In this document: in pieces, positions 1 to 64,000 of the stretch | Layout: every line of letters starts with the position of its first letter | How positions within the stretch are numbered: the first letter of the stretch is position 1 | Assembly: GCA_964538855.1 (NCBI GenBank) | Contig: CAZIEY010000002.1 | Coordinates: forward strand, 1,709-65,708 | DNA from: an uncultured Candidatus Saccharibacteria bacterium | GTDB taxonomy: Bacteria > Patescibacteriota > Minisyncoccia > Phycocordibacterales > JAACPR01 | DNA length: 64,000 nt | Reading direction: 5' to 3' | The notes under the pieces: model-generated | What the model was told of the DNA's origin: nothing | Seen by the model: the letters and a program-made list of their open reading frames with translations, nothing else | Database searches by the model: none | Program-made: the position numbers and the translations under genes

Positions 1-50
1 TACACTGCATAATAAAAACATAGTATACTTATTCCGTAACTACTACACAC

Positions 51-542
51 ATGCGCCTCACATCCACTCTCACAAATCGTTCTGGCCAAGTCTTAGACGT
101 GGTATATAACGACCTCAATAATGAATCAGAATTAGGCGATAAGAAAATTAAGCTGGTTCACGCATATTGTTTTTGTGGCGATAAATTGGTGCTTGTATAT
201 GACGAAGCAAAAAAGTATTGGACTCCACCAGGTGGAGGTGTTGAAGTGGGCGAAGACGTCAGGACTGCCGTCGCACGTGAAGTCAAAGAGGAATCTAATA
301 TGAAAGTTTTGAAACAGCAGATTATCGGGTGCCAAGACGTATTTGAACCTCAAGGTATTTCGTCGCAGACGCGTTCCGTGTGTATTGTCGAACCTTATGG
401 CCCATTTCTCGGCGATCCCGACGGTGACATTACTAAAATTGAATTAATTGACCCCGCCGACTATAAAAAATATTTCAACTGGGGCGAGATTGGCGACCAT
501 ATTATGCGGCGGGCGACGGAGTTGAGGGAGGGAATGAAATAG
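51..542 (+). CDS. NUDIX hydrolase
   Basis: Nudix box GGGVEVGEDVRTAVAREVKEESN (GX5EX7REUXEEXGU) in the translation. Confidence 0.7.
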   Translation: MRLTSTLTNRSGQVLDVVYNDLNNESELGDKKIKLVHAYCFCGDKLVLVYDEAKKYWTPPGGGVEVGEDVRTAVAREVKEESNMKVLKQQIIGCQDVFEPQGISSQTRSVCIVEPYGPFLGDPDGDITKIELIDPADYKKYFNWGEIGDHIMRRATELREGMK

Positions 543-557
543 AGAATTTTAAAATTT

Positions 558-599
558 CTTGAGATTTTCTTTATAAAGATTTTAGACCAAATCCGTATA
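558..599 (+). promoter_or_regulatory. Conserved promoter-like module, copy 1 (aattttaRaatttcttRa..ttttctttataaagattttag-N10-tataATG), -10 abutting the start codon
   Basis: About 45 bp is near-identical to 36690-36735 and 11712-11771. TATAAT overlaps the ATG, so the transcript is likely leaderless. Confidence 0.5.
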
Positions 600-1010
600 A
601 TGGGATGCGTGAATGATTTTGATACTTGGAACAAAAAGAAGAAAGAAATTAGTGCGAGTCTAATCTATAAACACCCAAAAGCTCAAGAAATATGGCATTG
701 TCGTGTCGGTATCAATGTCGGGTGTGAGATATATGGCAAAGGCTCAAATTATGTTCGGCCTGTTTTGGTTATAAATGACGACGGTGAAGATAATTTTATT
801 GGAGTTCCGCTCACATCAAAAATCAAAAATACAAAATATTCACGCGTGATTCGCGAAGAAGGAGGAAAACTCGCTACAGCATTGACGTATCAAATCAGAT
901 CTTTTGATAAAAGGAGACTGATAGAAAAACATAGTACTCTATCAGATGCAGAATTTGATTTGGTATGTCAAACGGTAAAAAGGTTAGTCAATTTAAAACG
1001 ACCCAATTAA
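600..1010 (+). CDS. PemK/MazF-family endoribonuclease toxin-like protein (paralog 1), with no adjacent antitoxin ORF
   Basis: EIWHCRVG...VRPVLVIN...IGVPLTSK...QIRSFDKRRL matches the PemK/MazF pattern (GEIW..RPvlVis..vvvPiTs..qirtiDk.Rl). It is 70% identical to the 36736-37149 ORF. Confidence 0.65.
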   Translation: MGCVNDFDTWNKKKKEISASLIYKHPKAQEIWHCRVGINVGCEIYGKGSNYVRPVLVINDDGEDNFIGVPLTSKIKNTKYSRVIREEGGKLATALTYQIRSFDKRRLIEKHSTLSDAEFDLVCQTVKRLVNLKRPN

Positions 1011-1068
1011 GGGTCGTTGGGCTCTTGCGAGCAAAGATGGCCAATCCATCCTAGAACAATATTATATC
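1001..1068 (+). repeat. Conserved 3' element of three consecutive hairpins (CGACCC-aattaa-GGGTCG spanning the stop codon; GCTC-ttgc-GAGC; GATGG-ccaat-CCATC), copy 1
   Basis: Near-identical to 37135-37205. The first stem differs between copies by compensatory changes (CGACCC/GGGTCG versus ACGACCCC/GGGGTCGT). Confidence 0.5.
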
Positions 1069-1116
1069 AAAAAATTTTTACGAAAGTCAATCCAGCCCGT
1101 ATGATATAATTTTCAT

Positions 1117-1629
1117 ATGAATCCAACATCAGAACCCATTCCAGAGTTCGGCATTAAACGCGACAACGAAGAGAGACGCGACGGCGGTTGTGGCATTGTT
1201 TTTGATCCGACGACGCAATTATTTGCGATCGGCCTCCAACATGCCGACAATGTGCATCGATTATTTTCAGGAGGCGTCGATGCGAACGAAGATTTAAAAG
1301 CCGGCATTCTGCGCGAAGTCGTCGAAGAAAGCGGCTTGCACGATTTTGCATACACCGAAGAAATTGGCAAAGCCTTTGCTCATTATTACAACTCGCTTCG
1401 CAAGGTGAATCGCGTCGCACTCGCAACTTGTTATTTGGTGGTGTTGCGCAGTGCCGATGTGCGGCCTGTGCAATTAGAAGCTCACGAACAATTTTCGCTC
1501 GCGTGGATATCGGGGGATGAATTGCTCGCAGATTGGAAACGCCGCGATACCGACGAGGGATATGGCCACTGGATTTATTTTATGGAAAAGGCGATTGTGC
1601 GCTTGCGTGAGTTGGGGTATGTGAAGTAG
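1117..1629 (+). CDS. NUDIX hydrolase (second paralog)
   Basis: Nudix box GGVDANEDLKAGILREVVEESG. Confidence 0.65.
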   Translation: MNPTSEPIPEFGIKRDNEERRDGGCGIVFDPTTQLFAIGLQHADNVHRLFSGGVDANEDLKAGILREVVEESGLHDFAYTEEIGKAFAHYYNSLRKVNRVALATCYLVVLRSADVRPVQLEAHEQFSLAWISGDELLADWKRRDTDEGYGHWIYFMEKAIVRLRELGYVK

Positions 1630-1641
1630 GGTGGGTGGTTA

Positions 1642-1681
1642 TAGTTAAAGTTGCAGCGGGAAATTTAACTATGAGTTTTTA
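1642..1681 (+). terminator. Hairpin TAGTTAAA-N14-TTTAACTA followed by a T-run; a partial direct repeat tatagttaaagttgc follows
   Basis: 8 bp inverted repeat plus tgagttttta directly after the NUDIX stop. Confidence 0.4.
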
Positions 1682-1749
1682 TAGTTAAAGTTGCCTCGAT
1701 TTTTACTTAAATATCTACATCTTATTTTTAAATCTGGTATAATTTCGGC

Positions 1750-1953
1750 ATGAACCATACTATTAGATGCAAAAATCCAAAATGCGGTAAGATTCTAAAA
1801 AAGATCGGACCTTTTGCTACCGTTAAACCAGAAGGCCAACCAGCTCAGAAATATGACGGTACAGTAACTCTTATTTGCCCAGATCCCGATTGCTCTGAAT
1901 TTAACGTTACAATTAAAGTGCCTGAGAGCGAATATCTCAATATTTTACAATAA
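1750..1953 (+). CDS. Small zinc-ribbon protein resembling phage Mu Com (C-x2-C ... C-x4-C), directly upstream of hsdM
   Basis: IRCKNPKCGKILKK...LICPDPDC resembles Mu Com IRCxxCnKLL. An extended -10 tggtataat lies 9 nt upstream of the ATG. Confidence 0.5.
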   Translation: MNHTIRCKNPKCGKILKKIGPFATVKPEGQPAQKYDGTVTLICPDPDCSEFNVTIKVPESEYLNILQ

Positions 1954-2002
1954 AACAGCTTTACACATGTAAAGTTGCTTTATTTTTTGCATATGCTACC
2001 AT

Positions 2003-3805
2003 GTGGGTATGTCTATCGATAAAACAAAATTTATTACTCCAACTCAACTAGCCAAGATGTTGGGTATTACTCGTGTTGCTGTTCATCAGAAAATTAAAAA
2101 AGGGGACATCAAAGCTGAGAATGTCGGCGATTCATCAAAACCAACTTTCCTAATTCCTAAAGACTCATTACCTGCTGAAATACGCGAACGTATTGAGAAT
2201 GAAAAAAAGAAAATAACTGAAAGTGTGATTGGAAAAAATATTCAACATCACGATCTCAATTTTGAAAAAGAACTATGGGCAGCTGCAGATAAGCTTCGTG
2301 GAAATATCGATGTTTCCGAATATAAAAATATCGTCCTCGGATTACTTTTCTTGAAATATATATCCGACGCTTTCTATAAACGTCGCGAAGAACTTGATGC
2401 GCTAACCCGCGATCAAAAGAACGAAGATTTTTATGTTAAAGATGACAAAGCTCGGGCGCAAATTCTGGAAACAAAAGATTTCTATAAAAGTGCCGGTGTG
2501 TTTTATGTCCCCGAAAAGTCACGATGGGAATATTTGCAAACAAAAACAATGCAATCTGATATTGGCCAGGTGCTTGATAAAGCCATGGATTATATCGAAG
2601 AAGATAACCGAGCTGAACTTGAAGGTGTACTTCCAAAGATTTATACACGAACAACGCTTGATCATTCTGTTATTGGTGAGCTCGTAAATATATTCTCTCG
2701 TATTTCATTCGATCACAACTTTGATCGAGAAAAAGATATTCTCGGACGCATCTACGAATACTTCCTTGGTCAGTTTGCTTCATCTGAAGGAAAACGAGGA
2801 GGCGAATTTTTTACACCTAGATCAATCGTCAAATTACTCGTTGAAATTCTTCAGCCTTACGAAAATGCACGCGTATTAGATCCTGCTTGTGGTAGTGGTG
2901 GGATGTTTGTCGCTATGGGTGAATATCTACGCAATCACAGACAGGATGCATCAAAGCTTGCGATCAATGGGCAAGAAAGTAATCAAACAACACTTCGTCT
3001 TGCAAAGATGAATCTTGCAATTCGAGGACTCTCTGGAAAGATTGAACTCGGAAATACTTATTATCAAGACAAGTTTCCTCACCTGCAGGCAGATTTCGTG
3101 ATTGCAAACCCTCCCTTTAACGGAGAGTGGGAACCATCAAAGCTTTCTGATAATGATCCACGTATCACTCTCGGCACACCACCAAGTGGAAACGCAAACT
3201 TTATGTGGGTGCAACATTTTGCACACCACCTTGCACCAAATGGTTTAGCCGGGTTTGTTATGCCAAACGGAGCACTTGCCGTATCTGGTAAAGAAGGAGA
3301 GCTTCGCAAAAAGCTCATCGAAGAAGATCTTGTTGAGGTAATTATTTCTTGTCCATCAAAGCTTTTCTATAACGTATCTCTTCCCGTATCTTTATGGTTC
3401 TTGGCAAAGAATAAGAGTGGTGACCGTTTCCGAAAACGATCCGGTGAAACATTGTTTATTGATGCTCGAGATACATTCGAACAGATTTCACGTAAGCAGG
3501 TTGTGTTTAATCCAGAACATATAGAGAAAATCTCTAACACCGTGCGTGCGTGGCGTGGAGAAAAGGATGCGGGAAAATACGAAGATGTATCTGGATTCTG
3601 TAAGTCGGCATCTCTAGAGGAGATAAAAAAGAATGGATATGTTCTTACCCCTGGTCGTTATGTTGGACTTGCAGATGTAGAAGACGATGGAATTTCATTT
3701 GAAGAGAAGATGAAAAAACTTTCATCTGAACTTCGGAATGCTTTTGTGAAAGGTCGTGATCTGGAAAAGGAGATTGAGAAGAATTTAAAAGAATTAGGAT
3801 TCTAA
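2003..3805 (+). CDS. hsdM: Type I restriction-modification N6-adenine DNA methyltransferase subunit M with an extra N-terminal HTH (excisionase/AlpA-like) domain of about 85 aa
   Basis: LWAAADKLRG (HsdM_N), the NPPFNG catalytic motif and the FxGxG AdoMet region. N-terminal ITPTQLAKMLGITRVAVHQKIKKGDIKAENVG is HTH-like. Confidence 0.9.
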   Translation: MGMSIDKTKFITPTQLAKMLGITRVAVHQKIKKGDIKAENVGDSSKPTFLIPKDSLPAEIRERIENEKKKITESVIGKNIQHHDLNFEKELWAAADKLRGNIDVSEYKNIVLGLLFLKYISDAFYKRREELDALTRDQKNEDFYVKDDKARAQILETKDFYKSAGVFYVPEKSRWEYLQTKTMQSDIGQVLDKAMDYIEEDNRAELEGVLPKIYTRTTLDHSVIGELVNIFSRISFDHNFDREKDILGRIYEYFLGQFASSEGKRGGEFFTPRSIVKLLVEILQPYENARVLDPACGSGGMFVAMGEYLRNHRQDASKLAINGQESNQTTLRLAKMNLAIRGLSGKIELGNTYYQDKFPHLQADFVIANPPFNGEWEPSKLSDNDPRITLGTPPSGNANFMWVQHFAHHLAPNGLAGFVMPNGALAVSGKEGELRKKLIEEDLVEVIISCPSKLFYNVSLPVSLWFLAKNKSGDRFRKRSGETLFIDARDTFEQISRKQVVFNPEHIEKISNTVRAWRGEKDAGKYEDVSGFCKSASLEEIKKNGYVLTPGRYVGLADVEDDGISFEEKMKKLSSELRNAFVKGRDLEKEIEKNLKELGF

Positions 3806-3812
3806 AAATATT

Positions 3813-4622
3813 ATGAAAGAAAATACATTTGAAACAATTAAAAGGGTGGATGATAACGGTAAAGAATACTGGGCATCTAGGGATCTTGCTAAAGTTTTAG
3901 AATATAGTGATTACCGTAATTTTTTAGGCGTTATTGACAAGGCGAAAATTGCTTGTGAAAACAGTGGCGTGGTTATCCACAAGCATTTCGTCGAAGCCAA
4001 CGAAATGGTTCCTATTGGATCTGGTGCGGAAAGGATGACAGATACTGTGCATCTCTCTCGCTATGCATGCTATCTTATTGTACAAAATTCTGACCCTACA
4101 AAAGTTGTCGTTGCAAAGGGTCAGACTTATTTTGCAATTCAAACTCATCGGCAAGAAAAGACAGATAGTTTAGCTGAGGATAATAATCGAGTCTTCTTGC
4201 GCGAAGAAATGAAGAAACATAATACTGGTTTAATGCAAACTGCATCACTGGCAGGGGTTGAAAGCTTCGCCATCTTTCAGAATGCTGGTTATAAAGGTTT
4301 GTACGGTGGACGTACTATGCAAGATATCCATACTGAAAAGAAATTGACTAAATCACAAAAGATTCTTGATCATATGAATAGTGAGGAACTAGCTGCAAAT
4401 CTATTTCGTGCCACGCAAACAGATGCAAAAATAAAACGTGAAAATATAAAAGGACAAGGAAATGCAAATCTTGCGCACTATGAAGTTGGACAGAAGGTTC
4501 GTAACACTATCGCTAACCTTGGTGGAACCATGCCAGAAGATCTTCCTACTCCTGATGCTATTGGAAAAGCTCAAACGAGGATAAAGAAGTCAAAAAACAA
4601 GAAACTTACTGATGGGAAATAG
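3813..4622 (+). CDS. DinD-like (DNA-damage-inducible protein D, Bro-N domain) protein, embedded between hsdM and hsdS
   Basis: FETIKRVDDNGKEYWASRDLAKVLEYSDYRNFLGVIDKAKIACENSG...VHLSRYACYLIVQNSDPTKVVVAKGQTYFAIQTHRQE aligns closely with E. coli DinD. Confidence 0.7.
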   Translation: MKENTFETIKRVDDNGKEYWASRDLAKVLEYSDYRNFLGVIDKAKIACENSGVVIHKHFVEANEMVPIGSGAERMTDTVHLSRYACYLIVQNSDPTKVVVAKGQTYFAIQTHRQEKTDSLAEDNNRVFLREEMKKHNTGLMQTASLAGVESFAIFQNAGYKGLYGGRTMQDIHTEKKLTKSQKILDHMNSEELAANLFRATQTDAKIKRENIKGQGNANLAHYEVGQKVRNTIANLGGTMPEDLPTPDAIGKAQTRIKKSKNKKLTDGK

Positions 4623-4631
4623 AAAGCCAAT

Positions 4632-5732
4632 ATGAGTAAATTAATAGAACAAATAAATAAAGAAAAAAGAGAAATGACTCTAGGCGATGTTGTTACTTTT
4701 CATCGAGGTTATGACTTACCTTTAAATGAAATAAAACCAGGTTCATATCCTGTTGTTTTTTCTAATGGACGAAGAGAAAACCATGCTGAGTTTAAAGTTA
4801 CGGGCCCGGGAGTATTTACTGGGCGTAGTGGATCTTTGGGTGGTATTTTTTATGTTGAAGAAAATTATTGGCCCCACAACACAACTCTCTATGTAAGTAA
4901 TTTTCACGGTAATGATCCAAAGTATTGCTACTATTTTTTGTCGTCATTTGATTTCGCAAAATTTAATGCAGGTACTGGTGTTCCTACTTTAAATAGAAAT
5001 CACATTCACGGAATACCTGTAAAAATACCAGATCTTCCAACTCAAAAGAAAATTGCTGAAATCTTGAGTGCGTACGATGCAAAGATTGAGAATAATAATC
5101 TTATCATTAAGAAACTTGAAGCGACCGCTCAAACGTTATTCGACGAATGGTTCATAAACTTTCGATTCCCTGGATACGAGAAGGTGAAATTTGTTGATAG
5201 TGAAATGGGAGAAATCCCCGAGGGATGGGAAGTTTTAAAACTTGGCGATATTTTTGATATTAAATATGGCAAGAATTTGCCGACCTCAAAAATAAGTAAA
5301 GAAGGTAATTTTCCAGTTTACGGCGCTGGCGGAGTTATAGGTTTTTATGAAAAGAAAAATGTTGATGAAAAAGTGATTTTGATTACATGTAGAGGTAATG
5401 GTAGTGGAACTATATGGAGAACAAATGGAGAAGGTTTTGTTACAAATAATTCATTTATGATCCTGCCTAAGAAGAATTTTAATTACTTTAATTTCATATC
5501 TATATATTTTTTATTTAAGAACAGTAATGTTTCTGCGGCGTTGTCTGGGTCAGCACAGCCACAAATAACGATAGATGGATTAAGTCCTATTCAAACTATA
5601 TTTCCTGATAGAAATTTATTAGAGTCTTTTCAAAAATTGACAACAGTTATGTTTGATTTAACGGATGAGTTACTTGAAGAAAACATTTCTTTAAGGTTGC
5701 AGAGAGATCAATTATTAGCAAAATTAATTTAA
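4632..5732 (+). CDS. hsdS: Type I restriction-modification specificity subunit S (two target-recognition domains)
   Basis: Two TRD-like halves separated by the conserved coiled region (KIAEILSAYDAKIENNNLIIKKLEATAQTLFDEWF). Operon context. Confidence 0.85.
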   Translation: MSKLIEQINKEKREMTLGDVVTFHRGYDLPLNEIKPGSYPVVFSNGRRENHAEFKVTGPGVFTGRSGSLGGIFYVEENYWPHNTTLYVSNFHGNDPKYCYYFLSSFDFAKFNAGTGVPTLNRNHIHGIPVKIPDLPTQKKIAEILSAYDAKIENNNLIIKKLEATAQTLFDEWFINFRFPGYEKVKFVDSEMGEIPEGWEVLKLGDIFDIKYGKNLPTSKISKEGNFPVYGAGGVIGFYEKKNVDEKVILITCRGNGSGTIWRTNGEGFVTNNSFMILPKKNFNYFNFISIYFLFKNSNVSAALSGSAQPQITIDGLSPIQTIFPDRNLLESFQKLTTVMFDLTDELLEENISLRLQRDQLLAKLI

Positions 5733-5736
5733 ATAT

Positions 5737-6348
5737 ATGACGAATATTGAAATAATATTAAAATTCACAGAATTATTACTTGCATGGCCAGTAACCGCTT
5801 TAGTTTTAGGTATTGTATTTATACTATATTTTAAAAATGAAATTAAAACTTTATTAAAATCTAAAAAAGTGAAAGTCGGGAATGTTGAATTTGATCAAAC
5901 CCTACAATCAGAAGAAGTTGAAGATAAAACTTCTAAAGATATAGAGCAGCCAGTAAATGGGCAGTATTTTTCTGATGAGCAAATTTCTCAACTAGGCCAA
6001 ACTATAAATAATCTTGAAAATGATTCAACACAAAAAAACCAAAAAATAAATGAACTTACAGCACTAGCTGTTCAATTAAATGAAAGAGCAGAAACATTTG
6101 AATTTTTGTATCTGAATACTTTTTTAGTCATGAATTCAAAAATTGCACTCAAACACTGGTTTAAAGATGGTTCAACCAAAGATTATTTTATGAGTAGTTA
6201 CCCTTTACCGGAAGCAATTGTAGATAAAAACCAAGAATTAAGTGCAATATTTAACGTGCTACTTGTAAATAATCTAATTGAGCAAGTTGGAGAAATATTT
6301 AGAATAAATGAAAAAGGTAAAAAATTCTTAGAAAAGATCGGAATGTAA
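5737..6348 (+). CDS. Hypothetical protein with an N-terminal TM helix, embedded between hsdS and hsdR
   Basis: ORF with 4 nt spacing to both neighbours. N-terminal hydrophobic LLLAWPVTALVLGIVFILYF. No recognisable motif. Confidence 0.5.
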   Translation: MTNIEIILKFTELLLAWPVTALVLGIVFILYFKNEIKTLLKSKKVKVGNVEFDQTLQSEEVEDKTSKDIEQPVNGQYFSDEQISQLGQTINNLENDSTQKNQKINELTALAVQLNERAETFEFLYLNTFLVMNSKIALKHWFKDGSTKDYFMSSYPLPEAIVDKNQELSAIFNVLLVNNLIEQVGEIFRINEKGKKFLEKIGM

Positions 6349-6352
6349 ATTT

Positions 6353-9300
6353 ATGAACCCACTAAACGAAAACAATTTAACAGAGCAATCACTTATCGAA
6401 TGGCTACAAGGTCAGGGCTATGAGTATGTCTACGGTCCAACAATAGCACCAAATCAACCTAACGCGGAGCGCGAGGATTTTCGAGGTGTTGTACTCAAGA
6501 ATCGACTTCTTACTTCTGTACGCCGATTCAACCCACAACTTCCTGCGCTACAAGCAGAACAAGTTGTTGACGATATCGCGGGATATCACAATGCTGATGC
6601 AATGATCGGTAATAAGGAAATGTTCACTCTTATTACTGAAGGGATGAAAAAAACATGGCAAGAGGACGGTATAGAAAAAACAGAAGTTGTTAAGCTTATT
6701 GATTTTGAAAATGTTGAAGCAAACGATTTCTTAGTAACAAATCAGTTTACCGTTCAGGGTGTAGAGAATGTTTGCCGTCTTGATGGTGTTATTTTTGTGA
6801 ATGGTATTCCACTCTCAGTTTTGGAACTCAAAAGTCCCGTGCGTGAAGAAGCTTCAATTGGTCAGGCGTATCGAGATGTGGAGTACTACAAAAAAGAAAT
6901 TCCAAAGATGTTTTTGTATAACCAAGTGCTTTGTTTGTCTGATCTTACAGAAGCTCGACATGGAACAATTTCTTCTTCGTGGGAACGATACGGAACATGG
7001 AAAGGTATGAATTCGGAGATAGATGCTCCAAGCAGTGTTACGGAACTCGAGGTTCTTGCAAAAGGTCTTTTTGATAAAAAACGACTTCTCGACCTCGTTC
7101 AAAACTTCATAGTTTTTGAAGCAGATGGTGACGGTGATGCAGTGACTTACACAAAGAAGATGGCTTTATATCACCAGTACTACGGTGTAAACAAAACAAT
7201 CGATAGCACTGTGCGATCAGTTGGTGGAGAGCAAGATCGAAAGATTGGTGTCTTTTGGCACACACAAGGATCTGGAAAGTCACTCTCAATGGTTTTTTAT
7301 GTGAACAAGACAAAACGTATTCCAGAACTTAAAAGCCCTGCGTATGTTTTTCTCACTGACCGTGAAGATCTAGACGACCAACTCTTTAAGACATTTAGTC
7401 GTACAGGATATAGCACTCTTGCTAAACGAGCATCAAGTATTAAGGATTTGAAAGATAAGCTCACCCATCTTGGAAGTGAACTCATTTTTACCACTATTCA
7501 GAAATTCCAAGATGATCCTGATGCGAATAATGTTTTAAGTGAACGAGAAAATATTATCGTTCTTACTGATGAGGCACACCGAACGCAATACAGTATGCTC
7601 GCAGGTAATGTGAGACAGGCTTTGCCACAAGCAAGCTTTTTGGGTGTGACAGGAACTCCACTTTCAAACCATGATAAAAACACAATGCGTGTTTTCGGTG
7701 ATATTGTGAGTTCATACAAAATCGGACAAGCAGTAAAAGATAAAGCGACTGTGCCGATTTATTATGAAGGTCGCCTTGTTCCACTCCATTTGGCGGATAA
7801 ATTTGTAGACAGTAAGTTAGATGAAATTCTCGGAGAGATTGTGGTGGATGAAAAAGTAAAAGCTCGTAAAGAATGGGCGGTACTTGAAGAAGTTGTTGGT
7901 GCACCAAGTCGTATAAAAGAAATCGCAAGAGACGTTGTCGCTCACTTTAATAATCGCCCAATTAATGGTAAGGCGATGGTTGTTACTATGAGTCGTTCAA
8001 TTGCAGTCGCGATGTATAATGCCATAAAAGAAATTTCAGGAAGTCCGGAATGCGCGGTGATTATTTCTGGTATGGATGATTTTTCTAATCAAATTCAATC
8101 AGAGCATGATGTAAAGAAGCTCGAGAAGAGATTCAAGAAAATTAATGATCCGTTACGTTTGGTGATTGTATGTGATATGTGGCTAACAGGTTTTGATGTG
8201 CCAAATTTACACACGATGTATCTTGATAAGCCTCTTAAAAATCATGGATTAATGCAAGCAATTGCACGTGTAAATAGAGTATATAAAGATAAACCAGGTG
8301 GATTGATTGTGGATTATATTGGTATTGCCGAAAATTTAAAAAAGGCACTTGCTGTGTACGACAGTGATGTACAAAAAGAGGCAATGATTCCATTGGATGA
8401 AGTTATATTTGAAATGAAACAACTTCATGGAGAAGTTGCGTTATATTTTTCAGCAGTCGATTTTATTGGCTGGCGAGCAAAGAAGGGGGTAGAGTTGGTT
8501 GAATTTTTTCAGCACGCACTTAACGAAGTTATTTCCGAGAATGGTCGTTTATCAGATGAACGAAAAATGAGATTCATTGGTTTGGTTTCAAAATTATCTC
8601 GATTGCATGCACTTGTAATGCCTGCCGAACCAGCAATGAGTATTACGGGTGATGTGCGATTCTTCCAATCAATTAGCGAGTCTGTCAGCAAACAGACTTT
8701 TATACCTGGAATTATTTTTCCAGAAGCAACCGAGAGTGCTATCCGTAGTTTGGTGCATGATTCTGTACAAGCTGAAGGTGTGATTGATTTATTTACGAAA
8801 GCAGGAGAAGAGAGAAAAAAAATTTCAATTTTCGATGCGCGTTTTGCTGATGAAATCAATAAGACAAAATATAAAAACTTGGCAATTGACACGATTCGAA
8901 GAATGCTCGATGAGGAGATAAAAGTTCGTTCTCGTGTTAACAAGGCGCGCTATGAGTCTATGCTTACATTACTGACAGAACTTATCGCAAAATACGAAAA
9001 TAATGTGATTAGTTCTGCGGAAATTATTAAACACTTATTACAAGTTGCTGCAGAAATTAAAGAACTCGATAAGGAGAGCGAGGAGTTGGGCTTATCTTCT
9101 GATGAAGTTGTATTTTATGATACTCTTACTAGCGATCCAGAATTAAAAAAAGCAGGAATTGATATTAAAGAGTTCGTGAAAGATCTAACGAAGCGGGTTC
9201 GAAGAGATTTAACTATTGATTGGACTAATAATGAAACGATTAAAGCACGTATTCGTCAAAATGTTCGCCTGCTGATTATTCAAAAAGGTGTATCTGATAT

Positions 9301-9376
9301 GGTCCACACAGAACGTTTAATCGAATCGATTTATCAGGAAACTGTCAGGGTGTATAGGGAATATGTTCCGGCATAA
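6353..9376 (+). CDS. hsdR: Type I restriction enzyme endonuclease subunit R
   Basis: DEAH-box helicase motifs (TGSGKS-like FWHTQGSGKS, VLTDEAHRTQ), 1007 aa, operon context. Confidence 0.9.
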   Translation: MNPLNENNLTEQSLIEWLQGQGYEYVYGPTIAPNQPNAEREDFRGVVLKNRLLTSVRRFNPQLPALQAEQVVDDIAGYHNADAMIGNKEMFTLITEGMKKTWQEDGIEKTEVVKLIDFENVEANDFLVTNQFTVQGVENVCRLDGVIFVNGIPLSVLELKSPVREEASIGQAYRDVEYYKKEIPKMFLYNQVLCLSDLTEARHGTISSSWERYGTWKGMNSEIDAPSSVTELEVLAKGLFDKKRLLDLVQNFIVFEADGDGDAVTYTKKMALYHQYYGVNKTIDSTVRSVGGEQDRKIGVFWHTQGSGKSLSMVFYVNKTKRIPELKSPAYVFLTDREDLDDQLFKTFSRTGYSTLAKRASSIKDLKDKLTHLGSELIFTTIQKFQDDPDANNVLSERENIIVLTDEAHRTQYSMLAGNVRQALPQASFLGVTGTPLSNHDKNTMRVFGDIVSSYKIGQAVKDKATVPIYYEGRLVPLHLADKFVDSKLDEILGEIVVDEKVKARKEWAVLEEVVGAPSRIKEIARDVVAHFNNRPINGKAMVVTMSRSIAVAMYNAIKEISGSPECAVIISGMDDFSNQIQSEHDVKKLEKRFKKINDPLRLVIVCDMWLTGFDVPNLHTMYLDKPLKNHGLMQAIARVNRVYKDKPGGLIVDYIGIAENLKKALAVYDSDVQKEAMIPLDEVIFEMKQLHGEVALYFSAVDFIGWRAKKGVELVEFFQHALNEVISENGRLSDERKMRFIGLVSKLSRLHALVMPAEPAMSITGDVRFFQSISESVSKQTFIPGIIFPEATESAIRSLVHDSVQAEGVIDLFTKAGEERKKISIFDARFADEINKTKYKNLAIDTIRRMLDEEIKVRSRVNKARYESMLTLLTELIAKYENNVISSAEIIKHLLQVAAEIKELDKESEELGLSSDEVVFYDTLTSDPELKKAGIDIKEFVKDLTKRVRRDLTIDWTNNETIKARIRQNVRLLIIQKGVSDMVHTERLIESIYQETVRVYREYVPA

Positions 9377-9384
9377 AGTTTTTA

Positions 9385-9825
9385 ATGACATTCGAACACT
9401 CACAAGATAAAATTTTCTTCGCACAACTGCTCGCCGGCGGTTCTGTTAATGTGCTCGAACAAAAATATAGCGAACTATTCGATTTTCGAAATCCGCTTAT
9501 AAAACGAAAAGAGTTCAACGCTATTCGACCAAATCTTCTAAAAAGTTTAGTCGAAAAATACGGTCATACATGTCAGCTGCATATTCACCCGGAATGTAAT
9601 TCTGACGGTGCATTGGAAGTCGATCATATTATCCCTTTATCAACCAATGTCCTGAATAAAGAAATTCGACATATGCAACGTATTCCACCTGCAAAAGTTC
9701 CAGCGCAAAGCTTTGGTTCTAACAACATAAAAAATATGGCGTTAGCTTGTCCTAGATGCAATTCTCGAAAAAAACATAGAATTCTCGCCGAACTTACAGT
9801 GAAACTTTTGCAATTGCGGTTTTAA
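9385..9825 (+). CDS. HNH endonuclease
   Basis: HIHPECNSDGALEVDHIIPLS...N...LACPRCNSRKKHR (HNH motif with zinc-binding Cys pairs). Confidence 0.7.
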   Translation: MTFEHSQDKIFFAQLLAGGSVNVLEQKYSELFDFRNPLIKRKEFNAIRPNLLKSLVEKYGHTCQLHIHPECNSDGALEVDHIIPLSTNVLNKEIRHMQRIPPAKVPAQSFGSNNIKNMALACPRCNSRKKHRILAELTVKLLQLRF

Positions 9826-9846
9826 AATACGAGGTATCATATCCCC

Positions 9847-10338
9847 ATGATCCTCTTCCTCTCCGGCTCTATCAACTCTGGCAAATCGACGGTGGCGCGA
9901 TTGTTGGTGGAACGTGTGCCTCGAACGGCGCTTGTCGAGATTGATGTGGTGCGAGACATGGTGCCGTGGATGCCGCTTGAGGACTCGATTCCTCTCAATT
10001 GGACGAATGCAATGTCGCTCATTCGCAATTTTGTCAAAGCCGACTGCAACGTCGTTGTGCCGTATCCGCTGTCGCTCGCAAATTACGAACGGGTCATGCG
10101 CGAGCTTGCCGACATCGCTGTGCAAATGCATGTGGTGACGCTTGCTCCTCGCAAAGACATTGCTCTCACAAATCGTGGCACCCGCGAGCTGGACGATTGG
10201 GAACGCGGACGCATCGAATATCACTACAACATCGGCATCAATGCGCCTGCGTTTGGTCACATCATCGACAACTCGGCTCAGACGGTGGAGGAGACGGTGG
10301 GGGAAATATTACAATTACTGCGGCTTGTAAATATATAA
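9847..10338 (+). CDS. Small P-loop NTPase (kinase/zeta-toxin-like AAA_33 fold), GC-rich
   Basis: Walker A GSINSGKST near the N-terminus. The segment is markedly GC-rich relative to its neighbours. Confidence 0.5.
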   Translation: MILFLSGSINSGKSTVARLLVERVPRTALVEIDVVRDMVPWMPLEDSIPLNWTNAMSLIRNFVKADCNVVVPYPLSLANYERVMRELADIAVQMHVVTLAPRKDIALTNRGTRELDDWERGRIEYHYNIGINAPAFGHIIDNSAQTVEETVGEILQLLRLVNI

Positions 10339-10361
10339 TGGTGTGATGATATAATGCTTAT

Positions 10362-11258
10362 ATGGAACAATTTCCCACACCCCGCAAAGAATCTGGTATA
10401 AATCGCGTTGTTGGTTTTGAGAGTGAACCACAGGCAGAGCAGATGGCAACGTCATTTTTTCGACGTAGATTCGAGCACAATCAAATAATACCGGGATATG
10501 AAATTGAACAAACTGCTGAACAGGCTGAACTCATCAATCGTATGAATGTTCAGGTAAGAGATTTTTTGAAACGGTACGGAATTGATTCGATTGATATTAC
10601 CGCACAGAATATTCATATTATAGATAAGCCTAAATTTACACCAGAAGAAATTCGTCAATTAAAAGATGGACCCGGAGATGTGGTTGGTTATCATGATCCC
10701 GAACGACAGTGCATTGTTGTAATGCAGGATTATAATGAAGATAAAGCAAAATTTTTTCGGATACTTGTGCATGAAATGTTTCATATGCAATCTTTTGTAT
10801 CGTATCAGAAAACTACTCGTGAATGTGCAGAGATTGGTTTGGCAAAGGGTGATGTGGAAGCTCAGCTTACGATGCGTCGATCAGGTTTTTCTATACGAAA
10901 AGCAGATAGTGATACAATTTTGTTTAATAAATTAAATGAGGCCATAATCACAGAGCTTGAAATTTTGTTTGTTCAAGAGTATTTATCGACCTGGCCAGAG
11001 CTCGCGGATGGTCGGCGTGTCGAGACGCTTACATATGCATACAGCAAAGAGTGTGCCCAATTGCGTGAATTAATCTCGGAATTATTTGAGAAAAATAAAG
11101 ATATATTTAATTCGTCGGATGAAGTGTTCAGAATGTTCGTCGATGCAACTATGACGGGAAGGTTGCTTCCTATAGCTCGTCTTATCGATACGACTTTTGG
11201 TGCGGGTGCATTCCGCAAGTTAGGCCAAGATACCCAGAGGGAATTAGGGAAAAAGTGA
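10362..11258 (+). CDS. Hypothetical protein with an HExxH zinc-metallopeptidase-like motif
   Basis: ILVHEMFHMQSF contains HEMFH. Confidence 0.4.
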   Translation: MEQFPTPRKESGINRVVGFESEPQAEQMATSFFRRRFEHNQIIPGYEIEQTAEQAELINRMNVQVRDFLKRYGIDSIDITAQNIHIIDKPKFTPEEIRQLKDGPGDVVGYHDPERQCIVVMQDYNEDKAKFFRILVHEMFHMQSFVSYQKTTRECAEIGLAKGDVEAQLTMRRSGFSIRKADSDTILFNKLNEAIITELEILFVQEYLSTWPELADGRRVETLTYAYSKECAQLRELISELFEKNKDIFNSSDEVFRMFVDATMTGRLLPIARLIDTTFGAGAFRKLGQDTQRELGKK

Positions 11259-11354
11259 TTATTGGCATAACACAGAAATTGTGTCTAAAAGTCGCTTCCA
11301 TCAAAAAACTATGGTAGTGTTTTTAATAGGTTCATAACCAGAAAGGAAATTCCC

Positions 11355-11621
11355 ATGCCTTTGTATATCATGATTCCGTTATGCGTGTTGGGTTTGTTCA
11401 TTATCGTGCTATTCGGCCCTTATTTATGGCTACCTACCATTATAAGTTTGATTATCGTGGTTGTCTCCGCACTCCTGTCACATTGGACAGGCATCTCATA
11501 CAATTACCTAAGTGCAGGATTCGTAGCCCTATTTATAGGGTATGTGTGGCTCTATAGACGCTGGACATTACGTGCCGGACTCCGCAAACTCAGGGAGTCC
11601 CGTGCCAGACGACGGGGGTGA
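11355..11621 (+). CDS. Small membrane protein (2-3 TM helices) with an Arg-rich C-terminus
   Basis: Hydrophobic segments. RBS-like gaaaggaaa upstream. Confidence 0.4.
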   Translation: MPLYIMIPLCVLGLFIIVLFGPYLWLPTIISLIIVVVSALLSHWTGISYNYLSAGFVALFIGYVWLYRRWTLRAGLRKLRESRARRRG

Positions 11622-11654
11622 AAACCGCGCTTCTCAGTTTCTCATCGTCACATT

Positions 11655-11700
11655 TCTGACCCACTTGTCTCCGGACAGGTGGGTCGCTTTCATTTTTACA
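11655..11700 (+). terminator. Rho-independent terminator (GACCCACTTGTC-tccg-GACAGGTGGGTC plus a T-rich tail)
   Basis: 12 bp stem with one mismatch, followed by gctttcattttta. Confidence 0.5.
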
Positions 11701-11711
11701 TAATAAAAAAA

Positions 11712-11771
11712 TTTAGAATTTCTTTAACTTTTCTTTATAAAGATTTTAGCTCGCATCAGTATAATGACACG
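11712..11771 (+). promoter_or_regulatory. Conserved promoter-like module, copy 3 (same about 45 bp element as 558-599 and 36690-36735)
   Basis: aatttagaatttctttaacttttctttataaagattttag-N10-tataATG. Confidence 0.5.
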
Positions 11772-12157
11772 ATGCGCAAGCAGGCCAATAACTTTGCTTT
11801 CATTGATGCTCAGAATTTAAATTTGGGTATTGCATATTTGGGTTGGAGATTGGATTTCGAGAAATTCCGAATATATTTATCAGAGAAATATTCAGTGAGA
11901 AAAGCTTATTTATGCATCGGATATATTCCAGGAAACGAAATTTTATACACTAGATTGCAACATATGGGATACGTATGTATTATCCAGCGACGGTGACTTC
12001 TATTGCTTAGTTGAATATCTGTTGAGAGAAAATAAGTTAGAGATGCTTTTGGTTCCAGATGAGAGAAGGTATTCTGGCCTACTCAAAAAACTGAGTCAGC
12101 CCGATAAAAATATTTTTGAATTTCTGAATCGAAAGCGACCGCAGCTCGAATTAAAAT
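11772..12157 (+). pseudogene. NYN (LabA-like/PIN-like) nuclease domain gene interrupted by an apparent +1 frameshift near 11940-11975
   Basis: Frame A carries FIDAQNLNLGIAYLGWRLDFEKFRIYL...CIGYIPGN and stops at 11996. Frame A+1 continues DTYVLSSDGDFYCLVEYLLRENKLEMLLVPDE... to 12157. Together they reconstitute a complete NYN domain. Confidence 0.5.
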
Positions 12158-12281
12158 GAAAAGGCTTTGCAAGGGACGGAACCTTTGCAAAACCTTTTCG
12201 TCGTGATGTGTTAAATATAGCAAAAATTTCACAAAAGTCAATCCAGCCATTTCAGATAAAAATAGTGCTAAAATACACAAT

Positions 12282-12752
12282 ATGAAAATCGAAACAATCG
12301 TCGAGCCAAACGAACGTATTTCTGCAATCGCGCAACGATATATGGAAATTGTGGCCGCTACATTGCCGGGCAGACACATTGAAATGGTCGGAGCTATGGC
12401 AGTGCCGATGGCTGGCCGCCCGGAATTGGATATTTTAATTATCACCGATGATATTGAAGGGGACGCTGTAACACTAGAGACAGTCGGTTTCGGATCAAGA
12501 GGTGTTGGCGATGATGCGCTGTATTTAAAACAAATGGTCGAAGGTGTCGAAGTAACCGTGCAAATTATGCGTCCTGATAATGCTTTGATTCCTATACTAC
12601 GAGGCACCGTCAAATTGTTGCGTGATGATCACGAATTACGCAATCGTTACGGAGCATTCAAGAAAACATTGTCTGGTTTGCCGCGTGATGAATATAAAAA
12701 GAAAAAAGTTGCATGGATGACAGAAAACGTGTTGCCGAGGATAGGGAGATAA
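12282..12752 (+). CDS. GrpB-family (UPF0157) nucleotidyltransferase-like protein
   Basis: HIEMVGAMAVPMAGRPELDILIITDD matches GrpB hIGSTsvpGlaAKPiIDI. Confidence 0.55.
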   Translation: MKIETIVEPNERISAIAQRYMEIVAATLPGRHIEMVGAMAVPMAGRPELDILIITDDIEGDAVTLETVGFGSRGVGDDALYLKQMVEGVEVTVQIMRPDNALIPILRGTVKLLRDDHELRNRYGAFKKTLSGLPRDEYKKKKVAWMTENVLPRIGR

Positions 12753-12773
12753 TCTTTTTGATATACTTTTACT

Positions 12774-13283
12774 ATGAAAAACATATTCATCACCGGAATT
12801 TCTGGCACCGGGAAAACCACTCTTGCGCGCATTTTGCATGACAAAGGAATACCTTCGATTAGTATTGATGAGGTCCCTGGGCTTTGCTCATGGGTGAATC
12901 GTGCGGATGGTACTACCGTAGATTATGAGGCAGTACTCGATCAAACATTCATCGATGCACATATGTGGGTGTGTGATGTCGCAAAACTCAAACGTCTTTT
13001 AGCGGAACGCGATGGATGTGTCGTGTGTGGTCACGCTGAAAATCAGACGGATTTTTTCGGTCTGTTTGATAAGGTTCTTTTATTACAATGTTCTCCTGAA
13101 AATTTCTTGAGCAGAATTATGCAACGAACCGATAATGATTTTGGTAAAGACGAGACTGCGCAGAAATATTTGCTCGATACCTACAAAGATTTCGAGGAAC
13201 ATATGCTCGCGAGTGGAGCTGTTGCAATTAACGCTGACCGGTCGATTGAAGAGGTTATTGCGAGTGTGGTTGCCGAGTTTTAA
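12774..13283 (+). CDS. P-loop NMP-kinase-like ATPase
   Basis: Walker A GISGTGKTTL at the N-terminus, about 169 aa. Confidence 0.55.
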   Translation: MKNIFITGISGTGKTTLARILHDKGIPSISIDEVPGLCSWVNRADGTTVDYEAVLDQTFIDAHMWVCDVAKLKRLLAERDGCVVCGHAENQTDFFGLFDKVLLLQCSPENFLSRIMQRTDNDFGKDETAQKYLLDTYKDFEEHMLASGAVAINADRSIEEVIASVVAEF

Positions 13284-13346
13284 AAAACTTTACGATATTA
13301 TATCCCGCTCTCTCCGCAAAAAAGACATGTTATACTATTTCAAATT

Positions 13347-13661
13347 ATGAGCACGTTACTGATCTTATTTTTAGCGGGAACCATTTTAACTATCGGTGAT
13401 TTGCTGGCAGGTAGATGGATTGTATCGAACAGTAAAAATACATATATCGCAGTATTAGTATCGTATATGATCGGCTTGAATTTTTTGGTGTGGAGTTATA
13501 AATTCGAAGATATCGCAGTGGCTTCCATCACAATGGAGATTTTTAATATTATGACGTTGACGTTGGCAGGAATCTTTTTGTTTAAAGAGAGAATTACAAA
13601 GACGGAACTTGCGGGGATATGTATTGGGCTGATCGCCGTGATAATTTTGGAAATCGCATGA
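13347..13661 (+). CDS. SMR/DMT-family 4-TM half-transporter (pair member A)
   Basis: 104 aa with four hydrophobic helices. Paralogous to the next ORF and similar in pattern to EmrE. Confidence 0.55.
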   Translation: MSTLLILFLAGTILTIGDLLAGRWIVSNSKNTYIAVLVSYMIGLNFLVWSYKFEDIAVASITMEIFNIMTLTLAGIFLFKERITKTELAGICIGLIAVIILEIA

Positions 13662-13999
13662 GAAAAAAGACGCGTAAAAACCCGCTGCTGTTGTTGCTTT
13701 CAGGAGGACTTTTTCTGACTATCGGAGATATTTTTGCTGCATGGTGGGTTAAGGGGCAATTCGGTCCTTTCTATGTTTTGATAATGCTATTCTATTTAAT
13801 GGGAATGGTGCTGTTGGTACGAAGTTACAAAACCGAAGATATTCCAGTCGCGTCCCTCATTCTCGTGATTTTCAATGTAGTGATTTTGTCCTTTGCGGGT
13901 GTTTTTCTCTTCGACGAGACTATAAACTCGCTTAAAATCTTTGGAATTTTGCTGTGCTTCGTGTCTCTATATTTGTTGGAATTTGGTAAAACAAAATAG
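13658..13999 (+). CDS. SMR/DMT-family 4-TM half-transporter (pair member B), ATGA overlap with the upstream gene
   Basis: MRKKTRKNPLLLLLSGGLFLTIGD... is paralogous to 13347-13661. Start chosen at the ATGA overlap. Confidence 0.55.
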   Translation: MRKKTRKNPLLLLLSGGLFLTIGDIFAAWWVKGQFGPFYVLIMLFYLMGMVLLVRSYKTEDIPVASLILVIFNVVILSFAGVFLFDETINSLKIFGILLCFVSLYLLEFGKTK

Positions 14000-14035
14000 T
14001 GAACATGTTACAATATTGTTTGTAACTTTATATAT

Positions 14036-14455
14036 ATGAAAATCATCAACACCATTTTAAAAGTCGTGCTCAGCCTTTTATTAATTTCACCGATTCTTGG
14101 CGTGCTCGGAGTTTTTCCAGAGCCGACCGCAGACATGTACACTAATGCCGAAGCATTCACATTCATCACTATTTTGATGAAAACGCATTACATCGTTGTG
14201 ATGGAAGCCGTCGTATTTTTGCTCGCGCTCATATCATTGTGGACGAATCGTGTCGCGCTTGCCGGACTTTTGTTGTTGCCGTTATCACTCAATATCGTAG
14301 GCTTTCACGCATTTATGGATGGAGGACTTTTCACTGCGGGTGCAATCATGGGTAATGTACTTTTGGTGCTCAACCTGTATTTCTTGTGGCAAAGCCGTGC
14401 TGAAATCATGCCGCTCATTTGCAAAAAGGACGCGGTGTCACAAACGATTGCATAG
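14036..14455 (+). CDS. Hypothetical membrane protein (4 TM)
   Basis: Hydrophobic helices, no motif recognised. Confidence 0.4.
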   Translation: MKIINTILKVVLSLLLISPILGVLGVFPEPTADMYTNAEAFTFITILMKTHYIVVMEAVVFLLALISLWTNRVALAGLLLLPLSLNIVGFHAFMDGGLFTAGAIMGNVLLVLNLYFLWQSRAEIMPLICKKDAVSQTIA

Positions 14456-14473
14456 TACAAATATTCTGTAAAA

Positions 14474-14737
14474 ATGTTTTACGTTTATATTCTCTCATGC
14501 GCCGACGACACATTATATGTCGGCTCGACCGGTGATATTGCAAAGCGTCTGCATGCGCACAATCACACAAAATCAGGAGCTCATTACACCAAAATTCGTC
14601 GACCTGTCAGACTCGCATATTCGCGTCGATTCAGAACGTATGCGCGGGCGAGGGCAACAGAGGCGGCCTTGAAACGACTGACTCGCGCAGAAAAATTAGC
14701 GTTAATTTCTAAGACGGATCTTGTAGTATCAAAATAG
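14474..14737 (+). CDS. GIY-YIG nuclease family protein (UPF0213-like)
   Basis: FYVYILSCADDTLYVGSTGDIAKRLHAHN. Confidence 0.7.
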   Translation: MFYVYILSCADDTLYVGSTGDIAKRLHAHNHTKSGAHYTKIRRPVRLAYSRRFRTYARARATEAALKRLTRAEKLALISKTDLVVSK

Positions 14738-14780
14738 TACTCACTAGAATTAGAGTGCATGTATTTGGGGGATTTGTTTT

Positions 14781-15728
14781 ATGAGATATAATTACTATAT
14801 GTCATTAGATAATCCTGAAGATCAGTCGCAATCATCACGCCGTGAAAGTATTTTTGGAAAAATACAACTCACAGTATTATTAGGCTCCATTGATAAGTTT
14901 AATATAGAACTTGCTGAAGTCCTGATGAAAAGATCATTGCTATCTGCTATAGAAGATTCAGGGCTTCGCGAAAAAGAAACTGCATTGTTACAGCAAAAGT
15001 TGCGACAATCAATGGATATTCAGACAAGCATTATAGATAGTTACAATGGTTATTTTCGTGACATAGGGTTTACACTAGTTCCGGAGACAGATTCTATTTC
15101 CATCCGTCTCGATGATGCGAAACTGTTTGTAGGATATGTGCAATATAGAGCTGCGCAACGTGCGATGCTACCCCTCGCTGAACAGGATACAAAAGAAATT
15201 CAAGATATTAAAAATTTAATAGATAGGGCTATATTTCACGCCGAGAGTACTATGCTGGAATCAGCTGATGATGCAACACTTGAATTATTAGCATATGGTC
15301 AGAATATTGTTGATGTGTATAAAACAATTTCTCCGGACGATTCATGGTCGCGGATGAATCAATTGAGTGAATATACACGTTACGCTAAATTGGGGTGCAT
15401 ACGTGAATTTATACGTGCTGAAAAATTAGGCTTACTAAAACCAATTGATATGAATGGGTATTTGCTGCGATGGCATACAGATGCGACGGCTAAAGTTTTG
15501 CAAGAACGTTGGGACGCAGTATTGGAAACTTTGCATATGATATATTTGAATGAAAATGCACGTGCCGAATTATATGAGACTGCATTGAAGAATGCGCGTA
15601 TTGCTTTGAATATTGCATTAAATGATTTGACGCGTATTGAAGCCGGTGATGCTCTCTATAAACCAGAATACGCTCGACCGTTATTGCCAGTCATACAATC
15701 AATCAAAGCACAATTGAAAGATTTTTAA
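14781..15728 (+). CDS. Hypothetical protein
   Basis: Long ORF with consistent codon usage and no recognisable motif. Confidence 0.4.
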   Translation: MRYNYYMSLDNPEDQSQSSRRESIFGKIQLTVLLGSIDKFNIELAEVLMKRSLLSAIEDSGLREKETALLQQKLRQSMDIQTSIIDSYNGYFRDIGFTLVPETDSISIRLDDAKLFVGYVQYRAAQRAMLPLAEQDTKEIQDIKNLIDRAIFHAESTMLESADDATLELLAYGQNIVDVYKTISPDDSWSRMNQLSEYTRYAKLGCIREFIRAEKLGLLKPIDMNGYLLRWHTDATAKVLQERWDAVLETLHMIYLNENARAELYETALKNARIALNIALNDLTRIEAGDALYKPEYARPLLPVIQSIKAQLKDF

Positions 15729-15762
15729 ATATGTTGGTTTCTCTATCTGATATACTATACCC

Positions 15763-16158
15763 ATGCAAACATACAACTGGTACTCTACATTGATAAAGCC
15801 GACCTGGGCGCCACCTTCATGGTTGTTTGGTCCAGTGTGGACTGTGCTCTATGTTATTATCGCGCTGTCGTTTGGTAAAGTTTTTCTCATGGTCGCCCGG
15901 CGAGAAATTCCTGCGTGGGTAGCGTTGCCATTTGTGCTCAACCTGATTTTTAATTTTGCGTTCACGCCGATTCAATTTGGTTTGCGAAATAATGTACTCG
16001 CTGCGATTGATATTTTACTCGTGCTCGGCACATTAGTGTGGGCAATATTTGCAATTTGGCCTCACGCCCGCATCGTCGCGTATGCGCAAATCCCGTACTT
16101 GCTTTGGGTGTCGTTTGCGACAGTGTTGCAATTAACAGTGATGTGGCTTAATAAATAA
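15763..16158 (+). CDS. tspO: TspO/MBR family tryptophan-rich sensory protein
   Basis: KPTWAPPSWLFGPVWTVLYVIIA signature, 5 TM, 131 aa. Confidence 0.75.
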   Translation: MQTYNWYSTLIKPTWAPPSWLFGPVWTVLYVIIALSFGKVFLMVARREIPAWVALPFVLNLIFNFAFTPIQFGLRNNVLAAIDILLVLGTLVWAIFAIWPHARIVAYAQIPYLLWVSFATVLQLTVMWLNK

Positions 16159-16159
16159 A

Positions 16160-16603
16160 ATGATTAATTTTGATTTTGTCGGATTGCTTGTGATGATTGT
16201 GGGTTTCATTATCGGACTTGGTGCCGTGACAGTTATTGATATTCACGGATTTTTGGGTAGAAAATCTGCGTATTGGACCGAAGCAACAACGCGCACTCAC
16301 AAAGTGACCAAGCCCCTCATTTGGCTCGGTATATTGCTTGCGATAATCGGAGGTGCGATGTTGTACCGTCACGAATCATTGTCTGGCATTCCGCTTTATC
16401 ACGCGATCGCGGCCTGCGTTTTGATTTTGAACGGACTTTTTCTGTCATTTCATGTGAGCCCTTTTTTATTACAACGCGAACGCGAGGGACGTCAGACCGA
16501 ACTTTTGCCAGCGTCACTACAAAATAAAATTGTCGTAAGCTTTATTATCTCAGCGACCTTGTGGTGGGGAAGTTTGGTGTTGCTTGTGTCTTATATAGTA
16601 TGA
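16160..16603 (+). CDS. Hypothetical membrane protein
   Basis: Multi-TM ORF. Confidence 0.4.
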   Translation: MINFDFVGLLVMIVGFIIGLGAVTVIDIHGFLGRKSAYWTEATTRTHKVTKPLIWLGILLAIIGGAMLYRHESLSGIPLYHAIAACVLILNGLFLSFHVSPFLLQREREGRQTELLPASLQNKIVVSFIISATLWWGSLVLLVSYIV

Positions 16604-17601
16604 TTCCGGAATTTCACGCTACAAAAATTTGCACCGAATTTGATTTGGGCCCGTACGTTTCTTCCTCTCGCATTGATCGAGGAGTGCTTAACACAAATTA
16701 TTCACTCACAACTTCCAAAGGAAAGTTTTTTATAAAATCAGTACGAGCGAAATCCGTGAAATCATTGCCCGGTATTCGTAGTGTAGAATTATTTATGAAA
16801 CAGAATAGTATTCCGGCTATTTGTATGCTCACGAATTGCACGGGCAGTGAACACGTGCTTATCGACGGCAACGCGTATACCGTGTACCCATTTGTGGAAG
16901 GTATTCATAAGGAGATATATACTGACGATGATTTTTATCGCGCGGGTGTTATGCTCGGTAAAATTCATTGTGTGACAGCAGGACTCCCTAAACCAGATAA
17001 TGTGTTAGTGACGGATTATATTCGCCCTCATGATGAAAAGTTGCGAAATATTTTATTAGAACATAAAAAACAGATTGAGGAAAAAGAAAATCGAGATACT
17101 ATCGATGAAAAGTTCTTGAAATTAATTAACGCAAAATTGGACGCACAAGGTGTAATTTCAGAGATCCATATACCAAATGATATTGTCGTGCATGGAGATT
17201 TTCATATGAGCAATATTTTTCTTGATCCTGTACATTCTGAAATTATCGGTGTATGCGATTGGGAAAAAACGGAGTTTGCACCGAGTATGTACGAGCTTGC
17301 GCGTTCAGTTCTCACTATCGCAAAATTTGGAGGAGTTGATGAACAGGAGTCGCTTCGGAGGGCAGAACGAGTGCTGTCTGGATATGCTTCGGTAAGAAAA
17401 TTCACCACGCAAGAATTTATGGATGGTTTGCACATGCGACTACGCCGTATCGCATTCTCGAAATGGCTCGAGGTGAAATATTATTGCGATCATGACAGTC
17501 GAGCTAATCATTTCATTGAATCTGACACTCGTTTGGTGGAGATGTTTACACACCAAGGATATTTTGAGAAAGTGCGGGAAATTGCACAAAGGATTTTATA
17601 A
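16600..17601 (+). CDS. Phosphotransferase (APH/choline-kinase-like) family protein
   Basis: VVHGDFHMSNIFLDP ... GVCDWE (Brenner/APH catalytic and DxE-like motifs). Start chosen at the ATGA overlap. Confidence 0.55.
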   Translation: MIPEFHATKICTEFDLGPYVSSSRIDRGVLNTNYSLTTSKGKFFIKSVRAKSVKSLPGIRSVELFMKQNSIPAICMLTNCTGSEHVLIDGNAYTVYPFVEGIHKEIYTDDDFYRAGVMLGKIHCVTAGLPKPDNVLVTDYIRPHDEKLRNILLEHKKQIEEKENRDTIDEKFLKLINAKLDAQGVISEIHIPNDIVVHGDFHMSNIFLDPVHSEIIGVCDWEKTEFAPSMYELARSVLTIAKFGGVDEQESLRRAERVLSGYASVRKFTTQEFMDGLHMRLRRIAFSKWLEVKYYCDHDSRANHFIESDTRLVEMFTHQGYFEKVREIAQRIL

Positions 17602-17614
17602 GAATTGATATAAT

Positions 17615-18262
17615 TTGTTTATGAACATCACAAAACTAGGTCATTGCTGTCTTCTTATCGAAATCGCTGGTAAACGTGTGCTCACCGATCCGGGCGCATG
17701 GAGTACTTTGCAAAATGATGTGCGCGATATTGATCTCATTCTCATTACGCATGAACACGCGGACCATCTGCATATTGAATCGCTTGAACAAGTTCTCAAA
17801 AATAGTCCGCAGGCAAAAATCGTAACGAATTCGTCGGTAGGGAAATTGCTCGCGGCGAAATCGATTCCATTTCAAGTGCTCGAAGATGGTGGGCAGGCGA
17901 TGGTGTGCGATATCGCGCTCGAAGCGTTCGGCACTGCGCACGCTGAAATTTTTGCGGAACTTGGTCAGGTGCAAAACATCGGGTTTTTCATCAATGAAAA
18001 ATTATTTTATCCAGGTGATGCATTTACGTCGCCGGGCAAACCTGTGGATGTTCTCGCGCTCCCGATTGCGGGACCTTGGACAAGCTTTAAACAAGCGATG
18101 AATTACGCGATCGAACTACATCCTCGTGTCTGTTTTCCTGTGCACGACGGCATGCTAATTTCGGATCGCCCTGGCCCAACCTATCGATTGCCTCCGCAAA
18201 TTCTCGCGGCTCATGGAATTGAATTTGTGGTGATTGGGGTGGGGGAAACTAAAAATCTATAA
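17615..18262 (+). CDS. MBL-fold metallo-hydrolase
   Basis: LILITHEHADHL (HxHxDH motif). Confidence 0.7.
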   Translation: MFMNITKLGHCCLLIEIAGKRVLTDPGAWSTLQNDVRDIDLILITHEHADHLHIESLEQVLKNSPQAKIVTNSSVGKLLAAKSIPFQVLEDGGQAMVCDIALEAFGTAHAEIFAELGQVQNIGFFINEKLFYPGDAFTSPGKPVDVLALPIAGPWTSFKQAMNYAIELHPRVCFPVHDGMLISDRPGPTYRLPPQILAAHGIEFVVIGVGETKNL

Positions 18263-18307
18263 TAGTTGGCGAACCTTCAATTTTTTGCTACATTTTTCGC
18301 ATCGTAG

Positions 18308-18394
18308 GGAGAGATGGCTGAGTGGTTGAAGGCACTCGATTCGAAATCGAGCATGGGGGAAACTCCATCGAGGGTTCAAATCCCTCTCTCTCCG
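18308..18394 (+). tRNA. tRNA-Ser (anticodon CGA), long variable arm, no encoded CCA
   Basis: Acceptor GGAGAGA/TCTCTCC, anticodon stem CTCGA/TCGAG with loop TTCGAAA, T-loop TTCAAAT. Confidence 0.85.
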
Positions 18395-18492
18395 CACAAC
18401 AACGAGCGAGCATAGCGAGCGACTATGTTTGTGCGAGAAGTGCAGCTAATAGTGGAGCGTGCTGCCTCCGCAAAAAATGATATAGTAGTTTC

Positions 18493-19338
18493 GTGAAAAA
18501 AATCTCTCCCATCGTTATTCGAAATTTCAATCGCACACTCCGCGCGTTTTATAAAAAGAACCGGCGCGATTTACCGTGGCGACGCACCACCGATCCGTAC
18601 AAAATTTTGGTCTCGGAAATTATGTTGCAACAGACCCAAGTGTCGCGTGTTATTCCAAAATATGATGCGTGGCTTGCTCGATTTCCGAATTTCAAAAAGC
18701 TCGCTGCCGCGTCATTGTCGGATGTGCTTTTGATGTGGAAAGGTTTGGGTTACAATCGCCGCGGCTTGGCACTGCATAAAATCGCGCAAATTTTAATCGC
18801 GGAAAAACGTTCGCTCCCACGCACTACAGATGAATTGGTTGCGTTGCCCGCCATCGGTCCGAACACCGCCGGATCAATTATGGCTTTTGCGTATAATGAG
18901 CCGACTATTTTTATAGAAACAAATGTACGCACGGTTTTCATTCATCATTTTTGGAAAGCCGCTTCGCGCCGCAAACCAACCGACAAAGAAATTTTGAAAC
19001 TGGTCGCTCAAACTATCGATAGAAAAAATCCTCGCGAATGGTATTACGCGTTGATGGATTATGGTACTCACTTAAAAAAGACAGTGGGCAATAAAAGCCG
19101 CGAAAGTGCCACATATCGAACTCAGTCTCGTTTCAAGGGCTCGAATCGGGAATTGCGCGCTGCGATTTTATTTGCACTGCACGAGAAACCTCGTAGCGAA
19201 AAATGGCTCGTGAAAAAAGTTGCATCGAAACTCGATCACTCGGCAGAAGTCGCCGCAGTTAAAGTTTTTGAAAATCTCACCGCACTCTCGCGAGAAGGTT
19301 TTATTGAAAAGGTGAGGAAGAATTGGAGGGTGAAATAA
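18493..19338 (+). CDS. HhH-GPD family DNA glycosylase (MutY/EndoIII-like)
   Basis: LPWRRTTDPYKILVSEIMLQQTQV and the HhH LPAIGPNTAGSIMAFAY. Confidence 0.65.
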   Translation: MKKISPIVIRNFNRTLRAFYKKNRRDLPWRRTTDPYKILVSEIMLQQTQVSRVIPKYDAWLARFPNFKKLAAASLSDVLLMWKGLGYNRRGLALHKIAQILIAEKRSLPRTTDELVALPAIGPNTAGSIMAFAYNEPTIFIETNVRTVFIHHFWKAASRRKPTDKEILKLVAQTIDRKNPREWYYALMDYGTHLKKTVGNKSRESATYRTQSRFKGSNRELRAAILFALHEKPRSEKWLVKKVASKLDHSAEVAAVKVFENLTALSREGFIEKVRKNWRVK

Positions 19339-19339
19339 A

Positions 19340-19392
19340 AACCACCGCACGCAGCCCGGGTTGAGCTGTGTGCGGTGTTGTAGGCAAGCCCA
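19340..19392. terminator. Bidirectional terminator hairpin between convergent genes
   Basis: CACCGCACGCAG-N-CTGTGTGCGGTG stem flanked by A-run and T-run. Confidence 0.45.
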
Positions 19393-19395
19393 TTT

Positions 19396-20274
19396 TCAGG
19401 CGGGCGTTGTCGCGACCTCCTGGAAACGGTTGATGATCGAAACCTCGGAGTTTCCATTCCTGGTGTTGATGAATTTCACCGCCAAAGAAACTCGATTGTC
19501 CGGGTTCAGCAATTCCCAAAACATTCGCGCCACCTGGTCGGGGTTTTCCCCAACGATCGGTACCAGGTAAGGTTCCCCTTGAAACGACGGAAGAGGGTTT
19601 CCGTCCCTCAAATAGGTAGTGATGCAAACACCTTCTCCACCTGCAATAGGGGGATAGCTGTACTCAATTTTGGTGCAGTAGTTGTCTTCTCCGAGCGGGT
19701 TCGTCTTACGCAAGATTGCAATTCTTGCGCAGTGATTTCCTTTGTAGTCGAAGGAAGTGACCCCTGTGATGCGAGGTGTGTAGTTCGGCTTGTCAGGCTC
19801 GTACGTCCAGTCCCTCAATGCTTCCAGGAGCGAGATCTGGGTATTGGCTGCAAGTGCGCTAACCACCGGGTTTGTTTGATGTCCATTGCTGACCACACAA
19901 TGTCCATGGGCGTAGCCCATGGCATCGTAGATGATTAAACTCGGATCCTTTACTTTACTCGGATCCGCAGCTTTCGTCGATAGACCGTGTCCGTTGGATA
20001 CGAACACCCGGTTTCGGCTGTCGCTGCTTCGTCCCATGATCCAATAGATCTGAATGGCGATTCCTAGATCACTCGCGCTCGTCCCCAAAACCATTCCTCG
20101 TCCGGGGTAGGAGTTCTGTCTCAGTGCTTCGAGATTTTCTGCTGGTGTACCCATAATGATGAACTGTCCTTTCGTCAAACATCGCAGAAAATCTGCGATT
20201 TGCTTTTTTAGCGGGGGAGCTTCCCGTCTGAAATCAAGATTACAATATTGCGAACTTTTGTAAAGACGTCGCAT
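19396..20274 (-). CDS. IMP cyclohydrolase PurO-like protein, GC-rich
   Basis: GRGMVLG...IMGRSSDSRNRVF...SNGHQT...NYTPRITGV parallels archaeal PurO (GRFLVVG...SSRSFPNRV...TNGSHT...YNTPRIAGI). GC is visibly above the surrounding genes. Confidence 0.5.
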   Translation of the reverse strand: MRRLYKSSQYCNLDFRREAPPLKKQIADFLRCLTKGQFIIMGTPAENLEALRQNSYPGRGMVLGTSASDLGIAIQIYWIMGRSSDSRNRVFVSNGHGLSTKAADPSKVKDPSLIIYDAMGYAHGHCVVSNGHQTNPVVSALAANTQISLLEALRDWTYEPDKPNYTPRITGVTSFDYKGNHCARIAILRKTNPLGEDNYCTKIEYSYPPIAGGEGVCITTYLRDGNPLPSFQGEPYLVPIVGENPDQVARMFWELLNPDNRVSLAVKFINTRNGNSEVSIINRFQEVATTPA

Positions 20275-20297
20275 TTTTCTGCTACTATATATTACAT

Positions 20298-20537
20298 ATG
20301 AAAAACATAATCACAGAAATTCTCGGTTGGTATGGGGTTATCGCAATTGTCGGCGCTTATATGTTGCTAAGTTTCGATTTCGTCGGCAGCAATTCAGTAG
20401 TTTTCCAAGTTTTGAATTTGACTGGTGCGATCGGAATTGTTGTTGATGCGATTGAAGACAGGAATATACAGCCCGCAGTTCTTAATATTATTTGGGCACT
20501 TGTCGCTCTTATCGCACTTGTTAAAATCCTTCTGTAA
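20298..20537 (+). CDS. Small membrane protein (2 TM)
   Basis: Hydrophobic 79 aa ORF. Confidence 0.35.
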   Translation: MKNIITEILGWYGVIAIVGAYMLLSFDFVGSNSVVFQVLNLTGAIGIVVDAIEDRNIQPAVLNIIWALVALIALVKILL

Positions 20538-20640
20538 GCCGTATTTTGCGGGTATGCATCGGGCAATTTTTAAAGCTTGATTTTATTTTGCCGCGTGTGT
20601 AGTATTTATTTTTGGTCGTACTTTGGAGGAGGTGTCATCA

Positions 20641-20921
20641 TGGTAGTACCCTTGAAGGGTTTGACTCGTCGTGGACGACTAGCCAAGCCCATCCACATCT
20701 TTCCCGGAGATCAAGTCGTCTTTGCGCAATCTGCTTTTGACCGTCGGATTGTGCAGGGTGATGATCTCGTTTACACCGTCGATCGTGTGGAGGAGATTCC
20801 GCCCGAACAAAGAAACGGGGCGGGACACATGTACTGGGTGTATCTCCGCGGGATGGGGTGCAAGGTATCCGGCGGGTTCCTGCGCAAACCACGCACACCC
20901 GTCGAGATCAAAAAAAGATAG
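20641..20921 (+). CDS. Hypothetical small protein, GC-rich, with a strong RBS
   Basis: ggaggagg 6 nt upstream of the ATG at 20641. A terminator hairpin AGGGAGG-N-CTCCCT plus T-run follows at 20913-20950. Confidence 0.4.
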
Positions 20922-20986
20922 GGAGGACTACCACTCCCTGCTTTTTTATTTTAGGAAACATTTTTTGGTATACTACTTTGTAATCC

Positions 20987-22120
20987 ATGCTCGAAAAACT
21001 TCGCTCCTCACCATATCTCAAGATTCTTCTTTTCTTCGTATCATTCGTATGGTTCTTGAGATTTTCAGGAACAGCGTTGCCTGTGTACTTTATAAAAAGC
21101 GGACTCACATTTCCACAGATTTCATTTGGTATTACACTTTCGATTGTGGGACAGTTGTTCGGTGTAGTGTTGCTCGCTCGTCTCAAGATAATAAATCGCC
21201 ATGCGTGGTATGTCGCGCTTTGTTTATATATCGTCACCTTCTGTCTCTACGTCGTCGCACCGTTCTCTGGATTTTATTTCACCGCGGCATTTTTATCTGG
21301 AATTGGATCCATCTTTTTCTACGGCCCGTACGGTTTATCGATGTTTTCCATTTTACCTCGCGATAAAACTGGATCGGGAAGCGCAATGTTTTTTAATTTG
21401 CTTGTGCTCGTCGGAATTATCGCTCCAATCTTTTCTGCGATCGTTGCTGGCTGGTCAATGTACACACTTCTCGGTCTCTCGATATGTTTCGCAGTGCTCG
21501 CAGGATTCTTTACTCGTTTACCGGCACCTGTTCGTGTAGATTTTTCTTTGCGTGAATCTCTTGTTGAAGTTCGTAATTTACGATTACCGATTTTTCTGCA
21601 TGGCATACATGAATCAATGAGCTATATCATTCCACTTTTCACCCTCACACTTTTGCCAGAGTTTTTAGAATTTGGAAGTTTCGGTACGGCTATGGCACTT
21701 GTCGGTGTGGTTGCCAGTCATGTCGTTGGGAATTTTTCAGATAGGCTCAAAACAAAGAAGAGACTCGTTTCACTTTGTGCGTTTGCACTCGCCGGAGTCT
21801 CTGTGCTCTATGCGTTTCCAATCTTCAAAACTGGAATCGTGCTGTGGGCTGCACTTAATATTGTGAATAATATTGTCGATCAAATTTACGATCAAACTTC
21901 GGTTGCATTTATTTTGGATCAAGCCTCGTCACTTGTGAAATCTATTTTTGGAAGGGAATTATATATGAATGTAGGTCGGCTCGTAGGGATGTGTATTGCA
22001 TTTCTCGGCTTCCTTTTTCCGCCGTTTCTACCGTACGCAATTATTATTTTTGCACTCGCCATGTGTGGATTTGGTGTTATTGTGATGAAGATGAAACAGA
22101 CTGAGAAAACTCTGGTATAA
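20987..22120 (+). CDS. MFS-like transporter (about 12 TM)
   Basis: Repeating TM helices, 377 aa. Confidence 0.5.
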   Translation: MLEKLRSSPYLKILLFFVSFVWFLRFSGTALPVYFIKSGLTFPQISFGITLSIVGQLFGVVLLARLKIINRHAWYVALCLYIVTFCLYVVAPFSGFYFTAAFLSGIGSIFFYGPYGLSMFSILPRDKTGSGSAMFFNLLVLVGIIAPIFSAIVAGWSMYTLLGLSICFAVLAGFFTRLPAPVRVDFSLRESLVEVRNLRLPIFLHGIHESMSYIIPLFTLTLLPEFLEFGSFGTAMALVGVVASHVVGNFSDRLKTKKRLVSLCAFALAGVSVLYAFPIFKTGIVLWAALNIVNNIVDQIYDQTSVAFILDQASSLVKSIFGRELYMNVGRLVGMCIAFLGFLFPPFLPYAIIIFALAMCGFGVIVMKMKQTEKTLV

Positions 22121-22127
22121 TTTACGC

Positions 22128-22652
22128 ATGGATCGCTTCTTTGTATCAATTATTACTATCGGAATTGTTTTCGGTGCCCTTGTTTTTCTTTTTGGAATAC
22201 GAGCCACCGAAAATATCGACGCGTCTTTTTCAGCAAGGTTCGAATATAGCCCAGAATATTTGTTTGATTTTATTAGCGATGTTTCAAAATATCCGGATCG
22301 CAAAAAGGACATAGAGAGTCTTGAAGTACTTAAACGTCAAGGTCAAAAAATCGTCGCGTGGCGCGAAAATTATAAAAATGGTACATGGCTAGAATACGAT
22401 TTAGTTCGAGAAACCTACCCAAAAATATTTGAGATTGAATTGGTAAATAGTTCCAATGATCATACCGCGTTGATTACATATTCACTCGGTGAGACCGACG
22501 GATTCACAGAAATCGTTTTGACTGAAAAAGGGAAAATCGAAAACACCTTTAGGCGGGGATTGCGTTCGCTTTCCGGCGATGATTCATTTCTTGAATCACA
22601 AATCAAATGGCTTCGCGTCGCAATTCAAACCGAACAAATTAATCGACCATGA
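22128..22652 (+). CDS. Hypothetical protein with an N-terminal TM anchor
   Basis: ORF overlaps the next gene by 4 nt. Confidence 0.4.
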   Translation: MDRFFVSIITIGIVFGALVFLFGIRATENIDASFSARFEYSPEYLFDFISDVSKYPDRKKDIESLEVLKRQGQKIVAWRENYKNGTWLEYDLVRETYPKIFEIELVNSSNDHTALITYSLGETDGFTEIVLTEKGKIENTFRRGLRSLSGDDSFLESQIKWLRVAIQTEQINRP

Positions 22653-23149
22653 CCCGCATTTCTTTTGACAGACTCATAGAGCTCGCATTTGATACCGCAC
22701 TCGCATATTTTGTTTTTTTCTTTTCTCTCGCTTCGGTTCCGTATGCACAGGCTTTGTGGGAACAAACCGCTCAGATTGGAAAAGCTTTCGATGTAAAAAA
22801 TTATGTAGTTATTGCTGAAGCCAGAGTGCAGGTTGAAGTTGTCGACTCTGATACAAAGCGCGAAAAAGGTCTTTCTGGCAGAACTTCTCTAAAACCTGGT
22901 ACTGGAATGTTATTTGTATTCGACGAGTCTGCGAAACACAGTATTTGGATGAAGGACATGCTTTTTCCAATCGATATAATTTGGATCGCTGACAATATGC
23001 AAGTTATCCATTTGGAAGAAAATATTTCTCCAGATACTTTCCCATTAGTTTTCGAACCTAGTCGTCCAGCTTTGTACATTCTAGAAGTTCCCGCAGGATT
23101 TGTTTCTGAAGAAGGAATCAAAAACGGGGATTTGCTCACGGTGTTTTAA
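22649..23149 (+). CDS. DUF192 (COG1430) domain protein
   Basis: GLSGRTSLKPGTGMLFVF...IWMKDMLFPIDIIWI matches the DUF192 pattern. Confidence 0.6.
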   Translation: MTRISFDRLIELAFDTALAYFVFFFSLASVPYAQALWEQTAQIGKAFDVKNYVVIAEARVQVEVVDSDTKREKGLSGRTSLKPGTGMLFVFDESAKHSIWMKDMLFPIDIIWIADNMQVIHLEENISPDTFPLVFEPSRPALYILEVPAGFVSEEGIKNGDLLTVF

Positions 23150-23163
23150 TGTGATATAATATT

Positions 23164-23518
23164 TATGTGTATTGAGCAACCGCTCTTTCAGGACATCGCA
23201 AGATTAAATGAAAGGGAGGAAAGTCCGAACACATGCGTGAATTGTGCTTCGGCACAATTCACGCAGGACGGTAGTGGGTAACACCCACCCGCAGCAATGC
23301 GCGAGGTGCGAGCAGTGACGCCGGGCTCGAAAGAAAACGGCATCCATGACGCAAGTCACGGATGAATCTGCGTGGTAACACGTGGGGTGAAACGGCAAAA
23401 TCCTTACTTATGTGCAAGGCCGAGCTGCACTTGATGCAGAGCGCCGCAAGAACCGGTTGGTAACAGCCGGTCCAGACAGATGGTTGCCTAAACAGAATTC
23501 GGCTTATAGATACACAAC
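23164..23518 (+). ncRNA. rnpB: RNase P RNA (bacterial type)
   Basis: GGAGGAAAGTCCG (P4 5' strand), GGGGTGAAACGG (P10-12 region) and ACAGAATTCGGCTTAT (P4 3' strand). The P1 helix is TGTGTAT...ATACACA. GC-rich relative to the flanks. Confidence 0.75.
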
Positions 23519-23612
23519 ATGAAAAGCGTTCCGCACAAACGGGGCGTTTTTCTTTTATGCCCATCCCGTGTGCGTATGTGCTTTCATCGTGCGATAAATC
23601 GGGCTATAATAA

Positions 23613-25958
23613 ATGGGTATGGAACACAACACAAGCAATTGGGGCGCGCGTTTTTTCGCGTCACTACCAGTATATATTATTATAATAATGACTTTTTTAT
23701 TACCAATCATCTTCCTTCCAACAAAGGTTGTTGATGTCCTCACTGTAAAAGCCGGACTTGTGCTGATTGCAACTTGTCTCGCTCTGTTTATTTGGGCTAT
23801 CAGTCGTCTAAAGGGTGATATTGCTCAGGCTCCTTTTAATTTAATGACCTTATCGCTTGTACTTATTCCTATTACTTATGTCGTTTCCGCATTTTTCTCC
23901 TCGAGTCGTCAGGTGTCTTTCCTAGGGCGTGATTTTGGTTTTGATGGTGCGCTTGTACTCGCGGTGTTATTTGTGCTCACTATTTTTGTATCGTTGATGT
24001 GTAAGGATAAAAAGATCGCGAGTAAAGTTACGGCTGCAGTCTGGATTTCCGTTTTCATTACTATTGTATTTCATTTGTTGCACATAATCTTTGCAGAGTC
24101 GTTTCCTGCGCTTGGATTTTTCTCTGAAGCATCCTCTAATACTATTGGTCGATGGTATGATTTGGGTTTAATTGCAGGAGTCGGTGCTGTAGTCTCTCTC
24201 GCTACGCTTGAACTATTCAATTTTATCAAACCAGTTCGCGTGGTATTGTACGCGCTACTCGCAGTTAATGTAGTGATGATGGCAGTGGTAAATTTTCCTT
24301 TGCTCTGGATTATTGTCGGTATCGTCTCTCTCATTTTCTTCGTGTACTTTCTTTCGGTCTCAAAAGCGCAAGTTTCAACTGCCCCACGAGAAATTCCTGT
24401 CGCGTCACTCGTTACTTTCATTATTTCCGCTGTATTCATTTTTGGGGGGACACAGATTGATAACTATCTTTCCAAATTTCTCCAGATCTCGTATCTAGAA
24501 GCGCGACCTTCTTTCTCTGCCAACTTTGACTTGATCAAAGGGGAACTTAAGGAAAATCCTATTGTAGGGTCAGGACCAGCTATGTTTGATGTTGCGTGGG
24601 TTACTCACAAGCCAATGGATTTTAATCTTACCGAATTTTGGAATGTGGATTTCCGATATGGTTACGGACTCATCCCAACGTTTGTAGTCGCAGGTGGAAT
24701 CTTGGGGGTTCTCGCGTGGCTATTTTTCTTCGCGATATATCTATATTACGGAGCAAAATCTCTGTTCAAACCAATCGCAGATCAGGTGTCTCGTTATGTT
24801 CTCGTGTCTTCATTTTTGACCTCCTTCTTCTTGTGGGTTGTTTCATTTTTCTATGTCCCAAGTTTTGTGATCGTAACCCTTACTCTTATTTTTACCGGAA
24901 TTTTCATCGGTTCATTATATCGAGAGGGTATTATTAATGTGAAAACATACAATACTAATATGAATCCTCGAACGGGATTTGTGTATGTATTTCTTTTGGT
25001 GGTAGTGATGCTTGTATCACTTGCCGGTTTGTGGCACTTCACTACGCGAATTATTGCGAGCATACACTATCAAAAGGCTATTTCTTCGGTCGATATTGAA
25101 AGTGCTCAGACACACATAATTCGAGCGGTGCAATTATATCCAATTGATACATATCTAAAGACGTTGTCTGAAATCGGTACGATTCGACTTCGTGAAGTTG
25201 TTCAAAATACAAATAAATTACCAGAAGCCGATCAGATGGTCGTATTCCGAAATACGCTCGGTTCGACAGTACAAGCGATTCAAGCAGCGATTGATTTTTC
25301 TCCGAAAAATTACACGAATCATGTTCGACTCGGAGAAGTTTTTGAAAGCCTTATTCCGCTTAATGTGGCAGACGTCTATGCTGCGGCAAAGGATTCTTAT
25401 AACAAGGCTCGCGAGTTGAATACAAAGAGTCCTGCGATTGTGCTTGCGCTTGCACGACTAGAAGTTGCGAATAAAGATAATAAAGTCGCACGTGAATTGA
25501 TTGCTGAGGCTCTTAAATTAAAAGGGAATTATACTGACGCGATTTTCCTTCTTTCTCAAATTGATGTGAGCGAAGGTAATATTAAACAGGCAATTATCAA
25601 TGTTGAACAAGCTACAATTGTTCGACCAAACGATCCGCTCGTATTCTTCCAGCTTGGATTGCTCAGATACCAAAATAATGATTTTGTCGGTGCATCTTCA
25701 GCATTTAAAAATGCAGTTATGCTTAATGACGAATATGATAACGCGAGATATTTCTACGGGCTCGCACTCGATCGATCAAAGCAAAAGCCTGAGGCAATCG
25801 CTCAGTTCGAAATTTTGAGCAAGAAATATCCTAATAATGAACAAATCAAATTTATTCTGAAAAATCTTAACGGAGGATTTTCTGCTCTCTATGGTTCAGC
25901 GGATCCAAACGTAACAAATCCAGAGGATGGAGAGGAACTGCCAATTGACGAAGAATAA
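23613..25958 (+). CDS. Polytopic membrane protein (Wzy/O-antigen-ligase-like) with C-terminal TPR repeats
   Basis: More than 10 TM helices followed by TPR-like repeats (AxxxYxxAxxLNP-like) in the last 250 aa. Confidence 0.45.
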   Translation: MGMEHNTSNWGARFFASLPVYIIIIMTFLLPIIFLPTKVVDVLTVKAGLVLIATCLALFIWAISRLKGDIAQAPFNLMTLSLVLIPITYVVSAFFSSSRQVSFLGRDFGFDGALVLAVLFVLTIFVSLMCKDKKIASKVTAAVWISVFITIVFHLLHIIFAESFPALGFFSEASSNTIGRWYDLGLIAGVGAVVSLATLELFNFIKPVRVVLYALLAVNVVMMAVVNFPLLWIIVGIVSLIFFVYFLSVSKAQVSTAPREIPVASLVTFIISAVFIFGGTQIDNYLSKFLQISYLEARPSFSANFDLIKGELKENPIVGSGPAMFDVAWVTHKPMDFNLTEFWNVDFRYGYGLIPTFVVAGGILGVLAWLFFFAIYLYYGAKSLFKPIADQVSRYVLVSSFLTSFFLWVVSFFYVPSFVIVTLTLIFTGIFIGSLYREGIINVKTYNTNMNPRTGFVYVFLLVVVMLVSLAGLWHFTTRIIASIHYQKAISSVDIESAQTHIIRAVQLYPIDTYLKTLSEIGTIRLREVVQNTNKLPEADQMVVFRNTLGSTVQAIQAAIDFSPKNYTNHVRLGEVFESLIPLNVADVYAAAKDSYNKARELNTKSPAIVLALARLEVANKDNKVARELIAEALKLKGNYTDAIFLLSQIDVSEGNIKQAIINVEQATIVRPNDPLVFFQLGLLRYQNNDFVGASSAFKNAVMLNDEYDNARYFYGLALDRSKQKPEAIAQFEILSKKYPNNEQIKFILKNLNGGFSALYGSADPNVTNPEDGEELPIDEE

Positions 25959-25961
25959 TTT

Positions 25962-27638
25962 ATGGTTCAGCGATTTATTGGTTTAATTACACGCGAAATA
26001 AGTGGTCTCCATGAGGCCGCTTATTTGCTTGCAATATTCGCTTTTTCGTCACAATTTTTAGGGCTCATCCGTGACCGTATTTTGGCAGGAAGATTCGGAA
26101 CTTCTGAAATTTTGGATGTATATTACGCGTCATTCAGAATTCCTGATCTAATATTTGTGGTTGTTTCGGCGCTCGTTTCCGCGTCAGTGCTCGTTCCGAT
26201 TTTTTCGAGTAATCTTGAACATCGTGATGTTCTCAAGCGATACATCGACAGTCTCTTTAGTATTTTTGCCGCATTCATTTCGCTTATCATTATTATCTCA
26301 ATAATCTTCACACCGTTTTTGTTAAAGTTTGTCGCACCTGGTTTGATGCAAAGTTCTCTGTTGCCAGAATTAATTCTGTATACTCGAATTTTGCTTCTCT
26401 CTCCACTTTTACTCGGAGCCTCGCAGTTGTTTGGTGGTATTGTGCAGTCTTATAAAAAGTTTGTTTTGTATGCCATTAGCCCGATTTTGTATAACGCTGG
26501 CATTATCGTCGGTGTCATATTTTTCTATCCGATTTTTGGGACTATCGGATTGATTTTTGGTGTCTGTCTCGGCCTGGTGTTTCATTTATGTATTCAATTG
26601 CCGACAGTGGCGCAATTTGGGTTGCTTCCACGTTTTAATTTTCGTCCAGACATGGCGATTGTTAAAAAAGTTTTTCTGCTCTCGCTTCCGCGAACCATCA
26701 CGCTGGCTTCATCACAAATCACGTTGATTGTGTTACTCGCGCTTGCTTCAAAAATTTCTCAGGGTTCAATTACTATTTTTAATTTCGCTTACAATTTACA
26801 GTCGGTGCCACTTGCAGTGATTGGGGTGAGTTATTCTCTCGCAGCTTTTCCAACACTTTCCAAATTATTTAGTGAAGGGAATCTCGAAAAGTTTATTGCA
26901 CAACTCGTTAACTCAGCACGTCATATTATTTTCTGGTCGTTGCCAGTGATTGCGCTTTTCATTGTTTTGCGTGCCCAAATTGTTCGAACCGTTCTTGGCG
27001 CGGGCGAATTTAATTGGAGCGATACTCGTTTAACTGCAGCAGCTCTCACATTGTTCATTATATCCGTTCTTGCACAGAGCCTTATTTTGCTTTTTGTACG
27101 AGGATATTATTCAGCGGGACAGACTCGCAAACCACTCGTTATAAATATCTTTTCTTCAATTTGTACTATAGTGATCGCGTATTGGTTAATTGATGTATAT
27201 CGCGCACATGGTTCAATGCAATTCTTTTTCGAAAGGGTACTACGTGTAGAAGGCGGTCTCGATACAACCATTTTGATGTTACCACTCGCATTTTCAATCG
27301 GAACTATGTTGAACGTTATTTTGTTGTGGATTTCCTTCGAAGCAAATTTCTCTGGTTTTTCCAAAAATCTTGCTCGGCCTTTTTTCCAAAGTTTGTTTGC
27401 ATCCCTCGGTACAGGATTTGTTGCATACTTTTTTCTTCAAATTTTTGATGATATTTTTAATCTCGAGACATTATTCGGTGTGTTTGCCCAAGGGCTTTTC
27501 GCAGGACTTCTTGGAATTGCAGCCGGAATAAGTATTCTGATGCTTTTTAACAACCGCGAATTCAAGGAGGTTACGGTAGCGATGCATCACAAGATTTGGA
27601 AGACACCAGTCGTGGCCGCTGGACAAGAAGAGCTTTAA
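25962..27638 (+). CDS. murJ: Lipid II flippase MurJ
   Basis: N-terminal ISGLHEAAYLLAIFAFSSQFLGLIRDRILAGRFGTSEILDVYYASFRIPDLIF is typical MurJ/MviN. 14 TM. Confidence 0.8.
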   Translation: MVQRFIGLITREISGLHEAAYLLAIFAFSSQFLGLIRDRILAGRFGTSEILDVYYASFRIPDLIFVVVSALVSASVLVPIFSSNLEHRDVLKRYIDSLFSIFAAFISLIIIISIIFTPFLLKFVAPGLMQSSLLPELILYTRILLLSPLLLGASQLFGGIVQSYKKFVLYAISPILYNAGIIVGVIFFYPIFGTIGLIFGVCLGLVFHLCIQLPTVAQFGLLPRFNFRPDMAIVKKVFLLSLPRTITLASSQITLIVLLALASKISQGSITIFNFAYNLQSVPLAVIGVSYSLAAFPTLSKLFSEGNLEKFIAQLVNSARHIIFWSLPVIALFIVLRAQIVRTVLGAGEFNWSDTRLTAAALTLFIISVLAQSLILLFVRGYYSAGQTRKPLVINIFSSICTIVIAYWLIDVYRAHGSMQFFFERVLRVEGGLDTTILMLPLAFSIGTMLNVILLWISFEANFSGFSKNLARPFFQSLFASLGTGFVAYFFLQIFDDIFNLETLFGVFAQGLFAGLLGIAAGISILMLFNNREFKEVTVAMHHKIWKTPVVAAGQEEL

Positions 27639-27659
27639 TTTATAGGATTCCTTGTACAC

Positions 27660-36735: not shown

Positions 36736-37149
36736 ATGGGGTGCATGAAAGATTTTGATAGTTGGAATATCAAGAAAAAGCTTATTAATAAACACAAATC
36801 TCTTCAGCATCCTAAAATAGGTGAAATTTGGTGGTGTCGAGTTGGGCTTAATATTGGAGGTGAAATATACGGTAAGAGTATCGATTACGTGAGACCAGTT
36901 CTTGTTATAAATTGTGAGGGTGATGAGAATTTTATCGGTGTCCCGCTGACTTCTAAAATAAAAAATAGAAAATATGCTTGTGTTATTATGGAAGATGACG
37001 GGACACTTGCGACAGCGTTAGTGTATCAAATTAAATCTTTTGATAAGCGAAGACTGGTAGAAAAGCATAGTACCTTATCGAATGAGTATTTCAATAAAGT
37101 CCTTGAAATTATTAGGATTTTGATCGGTAAAAATTTAACGACCCCGTGA
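36736..37149 (+). CDS. PemK/MazF-family endoribonuclease toxin-like protein (paralog 2)
   Basis: EIWWCRVG...VRPVLVIN...IGVPLTSK...QIKSFDKRRL. Paralog of 600-1010. Confidence 0.65.
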   Translation: MGCMKDFDSWNIKKKLINKHKSLQHPKIGEIWWCRVGLNIGGEIYGKSIDYVRPVLVINCEGDENFIGVPLTSKIKNRKYACVIMEDDGTLATALVYQIKSFDKRRLVEKHSTLSNEYFNKVLEIIRILIGKNLTTP

Positions 37150-37205
37150 GGGGTCGTTCGGCTCTTGCGAGCAAGGATGGTCAATCCATCCTAGACCACT
37201 ATTAT
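37135..37205 (+). repeat. Conserved three-hairpin 3' element, copy 2 (ACGACCCC-gtga-GGGGTCGT with the stop codon in the GNRA loop; GCTC-ttgc-GAGC; GGATGG-tcaat-CCATCC)
   Basis: Aligns with 1001-1068. Its 3' end abuts the stop of tsaD on the opposite strand. Confidence 0.5.
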
Positions 37206-38395
37206 ATCGCGGTAGATGATAAAGTCAAATTTCCCTCAGCTTTAATTTCCGGACAAATTTTCGTCACGACGCGTTGCGCTTTCAAAAACCCAGCAATTGC
37301 GATCATTAACGCATTGTCGGTTGTTGCGTGCATTTCCGGAATGAGAACTTTGACGCCGTCGGCTTCTAATTTTTTAAAGGTTGCACGAATGTGAGTGTTT
37401 GCAATCACACCACCGCCGATAATTAGAGTCTGTGCACCATGTTCGTGCAGCGCGCGTTTCGTTTTTTCAAATAATACTTCGGTGACGGCGTCTTCGAATT
37501 CGCGAGCAATATCTTTTTGAGTGGCTTCATCCACGTTGAATTTTTGTTGCAAATCAGGTTTCGCTTTTTGATCGGTTAAATAATAGAGCACCGCCGTTTT
37601 GAGGCCAGCAAAAGAAAAATCAAAATCCTTGCTATGAATCATCGGACGAGGAAATTGCGCAGTGTGCAGTAATTTCTCCTCACGTGCCCGCGCTGCCAAT
37701 TTCGAAATTTGTGGACCACCAGGATATGACAAGCCCAATAATCGCGCCACTTTATCAAACGCTTCGCCAACTGCATCATCGCGTGTTTGTCCGATTAATG
37801 CGTAGTCGCCCCAATTTCGCACCAAAATCAATTCGGTGTGACCTCCGGAAATCAAAAGTGCCACCGCAGGGAAGGCAAAATTATGCATATGCTCATCCTC
37901 TTTCAAAACTGACACGATGTGACCTTCCATATGATTTGTCGGCATGAGGGGAATTTGCCACATGTATGACAGCGCACGCGCCACGTTAATGCCAACCCAT
38001 AATGCAGGCTCGAGTCCTGGTCCTGACGTCACTGCAATTACATCAATGTTTGGTTTTTTAATGCTCGTTACAAATTCAAAAAAAGTTTCAGCAAGGCCTG
38101 GATATGGTGACAAAATGTCGCTGATTTTTGCCCGCTGTTCGTTGGATGGTAATGTGCGGAGTTCTTCTTCCATTTCAGTTTCCTGAAGAAGCGCATGCAA
38201 AAGGGGAATGATATTTCGGGCATGCTCACGCTTTGCAATAGTTGGCATGACGCCACCGAATGGTTTGTGGGCTTCAATTTGCGAATTGACGACTGTGCCG
38301 AGTGTTGTATATGAAAGCTCGCTCCCATTCACGGTTGCTTCTATCAAGGCGAGAGCGGTTTCATCACAACTGGTTTCAATCCCGAGGATTTTCAT
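37202..38395 (-). CDS. tsaD: tRNA N6-adenosine threonylcarbamoyltransferase
   Basis: MKILGIETSCDETALALIE and Kae1/TsaD family motifs. Confidence 0.85.
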   Translation of the reverse strand: MKILGIETSCDETALALIEATVNGSELSYTTLGTVVNSQIEAHKPFGGVMPTIAKREHARNIIPLLHALLQETEMEEELRTLPSNEQRAKISDILSPYPGLAETFFEFVTSIKKPNIDVIAVTSGPGLEPALWVGINVARALSYMWQIPLMPTNHMEGHIVSVLKEDEHMHNFAFPAVALLISGGHTELILVRNWGDYALIGQTRDDAVGEAFDKVARLLGLSYPGGPQISKLAARAREEKLLHTAQFPRPMIHSKDFDFSFAGLKTAVLYYLTDQKAKPDLQQKFNVDEATQKDIAREFEDAVTEVLFEKTKRALHEHGAQTLIIGGGVIANTHIRATFKKLEADGVKVLIPEMHATTDNALMIAIAGFLKAQRVVTKICPEIKAEGNLTLSSTAI

Positions 38396-38396
38396 G

Positions 38397-38469
38397 TGCG
38401 CGGTGAGGGACTCGAACCCCCGGCATCAACAACGTCAATGTTGCGCTCTACCAACTGAGCTAACCGCGC
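38397..38469 (-). tRNA. tRNA-Val (anticodon GAC)
   Basis: Reverse complement: GCGCGGT TA GCTC AGTTGGTA GAGC G CAACA TTGACGT TGTTG ... GGGGG TTCGAGT CCCTC ACCGCGC A. Confidence 0.8.
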
Positions 38470-38521
38470 ATAAAAAACAGATTATCAGAAAAAATGGTCA
38501 AAGTCGAGCCAGAAAACCGAT

Positions 38522-39355
38522 CTAATTTTTTGAAATCAATTCGTCAAACTTTTGAATCATAAAACCAGTCACCGGTCCAATTTTTCCATTTCCGATTTTT
38601 TTGCTATCGATTTGAATGATTGGCGCGATTTTGATTTTACCAGACGAAGTAATGAGAACCTCATCAGCATTGATGAGTTCGTGCATAGTCACGTCACGTT
38701 CTTCTACGGGGATTTTATTTTTACGTGCCAACTCAATTACTACTTTGCGCGTAATTCCTTGTAGTACGTTGTTTCGAGGTGTGAGTAATTTTCCGTTCGA
38801 AACAATAAAAATATTTGAAGTCGAACATTCGAGTACGAGATTTTTGTCGTGATAAAGTACTTCTGCTGCACCAGCCTTGTCGATTTTATTTTGAAGTTTT
38901 ACTGCGTGAACATAGGCGCTTGTCTTTGCGACCGGAGTCTCGCGTTGATATCTTTCTGTAATCAATTTTGCGCCATTCGGATATTTTACGAGCGCTGGGA
39001 TTTGTAAATCCTCGACAATAATTGCAAAATTTTGATTACCTTCAAATCGAATGTGATTAGAACTTTTGCCGCCAGTGAGGATGAGTCGAAATGCCGCGTC
39101 CTTCATTTTATTTTTTTTCATCAACTTCATCACTAGTACGTCGAGCTCAAACACAGTGATTGGAGGAGTGAGACCGAGTTCTTTTGCGGAATTAGTGAAG
39201 CGCTTGAAATAATCAGCGAGGCGGAATGGTCGTCCGTTGTAGGTTCGGAAATAATCAAACACAGCATGTCCTCGAATAACACCAATATCATCGAATGGGA
39301 AACCAAACTTTTTTGATTCCACGATTTTGCCGTTGTAAAAGCAGTACTTTTTCAT
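38522..39355 (-). CDS. Class IV aminotransferase (branched-chain/D-amino-acid aminotransferase family)
   Basis: Fold-type IV pattern. C-terminal GITRKVVIELARKNKIPVEERDVTMHELINADEVLITSSGKIKIAPIIQID. Confidence 0.6.
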   Translation of the reverse strand: MKKYCFYNGKIVESKKFGFPFDDIGVIRGHAVFDYFRTYNGRPFRLADYFKRFTNSAKELGLTPPITVFELDVLVMKLMKKNKMKDAAFRLILTGGKSSNHIRFEGNQNFAIIVEDLQIPALVKYPNGAKLITERYQRETPVAKTSAYVHAVKLQNKIDKAGAAEVLYHDKNLVLECSTSNIFIVSNGKLLTPRNNVLQGITRKVVIELARKNKIPVEERDVTMHELINADEVLITSSGKIKIAPIIQIDSKKIGNGKIGPVTGFMIQKFDELISKN

Positions 39356-39447
39356 GACGGTAATTATAGCGGATTTTGCGAGTGGGGGGCACTTGCTTTT
39401 TATGAGGAAGTATGATACTATTTTAAATCAGAAAGGAGGGCCAAAAA

Positions 39448-39570
39448 ATGCCCATCCCCCTGCACACGTTGCCACCGTGGTTTGGACTTGGACCGGATGA
39501 AGAAGATCCAAAGCCTTGGTGGCAGTTGGGTACTCCCTGGAACTGGAGATCGGTCAGCGACCAAGGCTGA
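39448..39570 (+). CDS. 40-aa Trp/Pro-rich micro-ORF (MPIPLHTLPPWFGLGPDEEDPKPWWQLGTPWNWRSVSDQG) with a consensus RBS, GC-rich
   Basis: AAAGGAGGG sits 7 nt upstream of the ATG. GC is visibly above the genome background. A strong terminator follows. Confidence 0.35.
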   Translation: MPIPLHTLPPWFGLGPDEEDPKPWWQLGTPWNWRSVSDQG

Positions 39571-39589
39571 TTCCTTTTCGGGGTTTCCC

Positions 39590-39632
39590 TGACCGCGGCT
39601 GACCCTTTGGGCGCCGCGGTTTTTTCTGCCTT
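39590..39632 (+). terminator. Rho-independent terminator (CCGCGGC-N12-GCCGCGG plus TTTTTTCT)
   Basis: 7 bp perfect GC stem and a T-run. Confidence 0.6.
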
Positions 39633-39690
39633 ACTTTCTTGCCAAACCCTCTTTGCATTTTTCGCACTTTTTTGCTACTATTTTTGCCAT

Positions 39691-39762
39691 GGCCCTATCG
39701 TCTAACGGCTAGGACAGAGCCTTTTCAAGGCTTAAATCAGGGTTCGATTCCCTGTAGGGTCA
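39691..39762 (+). tRNA. tRNA-Glu (anticodon TTC)
   Basis: GGCCCTA TC GTCT AACGGCTA GGAC A GAGCC TTTTCAA GGCTT AAAT CAGGG TTCGATT CCCTG TAGGGTC A. Confidence 0.8.
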
Positions 39763-39767
39763 CAAGT

Positions 39768-40484
39768 ATGAAACATCACCGTATTCTTTTAAAATTATCA
39801 GGTGAGCAGTTTGCAGGAGAAAAGAAGTTTGGTATTGATACACATTTTGTTGCGGAGCTGGCGCAGGAATTGCAGAGCGTGGTAAAGAAAACAAAAGTTC
39901 AAATCGTAGTCGTCATTGGCGGTGGAAACTTTTTACGAGGTGCGACAATGGCAGGTGAACAGAATATGGTCGAGAGGGCAACCGCTGATTACATGGGAAT
40001 GCTCGCAACTATCATGAACGGTATGGCACTCGTGGATATTTTAGAACATTTCGGTCAGCCGGCGCGTCTCCAAACACGCCTTCATATCAATGCGGTGGCC
40101 GAACCTTACATCCGTCGTCGAACATTACGACATCTGGAAAAAGGTCGAGTTGTCATCGTTGCCGGTGGGACAGGGAATCCGTATTTTACTACAGATACCG
40201 CAGCTGTTTCGACTGCGATTGAACTTGGTTGCGATATTGTGCTCAAGGCTACAAAAGTGGACGGAGTCTACAACAAAGACCCAAAGAAATTTTCGGACGC
40301 AGTAAAAATTTCAAAAATCTCTTTCCTCGACGCGTTGCGCGATGAAAATATCAGGGTAATGGATAACGCGGCGCTGTCTCTCGCGATGGATAATAGATTA
40401 CCAATTCGAATTTTCGACCTATTGAGCAAGGGGAACATTCAAAAAACGGTAGAAGGAAAATCTGTTGGAACTTTGATTAGTTGA
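39768..40484 (+). CDS. pyrH: UMP kinase
   Basis: RILLKLSGE ... VVIGGGN ... AAGGTGNPYFTTDTAA. The ORF-track start lies upstream inside the tRNA, so the start was trimmed to the ATG at 39768. Confidence 0.85.
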   Translation: MKHHRILLKLSGEQFAGEKKFGIDTHFVAELAQELQSVVKKTKVQIVVVIGGGNFLRGATMAGEQNMVERATADYMGMLATIMNGMALVDILEHFGQPARLQTRLHINAVAEPYIRRRTLRHLEKGRVVIVAGGTGNPYFTTDTAAVSTAIELGCDIVLKATKVDGVYNKDPKKFSDAVKISKISFLDALRDENIRVMDNAALSLAMDNRLPIRIFDLLSKGNIQKTVEGKSVGTLIS

Positions 40485-42987
40485 CACAGCTCACCGATTT
40501 GATTTGTTCTAGCACTTTTGCATCCATGATCGCACCATTGTGTGCGATACCTCTGACTGCCATGAATTTGGATAGGGCGGTGACTGTTGTTCTGCCGTAA
40601 TAACCATAGGAAGCTCCAGCTGGCATGACTAGGTAACCTCCGTTTACAAGAAATCGTTGAACTTGGCCTACGTATTCGTTTTCTTCTCCGAAATAAAGGG
40701 TTCTTGGAAGGTCGACACAGGCTTCATTCGAATTTGTGGTTACAACTGGTGTTATGTTAGCTACGGGGACAACCGGTGCTGTGTAAGTTTGAGCCGGAGC
40801 ATTGTAGACCGGACTATTGACATAGCTTCCACCCATAATCGCCGCTCTTGTTTTTGGTCCAAAATACCCAGTATCTGGTGTAATACCACGCGCTTTCTGC
40901 CAATTTCCAAGCGCTGTTTTGGTAAGCTCTCCGAAATATCCCTTGTTCACTCCTGCTGGGATTATGAGATATCCTGTAGATATGAGGAAATCTTGAAGTG
41001 CAATAACATCTTCACCTTGCGAACCCATAGTCAGGTCTCGATAGAAGGAGTAGTTGGATGTCTGTGAGTTTGAGGTTGTAGAGTTGTTATTGTTCTGAAC
41101 CTCGTTATCTTTAACTCGTACTGTCACATCATCGTCCTCTCCGTCATCGCTCACTCTGATAGTTGGACAGGTATCTTTTGCTTTTTCACCTTCACCGTCT
41201 TCCACTGTAACTTTAATTTTATAACTTCCTTTTTTGTCGAAAGAAACTGTTTGGTCAGCACTATCCTTGTCAAAATTGTCAGCTTTTTTATAATCACCAG
41301 ACCATGTTCCGTCGTAAGGGGTTGTACCACCAGAAACTTCAAGCCAAATATCGGTATCTTCGTCTACTGCAGGTGTAGTATCAGAGACTTTACATTCTAC
41401 TTCCAGTTTACCAGACGATATTGGTGATTTTGTGCCATATGTAGTTGTAGTCGCGGTATTTGTTGTGCTCGTACATTTTCTAGTAATCTCATCTACCTTG
41501 TTTGCAAATGTTTCAGCGATACTATCATAACCAGCCACGCTGTAATGTGTGCCATCATTGTCAAATCCGGTGAAGTCTACAACAGAAACATACGATCGAG
41601 TTTGTGCGAGTGTACTAATTCCTGTTTTGTAGATTCCCAAAGGACGAGTTGCTGCCCAACCGCCTTTCGCAGGAGTTTCAGGTTTCGCCACAATAATTTT
41701 CGCATTTGGCAATTTTGTATGAATAGTATCGAGTAATGTGCCAAGTGCAGTGACCTTGCTATTTGCTACAGCGTCGCTGACCGGTGTTCGGCTACTGACA
41801 GGGTTTACTGCAACCCACATATCATTACTACCCACGAGCAACAAAATGACATCGGGATTGTATGTAGTGAAAGAGTTTGCGTCTACAACTGATTGAAGTT
41901 GTGCAATTCCTTTGCCTGAATAACCCTCGTGTTGATTATCGCTGAATCCATTACCATTGCTCTTCGAGCCAACCATATCCACAGTGTAACCCTTCGCAGT
42001 TAATTTTTCTTTGAAAGCTTTTCTATATGCAAGGTTATTTGATCCTTCAATTCCTTCTGTGTTTGAATCACCCATTGCCATGATTTTGAGACTTTTGTTG
42101 GTGTTTGTGTCTGTTTGTCCGATAGGGCAGGAGTTACCAGGTTCATTGATTGGTGTAGTTTGTTTGCTAATTTCTTCGGCTGATTTTGCTTCTAGAGCCG
42201 CAGCAATTTCAGCATTCGTATAAAATTTCCCCTTGATTCCTTCGGTTCTTTGTCCTGCATTTTTTATGAGCCATACCCAGATACCTTCTGGTACTGCTGC
42301 TTCCACTGCTGCAGGGCCTCCATATGATGAACCGGGTTTCGAATACCGGTAATGTGGTCGATGTCCGTTTGCATTACCAGTAAAACGACCAGCCTCCACC
42401 TTGGTTATATTTGGCTCAGATCCTTTATAGAGTTGAACTCGAATCACTTGACCCATAAGTGATGTTGGTAGAAGAGATACTGCGTTACCATCACTATCAG
42501 ATTTTGGTTTCCATAGAAAGCTTTCAGAGTACGTTGTATCTTCTTCGTCACCCTCGGCATTGATTAGACTTTCACAAATTTCATTTTTTTTGTCTGACTC
42601 TTTCTGCGAAACAGATGCATGACCTACTTTGCTGTAGACGAATGCTTTACCTGTACTTTTTTTATGATCGTCTTCTAGTTCCGATAGGGGTTTGGAGAGG
42701 CATTCCTGAGCCTTTGCTACCAATGCTGCTGCAGAGCTTTTTTTATCTACTTCCAAAGGGCTTATCCCAAATAGATCCCCATCGTTTATTGCGCCAGGAA
42801 TTAAACTTAAACCTCCTGTGGGTATCACGAGTGCTGCTCCGACCCAGTCGAGTGCATCGTCAATATCACCTTTACTGACCTTGAATCCACCAACTGAAAA
42901 TGCATTCGCTATGTTATTTACTGTTGGTAGTGACAAAAATACTATAATAAAAAATGATAAGAACAGGTATTTTGATAAAATTTTCAT
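40477..42987 (-). CDS. Secreted multidomain protein: signal peptide, SGNH/GDSL hydrolase domain, and two C-terminal peptidoglycan-binding (PG_binding_1) domains
   Basis: N-terminal MKILSKYLFLSFFIIVFLSLP. IMAMGDSNTEG (GDS block). Two C-terminal repeats of the ...LQ.FL...GYL......GYFG..T..AL..FQ... type. Confidence 0.55.
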   Translation of the reverse strand: MKILSKYLFLSFFIIVFLSLPTVNNIANAFSVGGFKVSKGDIDDALDWVGAALVIPTGGLSLIPGAINDGDLFGISPLEVDKKSSAAALVAKAQECLSKPLSELEDDHKKSTGKAFVYSKVGHASVSQKESDKKNEICESLINAEGDEEDTTYSESFLWKPKSDSDGNAVSLLPTSLMGQVIRVQLYKGSEPNITKVEAGRFTGNANGHRPHYRYSKPGSSYGGPAAVEAAVPEGIWVWLIKNAGQRTEGIKGKFYTNAEIAAALEAKSAEEISKQTTPINEPGNSCPIGQTDTNTNKSLKIMAMGDSNTEGIEGSNNLAYRKAFKEKLTAKGYTVDMVGSKSNGNGFSDNQHEGYSGKGIAQLQSVVDANSFTTYNPDVILLLVGSNDMWVAVNPVSSRTPVSDAVANSKVTALGTLLDTIHTKLPNAKIIVAKPETPAKGGWAATRPLGIYKTGISTLAQTRSYVSVVDFTGFDNDGTHYSVAGYDSIAETFANKVDEITRKCTSTTNTATTTTYGTKSPISSGKLEVECKVSDTTPAVDEDTDIWLEVSGGTTPYDGTWSGDYKKADNFDKDSADQTVSFDKKGSYKIKVTVEDGEGEKAKDTCPTIRVSDDGEDDDVTVRVKDNEVQNNNNSTTSNSQTSNYSFYRDLTMGSQGEDVIALQDFLISTGYLIIPAGVNKGYFGELTKTALGNWQKARGITPDTGYFGPKTRAAIMGGSYVNSPVYNAPAQTYTAPVVPVANITPVVTTNSNEACVDLPRTLYFGEENEYVGQVQRFLVNGGYLVMPAGASYGYYGRTTVTALSKFMAVRGIAHNGAIMDAKVLEQIKSVSCVN

Positions 42988-43049
42988 GAAATTTGCGAAT
43001 TAAATAATAATGGATTTTAACCATTGTATTATAACCCCAAATTGAATAT

Positions 43050-43982
43050 TTATTTAGTTTTTAACCACACATAGATGTCTTCAAGAGCGCGCACTGCGTC
43101 ACCAGCTGCGATGTTATTTTGGTGGTATAAAATGTTGGTACAATCTCCAGCTGCCCAAACACCGTCGACTGATGTACGCTGATTCCAAGGGTCAATAACA
43201 ACAGTGCTGTGCTCGTTAGTTGCGACGAGGTCTTTGACAAAACCGATGGCTGGAACTGCGCCAATCTCAACAAAGATGCCGCCAATAGGTATGGTAGTTT
43301 TCTCACCGGTCTTGTTATTTCTATATGTAAAGCCGTTTACCATGAAATCACCGTGTATTTCTGTGACTTCGGCGTTGGTGATGATTTTGAAATTTGGATT
43401 TTTCTCGAGTGTCTCTACGGTGATCGGGTCGGCGCGGAATTCATCACGTCGATGCATCAGTGTAACTGTTTTTGCATAAGCGAGTAATTGCGCTGCGCTT
43501 TCAAATGCAGAATTCCCACCGCCAAGTACCACTACGTCTCGGTCACGGAAAAGTGGTCCGTCGCATGAGGCGCAATAAGTCAGGCCTTTGTGTTCGAATT
43601 TATCGGCATTAACCGCCTCGATTTTTCGTCGATTAGATCCAGTGGCAACGAGCACAGCTTTGGTCTCATAAGTATCTTTTGCGGTAGTGACTACAAAATG
43701 AGAATCTTTTTTTTGAACTCGATCCACGCGTTTGCCTGTTACGATTTTTACGAAATCACCTGCATATGCACGTGCATGAGCCTCAAATTTTTTGGCCAAG
43801 TCAAAACCAGGGATTTTAATTTCACCAACCCAATTTTCAATTCCGTCTGAAACGATACTTTGCCCTCCAAATGTTTCTGTAATGAGAAGGGTTTTTAATT
43901 GTTTTCGCGCCGCATATACCGTCGCTGCTGTTCCTGCCGGTCCACCACCGATAATTATGAGATCGTAAATCATGAGCGCCAT
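43050..43982 (-). CDS. trxB: Thioredoxin-disulfide reductase
   Basis: IIIGGGPAGTAA (FAD), CASCDG redox centre, and a GGGNSA NADPH motif. Confidence 0.85.
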   Translation of the reverse strand: MALMIYDLIIIGGGPAGTAATVYAARKQLKTLLITETFGGQSIVSDGIENWVGEIKIPGFDLAKKFEAHARAYAGDFVKIVTGKRVDRVQKKDSHFVVTTAKDTYETKAVLVATGSNRRKIEAVNADKFEHKGLTYCASCDGPLFRDRDVVVLGGGNSAFESAAQLLAYAKTVTLMHRRDEFRADPITVETLEKNPNFKIITNAEVTEIHGDFMVNGFTYRNNKTGEKTTIPIGGIFVEIGAVPAIGFVKDLVATNEHSTVVIDPWNQRTSVDGVWAAGDCTNILYHQNNIAAGDAVRALEDIYVWLKTK

Positions 43983-44004
43983 TTTACCACAGTCTTGTCT
44001 GTAA

Positions 44005-44126
44005 ATAAAATAGAAAAACTCTAAATTTTGAAAGTCTGGTTGAGCACAAAAAACAAATCACACTCTTGTTACAGAGCGTGATTGTGCGACCCGAGGACTT
44101 CAAAATTTAGAGTTTTTCTATTTTAT
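44005..44126 (-). repeat. Hairpin-enclosed structured element, family 2 copy 1. A 30 bp perfect outer stem encloses the conserved internal-loop motifs AGTCTGGTTGAGCA / GCGACCCGAGGACT and an inner hairpin that reads as an intrinsic terminator on the minus strand
   Basis: ATAAAATAGAAAAACTCTAAATTTTGAAAGTC...GACTTCAAAATTTAGAGTTTTTCTATTTTAT. Located at the 3' end of ftsZ. Confidence 0.55.
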
Positions 44127-45310
44127 TACTTCCGATGACGTCGTAAAAATGATGGAACTGCACCCCATTCGTCGTTGTCATCTTCGGTGACGAGTGCCTT
44201 AGTTTCTTTTTTTTCAACTGGCTCACTTCGTTTTTCAACATTCAAAGAGTTAAAGATGCGACCTCCGGTAGCAGGAGCCTCTGCGATCGGCTTCACTTCT
44301 TCAACTGGTTTTGGTGTTGTGGTACCAAATAATGAACGTTTTGTGGTGTTTGCGCCATCAGGAAAGCCTGCTGCGACAATAGTAACTTTGATGTCACCTT
44401 TCTTCAATTTATCGTCATTAACGGTTCCGAAAATAACACGTGCATCTTCGTCCATTGATTCGGTGATAATTTTTGCAGCTTCTTGAATTTCGTGCATAGT
44501 CAAATCTTCACCACCTGCAATAGAGAAGAGAATGCCTTGAGCACCATTAATAGAAACGTCGAGGAGTGGGGAATTAATTGCCATTTTCGCAGCTTCTTGA
44601 GCGCGATTCTCTCCGTTTGCAATACCAACACCCATGAGTGCAGAACCAGAATCCTTCAAAATAGTTCGCACATCGGCAAAGTCGATGTTGATTTTTCCAG
44701 GAGTTGTAATCAAGTCAGAAATACCTTCAACGGCTTGGCGCAACACGTCATCACACATTGCAAATGCATTTGATGCTGTTGTTTCTTTTGAAATTTGGTT
44801 TAACAGTCGATCGTTTGGAATTACAATAATCGCATCCACTTCTTTTTTGAGTTCAGCGAGAGCTTGCTCAGCGATTTTCATTCGGTGCTTACCTTCAAAG
44901 AAAAATGGTTTTGTTACTACTGCAACAGTAAGTGCATTCGATTCGCGAGCGATTTGCGCCGCGACAGAAGAAGCGCCTGATCCGGTTCCACCACCAAGTC
45001 CGCATGTGAGGAAGACCATGTCGGCACCTTTGATTGCTTCTTGAACTTCTTCTTTCGTTTCTTCGATTGCGCGTCGGCCGATTTCTGGATTCATTCCAGC
45101 ACCAAGACCTTTGGTCAAGTTTTTACCAATGTGAATTTTTTTCTTTGCAAGAGATCCGTGTAAATCTTGCGCGTCGGTATTGATCGCAATAAAATCTACG
45201 CCTTTGACCTTGCTATTAATCATGTGATTAATAACGTTGAGACCGGAACCTCCTACACCAACAACTTTGATGCGTGCAAATGTCTCGATTTCTGGTTTAA
45301 CTTGTGGCAT
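44126..45310 (-). CDS. ftsZ: Cell division protein FtsZ
   Basis: GGGTGSG tubulin signature, IKVVGVGGSG. Start placed at MPQVKPE. The ORF track extends further upstream from an alternative TTG with poor RBS spacing. Confidence 0.9.
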   Translation of the reverse strand: MPQVKPEIETFARIKVVGVGGSGLNVINHMINSKVKGVDFIAINTDAQDLHGSLAKKKIHIGKNLTKGLGAGMNPEIGRRAIEETKEEVQEAIKGADMVFLTCGLGGGTGSGASSVAAQIARESNALTVAVVTKPFFFEGKHRMKIAEQALAELKKEVDAIIVIPNDRLLNQISKETTASNAFAMCDDVLRQAVEGISDLITTPGKINIDFADVRTILKDSGSALMGVGIANGENRAQEAAKMAINSPLLDVSINGAQGILFSIAGGEDLTMHEIQEAAKIITESMDEDARVIFGTVNDDKLKKGDIKVTIVAAGFPDGANTTKRSLFGTTTPKPVEEVKPIAEAPATGGRIFNSLNVEKRSEPVEKKETKALVTEDDNDEWGAVPSFLRRHRK

Positions 45311-45410
45311 ATGATGTATGTAATAAAATAAGTAGTAAAAAATCTTTAAACTCTTCCCCAAGAGCTCCTTATATCATAACGCACTGAAACTTTTACGCAA
45401 CCTAGACAGG

Positions 45411-46667
45411 TTATGGTAAGAATTTCTTAAACCAGTTTGTGATAATGCCCAAAATACGTTTAAACGACAACTTAGAAAATGATTTGCCTGCAGGATATTC
45501 TGCATCCATAGAGAGACCGTAGACACATAAACCATAGGCTACTGACCATGTCGAGTCCTTGATCTTTAGTCCTGTTGTTTGCACGTTTTTTAAATCGTCA
45601 CCATTTGAAATGACACTCGCGATTCGCGACGGTAATTTGAGAGTAGCTTTGGCGAGGTCTCCGACAGTGGTGAGACCTGATCCACCACCAGTCAGGATAA
45701 TTCCTGCGGGCAGTAATCCGCTGCGCTCAATCTTTTTTAGCTGTGCATCGATAAGATCGAATACGTCAGATAAGCGTGATGAGATAATACTTTTAATTTT
45801 ATTTTCCGGACTCTTTTTGGCGGTTTCAGGTATCGAATAATGGTCTTCGCGGCGTTTGGTTTTTTCAGCTTCATCAAGAGAGATTTGCATACCAAGTGCA
45901 ATATCATTTGTGATGTCGTTTGAGCCGACTTTAAAAATTTCCATACTGATTGGTACGTCCTCTTCGTAGACAATCATAGAGACGGTTTCCGCACCGATAT
46001 TCACAAGAACACACCCTGCGATTCGCTCTGTCTTTGAAAGGTTCGCGATTCCGGCGGCGAGCGGTGCCGCGACTGCGTCGATAATTTCAATCCCTGCGTT
46101 TTCTACTGCTTCGATTAATTCGGCGACGTGATGAGAGAGGCAGTTAATATACATAATTTTAGCCTCTAATTTGTTTCCCTTCATTCCGACAGGGTCACCA
46201 AAAACAGCCTTGCCGTCGATTTTGTATTCAATCGGTATAGTGTGAATTATCTGTCTGTTCATCGCAACAGCGGGTGGGATGAGCCGGGTACTTTCTTCGG
46301 CTACTTTTTCTAAATCAAGTTCTGTAATTTCCGCGTCTGCTCTGGAGATAATGATATTGCCGGTGCTCGTATAGCTTCCTAGACCAATACCACCAATAGA
46401 AATAAAGGCGCGTTCGATAGTAATTCCAGATGATTTTTCGGCCTGCTTGACTGCCTTACGAATACTTCGAATCGCATCGTGCTGGTTAATGATGTAGCCG
46501 TGTCGAAGTCCTTTTGATTCGGCGTAGCCAAGCCCAATAATTTTAGGTAAGGAGTTACTTTGATGCGCATTTTCGGCAACAACAACTTTGACCTGATAGG
46601 TCCCAATATCTATACCAACTGAAAATGTATTCCTCATTGCTGTATATTCTACAACAGAATTGGCCAA
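45411..46667 (-). CDS. ftsA: Cell division protein FtsA
   Basis: Actin-like ATPase, N-terminal FSVGIDIGTYQVKVVVAE, adjacent to ftsZ. Confidence 0.8.
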   Translation of the reverse strand: MANSVVEYTAMRNTFSVGIDIGTYQVKVVVAENAHQSNSLPKIIGLGYAESKGLRHGYIINQHDAIRSIRKAVKQAEKSSGITIERAFISIGGIGLGSYTSTGNIIISRADAEITELDLEKVAEESTRLIPPAVAMNRQIIHTIPIEYKIDGKAVFGDPVGMKGNKLEAKIMYINCLSHHVAELIEAVENAGIEIIDAVAAPLAAGIANLSKTERIAGCVLVNIGAETVSMIVYEEDVPISMEIFKVGSNDITNDIALGMQISLDEAEKTKRREDHYSIPETAKKSPENKIKSIISSRLSDVFDLIDAQLKKIERSGLLPAGIILTGGGSGLTTVGDLAKATLKLPSRIASVISNGDDLKNVQTTGLKIKDSTWSVAYGLCVYGLSMDAEYPAGKSFSKLSFKRILGIITNWFKKFLP

Positions 46668-46688
46668 TGCAATAAAAAGTTTTCAAGG

Positions 46689-47069
46689 TTAAGAGAATTT
46701 CTTTAAAAATTTCTGCTCGAGAGCATCCATTTTTTTACCATGATCAAGACCGAGGAGATGCAACATCCCATGTATCAAAAGATAGATACATAACTTTTTA
46801 TAGGGCATTTCGAACTGGGTAGTTTGTTGCTCAACCTTTCGCAAGTTCAAAAAAATTTCACCAGATTTTTTGTCGAGCGGAAAAGAAAGCACATTGGTCG
46901 CGTAGTCTTTTTGGCGGTAGGTACGGTTGATGTTGCGGCAGCGTTTGTCTCCAATAAAAACAATAGAGAGGGAATAGTCTTTACCTAAAATTTCCTGCGC
47001 TATTGTAGACAAAAACAACTCGCTTGCGGGCGAATTGCGTCTGGTGAAATTGTTCACGGATAGATTCAT
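46689..47069 (-). CDS. ybeY: rRNA maturation endoribonuclease YbeY
   Basis: HGMLHLLGLDH zinc-binding motif. Confidence 0.8.
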   Translation of the reverse strand: MNLSVNNFTRRNSPASELFLSTIAQEILGKDYSLSIVFIGDKRCRNINRTYRQKDYATNVLSFPLDKKSGEIFLNLRKVEQQTTQFEMPYKKLCIYLLIHGMLHLLGLDHGKKMDALEQKFLKKFS

Positions 47070-47320
47070 TATTTCTTTGCTCCCTTTTTTCGAGTATCAG
47101 CGATTTTTCCAAGCTTGAAAAGTCTGTTGTATTCAGCTGCTTTTCTCAACACAATTAATCGCTTTTTCTTTTTAACGTAATCTGATTTGACTCGTTCTGC
47201 GTATCGAATAGATCGAACACGAGGGAGAACACCAGATTCCTGGACTCGTCGAGTAAAACGCTTGATCATGCTCAAGCTGCTTTCGTTTTTCTTTTTTACT
47301 ACTTCTACGTTTGATGCCAT
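47069..47320 (-). CDS. rpsU: 30S ribosomal protein S21
   Basis: LSMIKRFTRRVQESGVLPRVRSIRYAERV parallels E. coli S21 [27 protein letters not shown]. Confidence 0.55.
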   Translation of the reverse strand: MASNVEVVKKKNESSLSMIKRFTRRVQESGVLPRVRSIRYAERVKSDYVKKKKRLIVLRKAAEYNRLFKLGKIADTRKKGAKK

Positions 47321-47350
47321 AATGGGGAATACTTTACCATAACCCGATTT

Positions 47351-48523
47351 TTATTTCAAGCTTTTGAGATGTGTAACGAGTTCTGGGATCGGAATGCTCT
47401 GTTGGAAGCGACCTTGGGAATCTTTGACGATCACGCTCTTATCGATAGCTTCTTTATGACCAATAATGAGCATAAATTTAGATTTTACTTTGGCAGCATA
47501 TTGAAGTTGCGAAGAAAGTTTGTCTCGTACAATACGATGCTTGACTTGAATGCCTTCTTTGTGAAGTAATTCAAGGACACTGAGCGCAACAACTTTAGCG
47601 CGATCTCCAACTTGAATAAGGAAGAAGTCATTTTCGTTTTTCCCATTGAGACTTTTTTCGGTAACCGTTTTATTTTTTTGAAGCCACACGTTTGCACTCA
47701 TCGCAGAGATTTCGCGTCGTGCACCAAGTTTTTTTGCGAGCATGTTGTAACGAGAACCAGCAGCGAGGACTTTTCTCGTATCGGTATCAACGATGTGGAA
47801 AGTGGTATGGGTAGAATAATTAGGATCTCCGAGAATGCTTGAATTGATTTCGTACGGCATATCAAAAGATTCCAAATATTCAATAATTTCTTTGAATTTT
47901 GCACGACCTTCTTCATTCAAAAAGTCCATCGGTTCCGGTGCGTGCTCTTTTAAAATCTTGCAATTATCGCCACCTTGGGTAATCAAGGTGTGTAGACCAT
48001 CTTTGAAATATTGTCGGCATGTTGCGTTCAAGAGACTGATATTTTTGCGGAAAAACCCTGTGGCCTCGCGATTAAATTGTGTTTGAGTTTCCTTGCCTCC
48101 CATGTTGTTGATGAGGAGGGTAATATTATCTGATCCATCTTCTCGCAAAATTGTTTGGATAGTTTTAATCATTAGTGCATCCGCGATGCTTTTTTCAGCC
48201 CCTAAAATGTGAAGACTGATTTGTTCTTCGCCTGGTCGCTTGCGCAATTTATCGTGATCACCAACAGCTGGCCCATCGAAATATCGGAAAACAGGTGCAG
48301 AGCCAGTTTCTTTTTCGCTATCCCTATATTCGATAACGAGTTGACCAACCTCTTCCATTGCTGGCATGTATTCATCGAGATATTTTTTCTCTTTTTTGTG
48401 CTCAGCGCATAGCTTGATAGTTTCGCTTGTAACATGGAGCTTTGATTCCAAAGTAAAGCCAAAATGCTTGGCTACCGTAGCCGCCTTTAGAAAGCTTGTG
48501 TTTTTGGTTTTTTTTGTTGTCAT
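47351..48523 (-). CDS. Histidyl-tRNA synthetase-like protein (HisRS/HisZ family), divergent and short
   Basis: GSRYNMLAKKLGARREISAMSANV resembles HisRS motif 3 (GGRYDgL...G...PAvGFA). C-terminal anticodon-binding-like domain. Motifs 1 and 2 are weak. Confidence 0.45.
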   Translation of the reverse strand: MTTKKTKNTSFLKAATVAKHFGFTLESKLHVTSETIKLCAEHKKEKKYLDEYMPAMEEVGQLVIEYRDSEKETGSAPVFRYFDGPAVGDHDKLRKRPGEEQISLHILGAEKSIADALMIKTIQTILREDGSDNITLLINNMGGKETQTQFNREATGFFRKNISLLNATCRQYFKDGLHTLITQGGDNCKILKEHAPEPMDFLNEEGRAKFKEIIEYLESFDMPYEINSSILGDPNYSTHTTFHIVDTDTRKVLAAGSRYNMLAKKLGARREISAMSANVWLQKNKTVTEKSLNGKNENDFFLIQVGDRAKVVALSVLELLHKEGIQVKHRIVRDKLSSQLQYAAKVKSKFMLIIGHKEAIDKSVIVKDSQGRFQQSIPIPELVTHLKSLK

Positions 48524-48525
48524 GT

Positions 48526-49107
48526 TTATAAGTTAAGTTTACCCGGCAAATAATCGATAGTGCTCAAGGGGAGTAGTCGTACAAATGCTCGACCGATGAT
48601 TGTATCTTTTTTAATTGGTCCAAAATATCTCGAGTCGAGGCTGTTTTTGCGATTATCACCCATCACAAAGAGTTCGTCAGGTAATAGTGTCCATTCCGCG
48701 GTAAAACTGAAATCCTTGGTGATGTTTTGTTCGTCGAGTTTTTCAAATTCATTTGCTCCGACTTTTTTGATGAAAATTTCGTTACTTACAATTTTCACTG
48801 TTTCGCCAGGCAATCCGATGATGCGCTTGATGAAAAATTTCGAAGTGTCGCCTGCGTAACGGAAGATGACAACGTCTCCACGGGTTGGATTGTTGAACTT
48901 GTACGAAAGCTGATCAACGATAATGTATTGTCCGTCTGTAAAAGTCGGATCCATCGAAGCCCCACTCACAATGAATGGTTGAGCGACAAAGTAGCGGATA
49001 GGGAGCACCACAAAGACGATGAGTAAAACAAAATGCCATAGGTCGCGCATCGACCATTTTGTTCCTTGTTTTACTTCGTTTTCTGAGGTGGAGTTGGTTG
49101 TTTCCAT
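48526..49107 (-). CDS. lepB: Signal peptidase I
   Basis: SGASMDPT (Ser nucleophile) and GDNRKNSLDSRYFGP. Confidence 0.8.
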   Translation of the reverse strand: METTNSTSENEVKQGTKWSMRDLWHFVLLIVFVVLPIRYFVAQPFIVSGASMDPTFTDGQYIIVDQLSYKFNNPTRGDVVIFRYAGDTSKFFIKRIIGLPGETVKIVSNEIFIKKVGANEFEKLDEQNITKDFSFTAEWTLLPDELFVMGDNRKNSLDSRYFGPIKKDTIIGRAFVRLLPLSTIDYLPGKLNL

Positions 49108-49191
49108 AAACTTTTGCCTATTTTACTATATAATGGTGTTTGAAACAAATTTATAAGAAAACGACGCCTCGAGCGTATCACAACAGAAACA

Positions 49192-49779
49192 ATGTATTAC
49201 ATCATCGGTTTAGGAAATCCAGACGCAGAATATGAAGGCTCACGACACAATATTGGTCGTGACATTGTGCAAAAGCTCGCTAAAAAAATCGGCGCGGACG
49301 ATTTTGAATTTAATAAAAAAATAAATGCACAGGTGAGCGAGGGAAAAATCGGTAAAGAAAAAGTCATGATGATTTTGCCTGACACGTATATGAATAAATC
49401 AGGTAACGCATTAAAGTCAATTATCACAAGTGCAAAGAAAGCCGAGTCAATGATGGTTGTGTACGACGATTTAGATTTACCCATCGGCGGAATGAAAATC
49501 AGTTTCAATAAAAGTGACGGCGGACATCGCGGCGTGATGTCTATTATTAAGGCAGTGAAAACTCAAGCCTTCCCACGTTTGCGCATCGGTATTTCTCCTG
49601 CAACAGCGTCTGGTAAATTGAAAAAACCTCATGGGGAAGAGGACGTGGTTAAACATGTGCTCGGCAAATTCAGCCCAAAAGAACAAGAAGCTCTCAAAAA
49701 AGTTATCAAAGACTCAGTCGAAGCATTGTCGGTGTCAGTGACTGACGGATATTTGATTGCATCGAATCGATTTAATTAA
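49192..49779 (+). CDS. pth: Peptidyl-tRNA hydrolase
   Basis: YYIIGLGNPDAEYEGSRHNIG. Confidence 0.85.
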   Translation: MYYIIGLGNPDAEYEGSRHNIGRDIVQKLAKKIGADDFEFNKKINAQVSEGKIGKEKVMMILPDTYMNKSGNALKSIITSAKKAESMMVVYDDLDLPIGGMKISFNKSDGGHRGVMSIIKAVKTQAFPRLRIGISPATASGKLKKPHGEEDVVKHVLGKFSPKEQEALKKVIKDSVEALSVSVTDGYLIASNRFN

Positions 49780-49797
49780 TATAATAATAAAAATAAT

Positions 49798-50679
49798 ATG
49801 GAAAACCAAGAAAATCCGAATAGTATGCCACCGGTTGGTGGTCAACCAGAAGGGATAGAAGGAATGGAGTCCGCCGAATATTTGCGTGCCACATATTATT
49901 TTGCAGAGCTTATTCACACGATTGATCGTGGGGGTATTACTGTTACAATGTCGGAGATTCCAACTTCAATTGATGCTCAGAGAAGTGCGAATCAGGCATA
50001 TTGGAGACCAAACAATGAAAAACTTTTATTACCTAATCAAATAAATGTTGTTGATTCGTATATTCTAAAGATGGGAATTACTATGTACGATGACAGTCCA
50101 AAAAACTATGCATTGGACCCTCAAAATCCTAATCCGGATAAAATCAAGTATATCGGGGTCTTCACACCATGGAGGATTACACAAGGTGCAGAACCAAAAA
50201 TAGAGGTTTGTTTTCATCTCGAACAACTTCAAAAATGCATACACAATCAAAATCATGAGCCAGAGAAGCGATGCGTGGATCTTCTAGATAAGATAATGAA
50301 ATTACTTTCCGAAGAGAGTAGGCGTATTTCAGCTGCCGTTGAGAATCCTGTTGCGGTAAATCGTGAATCGTTGATTACTAAAATACGAAAAGAAATGGAG
50401 GTGCTGGTGCAGGCTATAGAAGCGGCTGAAGTTCCTGAAGATGATATGCCAAGATTTATAGAAATAAAACGCAGCTTTTTTCGAGCACAGTTACCAGTTT
50501 ACAAGATGTTAGGGGTTATGTGGAATAATGGATTTTTGACTAATGCAGAATATGAAGGGTTTACTAATGAGCTCACAACTATTAAAGACCTTGCAAGAGC
50601 GAAGTATTCCGAAGACAGAATTGATGCATATATCGAAGAACAGAAACACAAAGAAAAGAAACAGCAATCACCTCAATAA
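49798..50679 (+). CDS. Hypothetical protein
   Basis: ORF only, 293 aa. Confidence 0.4.
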   Translation: MENQENPNSMPPVGGQPEGIEGMESAEYLRATYYFAELIHTIDRGGITVTMSEIPTSIDAQRSANQAYWRPNNEKLLLPNQINVVDSYILKMGITMYDDSPKNYALDPQNPNPDKIKYIGVFTPWRITQGAEPKIEVCFHLEQLQKCIHNQNHEPEKRCVDLLDKIMKLLSEESRRISAAVENPVAVNRESLITKIRKEMEVLVQAIEAAEVPEDDMPRFIEIKRSFFRAQLPVYKMLGVMWNNGFLTNAEYEGFTNELTTIKDLARAKYSEDRIDAYIEEQKHKEKKQQSPQ

Positions 50680-50689
50680 TTTCAGATTA

Positions 50690-50810
50690 AAAATAAACTA
50701 AAACCCTAATTTTAAAAGTCTGGTTGAGCATCAACACAAAACGCACATTCATTGTTGAATGTGCGTGATGCGACCCGAGGACTTTAAAATTAGGGTTTTA
50801 GTTTATTTTG
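50690..50810 (-). repeat. Hairpin-enclosed structured element, family 2 copy 2. A 29 bp perfect outer stem of different sequence encloses the same conserved motifs AGTCTGGTTGAGCA / GCGACCCGAGGACT. The inner hairpin reads as the rpsA terminator on the minus strand
   Basis: AAATAAACTAAAACCCTAATTTTAAAAGTC...GACTTTAAAATTAGGGTTTTAGTTTATTT. The 3' arm overlaps the last codons of rpsA. Confidence 0.55.
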
Positions 50811-51901
50811 GTCGTAAGCGTCATCTTCTGATCCTTTGCATCAAACAAAGTGATTTTGAATTGATATGTCTTACCGAGTTCCATTTTTTCCTTCAATTCG
50901 GCTGGAGTTCCAAATTCAGAGATATGTACCAATCCGGCCACACCTTCTTCGATTGAAACGAGCGCGCCGTGTTTGTTGTGCTTGATAACAACACCTTTGA
51001 GCACGTCGCCTTTTTTGTATTTCTTGCCAGCTTCAGTCCAAGGATTTTCCTTGAGAGCTTTGATAGAAAGAGAAATCTTGTCGTTTTTAACTTCGATAAC
51101 CTGTACTTTGACTTTGTCGCCGACAGAGTAGTGTTGTCGAGGATCTTCCACGAGTGACCAGTCGATTTCAGAGATGTGCACAAGACCTTCGAGGTTCTGT
51201 GCAACTTTCACAAAGATACCGAAATCAACGACTCCTGTAACATCACCATCGAGAATATCACCAACTGTGTATTTCCCAATTGGTTTTGATTCAGCAGATT
51301 TTGAAGTGCTTTCGCCACCAGAATTTTTCTCTGAGAAAATCAATTTGCCGTCCTCTGGAGTAGCCCCGATAACAGACACTGCCAATTCCTTGCCGATTAA
51401 TTTTTTAAGTTCTTCCAAGATTCGGTTCTTATCACCGTCAGTTACGCGAGGGTAGTGATCAGCATTCAATTGTGAAGCTGGCAAAAATCCTTGCAAACCT
51501 TGCCATGACATAATCAAACCACCCTTGTTTGCGTCGGTCACAGTCACACCAACGATTTTCTTTGACTTAATTGCGTCTTCGACTTCGCCCCAGATCAAAG
51601 CCTGTCGAGCTTCCTTGAGAGAAAGTTCGATGTAACCGTCGGCATTTCGAATGTCGACTACTTTTGCTTTGATTGTGTCACCAACGCGAATTTTTCGAAT
51701 CACGTCGCGAGACATAATGTATTCTCGACCGAAAATAATTCCAGTTCCGAATGGTGGCAAGTTTACAAACACAGCTGCTTTACCGAGTCCAATCACAAGA
51801 CCTTCAACCATATCTCCCTCTACTGGGGGATTAGTCAAATTGGTCACTACCTTTTTCATCGCTGCACTTCCTCCTACCATCTCTATCAAATCGTTTGTCA
51901 T
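50798..51901 (-). CDS. rpsA: 30S ribosomal protein S1
   Basis: Four S1-domain repeats (GxV.G.V..i..fGaFV...g..GLvHiSe). Confidence 0.8.
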   Translation of the reverse strand: MTNDLIEMVGGSAAMKKVVTNLTNPPVEGDMVEGLVIGLGKAAVFVNLPPFGTGIIFGREYIMSRDVIRKIRVGDTIKAKVVDIRNADGYIELSLKEARQALIWGEVEDAIKSKKIVGVTVTDANKGGLIMSWQGLQGFLPASQLNADHYPRVTDGDKNRILEELKKLIGKELAVSVIGATPEDGKLIFSEKNSGGESTSKSAESKPIGKYTVGDILDGDVTGVVDFGIFVKVAQNLEGLVHISEIDWSLVEDPRQHYSVGDKVKVQVIEVKNDKISLSIKALKENPWTEAGKKYKKGDVLKGVVIKHNKHGALVSIEEGVAGLVHISEFGTPAELKEKMELGKTYQFKITLFDAKDQKMTLTTKIN

Positions 51902-52114
51902 TGTAATTTTGAAGCTGACTAATTCTGTGTGCGAAACTATCGGGACAAAACACAGGGTTATTAGCGCGCTTGGGTTTTATTAATAAAGTACAATACGGGG
52001 CATTATACATGGGTTTGAGGGGGTTTTCTAGCTTGACAATACGATTATGATATGATTCTATTAATAACTAAGGATGTGTCGCATTAAGCGATATTTCCAA
52101 AACTAGGAGCTCTT

Positions 52115-52369
52115 GTGAAATGTGTCGCCACATTGTTGATAATCTTTTGCTGTTTTAACGCTGATGCCAAATGGGGCGGTGTCAGCGAAAAAGCACGCGA
52201 GGAGAGAAAAGCGAGGATTGCTGCTGAGGAACGAAAGGTATTTTATGCAAAAGTTCGTTCTCAAGTCCCAATCTTCATTGGAAAGGCTCTTTGGGTCATT
52301 CCGTTGGGGGCACTCGTGGCTTTTTCACTCTATGGGTGCTGGGTCACCATGCGTAACCGATCTCCTTAG
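52115..52369 (+). CDS. Small hypothetical protein with an N-terminal signal peptide and a C-terminal TM
   Basis: ORF only. Confidence 0.3.
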   Translation: MKCVATLLIIFCCFNADAKWGGVSEKAREERKARIAAEERKVFYAKVRSQVPIFIGKALWVIPLGALVAFSLYGCWVTMRNRSP

Positions 52370-52469
52370 GGGGGTATGCGGGCTCAGCCTGGGATTTAAC
52401 AGTTGGTCGCCACAACGGGACCAACTTTTTTAATTGCTAAAAAAATAAAAACCGCATATAATTCTCTTC

Positions 52470-53102
52470 ATGATAATCACATCCCAAGGACTCGAGTGTA
52501 TTAAAATTCAGCACGGTGACACCACAGTCGCATTTAATCCACCTTCAAAAAAATCGAAACACAGCGGAACTTCTTTTGGTGCAGATGTTGTACTTATCAC
52601 TGCAAATCACCCAGATTTGAACGGCGCGGAAATGGCTTCACGAAATGACAAAGAGGCATTCGTGGTCAAGGGACCGGGCGAATACGAATCAGCGGGACTT
52701 TTTATACGCGGATATTCTTCAAAAACAAATTATGGTGGACAAGAGCGAATCAATACTATATATACAGTCACTATTGATGGCATCAACGTGGCATTTCTCG
52801 GAGCGCTCGATCAAACCGAATTGGAACCAGAAGCAAAAGAGGCACTCGGCGAATCTGACGTGTTATTTGTGCCAATTGGCGGCGACGGAGTTCTAAGTGC
52901 TTCGGCTGCATATGAAATGGCGTTTAAACGCGAGCCAGCCATTATTATTCCGATTCACTACGGCGTGGTCGGTGAGAAAGATGCTCTCAAGGAATTTTTG
53001 AAAGAGGCTGGTGTGTCGAATTTAAAACCTGTCGACAAATTGACACTCAAGAAAAAAGATTTGGAAGGAAAGAAAGGAGAGATTGTGGTGATTTCGGCTT
53101 AG
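52470..53102 (+). CDS. MBL-fold metallo-hydrolase
   Basis: VLITANHPDLNG and a beta-lactamase-fold pattern. Confidence 0.55.
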   Translation: MIITSQGLECIKIQHGDTTVAFNPPSKKSKHSGTSFGADVVLITANHPDLNGAEMASRNDKEAFVVKGPGEYESAGLFIRGYSSKTNYGGQERINTIYTVTIDGINVAFLGALDQTELEPEAKEALGESDVLFVPIGGDGVLSASAAYEMAFKREPAIIIPIHYGVVGEKDALKEFLKEAGVSNLKPVDKLTLKKKDLEGKKGEIVVISA

Positions 53103-53125
53103 ATAATATTAACTTTACAATCAAG

Positions 53126-53344
53126 ATGCTTTCACGTTGGCTTGAAAAAACTCGACAAAAATCTGACGAAGAAAAGCGATTTGTGGCACTCGTGATTTCT
53201 TTTGTTATTACTGCTTTTATTTTCGCTGGTTGGCTATTTTTCATTACAAACACATATAGCAATAGTAAGGAAAGTGTTGCATCACGTTCAACTGCTTCAC
53301 CGATTCAGTCTGTGAAAAATATCTTTAAAAACTTGGTGGAATAA
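53126..53344 (+). CDS. Small membrane protein
   Basis: Single TM, 72 aa. Confidence 0.35.
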   Translation: MLSRWLEKTRQKSDEEKRFVALVISFVITAFIFAGWLFFITNTYSNSKESVASRSTASPIQSVKNIFKNLVE

Positions 53345-53378
53345 AAAAGTGATTTGTGATATAATACCCAAATAATTT

Positions 53379-55841
53379 ATGGCAAAAGACGATCAAAAAC
53401 CACAAACTCACGAGGAAATCCACGGCAAAATGATCGCAGCACCGGTGACTGTCGAGATGAAGAAATCGTATCTGGACTATTCGATGTCTGTGATTACAGA
53501 CCGTGCTTTATCGGATGTGCGTGATGGTTTAAAACCTGTGCACCGTCGAATTTTGTATTCGATGTTCAAAACTGGTCTTGTTCCAACAGCGCGATTTAAA
53601 AAATCCGCGACAGTAGTCGGAGATGTGCTCGGTAACTATCACCCTCATGGTGACATGTCAGTGTATGATGCGATGGTTAAAATGGCACAGCCGTTTGTGA
53701 TGCGCTATCCGCTCGTACTTGGCCAAGGTAACTTCGGTTCTATCGACGGTGACAACGCTGCGGCGTATCGTTACACCGAATCAAAAATGAGCAAGCTCGC
53801 TGCTGAATTTTTGCTTGATATCGACAAAGAGACCGTTGATTTCAGACCAAACTTCGACGCAACGAAAAAAGAACCAGTTGTTTTGCCTTCGACTGTGCCG
53901 AATTTGCTTTTGAATGGAACACTCGGAATCGCGGTTGGTATGGCATCAAATATCCCTCCGCACAACTTGCGCGAAATTGTCGACGCGACTATTTATATGG
54001 CCGACAATCCAAAAGCAACGACCGAAGACCTTCTTCAATTTGTGAAAGGTCCTGATTTTCCAACAGGCGGCGTCATTTTTAATCAAACTGATATTCGCAC
54101 TGCATATGCGACGGGGCGTGGTGGTGTCGTCTGTCGCGGTGAGGCTGAAATTGTCGAAGAAAAATCTGGTGCAAGCCAGATTATCATCACTTCGATTCCG
54201 TATCGTGTGAACAAAGCCGAAATGATTTCAAAAATCGCTGAATTGCACCGCGATAAAAAAATTGAGGGAATTAAGGGGCTTCGTGACGAATCAACCGAAG
54301 ACATTCGCGTAGTTATTGATATTAAATCATCAGCACACCCACAGAACGTTTTGAATTTTATCTACAAACACACTCAGCTCGAGGAAACTTTCCATTACAA
54401 TATGGTCGCTCTCGTCGATGGTGTTCCTCAAACTTTGTCGCTTCGAAATATTTTGGAAGAATTTTTGAAACACCGTGTAGAGGTAGTGACTCGTCGAACC
54501 AAATTTGAATTGAAAAAAGCTGAGGCTCGCGAACATATTTTGCTTGGTTTGAAAAAAGCACTCGATCACATCGACGAAATCATTAAATTGATCAAGGCTT
54601 CGAAAGACACTCCGACTGCGCACGAAAATTTGATGAAGAAGTTCAAATTTAGCGCGATCCAGGCCACTGCGATTTTGGAAATGAAGTTGCAAAAATTGGC
54701 TGGTCTCGAACGTAAGAAAATCGAAGATGAATTGGCTGCGGTGCAGGCGCTCATCGCTGACCTACGGGCGCTTCTTGCAAGCAAGACAAAAATTCTCGCA
54801 CTCATCAAAACAGAATTAAAAGTAATTTCTGAAAAATATGGTGACGATCGTATGACCAAGGTTTTGAAACACGGCGTGAAAAATATCTCTCTCGAAGATT
54901 TAATCCCTGACGAAACCAGCGTGTTGGTTTTGACAAAAGGCGGCTACATTAAACGCACAAATCCAGACGAATTCCGCCAGCAAAAACGGGGTGGTGTGGG
55001 TGTCATTGATATGGACACAAAAGACGAGGACTTCGTGCAGATTTTCTTGAATGCAAATACTCATGCCGATCTTCTTTTCTTCACCGACTACGGTCGTGTG
55101 TATCAAATGAAAATGTACGAAATTCCAGAAGGAAAACGTTCAACAAAAGGGAAATCAATAATGAACTTCCTCACCCTCGCAGCTGACGAACAGATTACAT
55201 CTATTTTGCCAATGCCGAAAAATGTAAAGTCCGGTGAATTTGCGGTCATGATGGTGACACGTGATGGTGTTGCAAAAAAAGTAGAAGCAGAGAATTTCCA
55301 TGACGTGCGCAAGAGCGGAATCATCGCAATTAAATTAAACGACGATGATCGACTTGTGTCTGCTTCGTTCGTCTCAAAAAATGACCAAACGATTGTGGTC
55401 ACTTCGGGTGGGCAATCAATTCGTTTCAAGTCTTCTGACATTCGCGAAATGGGACGCAACGCTGCGGGTGTTCGTGCGATGAAACTTGGCAAAGGTGACG
55501 TTATCATTAGCGCACTTCCAGTATATAAAACAGAAGGAAAACAGGACTTGCTCGTCTTTTCTGAAAATGGATACGGAAAACAAACTCCGCTTGATGAATA
55601 CAAAGTTCAAAACCGCGGCGGATCTGGCATTAAGACTGCAAAAGTCACACCGAAAATCGGAAAAATCATGTCTGCCGCCGTTGTTACAAGCGAAACTCAC
55701 GAAGTGGTTGCGATGTCTCAAAAGGGTCAAGTCATTCGCATCAATGTCGAAGAAATTCCAGAACTTGGTCGTCAAACCCAGGGTGTGCGTGTGATGAAAT
55801 TACGTGATGGTGATAAGATTGCTTCTCTTGTCTGTCTCTAG
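53379..55841 (+). CDS. gyrA: DNA gyrase subunit A
   Basis: [12 protein letters not shown] and [11 protein letters not shown] (active-site Tyr), 820 aa. Confidence 0.9.
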
Positions 55842-55857
55842 GGTATAATTCGGGTAC

Positions 55858-56385
55858 ATGTTTGTAACACCCGAAGACATAATTTCACAATTTCACATTG
55901 ATCCTGGCATGTCTGTCGCAGACCTCGGTTCGGGCGCGGGATTTTACAGTATCTTATGCGCAAAAACAGTCGGACCAAGCGGTCGTGTGTATGCTGTTGA
56001 TGTTCAAAAGGATCTTCTACAAAAGATTCAGGCAGAAGCTTCTGCGCAGGGTGTGCACAATATTAAATTGGTATGGGGTGATTTGGATCACAAAAATGGC
56101 ACTACTCTCGGCGACGTTTCTGTTGATCGAGTTTTGATTATCAACACTCTTTTTCAAATCGAAAACCGTGATGAAATGATTACCGAGGCGTGTCGCATTT
56201 TAAAACCGAAAGGGAAATTACTCTTCGTTGATTGGACTGATTCGTATGGCGGTATGGGTCCTCAATCAAAAGATATTATCAAGTACGATGTAGCTCGAAC
56301 TATGTTTGAGCACGATGGGTTTGAATTTGATCGAGATCTGAACGCAGGAGATCATCATTACGGAATTGTCTTTAAAAAATCATGA
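55858..56385 (+). CDS. Class I SAM-dependent methyltransferase
   Basis: VADLGSGAGFYS (motif I). Confidence 0.65.
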   Translation: MFVTPEDIISQFHIDPGMSVADLGSGAGFYSILCAKTVGPSGRVYAVDVQKDLLQKIQAEASAQGVHNIKLVWGDLDHKNGTTLGDVSVDRVLIINTLFQIENRDEMITEACRILKPKGKLLFVDWTDSYGGMGPQSKDIIKYDVARTMFEHDGFEFDRDLNAGDHHYGIVFKKS

Positions 56386-57701
56386 AAGAAAAATTATCAA
56401 CATTTCAAATTATTTTATTCGTAGTCCTCGGTTTCGCGATACTCATCGGAGTGCTGGTGTTTTCTTTTCAGCGTAGCAAGAGCGGGAATCAGACCGTGAA
56501 TGTGACTATGTGGGGTATGGTGCCGAATGAGATTATTATCACTTTGACTGATAAAATGAATGAGGCACATCGCGATTCAATTAATTTAACTTACACTCAA
56601 ATCCCACCTACAGAATTCGAATCGAAATTAGTCGAAGCGCTTGCGTCTGGAACTGGGCCAGACTTGGTGGTCTTTAATAATGATTTACTCGTGAAGCACG
56701 AAAACAAGCTCGCAAATATTACTTATGATTTTTATCCTCAGAAAACTTTCAAGGACACGTTTATTGGGGCCGGAGACATTTTGCTCAAAACTGATGGTAT
56801 TTCGGGCTTACCGTGGATAGTCGATCCGCTCGTGATGTATTATAATCGCACTATTTTGAATAATGAGGGTATCGCAGTGCCACCGAAATATTGGGATGAA
56901 TTTTTAGCGCTCGTACCGGCTCTTGTGAAGAAGGATTCTACGTTTAACTTGTCTCGTTCGGCGGTTTCTTTCGGAGAATTCCGCAATGTAAAGAACGCTC
57001 GCGAGATTTTTGCTACACTCGTTATGCAGGCGGGAAATCCAATCATTAGTCGAAATTTTTCACCAGCTGACACATTCGAACGAACGGCATTCATTTCTAC
57101 TTTCTCTGATCGTCTCGGTTTTAGTTTAGTTCCAGCCGAAGCAGCCCTTGCGTTCTTTACTCAATTTTCAAATCCGTCTAAAACTTCGTACTCGTGGAAT
57201 CGTGCTCTGCCAAATTCTGAAGATATGTTTTTGTTAGGTGACCTCGCATTTTATTTTGGTCGAGCAAGCGAATACGAGACGCTTCAACGCAAAAATCCAA
57301 ACCTGAATTTCGACGTTGCGATGATGCCGCAATCTCGTTCTACCGATCAGAAAACTGTTTACGCAGATTTGAGCTTTATTGGCCTTATTAAAAACTCTCC
57401 TAATTTACAAGCTGCATTTAATGCTGCGTTTCTTTTAACTAATTCTGAAAATATTAAAATCTTTTCTGATATAAGTAATTTGCCGCCAGTCCGTCGCGAT
57501 CTCTTGGTCAGTAGAAATGATAATGCAGCACTTCAAACCTTCTATTCTTCGGCCTTGATCGCACAACCGTTTGTTGACCCTAGTGTCGCAGATACCACTC
57601 GAATTCTCACTGATATGGTAGAATCAGTGGTATCAGGTCGCACAGGCGAGTCAGAATCAGTTCTACGCGCTGGTAGCGAATTGAAAAATTACTTGAAATA
57701 A
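56382..57701 (+). CDS. Extracellular solute-binding protein (ABC-transporter substrate-binding family 1) with an N-terminal anchor
   Basis: Signal anchor followed by the SBP-family-1 pattern. Confidence 0.55.
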   Translation: MKEKLSTFQIILFVVLGFAILIGVLVFSFQRSKSGNQTVNVTMWGMVPNEIIITLTDKMNEAHRDSINLTYTQIPPTEFESKLVEALASGTGPDLVVFNNDLLVKHENKLANITYDFYPQKTFKDTFIGAGDILLKTDGISGLPWIVDPLVMYYNRTILNNEGIAVPPKYWDEFLALVPALVKKDSTFNLSRSAVSFGEFRNVKNAREIFATLVMQAGNPIISRNFSPADTFERTAFISTFSDRLGFSLVPAEAALAFFTQFSNPSKTSYSWNRALPNSEDMFLLGDLAFYFGRASEYETLQRKNPNLNFDVAMMPQSRSTDQKTVYADLSFIGLIKNSPNLQAAFNAAFLLTNSENIKIFSDISNLPPVRRDLLVSRNDNAALQTFYSSALIAQPFVDPSVADTTRILTDMVESVVSGRTGESESVLRAGSELKNYLK

Positions 57702-57703
57702 TT

Positions 57704-58111
57704 ATGAAAACTTCTCACAAATTATCCCTGGTCCTCGTGAATATCTTTTTCTTTATATTTTTACTTTCTCCTCTCGTGCTACAAGCATCAACTACTTTAC
57801 CCGAAGATTGCCGGGGGCTAGTTTGCTGCTCAGACCCATCAGATTGCGATTTTGATGCTTTGATTTACACTATCGGCCATATCATTAGAAAGGTTCTAGA
57901 GATTGCTTTTGTATTTATCGCAGTAATGTTTGCGTACGCAGGGTTTAAATACATGACTTCTCAGGGTGATACGGGGCAAATCAAGGCGGCGCATGACATG
58001 TTTAGAAATGCTGCGGTGGGGATGATTATTACTTTGTGCTCGTTTTTAATTATAGAATTGATTACATCGACATTAGGTTTGGATGAATCAATTATTAAGT
58101 TGGTAAAGTAA
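57704..58111 (+). CDS. TrbC/VirB2-like pilin paralog 1
   Basis: Signal peptide then two TM helices separated by a short polar loop (FAYAGFKYMTSQGDTGQIKAA). Confidence 0.5.
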   Translation: MKTSHKLSLVLVNIFFFIFLLSPLVLQASTTLPEDCRGLVCCSDPSDCDFDALIYTIGHIIRKVLEIAFVFIAVMFAYAGFKYMTSQGDTGQIKAAHDMFRNAAVGMIITLCSFLIIELITSTLGLDESIIKLVK

Positions 58112-58113
58112 AT

Positions 58114-58500
58114 ATGAAAATCAAAACACTACGAGACAAGTTCAATAATATTGCAGCGCTATTGGTCTGTTTCCTTGCTCCCTCAGTAGCCGGCGCCAGC
58201 GAATCAGGAGGATTTGTTTTTAAAAACCCCATCTCAAAAGGAGATGATATTTATGTGTTAATCAAATCTCTTCTCGACGTTGTGGTAAAAGTTGGTACTT
58301 ACATCGTCATTGTAATGGTGATATATTCCGGATTTCTATTCGTCAAAGCGCAGGGTAACGAGAGCGCAATTAGCGAGGCTAAAAGTACTTTCTTCTGGAC
58401 GGTTATTGGCGGTGTTGTCCTCATCGGAGCAAAAGTCCTCGCGGGAGTTGTATGTAATACCGCCGTTGGTCTCGGTGCCGCGGTAAATTGTAGTATATAA
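58114..58500 (+). CDS. TrbC/VirB2-like pilin paralog 2
   Basis: Same architecture (IYSGFLFVKAQGNESAISEAK). Confidence 0.5.
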   Translation: MKIKTLRDKFNNIAALLVCFLAPSVAGASESGGFVFKNPISKGDDIYVLIKSLLDVVVKVGTYIVIVMVIYSGFLFVKAQGNESAISEAKSTFFWTVIGGVVLIGAKVLAGVVCNTAVGLGAAVNCSI

Positions 58501-58509
58501 TATAAAAAC

Positions 58510-58845
58510 ATGAACTTATTTGGAATTGCGGCAATTATACTGGGAATTATTTACGAGCTAGTTCCTCTTGCGATCGGAGTGGCAGTTCTCTATTTTTTGT
58601 GGGGATGCCTAAAATATGTAAAAGCTTCTGATGGTGAAACACAGGGCGAAGCTAAAAATATGATTACACACGGCATAATTATATTGTTCGTTATGGTTTC
58701 CGTCTGGGGGTTAGTGAATTTGATTGGAGAGACGTTTCAAATCGGTCCTCTGAATTTACGAAGTGAAACTGTAAATGTTGGTGGGGGTCTAGGAGGTGGT
58801 ACGACTTCTAGTAAAAGAATTTTTTGTTACGGACAAGGTTGTTAA
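58510..58845 (+). CDS. TrbC/VirB2-like pilin paralog 3
   Basis: LYFLWGCLKYVKASDGETQGEAKNMITHGIIILFVMVSVWGLVNLI. Confidence 0.5.
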   Translation: MNLFGIAAIILGIIYELVPLAIGVAVLYFLWGCLKYVKASDGETQGEAKNMITHGIIILFVMVSVWGLVNLIGETFQIGPLNLRSETVNVGGGLGGGTTSSKRIFCYGQGC

Positions 58846-58854
58846 TAAAAATAT

Positions 58855-59160
58855 ATGCCAAAACCATCAGGACAAGTTGCCACAAATTTAACCTTCGCAG
58901 GAATTGTAGATCTTGCAGTCTATTTACTACAATTTGTTGTGTGGATATTAATGGCGCTTGCTCTTTTGACCTTTTTATACGGACTCATGAGATACATGTT
59001 GAGTTCTGGCGACGATGGTGCACGATCAGAGAGTCGGCAATACATTATTTATGGAATACTGGGTTTGTTTGTGATGGTTGCAATGTGGGGGTTGGTCTCT
59101 GTATTAACAACTACCTTTATTCCGGGCGGTGATGTAGTCATTCCGGTCCTTCATGTGTAA
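58855..59160 (+). CDS. TrbC/VirB2-like pilin paralog 4
   Basis: LTFLYGLMRYMLSSGDDGARSESRQYIIYGILGLFVMVAMWGLVSVL. Confidence 0.5.
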   Translation: MPKPSGQVATNLTFAGIVDLAVYLLQFVVWILMALALLTFLYGLMRYMLSSGDDGARSESRQYIIYGILGLFVMVAMWGLVSVLTTTFIPGGDVVIPVLHV

Positions 59161-59247
59161 TAGCGCGACTGTTTATTTCTTTTTGTGCGGGTCTAAAATG
59201 TTGCTATAATAAAAGGGTATAGGATTTTATTAATTATAAATAATTAC

Positions 59248-59616
59248 ATGAAAAGAATTTCGACAGTTAATTTTGTGGCGGCTGCGATGTTTGCACTGAT
59301 GCCAGTAGTGACATTTGCGCAATCTTCAGGCCAAGGAGTTTTTAATATCTTGACATTGTTCTCAAGAATCGTTTCTGCATTGATTCCAATTGTCATCGGT
59401 ATCGCAGTTTTGATGTTTCTATGGGGTGTTCTCAAGTACGTTACTGCAAGCGATGAAGATGGTCAAAAGGAGGCAAAGACTACTATGATTTCTGGTATCG
59501 TAGTATTGTTCGTGATGGTGTCAATTTGGGGACTCGTCAACATTTTGGGTGATACTCTTTCTCTCAACAAGACTGCTCCACCACCTCCACAAATTCCTGG
59601 ATTCCAGTCTCGATAA
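59248..59616 (+). CDS. TrbC/VirB2-like pilin paralog 5 (clear signal peptide ...VTFAQ|SSG)
   Basis: VLMFLWGVLKYVTASDEDGQKEAKTTMISGIVVLFVMVSIWGLVNIL. Confidence 0.55.
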   Translation: MKRISTVNFVAAAMFALMPVVTFAQSSGQGVFNILTLFSRIVSALIPIVIGIAVLMFLWGVLKYVTASDEDGQKEAKTTMISGIVVLFVMVSIWGLVNILGDTLSLNKTAPPPPQIPGFQSR

Positions 59617-59628
59617 AATTGGTAATGT

Positions 59629-59871
59629 ATGGATGCCTTTCTGCAAAAATTGCTAGACACTATTATTAACCCGCTTATTACGTTGTTGTTTGCGTGTGCA
59701 GTCGTTTATTTCGTCTGGGGTGTATTCAATTACATCAAAGGCGAAGATAATGGTGGTGACCGCGAGACAGGCACAAAACACATAATGTGGGGGATAATCG
59801 GACTGTTTATTATGGTGTCTGCATATGCGATTGTTCAAATTGTAGGAAGAACATTCTTGATCATTCCGTAG
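59629..59871 (+). CDS. TrbC/VirB2-like pilin paralog 6 (no signal peptide)
   Basis: VVYFVWGVFNYIKGEDNGGDRETGTKHIMWGIIGLFIMVSAYAIVQIV. Confidence 0.45.
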   Translation: MDAFLQKLLDTIINPLITLLFACAVVYFVWGVFNYIKGEDNGGDRETGTKHIMWGIIGLFIMVSAYAIVQIVGRTFLIIP

Positions 59872-59894
59872 TAGCAGAATGGGTTCGTAGAAAA

Positions 59895-59945
59895 AGCAAT
59901 TAAAAAAGCCGCGTGAGTGTCTGTCACACACTACGCGGCTTTTGC
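59895..59945. terminator. Bidirectional terminator (CCGCGTGAGTGT-N-ACACACTACGCGG flanked by A-run and T-run)
   Basis: Hairpin between convergent genes. Confidence 0.5.
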
Positions 59946-59972
59946 TTCACACAGCGATTCAATTTGGGGTTT

Positions 59973-60491
59973 TCACCTCTCCTTGTATCGCAGTGTGAAG
60001 GAAGATGCTGGACATCTTTCAGGCACTTTGGCCTGTAGGAGATCCGTCACCTTGTCGAGCCCCACGTCCCAACGGACATAAGGACTGTCTTCCGTCCAGC
60101 GGTCACCCTTATCCGCTGGGGTCCACTGCTCGCCACGTGAATTTCGCATGTGGCGTTGGTCCGAGCTAACCGGAACCCAGTGGGTGATCTTGTTGCCATT
60201 GGTATCCACGCGGATGCTTCCGGCCCGAAGCAAGACCACGTTCCCAGAGTCCGTCCCAACCTCTTGTCGGTTGGTTTCGTACTCCTTGACTTCACCTGGG
60301 AGGATGAGGTCTGAGATGGAGGTGGGCAGGGGTTTGGGTGCAGGCGGAACCACCCCCACCTGCACCTTTGTCGTAATCGTGGATGTCGGTGGTGGTGGGG
60401 TCATCAACCATGAGACGAAATTCGGCCCATAGATGAGTGCAGTCAGCAAGATGACGCTGACACTGAACCATTTCAACTTAGAACCTTTCAC
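59973..60491 (-). CDS. Hypothetical secreted/anchored Pro-rich protein, GC-rich
   Basis: N-terminal TM/signal, then a PPPPTSTITTKVQVGVVPPAPKPLP linker. GC is visibly above the genome background. Confidence 0.4.
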   Translation of the reverse strand: MKGSKLKWFSVSVILLTALIYGPNFVSWLMTPPPPTSTITTKVQVGVVPPAPKPLPTSISDLILPGEVKEYETNRQEVGTDSGNVVLLRAGSIRVDTNGNKITHWVPVSSDQRHMRNSRGEQWTPADKGDRWTEDSPYVRWDVGLDKVTDLLQAKVPERCPASSFTLRYKER

Positions 60492-61672
60492 TTTCCACCT
60501 TCCTTGCCTTGTTTGCGTCTACGACTCATCACTTCGCCCGCAAGCCTTGCCACATCTTCGGGGTTGGTAAGACTGACACTTTCAAGTCCGCGAAGCTCGA
60601 GGATATCCTTCCGGATATCTCCGATACCTGTCGAGATTTGCGCCTGTTCTAGCCAATATTGCCGTTCCTTGCGACCCTCTTCAGTCTTGGCTAAGTTGTT
60701 GATGTTGTCTCCTGCTAATTCTGACGCAACTTCGATTAGTTTCTTTGCAAGTGCGATGTCTCCGAGAACCTTTTTGTATTCAGGTTCCCAGTCCACCTTT
60801 TTATAGAGCACTTGCTTTATTTTCACGCCAAGTGTGCGAGTCATGTCTGTCAAATGTGCAATAACACTCACTCCGATCTCAGAGGTTTTATTCATTAGAT
60901 AATCGGAGCTTTTGGTTTTTGCAAGTTGCCCTGCATACTCTGCGGCAGCATTTTCAAGTACATCAGTGACGTACTCTACTCGTTTTGCCTCGATCGGGTT
61001 GATTTGGGCGTACAGCTGTACTTGGTTTGCATCTGGATCAGGTTCCCAGATAAGCATCTGTTCCCCGACCACATTCGCAGCCCCACTTGCTGGTTCCCAC
61101 TCAAAACTCTGTTCCGGAGTATTGTGTTTTCGTAACTCAACCCATTTTTCTTCGGACAATTTCTTGATGTGGATTAACCAAGCAGTTATCCTACCTGCTT
61201 TACCGATCAAGTACATCTGTATTCCTGTAACAGAATCCTTCTTCCCAAAAAAACGATCTTGGAACAAAGGGATTTTGTTATTATCTGGAGTACAGATGAG
61301 CATGGTCATGATCGCGAACACGGCACTCGTGCTCAAAATAAATGCCCATCGGCACAAATGCACGGCAGTCGGTATTTTGTGCAGAATGATACCCGAGAGT
61401 AGCATTCCGACGAAGACCGAGACTCCGCCAATGACGACCCAAGGGCCGGATTGGTCCATCTCATTTTTCGTTTGGTTTTTTCGGACACTGGTAACATATG
61501 CTACCAGACTGATCACGAGTGCGATCAGTGAGAGAATAATCCAGAAGTTCATGTCAGGTTTCCTTTGCGTCGGTTTTCTCAAAGATCTCGAGGAATTGAA
61601 CCTCGTTTCGGGCAGAGCAAGACGCTCTTCCGATACTCGTGCATTATAGCACACATTATTGACATCTGTCAA
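60488..61672 (-). CDS. Hypothetical membrane protein (possibly SPFH/band-7-like C-terminal domain), GC-rich
   Basis: Multiple N-terminal TM helices. The C-terminal half is a charged coiled region. ATGA overlap with the downstream gene. Confidence 0.4.
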   Translation of the reverse strand: MTDVNNVCYNARVSEERLALPETRFNSSRSLRKPTQRKPDMNFWIILSLIALVISLVAYVTSVRKNQTKNEMDQSGPWVVIGGVSVFVGMLLSGIILHKIPTAVHLCRWAFILSTSAVFAIMTMLICTPDNNKIPLFQDRFFGKKDSVTGIQMYLIGKAGRITAWLIHIKKLSEEKWVELRKHNTPEQSFEWEPASGAANVVGEQMLIWEPDPDANQVQLYAQINPIEAKRVEYVTDVLENAAAEYAGQLAKTKSSDYLMNKTSEIGVSVIAHLTDMTRTLGVKIKQVLYKKVDWEPEYKKVLGDIALAKKLIEVASELAGDNINNLAKTEEGRKERQYWLEQAQISTGIGDIRKDILELRGLESVSLTNPEDVARLAGEVMSRRRKQGKEGGK

Positions 61673-61774
61673 TCTACGTGTTCTCCTTATTTTAAGGCCT
61701 TAAAACCAGCTTTTGACTGTTGTGCAGGAGAGAGGACTTGGTCACGAATCACTAAGCTTTTTTTACACAGTTAA

Positions 61775-61812
61775 TAAAAATCACCCACCAAAAAGGTGAG
61801 TGATTTTTATTA
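61775..61812. terminator. Terminator hairpin (AATCACCCACC-aaaaa-GGTGAGTGATT plus T-run)
   Basis: Imperfect 10 bp stem flanked by an A-run and a T-run. Confidence 0.45.
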
Positions 61813-61815
61813 ATG

Positions 61816-61896
61816 TGCACGAGAGAGGACTTGAACCTCCAAGGATTGCTCCACTAGTTCCTAAGACTAGCGCGTATACCATTCCGCCACTCGTGC
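61816..61896 (-). tRNA. tRNA-Leu (anticodon TAG), long variable arm, CCA not encoded
   Basis: Reverse complement: GCACGAG TG GCG GAATGGTATA CGC G CTAGT CTTAGGA ACTAG ... GGAGG TTCAAGT CCTCT CTCGTGC A. Confidence 0.75.
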
Positions 61897-61930
61897 ATGC
61901 GTTTTGTTCGGCCGCCGCCGTAAAAACGTG

Positions 61931-62003
61931 TCCACCCAGTAGGATTCGAACCTACGACCTTCCGCTTAAGAGGCGATTGCTCTACCAACTGAGCTATGGA
62001 TGG
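61931..62003 (-). tRNA. tRNA-Lys (anticodon CTT), CCA not encoded
   Basis: Reverse complement: CCATCCA TA GCTC AGTTGGTA GAGC A ATCGC CTCTTAA GCGGA AGGTC GTAGG TTCGAAT CCTAC TGGGTGG A. Confidence 0.7.
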
Positions 62004-62050
62004 AATCCCTACAAGAGTAACAGAGAAAACGACTTCCGACAAGAAGGAGT

Positions 62051-62740
62051 TTACTTTTTGGAGTCAGATGCTTCGTAATGCCAGTGCCATGGTTCATGAA
62101 CAATACCGGACTGATTATCTTTTGGGTATGATTCGAAAAAACCAAAATGTGCCGCATGTGCCAAAAGCCACGCGTATTCTTTGGTGGTTGCAAATTTTGA
62201 TTCGGGTCCGGTGTTTGGAGTGTCACCTTCGATCATGACGTCGATTGCCTGATGATCCGGGGCGCCGTGTTCGCTGTATCCGGGGATTGCAACGCTTTTC
62301 AAAGTTTTCGCGATATCAAAATTATTAGCGCGTAAATTCCATAGAAAAACAATTGTTTGATATGCAGGGGACCGATAGCCTGAAAAAATAACAATCTTTT
62401 TTCCGATTTCTTGTTGCATGGCAGCATTCATATTTTGAAAAGCAAGTAGGACGGGTTCTGGTAACAGCTGCTCGCCATATGATTCGGGAACGAGCTTGAT
62501 ATTTTCTGGAACTGGTTGTAGGTCAAAGTATTGTCCCTGGAATCCGTATTCACGCGGGTCGATTTTAAGGAGGGAATGGATATATTCTTGAACGTCTTCA
62601 TCAAACGGCGACAAAAGATCAGGGAAGTCCATCGTTGCTCGTTCGTGTGGAGTTTTTCGGATTTTATTTATTGTGTCGATAATCCGCGTGACACGTTTGT
62701 GGTCAGGAGTCTGTAGAACTTCGTTATGATATTCATCCAT
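62051..62740 (-). CDS. D-Ala-D-Ala carboxypeptidase (peptidase M15B, VanY-like)
   Basis: SGYRS, GYSEHGAPDHQAIDV and EPWHWHYE motifs. Start trimmed to MDEYHNEV because the longer ORF runs through the tRNA genes. Confidence 0.65.
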   Translation of the reverse strand: MDEYHNEVLQTPDHKRVTRIIDTINKIRKTPHERATMDFPDLLSPFDEDVQEYIHSLLKIDPREYGFQGQYFDLQPVPENIKLVPESYGEQLLPEPVLLAFQNMNAAMQQEIGKKIVIFSGYRSPAYQTIVFLWNLRANNFDIAKTLKSVAIPGYSEHGAPDHQAIDVMIEGDTPNTGPESKFATTKEYAWLLAHAAHFGFFESYPKDNQSGIVHEPWHWHYEASDSKK

Positions 62741-62825
62741 GGTGCCCGAGGAGGGACTTGAACCCTCATCCCTTGCGAGACACAATTTTAAGTCGTGCGT
62801 GTATACCATTCCACCACTCGGGCAA
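62741..62825 (-). tRNA. tRNA-Leu (anticodon TAA), long variable arm, CCA encoded
   Basis: Reverse complement: GCCCGAG TG GTG GAATGGTATA CAC G CACGA CTTAAAA TTGTG ... GAGGG TTCAAGT CCCTC CTCGGGC A CCA. Confidence 0.75.
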
Positions 62826-62849
62826 ATTTCTGTAATTTTTTTACAGGAG

Positions 62850-62919
62850 GTGCGGGTGGGGATTGAACCCACGTATGGCAGTTTTGCAAACTGCAGCGTT
62901 ACCACTTCGCCACCGCACC
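62850..62919 (-). tRNA. tRNA-Cys (anticodon GCA), discriminator U
   Basis: Reverse complement: GGTGCGG TG GCG AAGTGGTAA CGC T GCAGT TTGCAAA ACTGC CATAC GTGGG TTCAATC CCCAC CCGCACC T. Confidence 0.7.
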
Positions 62920-62924
62920 ATTAT

Positions 62925-63260
62925 TTATATTTTGATATCAGGATTTTCTGACATTGCTCTCCGGATTTTTTCGCCTTGGTCGAACACAAAATCGAATTGA
63001 GGAATTTTGCCGAGACGCGTCTTTGTTTTGACAAACTCCTTGAAATCACGGCGTTTGCGCTTTAAAAAATCAAGCACCGCGTCGACCTTGTGGTCTGGGA
63101 AAACTGTAACAAAAATTGTGCATTTTTGAAAGTCCCCAGACGCAGTAACGTTAGTAACAGTAATAAGCGATTGGTGATTTGACTCCATTTGAATAAAATC
63201 CGAAGCCACTCGTGTAATTACTTCTTTAAATTTATCATCGCGAAAATCAGGGGTATGCAT
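62925..63260 (-). CDS. rbfA: Ribosome-binding factor A
   Basis: KFKEVITRVASDFIQ...LITVTNVTASGDFQKCTIFVTV matches the RbfA pattern. Start trimmed to MHTPDF to avoid overlap with infB. Confidence 0.6.
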   Translation of the reverse strand: MHTPDFRDDKFKEVITRVASDFIQMESNHQSLITVTNVTASGDFQKCTIFVTVFPDHKVDAVLDFLKRKRRDFKEFVKTKTRLGKIPQFDFVFDQGEKIRRAMSENPDIKI

Positions 63261-63264
63261 ATGT

Positions 63265-64000
63265 TTATTTCTTAACAATTTCAAATGCTTCGATTTCGTC
63301 GCCTGGCGCAATTTCGATTTTAGCTTCGATAGAGGTGCCAAATTCCGATCCTTCAATTACGCTTGTGGCGACTGCTTTACTTTGTTGCAAACCCTTGATT
63401 ATACCGCGGCCGATTTCTTCGTCGCGTCGCATAATTTTAATTTGATTACCGGTTTCAATGACACCTTCTTTGACTCGACCACCGAGCACCTGATTATTTT
63501 TTGAAGCATTAAAAATTTTGAGCACTTTGAAAATTCCTTTGCGTTCTTCAACTTCGACACGCGGACGCATTTCTTCGGCAGTCTTTTTCACCCAATCCGT
63601 CAATTCGTAAATGATGTTGAATACATTGATAGAAAGACCAGTTCGTTCTTTAATGTTCTCGGCTTGTTTATCAATTTCAATTCCAAAACCAACAATCAGC
63701 GTATTTTCATTAGTTGCGGCGATTTTCGCGTCCTTTTCTCCGATATTTCCGGTTCCGCTATACACGATTTTCAATTCGGCGCTGAGCAATTTGATTTTTC
63801 CAAGTTCGTATTCAATTGCTTCGATGGAACCTTGGGTGTCGGCTTTGATGATGACAGGTACGATAAAATTGTCCGCGTTTTCAATATGCTTAAGAGTTGG
63901 AATTTTCTTAATGCCTTCGGAACACGACGCGCAATATTTTTCAGCCTCCTTTTTTGTATCAAAAGTTTGGAAGGTAAGTCCAACACCTGGCAAATCGTTC
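63265..64000 (-). CDS. infB: Translation initiation factor IF-2, C-terminal part (gene continues beyond the window end)
   Basis: IF-2 C-terminal domains (VIIKADTQGSIEAI..., beta-barrel II). The N-terminus lies off-window. Confidence 0.75.
   Translation of the reverse strand, partial: NDLPGVGLTFQTFDTKKEAEKYCASCSEGIKKIPTLKHIENADNFIVPVIIKADTQGSIEAIEYELGKIKLLSAELKIVYSGTGNIGEKDAKIAATNENTLIVGFGIEIDKQAENIKERTGLSINVFNIIYELTDWVKKTAEEMRPRVEVEERKGIFKVLKIFNASKNNQVLGGRVKEGVIETGNQIKIMRRDEEIGRGIIKGLQQSKAVATSVIEGSEFGTSIEAKIEIAPGDEIEAFEIVKK

Follow-up and report, generated by a model that had tools for sequence, protein, structure and literature searches.

In the type III toxin-antitoxin systems ToxIN, CptIN and TenpIN, a Kid/MazF-like endoribonuclease toxin is inhibited at the protein level by a structured RNA antidote, and the antitoxins are tandem repeats, encoded ahead of the toxin gene in the same orientation, which the toxin itself processes; the ToxN-family proteins are not known to be members of the Pfam PemK family. 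Among the type I systems, txpA/RatA and bsrG/SR4 of Bacillus and par RNA I/II of Enterococcus are pairs that overlap at their 3′ ends, and their toxins are small membrane peptides, with par also needing complementary repeats at the 5′ end.

[quoted passage not shown] For the plasmid pVir of Campylobacter jejuni, a plasmid-stabilising module that consists of an antisense sRNA antitoxin, CjrA, and a protein toxin is credited to Shen et al. (2016) in passages of PMC10470494 and PMC7826846, and the passage in PMC10470494 terms the pair "antisense sRNA ... type I". A 77-nt sRNA of pVir, CJpv3, positive by Northern blot, has been mapped by dRNA-seq from 31119 to 31043 (Dugar et al., 2013; PMC3656092, Table S12).

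Here we analysed a 64-kb stretch of DNA, referred to in its entirety as the window, in which a first-pass annotation had noticed two PemK/MazF-like genes enclosed between a promoter module and a three-hairpin element. We document predicted promoters and terminators, a strand call based on tetraloops, covariation of the stems and conservation over hundreds of diverged relatives for a small RNA gene that is predicted to converge on each nuclease gene.

Results

Three nuclease loci share a 5′ module

The window carries PemK/MazF-family genes at two loci and the remains of an NYN-domain nuclease gene at a third, with the following features on the side of the nuclease gene.

545..602, plus strand: locus 1, 5′ module and toxin promoter; −10 TATAAT at 596-601, three-copy repeat, 21-mer at 565-585
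609..1010, plus strand: locus 1, PemK/MazF-family endoribonuclease gene (PF02452); start GTG 609, annotated alternative ATG 600
11709..11766, plus strand: locus 3, 5′ module and promoter; −10 TATAAT at 11760-11765, repeat and 21-mer
11772..12159, plus strand: locus 3, NYN-domain nuclease pseudogene; ATG 11772, from three-frame translations
36681..36738, plus strand: locus 2, 5′ module and toxin promoter; −10 TATAAT at 36732-36737, repeat and 21-mer
36745..37149, plus strand: locus 2, PemK/MazF-family gene (PF02452); start ATG 36745, alternative ATG 36736

The promoter module that the first-pass annotation had seen at three loci is indeed common to them, extending over 61 nt at 80-89% identity (542-602, 11706-11766 and 36678-36738), and the 21-mer TTTTCTTTATAAAGATTTTAG occurs in three exact copies (at 565, 11729 and 36701) against none expected in the 64-kb window. 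All three copies of the module found in the 64 kb searched adjoin nuclease cassettes, so it is no generic promoter standing before many genes of the window. In a genome-contig collection from which the source genome is absent, the 21-mer gave just three chance matches in unrelated organisms, and the same module precedes PemK and NYN genes at the related loci L007 and L088-L091. The palindrome CTTTATAAAG, considered as an operator, is not kept in the homologous module of L088-L091 (CTTTATCAGG, CTTTATAATG) and is therefore not a defining feature.

At locus 1, the promoter scan returned no −35/−10 pair for the toxin promoter, which has neither a recognisable −35 nor a TG extension. Translation had been suggested to begin either at the ATG of tataATG or three codons later, and of these alternatives the later GTG 609 and ATG 36745 are probably the real starts, because homologs begin MKDFD. 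A leaderless start at GTG 609 is probable at locus 1, and leaderless mRNAs, as had been proposed, are probable at the cassettes, but they do not set the cassettes apart: a TATAAT-like box lies 6-10 nt 5′ of the start codon in at least 20 of the 64 window genes, valS included, and leaderless architecture is common across the genes of this genome.

Both PemK proteins match the Pfam family PemK_toxin, PF02452, as had been expected of them, scoring 48.6 and 51.4 bits where the cut-off is 23.1 (E 1e-12 at locus 1 and 1.4e-13 at locus 2). Solved structures of MazF/EndoA are matched as well (E 1e-8), the alignment at locus 1 covering VRPVLVI and PLTS, and the two proteins are homologous to the toxins of the type II systems MazEF, PemIK and EndoAI-EndoA. 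The NCBIfam MazF equivalog gives only 17-23 bits against its threshold of 120, and the proteins are therefore no orthologs of E. coli MazF. The paralogs share 63% of their amino acids, somewhat fewer than the roughly 70% first estimated, and 72% of their coding DNA. Their subfamily, which comprises about 1,600 clusters at 50% identity (E ≤ 1e-10), carries about 25 additional residues at the N-terminus (KDFDxWNxxKK) and is annotated throughout as "type II toxin-antitoxin system PemK/MazF family toxin". The catalytic residues of B. subtilis EndoA are Arg25 and Thr48. Since R53 and T72 are invariant in the PemK family alignment and correspond to the EndoA (4mdx) segments VRPVLVI and ITAQ, the window PemK toxins are probably active enzymes. 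An AlphaFold2 model of PemK from an 8-sequence alignment reached a pLDDT of 59.7, too poor for a fold search or for an RNA-binding surface.

Unlike in the type II systems, a MazE/PemI-like protein gene is absent next to the window loci, and the toxin promoter abuts the start codon. The first-pass annotation had seen no adjacent antitoxin ORF, and the six-frame ORF lists likewise hold no conserved small antitoxin ORF at loci 1 and 2. The short ORFs that cover the 3′ element were considered as peptide antitoxins and set aside, since they are read in different frames at the two PemK loci.

A predicted small RNA gene converges on each PemK gene

The same 3′ element does follow both PemK genes, as had been reported; it measures 72 nt at 88% identity (997-1068 versus 37137-37208) and is more conserved than the coding DNA. 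Having been taken for the passive end of a promoter-to-hairpin unit, this three-hairpin element is instead, as predicted from its sequence, a small RNA gene that runs on the other strand from a strong promoter of its own.

992..1054, minus strand: locus 1, predicted three-hairpin small RNA of about 63 nt; supported by covariance model, fold z-score and covariation
1061..1090, minus strand: locus 1, predicted small-RNA promoter TTGACT-N18-TGATATAAT; 11/12 matches plus TG extension, regional best
37130..37194, minus strand: locus 2, predicted small RNA of about 65 nt with the same three hairpins; supported by covariance model, terminator call and fold
37201..37228, minus strand: locus 2, predicted small-RNA promoter TTGACT-N16-TATAAT; 11/12 matches, regional best

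Near-consensus sigma-70 promoters were thus predicted on the minus strand at loci 1, 2 and 3 (11/12, 11/12 and 10/12), each being the top score of its region, and the expected product at the three loci is a hairpin RNA of about 56-65 nt with a terminator across the stop codon. The locus 1 RNA, whose ends were inferred from the promoter and the U-run, would fold into GAUGG/CCAUC, GCUC-GCAA-GAGC and AACGACCC/GGGUCGUU, followed by the U-run; it overlaps the final 19 nt or so of the PemK gene, with the stop codon within the terminator loop. At locus 2, the terminator AACGACCCC-UCAC-GGGGUCGUU plus AAAUUUUUA spans the stop codon, a minus-strand terminator is called at 37158-37137, and the −10 of the small-RNA promoter overlaps the tsaD stop codon. 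The covariance model matches 987-1053 (−) at locus 1 with 56.5 bits (E 4.5e-16) and 37128-37193 (−) at locus 2 with 61.6 bits, and the fold z-scores are −3.0 and −4.6, respectively.

The PemK genes, which had been regarded as orphans, would accordingly have an RNA partner gene directly downstream on the opposite strand. Since the 3′ element is read as a convergent RNA gene, a candidate RNA antidote lies inside the cassette itself, which lends support to the earlier guess of such an antidote. Rfam searches of the window and 12 loci with gathering and E-value thresholds returned nothing relevant, with no match of the known "pemK RNA motif" and no ToxI-like match.

The convergent promoter and RNA are conserved among PemK relatives

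Conservation was assessed in 69 distinct regions downstream of PemK relatives with 33-62% identity. A minus-strand promoter of at least 10/12 is present in 48 of the 69, the corresponding counts being 3 for the plus strand, 1.4 for shuffles and 2 and 0 for coding-sequence controls, and its −35 box lies at +70 to +125 beyond the end of the protein match; the 21 relatives without a promoter of this strength include incomplete contigs and weaker promoters. GNRA or UNCG loops close 68 of 130 hairpins on the minus strand and 4 of 126 on the plus strand, and because these tetraloops concentrate there, the RNA is assigned to the minus strand; counts of G-U pairs (41 versus 43) do not separate the strands.

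The covariance model of the class-1 RNA detects 21 copies, all antisense to PemK, in which 91.6% of cells are paired (slid controls, 34-58%) and 12 of 18 pairs are changed on both sides, against 3.2 in shuffles, none of 500 of which reach 12. For window-type RNAs, MAFFT misaligned the first and third hairpins, and a realignment by covariance model was used. The same layout of PemK and convergent RNA appears, from these predictions, to recur widely in a very large family whose toxins are supposed to be solo, and in the papers found on cjpT, orphan MazF and PemK RNA antitoxins a family-wide RNA is not described.

NYN nucleases are accompanied by a different predicted RNA

At locus 3, where an NYN nuclease gene had been reported behind the same promoter, the module is in place, but the gene is a pseudogene and starts at ATG 11772, not at tataATG. 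Relative to homologs of 165 aa, it has lost about 38 aa and changes frame near 11985. Joined across this point, the translation shares 72% identity with P0159, a PF01936 protein of 165 aa, and 828 homologs were found; it scores 18.2 bits against the PF01936 cut-off of 24.2, its NYN domain not being intact. Downstream of it, on the opposite strand, the following features were predicted.

12152..12207, minus strand: locus 3, predicted NYN-linked small RNA of about 56 nt; conserved in homologs, fold z-score −4.2
12214..12241, minus strand: locus 3, predicted small-RNA promoter TTGACT-N16-TATATT; 10/12 matches plus TG, regional best

This RNA is laid out as a 5′ tail, AUCACGACGAAAA, a single long hairpin with a UUCCGUC loop, and a U-run. 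It is kept 3′ of four independent NYN homologs, with tail and loop invariant and compensatory changes in the stem, so that convergent promoter and conserved RNA are found at all five NYN loci (the window and the four homologs). A 34-nt 3′ end is common to loci 1 and 3 (1064-1097 and 12215-12248). PemK and NYN nucleases thus appear to have a separate cognate RNA family each.

The pVir homolog expresses an abundant convergent sRNA

The PemK gene on pVir of C. jejuni 81-176 is 43% identical to the locus 2 protein (E 1e-25) and has the same N-terminal FDxWN motif as the window PemK proteins. From the sequence of pVir, an sRNA promoter TTGATT-N17-TGATATAAT was predicted, and the mapped transcription start site at 31119 (−), with a step height of 16164, has exactly this sequence upstream, while the toxin start site at 30608 (+) has a step height of 28 (Dugar et al., 2013; PMC3656092, Table S5), which amounts to about 580-fold more 5′ ends for the sRNA than for the toxin mRNA. 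CJpv3 ends 5 nt past the PemK stop codon at 31038, and pVir PemK (pVir0047) and CJpv3 are probably the published cjpT/cjrA pair.

Like the window cassettes, the pVir module has a convergent sRNA that starts about 80 nt past the stop codon from a promoter with a TG-extended −10 and carries three hairpins, one with a GAAA loop in pVir, and a terminator by the stop codon. With its leader of 26 nt, the pVir toxin mRNA differs from the window genes, which look leaderless, and the pVir RNA is unrelated in sequence to the window RNAs; moreover, the pVir module is plasmid-borne, while the window cassettes are chromosomal, belong to Patescibacteria, and have the shared 5′ module and an NYN sister cassette.

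Discussion

Based on these findings, we propose that each cassette is probably a self-contained toxin-antitoxin-like module of two genes, transcribed toward each other as separate units. A weak promoter behind the 5′ module, with a perfect −10 and no −35, would give a leaderless mRNA for an RNase; this is an endoribonuclease of the MazF/PemK type at the first two loci and an NYN nuclease at locus 3, where the gene has become a pseudogene. From about 80 nt past the stop codon, a sigma-70 promoter close to consensus would fire toward the nuclease gene and yield large amounts of a strongly folded RNA, about 56-65 nt long and ending at a bidirectional terminator over the stop codon, and this small RNA would be the antidote to its nuclease. 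Both the antitoxin function and the mechanism of the small RNA are what we infer; that the RNA serves as an antitoxin, by whatever mechanism, we consider likely.

The cassettes combine traits of described systems. They have the cis-encoded small antisense RNA with its own promoter that defines type I, here by prediction, and they share with txpA/RatA and bsrG/SR4 of B. subtilis and par of E. faecalis the convergent genes, the bidirectional terminator and a strong RNA promoter paired with a weak toxin promoter. Unlike in par, complementarity at the 5′ end was looked for in the window cassettes and not found, and the overlap is just about 20 nt. With type III they have in common an endoribonuclease toxin of Kid/MazF-like fold and a structured RNA that would act on the protein itself. 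Unlike the type III antitoxins, the window RNA is single-copy, and its gene follows the toxin gene on the other strand with a promoter of its own.

As to mechanism, our preference, held tentatively, is that the RNA binds and inhibits the RNase directly, in a type III-like manner from a single convergent copy. Unpaired RNA segments are invariant between loci whose proteins share 47-60% identity (UUGCUCG-NRA-GAGCC among the PemK RNAs; for the NYN RNAs, AUCACGACGAAA and the loop UUCCGUC), and protein binding is preferred because a cis-antisense RNA, complementary by construction across diverged loci, needs no such invariance. The wider proposal that PemK/MazF and NYN RNases are each restrained by a dedicated, repeat-less, single-copy convergent sRNA that binds the enzyme in this way is more speculative.

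Antisense action alone, in the manner of type I, is an unlikely account, though one to be taken seriously. It would have the sRNA pair with about 20 nt of the toxin mRNA 3′ end and make no contact with the protein, and the pairing would lead to RNase III cleavage with loss of the stabilising 3′ hairpin, or would block translation termination. The sRNA and the toxin gene do converge with an overlap of about 19-20 nt that includes the stop codon, for which the 3′-overlapping txpA/RatA, bsrG/SR4 and par pairs offer precedents. The pVir relative, the only one characterised, is moreover presented as a type I antisense sRNA in the passage of PMC10470494. However, CJpv3 stops outside the coding sequence, and the overlap therefore depends on the 3′ end of the toxin mRNA. 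Nor is pairing of the sRNA with the first 60 nt of the toxin mRNA any better for cognate partners, as the mean duplex energy is −14.2 kcal/mol for cognate and −13.7 kcal/mol for non-cognate pairs and the ranks are uniformly spread; this removes the most common type I mechanism and does not thereby establish protein binding.

A portable selfish cassette, running from promoter to hairpin and swapping its nuclease cargo, with the hairpins serving as recombination or transposition ends of the attC or MITE kind, is improbable as an explanation of the hairpins. It would account for the differing cargo between a 5′ module and a 3′ end of identical type, and a cassette family with varying nuclease cargo, as the first-pass annotation had suspected, is indeed seen on a Parcubacteria contig, where PemK-NYN-PemK-PemK stand in tandem with the same 5′ module at each; an array of five consecutive PemK genes was found among relatives. 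The neighbourhoods were correctly described as NUDIX/NUDIX at locus 1 and valS/tsaD at locus 2, and the tsaD-valS slot varies in content, holding a different PemK, 30% identical, in a relative with a valS 82% identical, and an Ocnus-family gene in place of the cassette in relatives at 90-94%. Against this, alignment of the three junctions, which the first-pass annotation had suggested as a check for target-site duplications, gave neither these nor convincing terminal inverted repeats, and no recombinase is adjacent; the cassettes of the window are dispersed and do not fit an integron cassette, with attC site and integrase, or a MITE-like element, and the hairpins are accounted for by an RNA gene, given their covariation and one-strand tetraloops. 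Such mobility is compatible with the RNA gene as an account of how the cassettes spread, not of what the hairpins do.

Weakest of all, and very improbable, is the reading without any antitoxin, in which the PemK proteins would be RNases that are orphans or have been domesticated, the 3′ element would do no more than insulate or terminate transcription in both directions, and the promoter on the minus strand would either be incidental or dampen the gene by transcriptional interference, as convergent promoters can act through RNA polymerase collision. Frequent solo toxins (PMC2701414) and the bidirectionality of the terminator hairpin agree with it, but it leaves unexplained why promoter, RNA length, tetraloops, non-terminator hairpins and primary sequence are kept at 33-62% identity, why a second nuclease family, NYN, keeps the layout with a different RNA, and why the RNA of the pVir homolog is a discrete and very abundant 77-nt species.

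Having as partner a conserved convergent sRNA that is missing from Rfam would put "solo" PemK genes now annotated as type II into another class and would partly answer why more than half of toxin homologs look solo (PMC2701414); the same architecture extends to the NYN nucleases, a putative second toxin class, and an obscure Campylobacter plasmid-stability module becomes linked to a family abundant in Patescibacteria. If direct binding of the RNase by the RNA holds true, a large share of the "solo" MazF/PemK toxins would be explained, NYN nucleases would count as toxins of a new class, countered by RNA antitoxins, and the reduced genomes of Patescibacteria would be accumulating two-promoter cassettes of about 550 bp in arrays and hotspots.

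As a separate observation on their surroundings, the cassettes of Patescibacteria adjoin defence genes and essential genes.

Three loci with a shared upstream module

The upstream module was present at three loci as the first-pass annotation had described, with the 21-mer TTTTCTTTATAAAGATTTTAG found exactly three times in the 64 kb against zero expected, and the module common to the three loci spans 61 nt at 80-89% identity. At locus 1 (~545-1090) and locus 2 (~36681-37228) the encoded proteins, of 133-137 aa and 63% identical to each other, are members of the PemK/MazF family, as had been anticipated: both score well over the Pfam PemK_toxin threshold, and a comparison with solved structures matched them to MazF/EndoA (E 1e-8) in an alignment that pairs up the VRPVLVI and PLT(S) segments. 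Because their homologs start with MKDFD, translation probably begins at GTG 609 (locus 1) and ATG 36745 (locus 2), both 7 nt past a TATAAT box. The 72-nt three-hairpin element after each PemK gene is 88% identical between the loci, versus 72% for the coding DNA. At locus 3 (~11709-12241), the NYN nuclease gene is broken, with a start at ATG 11772, a frame change near 11985 and the loss of ~38 aa present in 165-aa homologs.

Leaderless starts had been proposed for the cassettes; the TATAAT box 7 nt before the PemK starts stands, whereas its specificity to the cassette does not. The TATAAT-N6/7-start arrangement occurs in 38 of 53 PemK relatives, a TATAAT-like box lies 6-10 nt before the ATG of at least 20 of the 64 window genes, valS included, and Shine-Dalgarno-like sequences are rare in the window. 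Leaderless-type starts characterise this genome rather than the cassette; examples are:

1104-1119, leaderless-type start
36625-36650, minus strand, leaderless-type start
10340-10364, leaderless-type start
22105-22130, leaderless-type start

Convergent small-RNA genes

Just past the 3′ element, each of the three loci carries a near-consensus sigma-70 promoter on the minus strand, which a promoter scan ranked as the top promoter-like site of its region:

1090-1061, minus strand, sRNA promoter of locus 1, TTGACT-N18-TGATATAAT
37228-37201, minus strand, sRNA promoter of locus 2, TTGACT-N16-TATAAT
12241-12214, minus strand, sRNA promoter of locus 3, TTGACT-N16-TATATT

The same scan of the three regions found no recognisable −35 box for the toxin's own promoter. 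On the minus strand, a U-run trails the hairpin that spans the toxin stop codon; minus-strand transcripts would read through the preceding hairpins and end at this one, giving predicted sRNAs of ~63 nt (locus 1), ~65 nt (locus 2) and ~56 nt (locus 3).

This PemK subfamily comprises 1,618 clusters (50% identity, E <= 1e-10), and 80 metagenomic loci with PemK at 33-62% identity were sampled, yielding 69 distinct downstream regions. A minus-strand promoter scoring at least 10/12 occurs in 48 of these 69, versus 3 on the plus strand, 1.4 in shuffles, and 2 and 0 in coding-sequence controls at the same threshold; its −35 box lies 70-125 nt past the end of the protein match. The relatives' RNAs split into sequence classes with one common layout, which opens with a short 5′ tail rich in A and U, continues with one or two hairpins and closes with a G+C-rich terminator hairpin. 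GNRA or UNCG tetraloops close 68 of 130 hairpins on the minus strand versus 4 of 126 on the plus strand, and therefore the functional strand is the minus strand. Searching with a covariance model built on the window-type RNA retrieved 21 copies, every one antisense to a PemK gene, and inside the window only the two expected ones. Pairing reaches 91.6% of cells in the alignment made with this model (34-58% in slid controls), both-sided changes affect 12 of 18 pairs versus 3.2 in shuffles (0 of 500 reach 12), and there is hardly any variation in the middle hairpin, UUGCUCG-NRA-GAGCC. An Rfam search of the window and the relatives' loci returned no family matching the sRNA.

The NYN set, consisting of locus 3 and four homologs at 47-60% identity, has the convergent promoter at all five loci, together with a conserved RNA, 5′-AUCACGACGAAA(A/G)GGUU.UG....GG-UUCCGUC-CC....CA.AGCCUUUU, whose tail and loop are invariant and whose stem carries compensatory changes.

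The homolog on Campylobacter jejuni pVir

By tblastn, a PemK family member (43% identity) was found on plasmid pVir of C. jejuni 81-176, sharing the N-terminal FDxWN motif with the window proteins. A minus-strand promoter, TTGATT-N17-TGATATAAT, was predicted from sequence ~80 nt past its stop codon, and it is exactly the sequence upstream of TSS 31119(−), reported with a step height of 16164 (Dugar et al., 2013; PMC3656092, Table S5). For the toxin gene, CJJ81176_pVir0047 (405 nt), the TSS is 30608(+), with a step height of 28 (PMC3656092), so that an excess of sRNA over toxin mRNA has been measured on pVir. The sRNA, CJpv3, runs from 31119 to 31043 (77 nt) and was detected by Northern blot (PMC3656092, Table S12); the PemK gene ends at 31038, and CJpv3 is predicted to form three hairpins, of which one is capped by a GAAA loop. 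CjrA is described as an antisense sRNA antitoxin paired with a protein toxin on pVir (Shen et al., 2016, as cited in PMC10470494 and PMC7826846); CjpT is probably the pVir PemK gene, and CjrA probably CJpv3.

The same subfamily is carried by Campylobacter prophages CJIE4-1 to -5 and phages PC10 and CJLB-13; in these temperate phages and prophages the PemK matches at 37% identity (98% query coverage) and bears the label 'toxin MazF' or 'PemK-like'.

Mode of action and classification

Our preferred mode, ahead of antisense pairing at the 3′ end, is that the sRNA inhibits the RNase directly, because the unpaired tails, the loops and the GNRA hairpin are strongly conserved in primary sequence; direct inhibition also fits both toxins, PemK and NYN, being RNases whose natural ligands are RNA. 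In the other option left, the sRNA would pair with the toxin mRNA along the ~20 nt that the two share at the mRNA's 3′ end, stop codon included; such conservation would not be needed there, since a cis-antisense RNA is by its very arrangement complementary to its target. The usual type I mode, a block of translation initiation, is unlikely, since no cognate-specific complementarity was found between the sRNA and the 5′-terminal 60 nt of the toxin mRNA. A weak toxin promoter without a −35 box and a consensus sRNA promoter would suit an antidote made in excess. The conserved 5′ module does not correspond to a −35 box or to a palindromic operator; an activator may bind it, or it may serve as a UP-like element.

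The window cassettes probably belong with the RNA-antitoxin toxin-antitoxin modules, an already known kind, as a variant of it. They are not type II, because they have no protein antitoxin, nor canonical type III, because they have no upstream repeats, and nothing but the short 3′ overlap brings them within a loosely defined type I; the nearest described case is the pVir module. Our literature search returned no description of a family-wide sRNA partner for 'solo' PemK toxins, of an NYN/sRNA pair, or of a cassette architecture shared by PemK and NYN in Patescibacteria.

Interchangeable cargo and genomic setting

The earlier view that the cassettes are a family whose nuclease cargo is interchangeable holds, because of PemK-NYN arrays, tandem PemK cassettes and a variable tsaD-valS slot. 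On Parcubacteria contigs the NYN gene lies inside a PemK-NYN-PemK-PemK array, where every unit comes with a separate sRNA promoter and with a homolog of the window's 5′ module (TTYTTTATnAnGATTTTAGGT-N10-TAGGRT). Comparison contig L002 carries five PemK and sRNA cassettes in tandem (3370-8393), with G+C-rich hairpins between units; TGA stands in frame in its PemK genes where Trp is conserved (EIWW), which implies that its organism uses an alternative genetic code.

Going by its named valS relatives, the source organism is a Parcubacteria/Paceibacteria-like member of the Patescibacteria. The tsaD-valS slot varies among relatives and looks like an insertion hotspot. In the window (36625-37201) it holds a PemK cassette, which in close relatives (valS 90-94% identical) is replaced by a Janus/Ocnus-family gene (PF05005), and in contig L097 (valS 82% identical) the slot is occupied by another PemK, 30% identical, that has an sRNA of its own, plus a 148-aa gene.

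Contig L096, 2057-2440, Ocnus-family gene in the tsaD-valS slot (PF05005)
Contig L098, 2079-2435, Ocnus-family gene in the tsaD-valS slot (PF05005)

No target-site duplications, terminal repeats or recombinase were found at the three window cassettes.

Between loci 1 and 3 (2003-9825) lies a type I restriction-modification system, in the order HsdM, Bro-N protein, HsdS, unknown gene and HsdR, with an HNH-like gene after it (Pfam labels are those of contig L001, which is identical); a defence island is thus framed by nuclease cassettes.

Other repeats in the window

Two long-hairpin elements of ~115-130 nt lie between convergent genes (44000-44130 and 50695-50810), with conserved inner arms (AAGTCTGGTTGAGCA ... 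TGCGACCCGAGGACTT), a variable apical hairpin and A/T-rich, complementary outer arms; an Rfam search of both gave no credible match, only spurious miRNA-precursor models. A 23-nt direct repeat, 1632-1654 and 1672-1694 (TGGGTGGTTATAGTTAAAGTTGC and TGAGTTTTTATAGTTAAAGTTGC; 40 nt spacing), is located 3′ of the second NUDIX gene and 5′ of a 67-aa Cys-rich ORF.

Follow-up and report, generated by a model that had tools for sequence, protein, structure and literature searches.

The MazF and PemK proteins are textbook protein-protein (type II) toxins. In type III systems (ToxIN, CptIN, TenpIN) an endoribonuclease is instead paired with an RNA antitoxin, made as tandem repeats upstream of the toxin gene on the same strand and processed by the toxin; ToxN, the nuclease that RNA inhibits in ToxIN, has a Kid/MazF-like fold. 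The protein toxin of E. coli SymE/SymR, which is under the control of an antisense RNA, is no membrane peptide and attacks RNA. Nearly all type I toxins known to us are, by contrast, small membrane peptides. Among type I systems, txpA/RatA, bsrG/SR4 and yonT/SR6 of B. subtilis and fst par of E. faecalis encode on the opposite strand a small RNA that is convergent to the toxin gene and has a promoter of its own, and the two transcripts overlap at their 3' ends within a shared terminator region (in fst par, a shared terminator); duplex formation and RNase III-initiated decay are established there (PMC6562991). The E. coli mazEF locus also has an antisense RNA, aMEF, which stimulates the classical two-protein module and whose promoter is poorly conserved (PMC8749433).

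The loci described here lie in a stretch of 64,000 nucleotides (the window) from an uncultured Candidatus Saccharibacteria bacterium. Like the 3'-overlapping type I pairs, they have a separate antisense RNA gene in silico, convergent and on the opposite strand with its own promoter and terminator, and, if the toxin transcript reads through, the two transcripts would overlap at their 3' ends and share the terminator region. They differ in that the toxin is not a small hydrophobic peptide but a MazF/PemK-family endoribonuclease (125-140 amino acids, soluble-type fold), that the overlap barely reaches the coding sequence, and that the predicted RNA combines closed tetraloops with single-stranded motifs that are conserved. 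In SymE/SymR the antisense RNA covers the 5' end and ribosome-binding site of symE, the SymE fold is AbrB/MazE-like rather than MazF-like, and the RNAs are unrelated. As in type III, a candidate RNA antitoxin accompanies an endoribonuclease-family toxin, but the RNA gene of these loci is single and convergent and the toxin matches PemK_toxin; no direct repeats were found upstream of the toxin genes, and no tandem arrays at the toxin loci except two 7-base A-rich runs inside coding sequences. The toxin is clearly of the same protein family as those of MazEF and PemIK, yet no conserved protein gene adjoins it. As with aMEF, an antisense transcript is predicted at a mazF-type locus, but with a highly conserved promoter and no protein antitoxin. 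Literature searches for a MazF or PemK toxin controlled by an antisense RNA or an RNA antitoxin turned up no equivalent in these lineages.

Results

Two MazF-family toxin genes

600..1010, plus strand: PemK/MazF-like toxin gene, copy 1 (136 amino acids as listed; Pfam PF02452, E=1e-12)
36736..37149, plus strand: PemK/MazF-like toxin gene, copy 2 (Pfam PF02452, E=1e-13)
545..601, plus strand: toxin-side promoter block, locus 1 (-10 TATAAT at 596-601; perfect 10-base palindrome CTTTATAAAG at 569-578)
36681..36737, plus strand: toxin-side promoter block, copy 2 (-10 at 36732-36737; palindrome at 36705-36714)

The PF02452 match spans 106 of 109 profile positions, and in a profile search against solved structures the best relatives of the toxin were EndoA/MazF (E about 1e-11). 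The triplets R50-P51-V52 and P67-L68-T69 do not vary among nine relatives and correspond in the alignment to the RPV and IT motifs of EndoA, the aligned Arg and Thr/Ser being what we take to be the catalytic residues; because it belongs to the MazF/EndoA family and keeps the aligned Arg and Thr invariant, the toxin is probably active. At its N-terminus it has an additional segment, MKDFDxWN.., which solved MazF proteins lack and which sets it apart from the MazEF/PemIK toxins. PADLOC defence models did not match the toxin, and an AlphaFold2 model from a shallow 5-sequence alignment (mean pLDDT 39) was unusable.

The true start of copy 1 is probably the GTG at 609, since the ATG at 600 overlaps the -10 box. 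For copy 2 the probable start is the ATG at 36745, only 7 bases past the -10, so that its mRNA would be leaderless; the corresponding database protein, P0003, begins MKDFD. In many of the toxin genes the -10 box lies 6 bases ahead of the ATG, and a Shine-Dalgarno-like motif precedes only 10 of 103. The toxin-side block is common to three loci in the window (545-601, 11706-11766 and 36681-36737; repeat families D2 and D3), at 80-89% identity. A promoter scan found no good -35 in it, the palindrome occupying its place.

A conserved element at the end of the toxin gene

997-1068: element copy 1, 3' of PemK-like gene copy 1
37137-37208: element copy 2, 3' of PemK-like gene copy 2

A sequence-only reading of this DNA had described, immediately 3' of both toxin genes, a three-hairpin RNA-like element with the stop codon inside the first hairpin. 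Read directly, the sequences of both copies are exactly as it gave them, and folding agrees with three hairpins in each (plus-strand z-scores of -4.2 and -4.3, with none of 200 shuffles as stable). The minus strands also fold (z from -3.5 to -6.3, again 0/200 shuffles). The stop codon is indeed within the loop of the first hairpin (H1) in both window copies, but this position is not conserved: in most relatives it falls just outside the hairpin, and in some the toxin reading frame spans the entire element. The compensatory stem changes claimed between the two copies do not exist, as all eight H1 pairs are identical and copy 2 has just one additional pair, C:G, in place of the A/A of copy 1.

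The element is better conserved than the coding sequence. The repeat finder gave 88% identity between copies over its 72 bases against 72% for the aligned coding stretch, and in global alignments the transcribed part reached 82% and the coding sequence 68%. The two toxin genes translate the shared AACGACCC in different frames (..KRPN* and ..LTTP*), so that the conservation is at the nucleotide level.

A predicted small RNA gene on the opposite strand

1061..1090, minus strand: sRNA promoter, copy 1 (-35 TTGACT at 1090-1085, 18-base spacer, TG-extended -10 TATAAT at 1066-1061; 11/12)
988..1054, minus strand: predicted sRNA, copy 1 (~65 nt; predicted ends, start placed near 1054)
1052-1034, minus strand: hairpin H3, copy 1
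1032-1021, minus strand: hairpin H2, copy 1 (GCUC-GCAA-GAGC)
1018-997, minus strand: hairpin H1, copy 1, the terminator stem over the toxin stop codon (1008-1010)
996-988, minus strand: U-rich tail, copy 1
37201..37228, minus strand: sRNA promoter, copy 2 (TTGACT, 16 bases, TATAAT; 11/12)
37128..37194, minus strand: predicted sRNA, copy 2 (terminator-like site on this strand)
37192-37174, minus strand: hairpin H3, copy 2
37172-37161, minus strand: hairpin H2, copy 2
37158-37137, minus strand: hairpin H1, copy 2 (stop codon TGA, 37147-37149, in its loop)
37136-37128, minus strand: tail, copy 2

Both copies have a near-consensus promoter on the minus strand (TTGACT, 16-18 bases, TATAAT). Only six sites in the 64 kb window, both strands included, score at least 11/12, and these are two of them; at all three window loci, moreover, the top promoter-like site is on the minus strand directly 3' of the toxin-type gene. 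The copy 2 promoter lies within the final nine codons of the convergent tsaD (reading frame 37202-38395). What had been noticed as a tail shared by the two copies is conserved, but TATTATATC...AAGTCAA consists of the -10 and -35 of this promoter. Similarly, the argument that the element is no terminator for want of a U-run holds on the plus strand, where none follows the hairpins, and fails on the minus strand, where the same hairpin is followed by UUAAAUU in copy 1 and AAAUUUUU in copy 2. A G+C-rich hairpin with a U-run, as in an intrinsic terminator, is thus found on the minus strand only; copy 2 was scored terminator-like by the scan, and copy 1 reads GGGUCGUU-UUAAAUU. These promoter and terminator calls are consensus matches, and the consensus may not be that of these uncultured lineages. 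The predicted RNAs fold at -26.1 kcal/mol (copy 1, z=-4.4) and -31.5 kcal/mol (copy 2, z=-6.3).

Covarying relatives

Related loci were collected with a 5-sequence toxin alignment, a 9-sequence one being too diverse, and separately by a gene-blind search for an exact 19-base RNA motif that ignored genes and returned 80 loci. The sequence-only reading had argued for selection on RNA structure and named covariation among homologues as the check, and homologues from other genomes bear it out strongly. In 30 relatives, 94.8% of cells are paired and both sides change in 9 of 13 pairs; their covariation score is reached by none of 500 shuffles, and slid controls score far lower. H1 is 99.9% paired across 76 distinct sequences of the gene-blind set, in which one of its pairs occurs as CG (38), GC (16), AU (12) and UA (5). 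The architecture and its covarying stems recur in many genomes of several phyla, the carriers being Patescibacteria together with metagenome-assembled genomes (MAGs) that bear the labels Rickettsiales, Bacteroidetes and other phyla. The carriers include a named strain that is no MAG, Sulfurimonas indica NW8N (L072). At one locus two RNA genes stand in tandem.

The signals of strand are consistently asymmetric. Promoters scoring at least 10/12 are present on the minus strand in 63 of 87 related regions and on the plus strand in 9; GNRA tetraloops number 43 on the minus strand against 7 on the plus, and the cUUCGg mini-hairpin 33 against none. UACAA[AG]U stands at the predicted 5' end in 27 of the 87 regions, with 2 occurrences on the other strand. 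In the gene-blind metagenome set the distance from the end of the -10 box to H2 is 12 +/- 1 bases in most loci, and in the gene-blind relatives the ten bases after H1 contain a mean of 5.5 U. Since the fixed-distance promoter and the terminator tail are on the minus strand and the GNRA and UUCG tetraloops favour it, the evidence points to a separate minus-strand gene, and the earlier choice of strand was probably wrong. Of the functions suggested with it, a structured 3'UTR of the toxin mRNA loses ground to this opposite-strand gene, whereas an antitoxin-like RNA is still live.

The window copies form part of a divergent sub-clade, in which the RNA has an additional hairpin at the 5' end and a shorter linker; its predicted length is ~65 nt in this genome, against about 52 nt in most relatives. 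MAFFT alignments of this clade were not structurally clean, and per-sequence folds were used instead; each of eight window-type homologues has the same three hairpins with different stem sequences. A covariance model of the main Patescibacteria type (R1) gave the window copies 8.1 bits (E=0.056 in 301 bases) and 2 bits, neither significant, and their link to the wider family rests on shared layout, intermediate sequences and homologous toxins. In the relatives the H2-linker (GGCUUCGGCCUCCGAG) is nearly invariant although the toxins are only 35-45% identical, and CUCCGAG is a strongly conserved single-stranded motif between H2 and H1; this motif varies by sub-family, with only CC(G/A)A left in the window copies.

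At Rfam 15 gathering thresholds there was no match at the window element or in 20 related loci, and permissive scans gave only far sub-threshold matches, mostly to a terminator-like hairpin. A phage origin of the element was considered and set aside, RNA motif scans of viral contigs having returned no match.

Association with the toxin

Six of the 80 motif loci are chance matches without H1. Of the remaining 74 true elements, 64 face PemK-like sequence (64 of the 70 with enough flanking sequence): 48 full-length toxins, 8 truncated at the end of a contig and 8 decayed by deletion or frameshift, with an intact RNA at all of these last 8. True elements without the toxin stand beside rpoC (two loci), a RelE-like gene and an NYN gene; those at rpoC follow directly after it, and their offset from the stop codon equals that of toxin loci. 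At neither window locus is there room for a reading frame between the flanking genes and the toxin, so that an adjacent protein antitoxin gene, MazE/PemI-type or other, is absent, and no small protein family recurs upstream in 96 loci, where the sole cluster is rpoC. A terminator in the sense of the toxin past the RNA gene was seen at 5 of 66 loci, against 4 of 66 for the opposite-sense control.

A third locus with an NYN gene

11706..12241: third locus of like architecture (repeat families D2 and D10)
11706-11766: toxin-side promoter block of the third locus
11772-12158, plus strand: NYN-domain gene, frameshifted and shortened (translations in three frames)
12241-12214, minus strand: promoter (TTGACT 12241-12236, TATATT 12219-12214; 10/12 with TG)
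12199-12158, minus strand: predicted RNA, a single long hairpin whose U-rich tail abuts the stop codon (z=-4.6)

The RNA of the third locus differs from the three-hairpin RNA of loci 1 and 2. This NYN pseudogene, together with one relative that has the RNA beside an NYN gene, had suggested that the RNA might be a generic partner of several RNase toxins; the idea was rejected, as none of 26 loci of close NYN homologues has the RNA, and the RNA beside the NYN gene (L084) is therefore treated as an orphan.

Discussion

Seen in silico, a structured, covarying RNA gene with strand, promoter and terminator signals of its own faces a MazF-family toxin gene that has no protein partner. We infer that the RNA is produced and that it counters the toxin. 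The reading we put first, and hold with about even confidence, is that it is a convergent antisense sRNA acting as an RNA antitoxin, or repressor, of a solitary MazF-family toxin by pairing with the 3' end. From the strong sigma-70-type promoter on the minus strand, transcription would start a few bases ahead of the hairpins, and the last hairpin with its U-rich tail would end the RNA right at the toxin stop codon. The toxin transcript, having no terminator of its own, would read through the element and so be fully complementary to the sRNA, although the overlap of transcripts is certain only if such read-through occurs. Pairing at the 3' end of the toxin mRNA could then lead to duplex cleavage and decay, as in the 3'-overlapping type I systems, and convergent transcription may add to the repression.

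Several observations sit uneasily with this mechanism. The sRNA overlaps the coding sequence by a few bases only, so that any antisense effect must act via the mRNA 3' end; closed GNRA and UUCG tetraloops are a poor start for loop-loop recognition; and pure cis-antisense pairing does not explain the conservation, given the near-invariant H2-linker and the recurrent UACAA[AG]U.

These same features suggest a second possibility, which we regard as unlikely though a genuine contender: that the same minus-strand sRNA binds the toxin protein directly. The rigid RNA would act as a pseudo-substrate, presenting UACAAAU or CUCCGAG between its tetraloop hairpins, and it would represent a widespread, repeat-less, convergent 'type III-like' class of RNA antitoxin that neutralizes a MazF-family nuclease. 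Both single-stranded motifs are strongly conserved, and UACAA[AG]U resembles UACAU, where the closest solved relative of the toxin, EndoA/MazF-bs, cleaves. Rigid GNRA and UUCG hairpins fit a scaffold better than a kissing partner, orphan RNAs outlast the decay of the toxin, and ToxIN provides the precedent of an RNA inhibiting an endoribonuclease of Kid/MazF-like fold. On the other hand, the tandem RNA repeats are absent, the RNA is not made upstream of the toxin on a common transcript, and protein binding has no need of a fixed convergent position against the stop codon; the single-stranded motif, moreover, is not the same in all sub-families, and the window copies retain only CC(G/A)A of it. 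For these loci, pairing with the 3' end of the toxin mRNA (type I-like) is favoured over protein binding (type III-like).

It is also conceivable, but we think quite improbable, that the minus-strand unit is real without being an antitoxin, either as a promoter-plus-terminator insulator for its neighbours or as a trans-acting regulatory RNA that travels with the toxin. At locus 2 the promoter falls within the last part of tsaD, for which no terminator other than H1 is visible, true elements follow rpoC directly with the stop codon where toxin loci have it, two RNA genes occur in tandem at one locus, and the C-rich CCUCC linker recalls, in our view, the seed with which an RNA would target ribosome-binding sites. 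Against this, 64 of 70 true elements with sufficient flanks face PemK-like sequence, the toxin family has no other partner, and a near-consensus promoter at a constant spacing of 12 bases is more than a plain terminator requires; since the element is absent from NYN homologues elsewhere, its association with NYN is incidental.

The plus-strand reading, in which the hairpins form a structured 3'UTR, a processing site or a cis-acting element of the toxin mRNA, appears very unlikely. The plus strand folds well too (z about -4.2), its copy 2 has a GNRA loop (GUGA), and the toxin transcript, with no terminator of its own, probably includes the hairpin sequences; yet the tetraloop asymmetry, the identity of the conserved tail with the minus-strand -10 and -35, the confinement of the U-rich tail to the minus strand and the unconserved position of the stop codon relative to H1 all speak for the other strand. 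That the copies are alike only through recent duplication and fold by chance is scarcely credible: the window copies alone lack compensatory change, but the flanks are better conserved than the coding sequence, the shared bases are in different reading frames, and covarying architecture in many genomes of several phyla contradicts it.

The RNA may thus be an RNA antidote of a new kind, one to toxins that have no protein antidote gene beside them. If a sub-family of MazF is indeed held in check by a dedicated sRNA, the present classes of toxin-antitoxin systems would blur, and many of the 'orphan' MazF genes in the streamlined genomes of uncultured bacteria would be explained. It would also add a well-supported structured RNA outside Rfam to lineages for which, to our knowledge, almost no regulatory RNAs have been described.

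A predicted convergent small RNA gene at both PemK-like loci

Each of the two PemK-like toxin genes in the window is faced by a predicted small RNA gene on the opposite strand, whose promoter and terminator were called by their match to the consensus. The features concerned are:

600-1010, plus strand: PemK/MazF-like toxin gene, copy 1 (136 codons; Pfam PF02452, E=1e-12)
36736-37149: PemK/MazF-like toxin gene, copy 2 (Pfam PF02452, E=1e-13)
1090-1061, minus strand: small RNA promoter, locus 1 (TTGACT, 18 bases, TG-extended TATAAT; 11/12)
37228-37201, minus strand: small RNA promoter, locus 2 (TTGACT, 16 bases, TATAAT; 11/12)
988-1054, minus strand: predicted small RNA, copy 1 (~65 nt; fold z=-4.4)
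37128-37194, minus strand: predicted small RNA, copy 2 (~65 nt; fold z=-6.3)
569-578, 11730-11739 (approximate) and 36705-36714: perfect 10-base palindrome CTTTATAAAG at the would-be -35 position of three loci

In the promoter scan the minus-strand promoter is the top promoter-like site of each region, and its score of 11/12 is reached by just six sites on the two strands of the whole 64 kb. If transcription starts, as we assumed, ~7 bases past the promoter, the predicted RNA consists of three hairpins, with H1, the one nearest the toxin stop codon, coming last. The loop of the middle hairpin, H2, is GCAA (GNRA) on this strand, and the terminator scan scored the minus strand of copy 2 as terminator-like. 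The sequence-only reading had stated that no U-run follows the element, which is true of the plus strand but not of the minus strand, where H1 precedes UUAAAUU or AAAUUUUU; the shared tail that it described (TATTATATC, with AAGTCAA further on) is indeed present and, read on the minus strand, is a sigma-70-type promoter. The three hairpins are borne out in both copies (0/200 shuffles fold as well), but the compensatory change reported between them is absent, as all eight H1 stem pairs are identical and copy 2 merely gains one C:G pair.

The element lies at the 3' end of the copy 1 toxin frame (600-1010). The repeat finder returned a 72-base repeat (997-1068 and 37137-37208) with 88% identity, as against 72% for the aligned coding stretch, and in global alignments of the two copies identity was 82% over the part predicted to be transcribed, 84% over a block that precedes the genes and 68% over coding sequence. 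Because AACGACCC, common to both copies, is read in different frames (KRPN-stop versus LTTP-stop), what is conserved is nucleotide sequence and not protein.

At both window loci the neighbouring genes leave no space for an antitoxin gene. At locus 1 a NUDIX-domain gene (51-542) ends 57 bases ahead of the toxin gene and a second one (1117-1629) begins 106 bases past it, with a TG-extended -10 box (TATGATATAAT) of its own directly after the small RNA promoter. Past this second gene, at 1640-1700, TATAGTTAAAGTTGC occurs twice, ~40 bases apart, the first copy being a hairpin followed by a T-run and thus a probable terminator. Locus 2 is flanked by a divergent valyl-tRNA synthetase-like frame and by convergent tsaD, and both boxes of the small RNA promoter, -35 and -10, fall within the last nine tsaD codons (37202-37228). 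No other terminator is visible for tsaD, so the terminator hairpin of the small RNA may be where tsaD transcripts end.

On the toxin side the promoter shows a good -10 box but lacks a -35 box, and the palindrome at the would-be -35 position could be the operator of some regulator. The third locus with this palindrome (11706-12241) shares with the two toxin loci both the toxin-side promoter block and the context of the minus-strand promoter (GGCTGGATTGACTTT). In place of the toxin gene it carries a shortened, frameshifted NYN-domain gene, and the RNA converging on that gene forms one long hairpin whose sequence is not related to that of the PemK-associated RNA.

Relatives, strand and covariation

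A word-based protein search with the toxin found few relatives, and a pattern search over one genome per species yielded 195 loci. The best 80 of these 195 are, by record titles, mostly Patescibacteria (Saccharibacteria, Nomurabacteria, Paceibacterota and others), with further labels of Rickettsiales, Bacteroidetes, Bdellovibrionales, Trueperaceae and Sulfurimonas. In nearly all of the best 80 the toxin stop is followed, on the toxin strand, by a G+C-rich hairpin that varies in sequence, then by a short linker and a tiny hairpin (e.g. GGC-CGAA-GCC), often by AYTTGTA, and finally by opposite-strand -10-like and -35-like boxes. H3, the hairpin nearest the minus-strand promoter, is confined to the closest clade (the window copies and the related loci L003, L008-L011 and L001), where per-sequence folds gave three hairpins in 8/8 members. 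The stems differ: H1 has variants such as AACGACCC, GAUAGCCCC, GAUAGUCGCC, AACAGCUCC and AAUAGCCC, and H2 has GCUC, GCCUGU, GCC or GUC, with a GNRA loop every time. A covariance model of the main sub-family gave no significant score against the window copies; homologous toxins, the identical layout and intermediate forms nevertheless suggest that they belong to the larger family.

Across 87 related regions, GNRA among hairpins with 4-base loops was counted 43 times on the minus strand versus 7 on the plus, UUCG loops on G+C-only mini-hairpins 33 times on the minus strand with no instance of the reverse, and promoters of at least 10/12 in 63 regions on the minus strand and 9 on the plus. These counts favour the minus strand. 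Action of the element at the DNA level or through the plus strand is disfavoured, since the asymmetry of loops and promoters would then have no reason.

Run on the loci that the toxin protein had brought in, a covariance model built from 14 main-type relatives gave 30 clear matches. In the resulting alignment, which was fitted to the model and is thereby biased towards structure, standard pairs fill 94.8% of cells and both sides change at 9/13 pairs, and 0/500 shuffles reach the observed covariation values. The control with slid partner columns, in which pairing falls to 34-65%, and the per-sequence folds argue that the covariation signal is real. Selection on RNA structure, as the sequence-only reading had proposed, is thus upheld by the homologues.

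Two observations concern individual relatives. In L001/L002, contigs of ENA ERZ26695388 (e.g. L001 2370-3393 and 5988-6383), an in-frame TGA falls at conserved toxin Trp positions (DFDNW, EIWW), so this low-G+C organism appears to read TGA as Trp; it has three PemK-like genes inside 4 kb, and after each of its two small RNA genes comes a second repeated unit of ~130 bases (L001 2790-2960 and 3470-3620), in which a C-rich/G-rich stem accompanies a long hairpin that covaries (GCAAAATAAAAAA...TTTATTTTGC). In L076 (2877-3025) a single PemK-like gene stands beside a tandem pair of the family's small RNA genes, both with promoters of their own.

Association with the toxin gene

A gene-blind scan for exact copies of the 19-base RNA motif GGCUUCGGCCUCCGAGAAA in metagenome contigs returned at least 80 loci. 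Six of the 80 matches listed are chance occurrences in G+C-rich DNA with no hairpin after them, and the other 74 have a promoter and a terminator hairpin. Among these true elements the promoter scores at least 10/12 in 55/71, the -10 box ends 12 +/- 1 bases ahead of H2 in most, the H1 loop is GNRA in 40/72, the tail has a mean of 5.5 U in 10, and the median predicted RNA length is 52 nt. H1, which alone was free to vary in this set, is 99.9% paired, with both-side changes at 5/10 pairs.

By the toxin-family profile, a PemK-like sequence faces the RNA in 64/74 of the true elements among the matches listed: it is full length in 48, truncated by the contig end in 8, and in 8 carries an internal deletion or frameshift beside an intact RNA gene. 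In 4/74 the flank is too short to judge, leaving six real exceptions, of which two lie beside rpoC, one beside a RelE-like gene, and three have no recognisable partner. Nine other loci have the order rpoC, toxin gene, RNA, with 5-66 bases from rpoC to the toxin gene. In the lineage of L091, L108, L138, L139, L144, L150, L155 and L156 this gap is so short that the PemK-like gene is probably co-transcribed with rpoC. In the two rpoC exceptions, L105 and L129, which are relatives, the toxin frame is cleanly missing, and the RNA lies directly against the rpoC stop codon with the offset unchanged. RNA genes that outlive toxin genes are what is expected of an antitoxin, although a toxin gene inserted beside a resident RNA could also account for the pattern. 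Family small RNAs also face a conserved 220 aa NYN/LabA gene (L084, 2389-3114), a 116 aa membrane-protein gene (L086, 3463-3886) and the RelE-like gene (L112); as the small RNA is absent from 26 loci with close NYN homologues, these look like orphan copies.

The toxin aligns over its whole core with EndoA/MazF and retains the Arg and Thr aligned to the EndoA RPV and IT motifs, and is therefore probably an active nuclease. Among same-strand upstream frames at 96 loci with enough upstream sequence, no family recurs apart from rpoC. Only 10/103 toxin genes have a Shine-Dalgarno-like motif, and -10-like boxes peak 6 bases ahead of the start codon, which suggests leaderless single-gene toxin transcripts in many lineages.

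How the pair may work

From the stop codon to the RNA promoter the toxin strand shows no terminator, and none stands out in the 260 bases beyond either (5/66 loci, versus 4/66 in the opposite-sense control); if both genes are transcribed, the toxin transcript would thus read through the element and carry at its 3' end the full complement of the small RNA. Bacillus has type I systems with the layout predicted here from sequence, an overlap of the two transcripts at their 3' ends; there, the RNA base-pairs with the 3' end of the toxin mRNA, whose decay is initiated by RNase III cleavage (PMC6562991). The small RNA described here may pair with the toxin mRNA likewise. The small RNA promoter is near consensus, and a weak toxin promoter opposite a strong antitoxin promoter fits the type I class. 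We consider a type I-like mechanism most likely.

The small RNA might instead bind the toxin protein directly, in the manner of type III systems. In favour of this, the H2-linker sequence hardly changes between relatives with toxins just 35-45% identical, closed tetraloops lend themselves poorly to recognition in antisense pairing, and UACAA[AG]U stands at the predicted RNA 5' end in 27/87 regions from several phyla (e.g. L053, L084, L072 and L048), as against 2 on the other strand. The site lies 5 bases past the -10 box, directly ahead of H2, and resembles UACAU, at which B. subtilis EndoA cuts. Identity with a type III system was rejected, there being no repeats here and the strand and position being different. 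The pair also departs from the type I pattern in that its toxin is not a small peptide.

No family in Rfam 15 matches the element, and full-text literature searches turned up no account of a convergent small RNA partnering a MazF/PemK toxin. The nearest described cases are aMEF, an antisense RNA of E. coli mazEF that stimulates this classical two-protein module (PMC8749433), and an E. faecalis locus with a type I module convergent to mazEF. The system described here would work like type I, the reading that we favour, or like type III, in either case with a toxin of a type II family.

Follow-up and report, generated by a model that had tools for sequence, protein, structure and literature searches.

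The window, i.e. the whole 64-kb stretch of DNA analysed here, contains a Type I restriction–modification (RM) operon preceded by a small gene, all on the forward strand. The small gene (1750-1953), which the initial annotation of this DNA had also noted as a 67-aa ORF, encodes a zinc-ribbon protein with the cysteine pattern C7-x4-C12...C43-x4-C48 and the segment KIGPFATVKPEGQP between the knuckles. It is followed by hsdM (2003/2009-3805) and by the remaining genes of the operon (3813-9825), namely a Bro-N gene (3813-4622), hsdS (4632-5732; Methylase_S), a gene for a 203-aa protein (5737-6348), hsdR (6353-9376; HSDR_N/SWI2_SNF2/T1RH-like_C) and an HNH endonuclease gene (9385-9825). Likewise, hsdS and hsdR are located downstream of hsdM in practically every relative whose sequence extends far enough, and the inserted genes vary.

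The product of hsdM is a Type I methylase, as seen from the succession of HsdM_N (PF12161, E 1.8e-25) and N6_Mtase (PF02384, E 4.7e-103) in its core (2264-3805) and from the presence of hsdS and hsdR in the same operon. It should be noted that the gene had first been read from a GTG at 2003; this codon is not kept in the relatives, and the likely start is the ATG at 2009 (MSIDK...), which is conserved in all of them. Pfam HsdM_N begins only at residue 88, in agreement with the about 85 extra residues that had been noticed ahead of the LWAAADKLRG helix. Residues 1-85 (2009-2263) comprise an HTH_17 (excisionase/MerR-like) domain and a linker, with the helix-turn-helix (HTH) at about residues 9-54 and the recognition helix around SRVAVHQKIKKG. 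An excisionase-type HTH had been proposed for this position, and the profile matches over HTH and wing confirm it: the isolated domain of the window protein is matched by PF12728 (HTH_17) at E 7.9e-5, with a score of 23.3 bits that lies below the Pfam gathering cut-off of 27 bits, and the N-terminal residues are matched by the excisionase-type model TIGR01764 at E 3e-4. At the family level, HTH_17 matches all 77 distinct N-termini at E values up to 0.01 (best 1.2e-10), and precomputed Pfam tables list PF12728 for six of ten homologues; a profile search of the PDB with the HTH family returned marginal HTH matches only (E 0.2). Compared with the nearest relative (locus L001), the region 2009-2263 has a dN/dS of 0.02.

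The HTH-HsdM fusion is found in at least 93 loci from GTDB genomes and metagenomes, which were retrieved by two peptide patterns, so that the survey covers fairly close relatives of the window HTH. The HTH is fused to the N-terminus of the methyltransferase as a single ORF in the approximately 80 loci with full-length sequence, the in-frame ORFs being either 593-599 or 811-831 aa long. The named records are nearly all from Patescibacteria (CPR), while three are MAGs labelled Gammaproteobacteria. Short matches resembling stand-alone HTH proteins (e.g. P0005 and P0006) were rejected, because they proved to be hsdM genes with a frameshift or a truncation. HsdM proteins do not in general have the extension, and the initial annotation was right to call it atypical: no plasmid or phage record searched matched it, and it is absent from 3031 plasmid HsdM homologues, whose alignments begin only at query residue 74-90. 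The closest plasmid homologues have just 12 and 31 residues ahead of the alignment start.

The hsdM promoter was read from the window sequence and from an alignment of 79 upstream regions. The predicted core promoter (1975-2002) consists of a -35 hexamer TTGCTT (1975-1980), a 16-nt spacer and a TG-extended -10, TGcTACCAT (1994-2002). Directly adjoining the -35 hexamer is a perfect 16-bp palindrome, CTTTACA-ca-TGTAAAG (CTTTACAcaTGTAAAG, 1959-1974, extendable to 1957-1976), which we propose as the operator of HTH-HsdM and which is the sole match to this type of palindrome in the 64-kb window. In the window, 6 nt separate the end of the -10 from the ATG, and a TGnTAnnnT element ending 6-7 nt ahead of the ATG is present in 51 of the 79 upstream regions; because of this spacing, the hsdM mRNA is probably leaderless.

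A palindrome of the form CTTWACA-nn-TGTWAAG was kept in all 79 distinct upstream regions of the relatives when these were scanned at full length, and a 90-nt listing showed the palindrome together with the -35/-10 geometry, again in 79 of 79. Between the window and its nearest relative, only one of the 55 intergenic positions (1954-2008) has changed, the dS of the flanking genes being about 0.24 in comparison. In a scan of 150 nt, the loci of clade A, to which the window belongs, showed CTTWACAnnTGTWAAG at a fixed position with at least 12 of 14 matches (66 of 66 distinct loci) and never the other palindrome type. Clade B, with a divergent HTH, showed instead GTATACn4GTATAC-like sites at the same position (11 of 11 loci) and never type A. 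The recognition helices differ accordingly (SRVAVHQKIKKG in the former, TRAAINKQISEG in the latter), i.e. helix and palindrome co-vary between the clades. Considering that HsdS is between 26% and 62% identical to that of the window, depending on the locus, and the palindrome stays fixed, the palindrome is not the HsdS target. Comparative evidence of this kind, the fixed position of the palindrome and its co-variation with the HTH clade, points to a specific operator in the methylase's own promoter region. Along with the HTH_17 matches of all 77 N-termini, it supports the suggestion, already made in the initial annotation, that the HTH is a probable regulator of methylase or operon expression.

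The same palindrome could also be read as an RNA element. In a scan, 1956-1977 was called as a terminator-like hairpin with a T run behind it, just 3' of the zinc-ribbon gene; the palindrome forms the stem of this hairpin, and folding of the RNA of 1945-2030 gave -18.9 kcal/mol (z = -2.8). The palindrome might then be a mere intrinsic terminator, and the HTH might have a non-regulatory role such as a general tethering of the methylase to DNA. This appears very unlikely, because the palindrome is also kept in loci where no upstream gene runs in the same direction, such as those with a divergent recombinase, and its distance to the -35, the -10 and the ATG is fixed. In addition, many loci have an arm mismatch (CTTTACA..TGTTAAG), which would destabilise an RNA stem yet is compatible with a W position in a DNA half-site, second copies of the palindrome overlap +1, and the clade with a different recognition helix has a different palindrome. 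The two functions may nevertheless coexist in the window, where the operator palindrome and the T run probably also terminate the zinc-ribbon transcript.

The divergent recombinase raises a second question. In about 20 relatives, a serine recombinase gene lies divergently 117-416 nt upstream of hsdM, with the operator in the shared intergenic region, so that the operator could serve the recombinase gene also, or instead. Since HTH_17 is an excisionase-type fold family, the domain might act mainly on the carrier mobile element, as an excisionase/directionality factor or as a repressor of the large serine recombinase, rather than on hsdM. We consider this unlikely: the window and most relatives with 6 kb of upstream sequence have no adjoining recombinase, yet they keep the geometry of palindrome and promoter, and the palindrome is placed relative to the -35 and -10 of hsdM and not to the variable start of the recombinase gene.

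Control of hsdM by its own product is therefore the reading that we prefer. Most likely, the HTH of HsdM binds the conserved palindrome at its own promoter and exerts autogenous transcriptional control. The HTH, presumably as a dimer, would bind the 16-20-bp palindrome at 1959-1974, and the concentration of the methylase would feed back on the transcription of the whole operon. The net effect would probably be repression, because many relatives have a second and weaker palindrome copy overlapping the -10/+1, or a single palindrome that spans the -35 and the spacer. Alternatively, low concentrations might activate from the distal site, in the manner of a C-protein. In the window, the proximal (+1) copy of the operator is degenerate and the -10 (TACCAT) is weak, and regulation may for this reason differ from the family norm.

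Repeated sequences had also been described around the zinc-ribbon gene, and part of that description stands. The cluster upstream of the gene (1640-1694) contains two copies of the 15-mer TATAGTTAAAGTTGC (1640-1654 and 1680-1694) and an inverted copy matching at 12 of 15 positions (1659-1673), all enclosed in a 40-bp tandem duplication (1632-1671 / 1672-1711). With up to three mismatches, the 15-mer has seven matches in the window against 2.3 expected, a number reached in none of 100 shuffles. The shorter TAAAGTTGC does occur exactly three times (1646, 1686 and 1970), as had been reported. The last of these occurrences, however, consists of the operator's right arm and the -35, and what had been taken as repeats at 1955-1990 is the palindrome followed by TTGCTT, with no third copy of the upstream element. 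The nearest relative keeps only the last copy of the TATAGTTAAAGTTGC repeat, and the motif is absent from all the other loci fetched; in about 1 Mb of related loci searched it is confined to this lineage, and it was rejected as a recurrent conserved operator. An 8-bp repeat (GGGTATGT, at 1615 and 2005) was likewise rejected as an insertion scar, a repeat of such length being expected by chance in a 600-bp region.

The zinc-ribbon gene has a promoter-like site of its own (1714-1743), made up of TCTACA, 18 nt and a TG-extended TGgTATAAT (10 of 12 matches), whose -10 ends 6 nt ahead of the ATG at 1750; this mRNA, too, is predicted to be leaderless. Five of the 72 positions in 1678-1749 differ from the nearest relative, none of them inside the hexamers, and codons 1-38 show five synonymous and no nonsynonymous changes. 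By these signs, the ORF is a real gene with its own predicted promoter. An exhaustive HMMER search and a profile search recovered a family, in 19 homologues of which four Cys, G20 and A23 are invariant and which shares the motif KIGPFAxxKxEG within a loop KIGPFAxxKxEGxPxxKxDG. The window protein belongs to it (E 3.4e-25 against a family profile that includes the window's own sequence). Neither Pfam nor PHROG contains a family that matches these proteins (PHROGs giving nothing meaningful), and as judged from sequence and gene context they represent an undescribed family of small zinc-ribbons of CPR defence and mobile islands. The contexts of the family are always islands of this kind, and in seven of eight a DNA methyltransferase gene lies no more than about 3 kb away, on account of which a link to DNA modification is possible. 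In about 90 other HTH-hsdM loci, however, a six-frame profile search within 6 kb recovered no copy of the zinc-ribbon gene; its adjacency to hsdM is therefore lineage-specific, and the gene is not a regular partner of the RM system.

This bears directly on the initial proposal that the 67-aa protein is a Com-like translational activator which binds the hsdM mRNA and forms, with the HTH of HsdM, a two-layer control module. The analogy is attractive. Like Com of phage Mu, the protein is small, has four cysteines and is encoded just upstream of a DNA-modification gene, its N-terminal string IRCKNPKCGKIL resembles IRCKNCNKLL of Mu Com, methyltransferase genes are frequent near its homologues, and in a read-through transcript a weak helix of 5-6 bp could sequester the AUG. 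The resemblance in sequence, however, amounts to the local string IRCKN..C.K.L, on which the Com-type label solely rests and which is particular to the window protein and no signature of the family. Neither the window protein nor any of the 19 members matched PF10122 at an E value of 1 or below, while a Mu Com sequence, used as a positive control, matched it at E 2.7e-9. Pfam and NCBIfam searches with the 67-aa protein and with 19 homologues gave no support for Com either, and an hhalign comparison of the family with Com reached a probability of 32% over 21 columns, covering the first knuckle only; no structure of Com was found in the PDB. The knuckles also differ, the Mu Com finger being CxxC...CxxC with a loop of about 16 residues, in contrast to C-x4-C, 30 residues and C-x4-C in the window protein. 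The C-x2-C...C-x4-C pattern that had been ascribed to the latter is found in its distant homologues (C-x2-C, about 30 residues, C-x4-C), and these share the conserved KIGPFA..KPEG loop, which is unlike Com.

Gene context argues in the same direction. Unlike Com, the family has no conserved partnership with a modification gene, its members elsewhere having no fixed neighbour and no fixed synteny with methylase genes, and the gene is missing from the other HTH-hsdM loci. Furthermore, hsdM is preceded by a conserved promoter of its own, and the two genes are separated by a terminator-like hairpin; because the hsdM mRNA is predicted to be leaderless, a Com-type activator would have no 5' UTR as its target, and an RNA to act on would be available in a read-through transcript only. 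The two-layer module is thus highly improbable, and the Com analogy, unsupported, is corrected here.

Other small zinc proteins were considered. AlphaFold2 modelled the 67-aa protein with a pLDDT of 57 from two sequences and 68 from 24 sequences, the latter being a moderately confident model. Foldseek found nothing for it in the PDB (best E 4.3) and weak neighbours in BFVD, the best of which are Ogr/Delta-like phage zinc fingers (E 0.17-0.4, TM about 0.5), with Lar lower down (E 2.4-2.7). On this basis, and considering that the neighbourhoods of the family are always those of defence or RM genes, the protein could be envisaged as a modulator similar to Lar/Ral or Ogr, acting in restriction alleviation or in transcription activation in defence islands. 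Such a role is quite improbable: the structural matches are all non-significant, generic zinc ribbons look alike, no member has a Pfam match to Lar, and a weak match to Ogr_Delta was obtained for one member of 19 (E 0.02). A PDB sequence-profile search with the family retrieved generic zinc fingers only, and Rfam found only tRNAs in the whole window, with no known RNA element at 1600-2010. Our best guess for the 67-aa protein is a small accessory factor of defence islands that binds nucleic acid or protein.

The best explanation of the locus, and in our opinion a likely one, is that a self-regulating Type I operon and a separate, independent zinc-ribbon gene lie here side by side. A bolder reading is that the KIGPFA zinc-ribbons are a new class of defence-island factors in CPR bacteria, acting on nearby DNA-modification or restriction genes or on the products of these, and similar in function to Lar, Ogr or Com without being homologous to them, that one of them was recruited in this lineage beside the HTH-HsdM promoter as a second layer, and that, independently, the operator may couple expression of the RM system to its carrier serine-integrase element; this we regard as rather doubtful.

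Type I RM systems are usually described as controlled after translation, via ClpXP-dependent restriction alleviation. Transcriptional regulators of their operons have been described only recently, and both of them, HsdC of Mollicutes (PMC5282649) and RptR of Gammaproteobacteria (PMC12255303), are separate proteins heading a Type I operon. HTH-HsdM adds a whole family of CPR Type I methylases with a fused putative regulator, a readable, co-varying operator and a predicted leaderless promoter, and autogenous control by a fused HTH would be a novelty among Type I HsdM proteins. The family offers a testable protein–DNA pair with two natural, swappable specificity variants, defines a promoter/operator architecture for organisms whose transcription is very poorly known, and provides a marker for a widespread mobile RM cassette. 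A small zinc-ribbon family without a database name, which tracks defence islands, was identified as well.

With HsdC and RptR, HTH-HsdM would share a small DNA-binding regulator encoded at the head of a Type I hsd operon, acting on repeats that overlap the promoter, and the conservation of regulator and site together across species. HsdC is, however, a C-protein-like Xre HTH and RptR a four-helix, bZIP-like dimer recognising TAGCTA; both are separate from HsdM, and their sites are direct repeats, whereas the candidate operator described here is a 16-bp palindrome. The regulator fusions reported in Mollicutes involve Type II methylases (PMC5282649).

The free-standing C-proteins (C.PvuII, C.AhdI) are comparable in their autogenous control through palindromic operators, distal and proximal sites being predicted in many HTH-HsdM relatives, and the pvuIICR transcripts are leaderless. 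HTH-HsdM is nonetheless no C-protein. These are free-standing Xre-type HTH proteins of about 80 aa, encoded upstream of the endonuclease gene and with a C-box consensus, and HTH-HsdM has none of these features: its domain is fused to HsdM, its best family is HTH_17 and not HTH_3, and its palindrome is unrelated in sequence to the C-box GACT/AGTC (PMC5282649).

A close parallel is provided by the regulatory Type II methylases M.SsoII, M.Ecl18kI and M.EcoRII, in which an N-terminal HTH is fused to the methyltransferase (PMC12707154). Besides the fusion, HTH-HsdM appears to share with them a palindromic operator in or next to its own promoter, and its expression would likewise be tied to the amount of methylase. 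The SsoII-type enzymes, however, are C5-cytosine Type II methylases whose usual task is to arbitrate between the divergent promoters of M and R, whereas the window encodes an N6-adenine HsdM of Type I at the head of one hsdM-S-R operon, with an HTH of the HTH_17 family, a predicted leaderless promoter and CPR hosts. Because its catalytic domain is N6_Mtase and not that of a C5-cytosine enzyme, HTH-HsdM is best regarded as an analogue, and not as a member, of the SsoII type.

Most of what the initial annotation observed was confirmed, and both open reading frames that it described were found on the forward strand of the window: one for a 67-aa zinc-ribbon protein (1750-1953) and a long hsdM ORF (start GTG 2003 or ATG 2009, end 3805) with about 85 additional N-terminal residues. 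Pfam assigned residues 88-230 of the long product to HsdM_N and residues 243-561 to N6_Mtase; the first ~85 residues lie outside HsdM_N and gave sub-threshold matches to HTH_17 and excisionase-type domains (Pfam, NCBIfam). Downstream, on the same strand, lie a Bro-N domain gene (3813-4622) between hsdM and hsdS, then hsdS, a 203-aa gene (5737-6348), hsdR, and an HNH endonuclease gene (9385-9825) starting 8 nt past hsdR. By eye, the 203-aa product is hydrophobic at its N-terminus and coiled-coil-like in its middle part; a 42% homologue occupies the same position in a relative (locus L026), and a 58% homologue of the HNH gene lies upstream of hsdM in L082/L083. The G+C content of the operon (0.29-0.43) is below that of some flanks (0.46 at 1001-1500, 0.49 at 10001-10500), which is consistent with horizontal acquisition. 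Elsewhere in the window are a tRNA-Ser gene (18308-18395) and, within region 51-1629, two NUDIX hydrolase genes that bracket a PemK/MazF-like toxin gene (600-1010), for which no antitoxin gene is obvious.

A search with HsdM residues 1-88 returned only fragments, i.e. truncated or frameshifted hsdM 5' ends, mostly annotated already as PF12728. Using sequence patterns, 28 HTH-HsdM loci were retrieved in GTDB species representatives, along with 65 metagenome loci. All 77 distinct N-termini matched HTH_17 at E <= 0.01 (best E 1.2e-10), bearing out the HTH domain initially proposed at this end of HsdM. Almost all of the named records belong to Patescibacteria (Saccharibacteria, Paceibacterota, Parcubacteria and others), and three are metagenome-assembled genomes labelled Gammaproteobacteria. 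The extension is not a general feature of HsdM proteins: it had no match among plasmid or phage records, the alignments of 3031 plasmid records with HsdM homologues begin only at query residue 74-90, and in the two closest of these (51% and 45% identity) the alignment start is preceded by 12 and 31 residues. From the conserved MSIDK start, HTH-HsdM ORFs measure 593-599 or 811-831 aa. The longer ones (L020, L029, L035, L038, L040, L053, L072) show HsdS-like similarity from about 1.8 kb in and appear to carry a fused half-HsdS; this points to a triple fusion (HTH-HsdM-half-HsdS) with hsdR immediately after it. In essentially all loci with enough sequence, hsdS and hsdR lie downstream of HTH-hsdM, and the genes inserted among the three differ from locus to locus.

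The 90 nt before the ATG were aligned for 79 distinct sequences, comprising a main clade (HTH 65-100% identical to that of the window) and a divergent clade (43-59%). Every main-clade locus shows the palindrome (AA)CTT(T/A)ACA-yr-TGT(T/A)AAG(TT), in most cases with TTGCAT or TTGCTT immediately after it, then 16-17 nt, TGcTAtACT, 6 nt and ATG. In a motif scan of 150 nt upstream, the palindrome was present at >= 12/14 in 66 of 66 distinct main-clade loci and in none of the divergent clade, where GTATAC-n4-GTATAC-like palindromes occupy the same positions (11/11 loci). The recognition helix also differs, being TRAAINKQISEG in the divergent clade and SRVAVHQKIKKG in the main clade, and that helix and palindrome change together argues more strongly than anything else for recognition of the palindrome by the HTH domain. 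The palindrome may lie at -51, abutting the -35 box, as in the window; at -36, overlapping the -35 box and spacer; or as two copies, at about -70 and -29, on either side of the core promoter. In about one-third of the first two arrangements, the start codon lies at the centre of a second, imperfect copy (CTTAACAcATGTCAAT). In the window, the predicted operator (1959-1974) is a perfect palindrome and the sole match within 64 kb; it is followed on the forward strand by the hsdM -35 box TTGCTT (1975-1980), the -10 box TGcTACCAT (1994-2002) and the ATG at 2009, while the proximal copy is degenerate. Because the TG-extended -10 box ends 6-7 nt ahead of the ATG in 51 of the 79 regions, a leaderless mRNA is implied. 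Between the window and an 87%-identical relative, one of 55 intergenic nucleotides differs, against a synonymous divergence of ~0.24 in the flanking genes.

Two other readings of the palindrome were rejected. It is not the HsdS target, since among loci with one and the same palindrome HsdS is anywhere between 26% and 62% identical to that of the window. In the window, the arms of the palindrome can be lengthened to 17 nt (1949-1984) and a T run comes next, so that it also scores as an intrinsic terminator (-18.9 kcal/mol, z -2.8), which probably ends the zinc-ribbon transcript; as a mere terminator, however, it would not be kept in relatives lacking a co-directional upstream gene, nor would many relatives carry an arm mismatch intolerable to an RNA stem.

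In about 20 loci besides L004 (8727-9884 (-)), among them L013, L028, L029, L031, L036, L078 and L084, HTH-hsdM is preceded, at a distance of 117-416 nt, by a large serine recombinase gene in divergent orientation. The Type I system thus seems to be carried by an integrative element and, as the recombinase gene shares the intergenic region, the predicted operator may also control the mobility of this element.

The 67-aa gene is real: compared with its only homologue among 5.8 billion proteins (word-indexed search; 87% identity, on a 1-kb contig with the same gene context), codons 1-38 show five synonymous and no nonsynonymous changes, and codons 39-67 are near-neutral (dN/dS 0.94). Exhaustive HMMER searching of 1.84 billion representatives revealed a genuine family, to which profile search added further members, of 53-62 aa proteins and of longer ones (108-131 aa) that carry a second Cys/His module, with the common pattern C-x2-C-x5-K-IGPFA-xx-K-x-EG-x-P-xx-K-x-DG-x5-C-x4-C. 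The C-x2-C initially read in the window protein was an error, its cysteines being C7-x4-C12 and C43-x4-C48. In the 114-131-aa members P0015, P0016, P0021, P0028, P0033, P0040, P0044 and P0045 (e.g. L100 5001-5348, L103 1592-1939), the second module, C-x-C-x-H-x3-(M/L)H ... C-x4-5-C-x-C, matches no database family. A predicted promoter-like site, TCTACA-18-TGgTATAAT, ends at 1743 on the forward strand, and in several family genes, that of the window included, the -10 box ends 6-7 nt ahead of the ATG.

The initial comparison of this protein with Com, the phage Mu translational activator of Mom, failed every homology test. Neither Pfam nor NCBIfam reported Com, PHROG searches of the family gave nothing informative, and none of 19 members matched PF10122, which the Mu Com sequence matched at E 2.7e-9 as positive control. 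In hhalign, the family profile reached 32% probability over 21 columns, all within the first knuckle. The PDB contains no Com structure. The AlphaFold2 model (24 sequences; pLDDT 68, moderate confidence only) shows a three-stranded sheet and a C-terminal helix, with no significant PDB neighbour and only weak likeness in BFVD to phage Ogr/Delta-like and Lar-like zinc fingers.

Nor was the proposed two-layer module of a Com-like gene and HTH-bearing HsdM supported. A family HMM run against six-frame ORFs of every fetched locus matched only the window, three near-identical copies of it, and loci fetched via the family itself; no member lay within 6 kb in ~90 other HTH-hsdM loci. Judged by these neighbourhoods, the zinc-ribbon gene and HTH-hsdM are not partners. 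All eight independent contexts are defence or mobile islands: members follow MutH-Dcm-Vsr, precede DUF2188-Tsp45I-MTase, converge with a Dcm gene adjoining ImmA, adjoin ThsB-TIR, HEPN or SocA/Panacea, or lie near ParB- or LexA-fused methylases, terminase-like genes and serine recombinases. A DNA methyltransferase gene lies within ~3 kb in seven of the eight, with no fixed order, distance or orientation. One neighbour, 1.2 kb from a member, encodes a 481-aa protein with a LexA DNA-binding domain, S24 peptidase and N6_N4 DNA methyltransferase (L104 912-2357 (-), also L105 and L106), apparently another regulator-methylase fusion in CPR metagenomes.

The repeats noted around the zinc-ribbon gene were confirmed. 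Two copies of TATAGTTAAAGTTGC lie at 1640-1654 and 1680-1694, with an inverted 12/15 copy at 1659-1673, inside a 40-bp tandem duplication (1632-1711; 87% over 23 nt); the third TAAAGTTGC copy, beginning at 1970, comprises the right arm of the operator and the start of the -35 box. In L001, the nearest relative, this stretch is occupied by ~125 bp of unrelated sequence and, of the TATAGTTAAAGTTGC copies, only the final one is present; the motif was absent from ~1 Mb of related loci searched. The likeness of the upstream motif to the right operator arm and -35 box (TGTTAAGTTGC), with a 24-nt repeat (1686-1709 / 1970-1993, 75%), hints that the zinc-ribbon cassette may have been inserted by recombination inside the hsdM promoter region. 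An 8-bp GGGTATGT at both 1615 and 2005 may be due to chance. The zinc-ribbon family, as yet unnamed, is a by-product of the hsdM analysis.

Autoregulation is the best-supported model on comparative grounds: the N-terminal HTH_17 domain of HsdM would bind the palindrome at the promoter of its own gene, and the methylase level would set transcription of the whole operon. The HTH- or C-protein-like control of the methylase initially suggested gains support from the conserved, co-varying palindrome. The favoured net effect would be repression, because some operators overlap the -35 box and spacer, others overlap +1, and fused, HTH-bearing Type II methylases repress at their own promoters (PMC12707154). 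The distal site, centred near -42/-43, could nevertheless activate transcription in the manner of C-proteins. No description of an HTH fused to HsdM was found in the literature searched; the regulators known at the head of Type I operons, HsdC (PMC5282649) and RptR (PMC12255303), are separate proteins, whereas here the HTH is fused to HsdM. HTH-HsdM would thus represent a Type I regulatory methylase in CPR bacteria, a variant of the known regulatory methylases.

Follow-up and report, generated by a model that had tools for sequence, protein, structure and literature searches.

A predicted membrane-anchored winged-helix protein of an unnamed family in a variable slot of a type I restriction-modification operon from a Candidatus Saccharibacteria bacterium

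What is the role of guest genes that sit between the subunit genes of a type I restriction-modification (RM) operon? This question is raised by a locus of an uncultured Candidatus Saccharibacteria bacterium in the window, i.e. the whole stretch of 64,000 nucleotides that was analysed. A sequence-only reading had proposed the order hsdM, DinD-like gene, hsdS, gene for a 203-aa membrane protein and hsdR, and had considered the two guests as passengers acting in anti-restriction control, abortive infection or restriction alleviation. ORF calling combined with profile searches reproduced this order and added an HNH nuclease gene as sixth member to the same string of genes, all of which are co-oriented on the + strand. 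The locus comprises the following features:

1641..1692, no strand assigned: three ATAGTTAAAGTT copies (direct, inverted, direct), 5' of the small gene and the operon
1750..1953, + strand: gene for a 67-aa Cys-rich (CxxC...CxxC) small protein, just 5' of hsdM
2003..3805, + strand: hsdM, type I methyltransferase subunit (N6_Mtase 4.7e-103, HsdM_N 1.8e-25, MTase_I 3.3e-154)
3813..4622, + strand: dinD, with Bro-N N-terminal domain, in the variable slot between hsdM and hsdS (M-S slot; NF008573 2.1e-110)
4632..5732, + strand: hsdS, specificity subunit with two target-recognition domains (Methylase_S 7.1e-36 in two stretches, Specificity_I 2.1e-87)
5737..6348, + strand: gene for the 203-aa protein of an unnamed family, predicted to be membrane-anchored with coiled coil and winged helix, in the variable slot between hsdS and hsdR (S-R slot)
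6353..9376, + strand: hsdR, restriction/translocase subunit (TIGR00348 5.3e-177, REase_I 3.9e-246)
9385..9825, + strand: gene for a 146-aa HNH endonuclease, in the variable post-R slot (HNH 1.1e-7, HNH_5 1.1e-6, HNH PHROGs)

The gaps from hsdM through hsdR measure 7, 9, 4 and 4 nt, in agreement with the short spacers described before (4–9 nt as measured here), and 8 nt precede the HNH gene. Since the spacing is tight and convincing internal promoters or terminators are absent, we infer that the genes from hsdM to the HNH gene are co-transcribed. Upstream, the ATAGTTAAAGTT cluster (3 matches versus 0.47 expected) is possibly a candidate operator, whose belonging to the system is uncertain. The repeats were not found 5' of the related operons L001 and L012, and a conserved operator was therefore rejected. 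The 67-aa gene, which is followed by a hairpin and T-run at 1956–1977, is present among related loci only in the identical contig L007. In the latter contig the hsdM start is called at the codon corresponding to ATG 2009, which makes this start likelier than GTG 2003.

As regards the core subunits, HsdM possesses an HTH_17-like N-terminal extension of ~85 aa (HTH_17 at residues ~11–42, 1.2e-3), which is kept in relatives of the lineage. HsdR scored 590 bits on TIGR00348 (cutoff 285) and has the complete domain set of HSDR_N, SWI2_SNF2, T1R_D3-like and T1RH-like_C. With the domains sought in HsdM, HsdS and HsdR all present, the type I core appears intact and is predicted to be active. The Hsd lineage to which it belongs is widespread in Patescibacteria/CPR bacteria.

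Assignment of the first guest to DinD/Bro-N was borne out by profile searches. The protein scored 368.6 bits on NF008573 (cutoff 242), residues 3–265 aligning with positions 10–280 of the 288 of the profile, and its Bro-N domain (PF02498) scored above the cutoff at 1.1e-12. It is ~55% identical to E. coli DinD, which it resembles in the full-length match and in Bro-N, but from which it differs by the 7-nt gap to hsdM and by the CPR-type host. The gap leaves no room for an own promoter, and therefore SOS (LexA) control of dinD as in E. coli is unlikely, judging from the sequence. The placement of dinD between hsdM and hsdS, which had been taken as unusual, turned out to be recurrent and already catalogued. 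DinD matched the PADLOC candidate PDC-S13 (9.7e-110) and the DinD-HsdS fusion model PDLC03083 (7.2e-94), and the PADLOC "Specificity_I" model itself contains a DinD-like N-terminal half, DinD very often adjoining hsdS. Neisseria gonorrhoeae also has the order M-DinD-(S)-R, there beside Hsd proteins of an unrelated lineage; dinD goes unmentioned in the NgoAV paper. PMC9881135 lists a CDS with a dinD domain amid core genes of type I. Hence DinD in this operon is nothing new but another instance of PDC-S13, and PDC systems are defence candidates by embedding only (Payne 2024, bioRxiv 10.1101/2024.01.29.577857).

The function of DinD had been called unclear, which is only partly right: according to the account of Uranga 2011 in PMC10602874, E. 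coli DinD inhibits post-synaptic RecA filaments in vitro. This activity would fit the idea that one passenger, or both, deal with the cost of restriction rather than with phage, e.g. with DinD damping RecA after self-restriction. The adjacency of DinD and hsdS, frequent enough to shape the "Specificity_I" model, and the same order next to an unrelated Hsd lineage in N. gonorrhoeae point in this direction as well. However, most homologues of DinD are standalone genes located on plasmids or other mobile elements, beside toxin-antitoxin, integrase or partition genes, the closest sister operons of the window lack DinD, and nothing was found that connects the 203-aa family with RecA or with proteolysis of Hsd. 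We rate cost management as very improbable.

The comparison of synteny that had been proposed revealed that gene content between the core subunits differs among sister operons. The Hsd scaffold has three variable slots, M-S, S-R and post-R, and all of them are filled in the window operon. The M-S slot is empty in L001 and L038, holds DinD in the window, a gene for a 288-aa membrane protein in L012, RhuM-Fic in L025 and NYN+RVT_3 in L027. The S-R slot is occupied by the 203-aa family in the window, L001, L012 and others, by an AriA/OLD-like ATPase in L037–L039 and at 22 further similar places, and by nothing in L040 and L041. The post-R slot carries the HNH gene in the window operon and a KAP NTPase gene in L040 and L041. 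Alternative occupants of the slots matched PADLOC models of defence genes or candidates (Old/AriA, PDC-S23/S05, NYN/HEC-09, PifA/QatA and PDC-S01). In L001, the related island is located at a tRNA gene whose 3' end is duplicated, which suggests mobility.

The closest sister operons, L038 and L039 (HsdM 92%, HsdR 87% identical), contain neither dinD nor the 203-aa gene, while L001 (HsdM 82%) lacks dinD and L012 (HsdM 81%) has a different gene in its place. Absence of the passengers from close relatives had been named beforehand as a point that would speak against a role in the system, and it was indeed observed in L038 and L039 and, for DinD, in L001. It does not deprive the passengers of significance, however, and the same absence upholds their classification as passengers: since the closest sister operon does without either, both guests are swappable cassettes rather than Hsd subunits, and an obligatory Hsd subunit was rejected as identity of the 203-aa protein. 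Among the roles proposed for the passengers, that of an abortive-infection or defence partner is favoured, because defence genes, known or candidate, occupy the slots of sister operons; no evidence was found for anti-restriction control or restriction alleviation.

Embedding in restriction operons is a signature of defence genes, and the S-R junction is a hotspot (Payne 2024, bioRxiv 10.1101/2024.01.29.577857; PMC12255303; PrrC in PMC12707154). Like PrrC in EcoprrI, DarTG2 at the hsdS-hsdR junction of EPEC and the candidates of Payne 2024, the guests of the window operon are accessory genes amid hsd genes; in all of these cases the S-R junction is favoured, content varies among sisters, and the genes share one orientation and follow one another at short distances. 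Unlike in these type I examples, three slots are filled at once in the window, and the 203-aa family also occurs in type II and type III operons. The protein is also devoid of domains as found in DarTG or PrrC, the latter combining an ABC-ATPase with an anticodon nuclease. Accordingly, a PrrC analogue was rejected as its identity: the S-R position fits, but an ATPase or nuclease domain and a match to PrrC are both missing. A further parallel is provided by the RM-associated guards PARIS (AriA/AriB) and OLD-family ATPase-nucleases, as an AriA/OLD-like ATPase fills the S-R slot in the closest sister operon, from which the 203-aa protein differs in lacking an ATPase or nuclease domain and any similarity in sequence or fold. 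This sister occupant suggests, by analogy, that the slot is used for modules backing up restriction.

What then is the 203-aa protein? Profile searches detected no match to a Pfam, NCBIfam, PADLOC or PHROG family, a PDB sequence-profile search yielded nothing meaningful, and no relatives were found in viral contigs. The family nevertheless comprises 235 cluster representatives at E<=1e-3 and is conserved over its full length; by these sequence criteria it is a new family, real and conserved. The presence of a TM segment, as read previously, was confirmed by a hydrophobic N-terminal stretch at ~6–33, which is kept in 62/64 family members with a Lys-rich sequence thereafter. In the window protein, this membrane helix is followed by the Lys-rich juxtamembrane region (33–46), a disordered acidic linker (~52–79), a long helix (80–129) and a C-terminal winged helix (132–201). 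The AlphaFold model, which rests on an alignment of 64 sequences (four close homologues alone gave a pLDDT of 38.6), reached a pLDDT of 88.2 overall and >93 over residues 80–203. Its helices (H) and strands (E), H132–141, E146, H148–154, H164–177, E181–184 and E187–190, follow the H1-S1-H2-H3-S2-wing-S3 order of the winged-helix fold.

Comparison by Foldseek, which had been recommended for this protein, confirmed the fold: the top 9 PDB structure matches are all winged-helix proteins with Sso10a in first place, on which the C-terminal 70–75 residues superpose with an rmsd of 2.5 A at 23% identity (Foldseek probability 1.0). At the sequence level, the window protein fell short of HTH_45 (15 bits versus a cutoff of 25.5), which matched 24/64 family members (best 8.5e-5), and Sso10a_fam matched 15/64 (best 1.3e-4). 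The protein shares with Sso10a, HTH_45 and PadR-MarR proteins the recognition helix, the wing, the "KG" motif and an attached long helix suited to coiled-coil dimerisation. In contrast to Sso10a-type proteins, the long helix precedes the winged helix, and the anchor and acidic linker have no counterpart there. Structural likenesses further include MarR/TcaR, CggR and PhiH1 repressor-like proteins, with a PadR-type motif, but also the MotA activation domain and O-methyltransferase dimerisation domains, where the fold is used for protein contacts. Lys/Arg residues are conserved in the family at 135, 148, 168, 193 and 196. As the basic character of the domain is weak (mean net charge ~+1, range –6 to +8 across the family) and some neighbours employ the fold for protein contacts, DNA binding is predicted from the model, but is not assured.

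We then considered where the family occurs. A 12-sequence subset of the 64-sequence alignment served for locus searches. The census comprises 29 non-redundant contexts, 16 of which are RM-adjacent and co-oriented (10 type I, 4 type II, 2 type III); 9 were uninformative and 4 only "defence-like". This adjacency is enriched with a binomial P <1e-6 even at a background of 15%, the background being an assumed value. In the 16 RM contexts the family gene lies directly 3' of a methylase or specificity gene, the junctions frequently measuring –4 to +10 nt; in operons of types I and III, the restriction gene lies 3' of it. Many family members are standalone. The family seems to be concentrated in Patescibacteria/CPR bacteria. 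Despite an HsdM identity of 81%, the L012 family member is just 41% identical to that of the window and closer (49–53%) to members accompanying an Hsd lineage with ~40% HsdM identity. This incongruence of the family tree with HsdM/HsdR indicates exchange of the gene between operons as a cassette, and the low GC3 of the window gene (17%) likewise speaks for such exchange. Because the family recurs in type I, II and III systems, occurs alone and has been exchanged between operons, the protein appears to be an autonomous accessory module rather than an Hsd subunit.

These data also bear on the possibility that the protein is a localisation factor, which by means of its anchor and stalk would keep the Hsd complex, or RM enzymes of other kinds, at the inner face of the membrane, where foreign DNA enters. 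Its membrane anchor is conserved, its stalk is long, and in at least nine type I operons the gene is squeezed in between hsdS and hsdR, with junctions that measure 4 nt or overlap. EcoKI, moreover, has been reported to be associated with the cytoplasmic membrane. However, the closest sister operons lack the gene, or have an unrelated ATPase in the S-R slot, the family tree does not follow HsdM/HsdR, and the family stands alone or accompanies type II and III systems, none of whose subunits is shared with Hsd. We therefore regard tethering as quite improbable.

A membrane-tethered transcription regulator that times or limits the downstream restriction gene would likewise match the winged-helix fold, which is typical of repressors, and the position always 3' of the methylase or specificity gene and, in types I and III, 5' of the restriction gene. 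In this respect the protein resembles the C (controller) proteins, small DNA-binding-type proteins encoded inside RM operons 5' of the restriction gene. C proteins are soluble, belong to the Xre-type HTH proteins and have C-box operators in an intergenic region. The 203-aa protein, on the contrary, is a membrane-anchored winged-helix protein, its gene follows hsdS after 4 nt and is dispensable in sister operons; a classic C protein was rejected for the wrong fold and the missing operator space. More generally, junctions of 4 nt or with 4-nt overlaps provide no room for an operator, relatives do not share the upstream repeat cluster of the window, and many members stand alone, leaving a C-protein-like regulator with a slim chance.

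Finally, the passengers could be hitch-hikers without functional relation to the operon, or selfish genes, that gather where the junctions of a mobile RM island are prone to recombination and have no role in defence. The slots are clearly recombination hotspots, the L001 island borders a tRNA gene with duplicated 3' end, and the 203-aa gene is compositionally foreign (GC 27.6%, GC3 17%, versus a GC3 of ~30% in hsdM, hsdR, dinD and the HNH gene). Intact ORFs with a full-length architecture kept across 235 clusters, the repeated co-oriented placement in three RM types and the known or candidate defence genes in the same slots argue against this idea, which we consider hardly credible.

On balance, we favour as probable a recombination-prone Hsd scaffold loaded with defence cassettes, in which the 203-aa protein is an autonomous, membrane-side, DNA-binding accessory to restriction. 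A defence role of the family would follow from association, as it has no PADLOC match. According to the architecture, the N-terminal anchor would leave the remainder of the protein in the cytoplasm, and the helical stalk of ~50 residues would probably dimerise. The PadR/Sso10a-type winged helix at the tip of the stalk could then bind DNA at the inner face of the membrane, the site of foreign DNA entry. The protein might thereby provide a second layer beside restriction that holds or flags entering DNA; alternatively, the membrane segment itself might act as effector when triggered. A more specific version, in which a membrane-tethered dimeric sensor meets DNA at entry (phage injection or pilus uptake) and hands it to the RM system or triggers a membrane abortive response, is unlikely in our view.

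Taken together, the locus represents a phenomenon that is already known, the embedding of defence genes in restriction operons, plus one new candidate family. Such embedding has proved a productive signature for new anti-phage genes. The family added here is unnamed in Pfam, NCBIfam, PADLOC and PHROGs, and its occurrence with type I, II and III systems alike is unusual. Should the 203-aa protein have no phenotype, the locus would still illustrate cleanly an RM scaffold with three slots. A membrane-anchored protein of DNA-binding type, if co-expressed with restriction enzymes, would be relevant to the question where in the cell restriction takes place. Patescibacteria/CPR bacteria mostly lack CRISPR and rely on the uptake of foreign DNA for nucleotides, and their immunity is barely characterised. 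If the sensor reading were true, the 203-aa family would serve as a general adaptor that links the cell envelope to restriction of types I, II and III, and would be a new kind of envelope-linked component of CPR immunity.

In the window, the sequence-only reading had proposed the gene order hsdM - dinD - hsdS - 203-aa gene - hsdR, which was reproduced exactly by ORF calling. The profile search added a sixth gene missing from that list, which is co-oriented and begins 8 nt past hsdR:

2003-3805, + strand: hsdM; by analogy with the identical contig L007, ATG 2009 is probably the true start
3813-4622, + strand: dinD
4632-5732, + strand: hsdS
5737-6348, + strand: gene encoding the 203-aa protein
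6353-9376, + strand: hsdR
9385-9825, + strand: gene encoding a 146-aa HNH endonuclease (ORF calling and profile search)

The gaps from hsdM through hsdR measure 7, 9, 4 and 4 nt, and simple scans found no convincing promoter or terminator inside the gene string, making a single transcript of all six genes plausible. As judged by profile, each of the three core subunits is complete: HsdM matched N6_Mtase (4.7e-103) and HsdM_N, HsdS matched Methylase_S in two stretches, and HsdR contains HSDR_N, SWI2_SNF2, T1R_D3-like and T1RH-like_C domains and scored 590 bits on TIGR00348 (cutoff 285). The N-terminus of HsdM carries an HTH_17-like (excisionase/MerR-like) extension of about 85 residues (window 2003-2260, residues 1-85). 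It is kept in the lineage and is real, since the relatives L040 and L041 give a strong Pfam match, and it may regulate the operon from within HsdM. Locus L013 (3324-3581) encodes, ahead of a Fic gene, an 85-aa HTH_17 protein that stands alone and shares 36% identity with this extension.

Some features flank the gene string. The sequence ATAGTTAAAGTT occurs three times at 1641-1692 (direct, inverted, direct), against 0.47 occurrences expected, just upstream of a promoter-like site (1714-1743) and a 67-aa Cys-rich gene (1750-1953). They look like a candidate operator and are not conserved in the related operons. Upstream of the operon, a PemK/MazF-type toxin gene (600-1010) has no obvious antitoxin partner; at the corresponding place in the Saccharibacteria relative L012 (3311-3731), the same gene is split into two ORFs. 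Directly 3' of the HNH gene, a 163-aa P-loop kinase-like gene (9847-10338) is a compositional outlier (GC 53%, GC3 63% versus about 38% in its neighbours and a window mean of 41.6%).

The assignment of the first passenger to DinD was upheld: its product matched NCBIfam NF008573 over its full length (2.1e-110, 368.6 bits, cutoff 242) as well as Pfam Bro-N (1.1e-12), and tblastn indicated about 55% identity to E. coli DinD. It corresponds to PADLOC candidate PDC-S13 (9.7e-110) and also covers the first 270 of the 717 positions of a PADLOC 'Specificity_I' model (7.2e-94), from which we conclude that DinD-HsdS fusions are common enough to have been modelled. Presence of dinD within an hsd operon is a known arrangement and not novel. 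One type I locus tabulated in the literature has a dinD/RhuM-domain CDS enclosed by its core genes (PMC9881135), and Neisseria gonorrhoeae has the order hsdM - dinD - (S) - hsdR, with an HsdM 26% identical to that of the window. The base composition of dinD matches hsdM and hsdR (GC3 29-30%). According to Uranga 2011, as cited in PMC10602874, E. coli DinD inhibits RecA filaments in vitro. On plasmids, most homologues of DinD are encoded singly, within mobile elements. A rival explanation of the operon would have the passengers, mainly DinD, manage the cost of restriction.

The second passenger, the 203-aa protein, had no match in Pfam, NCBIfam, PADLOC or PHROGs, and a literature search on its family found nothing. 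A word-indexed search yielded four close relatives, and exhaustive profile searching with HMMER across 1.84 billion representatives identified 235 clusters at E<=1e-3, of which 88 reach E<=1e-10. Almost all members measure 190-270 aa and align over their entire length, and the named relatives derive from Saccharibacteria, Parcubacteria and Paceibacterota MAGs and one gammaproteobacterial MAG. No relatives were found in viral contigs. The alignment of 64 sequences revealed a conserved hydrophobic segment at the N-terminus that contains a W-P motif (segment present in 62/64 members), a Lys-rich segment in which K46 and E51 are near-invariant, an acidic linker of variable sequence and a C-terminal block (RAExxEFxYLNxxLVxNTKxALxWF ... 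EKEAIFNxLLxNxLI ... KGxxFL). Longer members possess a second hydrophobic segment upstream of the first. In short and long forms the C-terminal part is predicted to be cytoplasmic, on account of the charge distribution and the positive-inside rule. The protein belongs to a real, unnamed family.

Using the same alignment as input, AlphaFold modelled the protein with a pLDDT of 88.2 overall and >93 over residues 80-203. The model comprises helices at 3-41, disorder at about 52-79 and one 50-residue helix (80-129), followed by an H-S-H-H-hairpin-H arrangement, i.e. a winged helix. Indeed, in the Foldseek comparison that the sequence-only reading had called for, all top PDB matches were winged-helix proteins: first Sso10a (70 columns, rmsd 2.5 A, 23% identity, probability 1.0, E 0.012), then MarR/TcaR, the CggR DNA-binding domain and a PhiH1-repressor-like protein. 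Independently of the structure, Pfam HTH_45 was matched by 24/64 members (best 8.5e-5) and NCBIfam Sso10a_fam by 15/64 (best 1.3e-4), in both cases below the family cutoff; therefore the fold is shared, but the protein falls outside these families. Lys/Arg residues are conserved at positions 135, 148, 168, 193 and 196, but the C-terminal domain is only mildly basic; the protein likely binds DNA.

We compiled 29 non-redundant contexts of the family, comprising the window and further loci that exact look-ups or scans of genomes and metagenomes had located. As the patterns used for searching were derived from the family itself, they are blind to context; probes and Pfam served to classify the neighbours.

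Table. Genomic contexts of the 203-aa family (L numbers denote loci).
Inside a type I operon, 10/29: window, L001, L012, L024, L025, L026, L027, L029, L032, L034
Directly downstream of a type II pair, 4/29: L009, L013, L014, L020
Inside a type III operon (Mod - member - ... - Res), 2/29: L017, L018
Beside other defence-like genes, 4/29: L011, L016, L022, L036
Short contig or uninformative context, 9/29: L008, L010, L019, L021, L023, L028, L030, L031, L033

In type I operons the member is almost always located directly 3' of hsdS and/or directly 5' of hsdR, and the junctions range from -4 to +10 nt. In the type II pairs, an N6_N4 MTase is combined with Bpu10I, Tsp45I or DUF6996/6997. Both type III operons (L017 450-8303 and L018) show the order Mod - family member - AAA_14/DUF4143 ATPase (PADLOC PDC-S01) - Res, and thus host several guests as the type I operon does. 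Where members lie beside other defence-like genes, these encode an SLFN-type helicase, an AAA_15/21 ATPase, a HATPase_c_3 protein and DUF4145/DUF2971. RM adjacency in 16/29 contexts far exceeds any plausible background, with a binomial P <1e-6 even at an assumed rate of 15%. Architecture, family conservation and association with RM systems of three types are established for this protein. It might be viewed as a membrane tether for the RM enzyme or as a membrane-bound controller of R expression; because the enzymes that it accompanies have three unrelated architectures, and because it also occurs standalone, we favour an autonomous module that complements restriction.

The related RM island in L001 (T5orf172 - hsdM - hsdS - 202 aa - hsdR) starts directly past a tRNA gene whose 3' end (aaatcccggtagggtcaca) recurs about 155 nt downstream (about 6150-6390). 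This att-like duplication suggests that the island is mobile and has integrated there.

Sampling of sister operons showed that the passengers vary. The HsdR lineage comprises >100 clusters at >=69% identity, mostly labelled Patescibacteria. In L038 and L039 (HsdM 92%, HsdR 87% identical to the window; 22 further similar places) the order is M-S-[605-aa ATPase]-R, without the 203-aa gene, and the same type of ATPase fills the slot between hsdS and hsdR in L037 (HsdR 89%). These AriA/OLD-like ATPases of 560-605 aa (L038 5187-7004, L037 865-2547, L039 5238-7004) matched PADLOC Old (2.3e-27) and, at full length, AriA (7.6e-27), and overlap hsdR by 4 nt in the closest sisters; they are PARIS/OLD-like modules embedded in a type I system. 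In L040 and L041 (83% and 81%), HTH_17, HsdM and HsdS form one protein of 807-831 aa (L040 4501-6996, L041 912-3335) and no gene lies between it and hsdR; the slot between hsdM and hsdS and the separate hsdS are therefore gone. That slot is empty in L001 and L038 and harbors DinD in the window, RhuM-Fic (PDC-S23/S05) in L025, and NYN (HEC-09-like) plus an RVT_3 protein in L027. In L012 (5903-6769) it encodes a 288-aa protein with N-terminal membrane helices, unrelated to DinD, with no significant Pfam match (one weak, below cutoff) and none in PADLOC: another unnamed embedded gene. Downstream of hsdR, a KAP NTPase (PifA/QatA-like) in L040 and L041, a 234-aa gene in L037 and HNH in the window define a third variable slot.

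Relationships of the 203-aa family are incongruent with those of the Hsd genes: L012 and the window share 81% identity in HsdM and 41% in the family member, whereas the L012 member is 49-53% identical to members from operons with about 40% identical HsdM. Moreover, the 203-aa gene of the window is compositionally foreign (GC 27.6%, GC3 17% versus 38-39% and about 30% in hsdM, hsdR, dinD and HNH). Slot variation, incongruence and foreign composition together show that dinD and the 203-aa gene are not parts of the Hsd enzyme but cassettes that can be swapped in and out of a conserved scaffold at its recombination-prone slots; the 203-aa gene is dispensable in sister operons and is exchanged between operons. 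Such cassettes could be plain hitch-hikers. Embedding of defence genes in RM operons is a known phenomenon, and the passengers fit the observation that many defence candidates can be drawn from genes embedded in type I, BREX and DISARM loci (Payne 2024). DarTG2 lies between hsdS and hsdR, a proposed hotspot (PMC12255303) and the position corresponding to that of the 203-aa gene, and PrrC is likewise embedded in EcoprrI (PMC12707154).

The 203-aa protein is predicted to be held in the membrane by its anchor, with the stalk and the winged helix facing the cytoplasm, and would dimerize via the long helix and bind DNA close to the membrane. As an autonomous module, it may act on DNA where this enters the cell, or its membrane segment may serve as effector, and it would make no specific contact with Hsd. 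What is new at this locus is the 203-aa family, named by no library searched, among embedded defence candidates.

Follow-up and report, generated by a model that had tools for sequence, protein, structure and literature searches.

The two long palindromes that lie at the 3′ ends of ftsZ and rpsA in the window (the whole 64-kb stretch of DNA analysed) are very probably copies of one mobile repeat family that is spread widely among Patescibacteria (CPR bacteria). The explanation that accounts best for the observations overall, and in which we have good confidence, is a non-autonomous palindromic mobile element of the MITE or Rickettsia palindromic element (RPE) kind, of which the subtype present in the window supplies a terminator. 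A core and inverted-repeat arms would enclose a variable central cassette, and in the window subtype (subfamily W) this cassette would be a stem-loop and U-run on the sense strand of the upstream gene. The arms would form a palindrome at the level of DNA, the inner 12–16 bp belonging to the element and the outer part to the host; at rpsA this host part would be a terminator palindrome that was already in place, and at ftsZ a short inverted repeat. After insertion downstream of ftsZ and rpsA, the element would most likely serve as an intrinsic terminator, and at rpsA it would occupy the position that an ordinary terminator holds in relatives.

Both copies consist of an arm, AGTCTGGTTGAGCA, a 39-nt inner part, GCGACCCGAGGACT and a complementary arm (Table 1), which confirms the layout of shared motifs and pairing arms that a sequence-only reading had described. 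The arms are perfect, A/T-rich and ∼27–29 bp long, and the two core-half 13-mers each occur exactly twice in the window, both times inside the two copies. Folding of both strands of both copies gave −57 to −64 kcal/mol, compared with about −20 kcal/mol for shuffled sequences (z = −11.3 to −13.4). The inner part has the same architecture in the two copies, namely a stem of 6 bp, a stretch of 8 nt rich in A (in U on the minus strand) and a hairpin of 10–11 bp. The two loci do belong to one element family, as had been supposed. The window-type element has no open frame on either strand.

The genes near the copies are all bacterial: the minus strand encodes FtsA, FtsZ, a pyridine-nucleotide disulphide oxidoreductase and S1, and the plus strand Pth and a 293-aa ORF. 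The ftsZ stop codon (44126–44128) overlaps the palindrome end of copy 1, and the S1 C-terminus (...TTKIN*) has its last codons (K I N) and its stop codon (50798–50800) inside the right arm of copy 2, in agreement with the earlier statement that the outer arm overlaps or abuts the stop codon. Elsewhere in the window, an imperfect inverted repeat with 34-nt arms, 71% complementary and 70 nt apart, lies at 554–691.

Table 1. Coordinates of the two palindromic elements and their parts in the window
Feature	Position	Strand	Remarks
Copy 1, whole palindromic element	44004–44127	−	Between ftsZ and the thioredoxin-reductase-like gene, both minus-strand sense
Copy 1, left arm	44004–44032		Pairs with 44100–44127; core-proximal CTCTAAATTTTGAA common to other copies, outer part locus-specific
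Copy 1, core half AGTCTGGTTGAGCA	44033–44046		Minus strand reads TGCTCAACCAGACT
Copy 1, U-rich tail TGTTTTTTGT	44046–44055	−	3′ of the hairpin on the minus strand; terminator scan
Copy 1, inner hairpin, terminator-like	44056–44083	−	11 pairs, one of them G.U (minus strand)
Copy 1, core half GCGACCCGAGGACT	44086–44099		Minus strand reads AGTCCTCGGGTCGC
Copy 1, right arm	44100–44127		Final bases overlap the ftsZ stop codon
Copy 2, whole palindromic element	50690–50809	−	Between the convergent 293-aa ORF (+) and the S1 gene (−)
Copy 2, left arm	50690–50716		Pairs with 50784–50809; outer AAAATAAACTAAAACC matches the L112 terminator arm AAAATAAACAAAAAACC
Copy 2, core half AGTCTGGTTGAGCA	50717–50730		Exact motif match
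Copy 2, U-rich tail TTTGTGTTGA	50731–50740	−	Terminator scan
Copy 2, inner hairpin, terminator-like	50741–50766	−	11 pairs; near-identical hairpin in L113, L114, L117 and L122
Copy 2, core half GCGACCCGAGGACT	50770–50783		Exact motif match
Copy 2, right arm	50784–50809		Holds S1 codons K I N and the stop codon 50798–50800

A terminator scan flagged the inner hairpin on the minus strand in both copies (44083→44056 and 50766→50741). The two hairpins differ in sequence, both pair and are each followed by a U-run on the minus strand, as had been noted. The stem-loop and U-run thus have the shape of an intrinsic terminator, on the sense strand and directly downstream of the gene. The window copies are predicted, with rather more confidence than doubt, to terminate transcription of ftsZ and rpsA; the same suggestion had been made from the sequence, and it is in keeping with the scan and with the ordinary terminator that four relatives have at the rpsA position. 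Directly upstream of the oxidoreductase gene, an extended −10-like box is seen in the window (43983–44003; TGTGGTAAAAT) and in the homologous spacers of three relatives (L113–L115; TGATAGTATAAT), so the oxidoreductase gene could be expressed from a promoter of its own even with a terminator inserted behind ftsZ.

The two sites were compared with the orthologous sites in relatives. At rpsA, relatives whose S1 proteins are 99, 91, 89 and 79% identical keep the gene neighbourhood and are without the element. A plain bidirectional palindromic terminator follows S1 in four relatives (in L112, AAAATAAACAAAAAACCTCGCA-TGAT-GTGCGAGGTTTTTTGTTTATTTTT), and the outer arm of the window copy (AAAATAAACTAAAACC / GGTTTTAGTTTATTTTT) is homologous to the arms of the L112 terminator, the element replacing its GC stem-loop. 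As the window lacks the GC stem of the relative (TCGCA...TGCGA), the rpsA copy does not represent a simple insertion into the loop of that terminator. The window S1 ends ..TTKIN* and that of the relatives ..TTKI* (window 50798–50815 compared with L112), which indicates that a small deletion removed the original last S1 codons and stop, and that the terminator or element arm now encodes the C-terminus. A protein look-up found no exact match on record to the window S1 protein.

The ftsZ site is more varied. A relative with a 98% identical FtsZ (L113), in whose assembly the rpsA site is empty, has the element with different outer arms and a centre like that of copy 2, and another (L114) has a decayed copy. 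In L115, ∼108 nt of copy 1 are absent and only AAAAC-GTA-GGTTTT is found, while in L116 the site holds a copy of the other hairpin family of the window (family 1) inside a different, perfect 21-bp palindrome. This presence and absence at both sites means that each window copy reflects a gain or loss within a short span of evolution. In principle, a palindrome once present might have been deleted to leave an empty site; we infer that the window copies probably arrived by transposition or recombination. That the outer arms are partly host sequence is much of the reason why the arms of the two copies look unrelated. A further palindrome in the window, near tRNA genes (61771–61813), has 19 A/T-extended bp and a 5-nt loop (TTAATAAAAATCACCCACC / GGTGAGTGATTTTTATTAA), and looks like the native bidirectional terminator type that follows S1 in relatives.

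Beside the core, 12–16 bp of the arm belong to the element itself, with a consensus of approximately AACTCAAAATTTTRAA. The earlier statement that the arms differ completely is therefore true of their outer parts and not of the 12–16 nt next to the core, which are homologous (CTCTAAATTTTGAA compared with CCCTAA-TTTTAAA) and common to other W copies. Nine window-type copies were aligned to examine covariation in the arms. Standard pairs filled 86.6% of the pair cells, compared with 71.5% in shuffles and 31–45% when the partner was slid, and both sides had changed in 30 pairs, a value reached by none of 500 shuffles. The arm cells comprised 228 Watson-Crick, 4 G.U, 1 A.C and 10 other combinations. 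Such strand-symmetric Watson-Crick arms fit a DNA palindrome and not an RNA helix drifting through wobble pairs. For the inner hairpin of the same nine copies, the sense strand has 10 G.U compared with 6 A.C, and wobble pairs on this strand fit an RNA hairpin that is used there.

The core, GTCTGGTTGAGC...GCGACCCGAGGAC, is asymmetric (bulged) and invariant in all members. On the strand that reads GTCTGG it forms two 4-bp helices, each closing with a G.U pair, with a CGA bulge between them and a GA bulge opposite; on the transcribed sense strand, C.A mismatches stand where the GTCTGG strand has G.U. In several groups of subfamily B, the GTCTGG strand also carries conserved internal loops of tandem G.A or GAA/GAA. 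That the asymmetry of the core is conserved while the arms and centre vary points to protein recognition of a folded or bipartite site, and the core may well be recognised by the protein or enzyme that moves the element. An invariant centre with differing arms is the reverse of what is found in ordinary MITEs.

The core was compared with several known motifs. A K-turn was rejected by eye, as the order of bulge and G.A pairs misfits on either strand. The archaeal bulge-helix-bulge splice motif was rejected because the host is bacterial (FtsA, S1, Pth), the intragenic copies are translated and not excised, and the layout misfits. Inspection for an integron attC site (RYYYAAC ... GTTRRRY) showed that GTTGAGC fits GTTRRRY, but the opposite helix strand reads GC-GAC and complementary R″/R′ are lacking. 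A promoter within the core was rejected as a −10 element at the right spacing is absent. With Rfam 15 at the gathering threshold only tRNAs were found, so that neither copy matched a family, and at permissive E-values the two window copies and seven loci of other subfamilies gave only generic long-hairpin miRNA models, far below thresholds.

The extent of the family was assessed by scanning one genome per species (185,579 species) with the pattern TCTGGTTGAGC-N25–55-GCGACCCGAGGA. This exact-core scan returned 107 stretches with 119 copies, or 121 with the two window copies; the 11 bases TCTGGTTGAGC are fixed by the pattern, so that identity of the core across the 119 copies is by construction. 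The record titles all denote Patescibacteria/CPR (Parcubacteria/Paceibacterota, Nomurabacteria, Campbellbacteria and MAGs labelled Saccharibacteria) or are unclassified (‘uncultured bacterium’, ‘MAG: bacterium’), and a scan of viral contigs for the core gave 0 matches. The element measures ∼91–143 bp, and its arms have 16–40 Watson-Crick pairs in all copies. Around the identical core, the arms and inner parts are unrelated between three subfamilies, A, B and W.

Subfamily A is intergenic, with conserved arms (GAATTACGAAAYRCAAAAATTTA) and an unstructured centre of 27–29 nt. Each of four fragmented MAGs (LBYO01, MFAC01, JBBTTR01 and JAGXAA01) has 17–22 exact-core copies of it as well as decayed copies, and contigs frequently end inside the repeat. 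Exact flanking direct repeats 5 bp or longer, with 7 bp as the mode, were found for 51 of 71 copies, compared with ∼5 of 71 expected when flanks are re-paired at random; an example is TCAATAA, which flanks TCTTGAATTACG...CGTAATTCATAG on both sides. These repeats are read as target-site duplications, and together with the copy number and conserved ends they are strong evidence that subfamily A transposes. The outermost 4–5 nt of subfamily A (L001–L107) take two forms, TCTTG...CATAG and CTGTG...CAAGA, so the asymmetric core stands in both orientations relative to the termini (flip/flop), even within one MAG.

Read on the sense strand of ftsZ and S1, the centre of subfamily W has the form ATCAC-hairpin-UUUUGUGUUGAU, giving the hairpin and U-run. 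Seven further copies were located at other sites by a targeted metagenome scan and homologue look-ups, and most lie sense-downstream of a gene or tRNA. Among copies of subfamilies B and W, 46 of 50 have no flanking direct repeats, which equals the control, and neither window copy has them; classical cut-and-paste insertion is thus shown for subfamily A only. A transposase or autonomous element with matching ends was sought via orphan ends in ∼0.8 Mb of loci and none was found, the orphan ends lying mostly at contig ends.

Subfamily B has a centre of ∼26 nt, for example CCGCTCTTTTAAAGAATCCTGTGCGG, and lies mostly inside genes. In total, 34 of the 121 copies are within ORFs of 600 nt or more that continue across the entire element, every one of these ORFs being on the complement of the GTCTGG strand. 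The element is read in three frames (..VLGSP..AQPD.., ..SSGR.. and ..GPRVA..LNQT..), so the constraint on the core acts on nucleotides and not on the peptide. The hosts of subfamily B comprise at least 13 protein families: DNA polymerase I (PolA), NAD-dependent ligase (LigA), Tgt, PheS, PheT, class I tRNA synthetase, MnmA, RecJ, UvrD, UvrC, the CCA-adding enzyme, SAM methyltransferase and FAD-linked oxidase. In LigA the insert adds ∼40 residues between positions 421 and 426 of the Escherichia coli protein, and in Tgt ∼38 residues between positions 184 and 188 of the Thermotoga maritima protein; both segments are absent from PDB homologues. The subfamily B copies outside ORFs are truly intergenic, with no split genes among them, and there is thus no sign of removal at the RNA level.

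The PolA linker carries an insertion at the same position in five genomes; the proximal arms are shared, and the outer 14–16 bp are unrelated yet perfectly complementary. With respect to element strand, all 34 intragenic copies have the same orientation, and intergenic subfamily A copies between co-directional genes are biased 35 to 15. Stop codons on the opposite strand, and selection acting once the element has inserted, can account for the intragenic bias. At one site in PheT (L037 5052–5160; L052 amino acids 506–540), the element is present in one protein and a different Gly/Pro-rich segment of 25–28 amino acids in the other. A hairpin with complementary arms likewise encodes at least one of these alternative segments, and different hairpin inserts may thus occupy the same protein site; no more copies of the alternative PheT inserts were found in the loci examined. 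IleRS-like class I tRNA synthetases of Patescibacteria (L048 1397–5014, L077 1–2733) have a His_Phos_1 domain inside the catalytic domain as well as a palindromic element.

Family 1 is represented in the window by copies at 30770–30971, 32889–33033 (opposite orientation) and 33056–33228, and is also found in L012, L116 and L119. Its core is GCTTTCGGAGGACGA..TCGTCCGAGAAC(C)GAG..TTCCCGAGAGGGAA, and an Rfam search of its region gave tRNAs and noise with no family match. The two families occur in the same short locus in L012 and adjoin in L119, and a family-1 copy occupies the orthologous ftsZ site of L116. The link between the ftsZ/rpsA palindromes and the hairpins at 30775–33228 that had been proposed from the sequence holds for architecture and niche; homology beyond short strings was not found.

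One family-1 element bears on the origin of the outer arms. A tRNA-Arg(CCT) gene at 30959–31031, missed in the whole-window Rfam gathering pass, was recovered by ARAGORN and in a regional scan. In the element at 30770–30971, the right outer arm (30952–30971) includes nt 1–13 of this tRNA, and the left outer arm (30770–30789) is a perfect 20-nt reverse complement of the right arm and supplies the TAA stop codon of the ORF at 30539–30772. Judging from this arm and from those in the PolA linker, it seems that outer arms can be copied from host DNA. Such arms may stem from insertion into existing palindromes, from inverted duplication at insertion or from later template-switch correction.

The same element could have moved by a different mechanism, and this we consider possible though unlikely. 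The mobile unit would be approximately the core and short arms, and the cassette would home to the centres of existing inverted repeats, or enlarge its arms by copying one host flank in inverted form, with a putative structure-specific enzyme recognising the bulged core in folded single-stranded DNA. Such a mechanism is favoured by the inverted repeat that the empty alleles of both window sites have at the insertion point (the full terminator palindrome at rpsA; AAAAC GTA GGTTTT at ftsZ), by the tRNA-Arg arm of family 1, by the unrelated but perfectly complementary outer arms in PolA, by the lack of direct repeats around subfamilies B and W, by the conserved core asymmetry and one-stranded G.A or GAA/GAA loops, and by the different hairpin inserts at the same PheT and ftsZ sites across genomes. 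However, subfamily A acts as an ordinary MITE, with conserved arms and direct repeats of ∼7 bp, recurrence at the same site is explicable by selection, since few places tolerate insertion, and template-switch correction of quasi-palindromes could keep the arms perfect without a dedicated enzyme, for which the ∼0.8 Mb of loci provided no candidate. The idea that the bulged core is the handle of an undescribed structure-specific mobility system of Patescibacteria, placing cassettes at palindrome tips and/or growing palindromes, is put forward only tentatively. The duplicate of the tRNA-Arg 5′ end at 30770–30789 would be the clearest example of palindrome growth by inverted copying of a host flank. 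If true, such a system would create or replace terminators and insert segments of 35–40 residues into essential enzymes radiation-wide.

Explanations that do without mobility fare much worse. A conserved cis-acting structured RNA (a read-through switch, an RNase III site, a protein-binding 3′ UTR element or a ribozyme), the spread of which would reflect its function, is very improbable. The core is invariant across lineages while the stems vary yet stay paired, the element has an orientation bias inside and between genes, and the inner hairpin favours G.U on the sense strand, all of which would suit an RNA; the arms, however, are Watson-Crick on both strands and almost without wobble, the core helices have their C.A mismatches on the transcribed sense strand and their G.U pairs on the other, Rfam has no match even at permissive thresholds, direct repeats flank subfamily A, the copies within ORFs are translated through in three frames, and close relatives lack the element at the same genes. 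The RNA switch or sRNA proposed to account for the long helices and loop motifs thus gives way to a dispersed repeat, with direct repeats in one subfamily, site polymorphism and in-frame insertions; a recombination site or DNA cruciform, also among the earlier suggestions, came closest. We give hardly any credence to bidirectional terminators evolved by the host, with a motif shared by descent or convergence. The native terminators of the lineage are indeed long, A/T-extended perfect palindromes (L108, L109, L112; window 61771–61813) and both window copies are at gene 3′ ends, but the same 23-nt core recurs at 119 sites, some of them within ORFs, where ending transcription would be lethal, and the orthologous rpsA site is without the element in a relative with a 99% identical S1. 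The reading that we prefer remains a non-autonomous palindromic mobile element.

The genomes of Patescibacteria are tiny and densely packed with genes, and few mobile elements are thought to occur in them. Our search for a link between MITEs and CPR bacteria found no paper, though its coverage was incomplete and an earlier description is possible. The repeat family breaks assemblies, replaces terminators and adds translated segments to PolA, ligase, tRNA synthetases and tRNA-modifying enzymes, and is thus both a practical issue for annotation and a source of protein and regulatory change. Its invariant centre and variable arms, and the host-derived parts of the arms, are leads to the mechanism of insertion.

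The Correia elements (CREE) of Neisseria, like BOX, RUP, ERIC and other classical MITEs, have inverted-repeat ends, target duplication and many copies; they are co-transcribed with their neighbours as long hairpins and can supply regulatory signals, and the Correia element duplicates TA. The present family agrees with MITEs in being shorter than ∼300 bp without coding capacity of its own and in having terminal inverted repeats, many dispersed copies and polymorphism at orthologous sites. Target-site duplication was found for subfamily A and not for the window-type and intragenic copies. It thus resembles the Correia elements and classical MITEs in its inverted-repeat ends, its copy number and, in subfamily A, its target duplication, whereas classical MITEs conserve their ends and this family conserves its centre, and the duplication in subfamily A is ∼7 bp and not TA. 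That folded DNA can be recognised and palindromes targeted for insertion has precedents in RAYT-mobilised REPINs, IS1397-type insertion into REP loops and class C group II introns that insert after terminators. Like REP sequences and REPINs, the family here consists of hairpin-forming extragenic repeats at gene 3′ ends, but it is without the GTAG/CGTC tag, no RAYT or other enzyme was found for it, and its elements are longer and also occur within genes. With SPRITE it shares a small repeat with a terminator-like stem-loop at gene ends; it differs in that the terminator cassette is nested in a larger palindrome with a conserved bulged core, in that sister subfamilies are without the terminator module, and in that the host group is unrelated.

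The closest likeness in behaviour is to the Rickettsia palindromic elements, short palindromic repeats of which many lie in frame in housekeeping genes (Ogata et al. 2000, as described in a review of MITEs, PMC10969869). Both are palindromic repeats of ∼100–150 bp without a transposase, dispersed in a reduced genome, and subfamily B, though not the window copies, is found in frame within unrelated housekeeping genes and is translated as extra peptide segments. The likeness drawn here is one of behaviour. The family described here belongs to a different phylum, the Patescibacteria, and has one invariant core across subfamilies with unrelated arms, one of its subfamilies has direct repeats of ∼7 bp, and the window copies are intergenic without an open frame. 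It thus provides a second, independent and much broader case of the phenomenon seen in Rickettsia, selfish DNA inside protein-coding genes.
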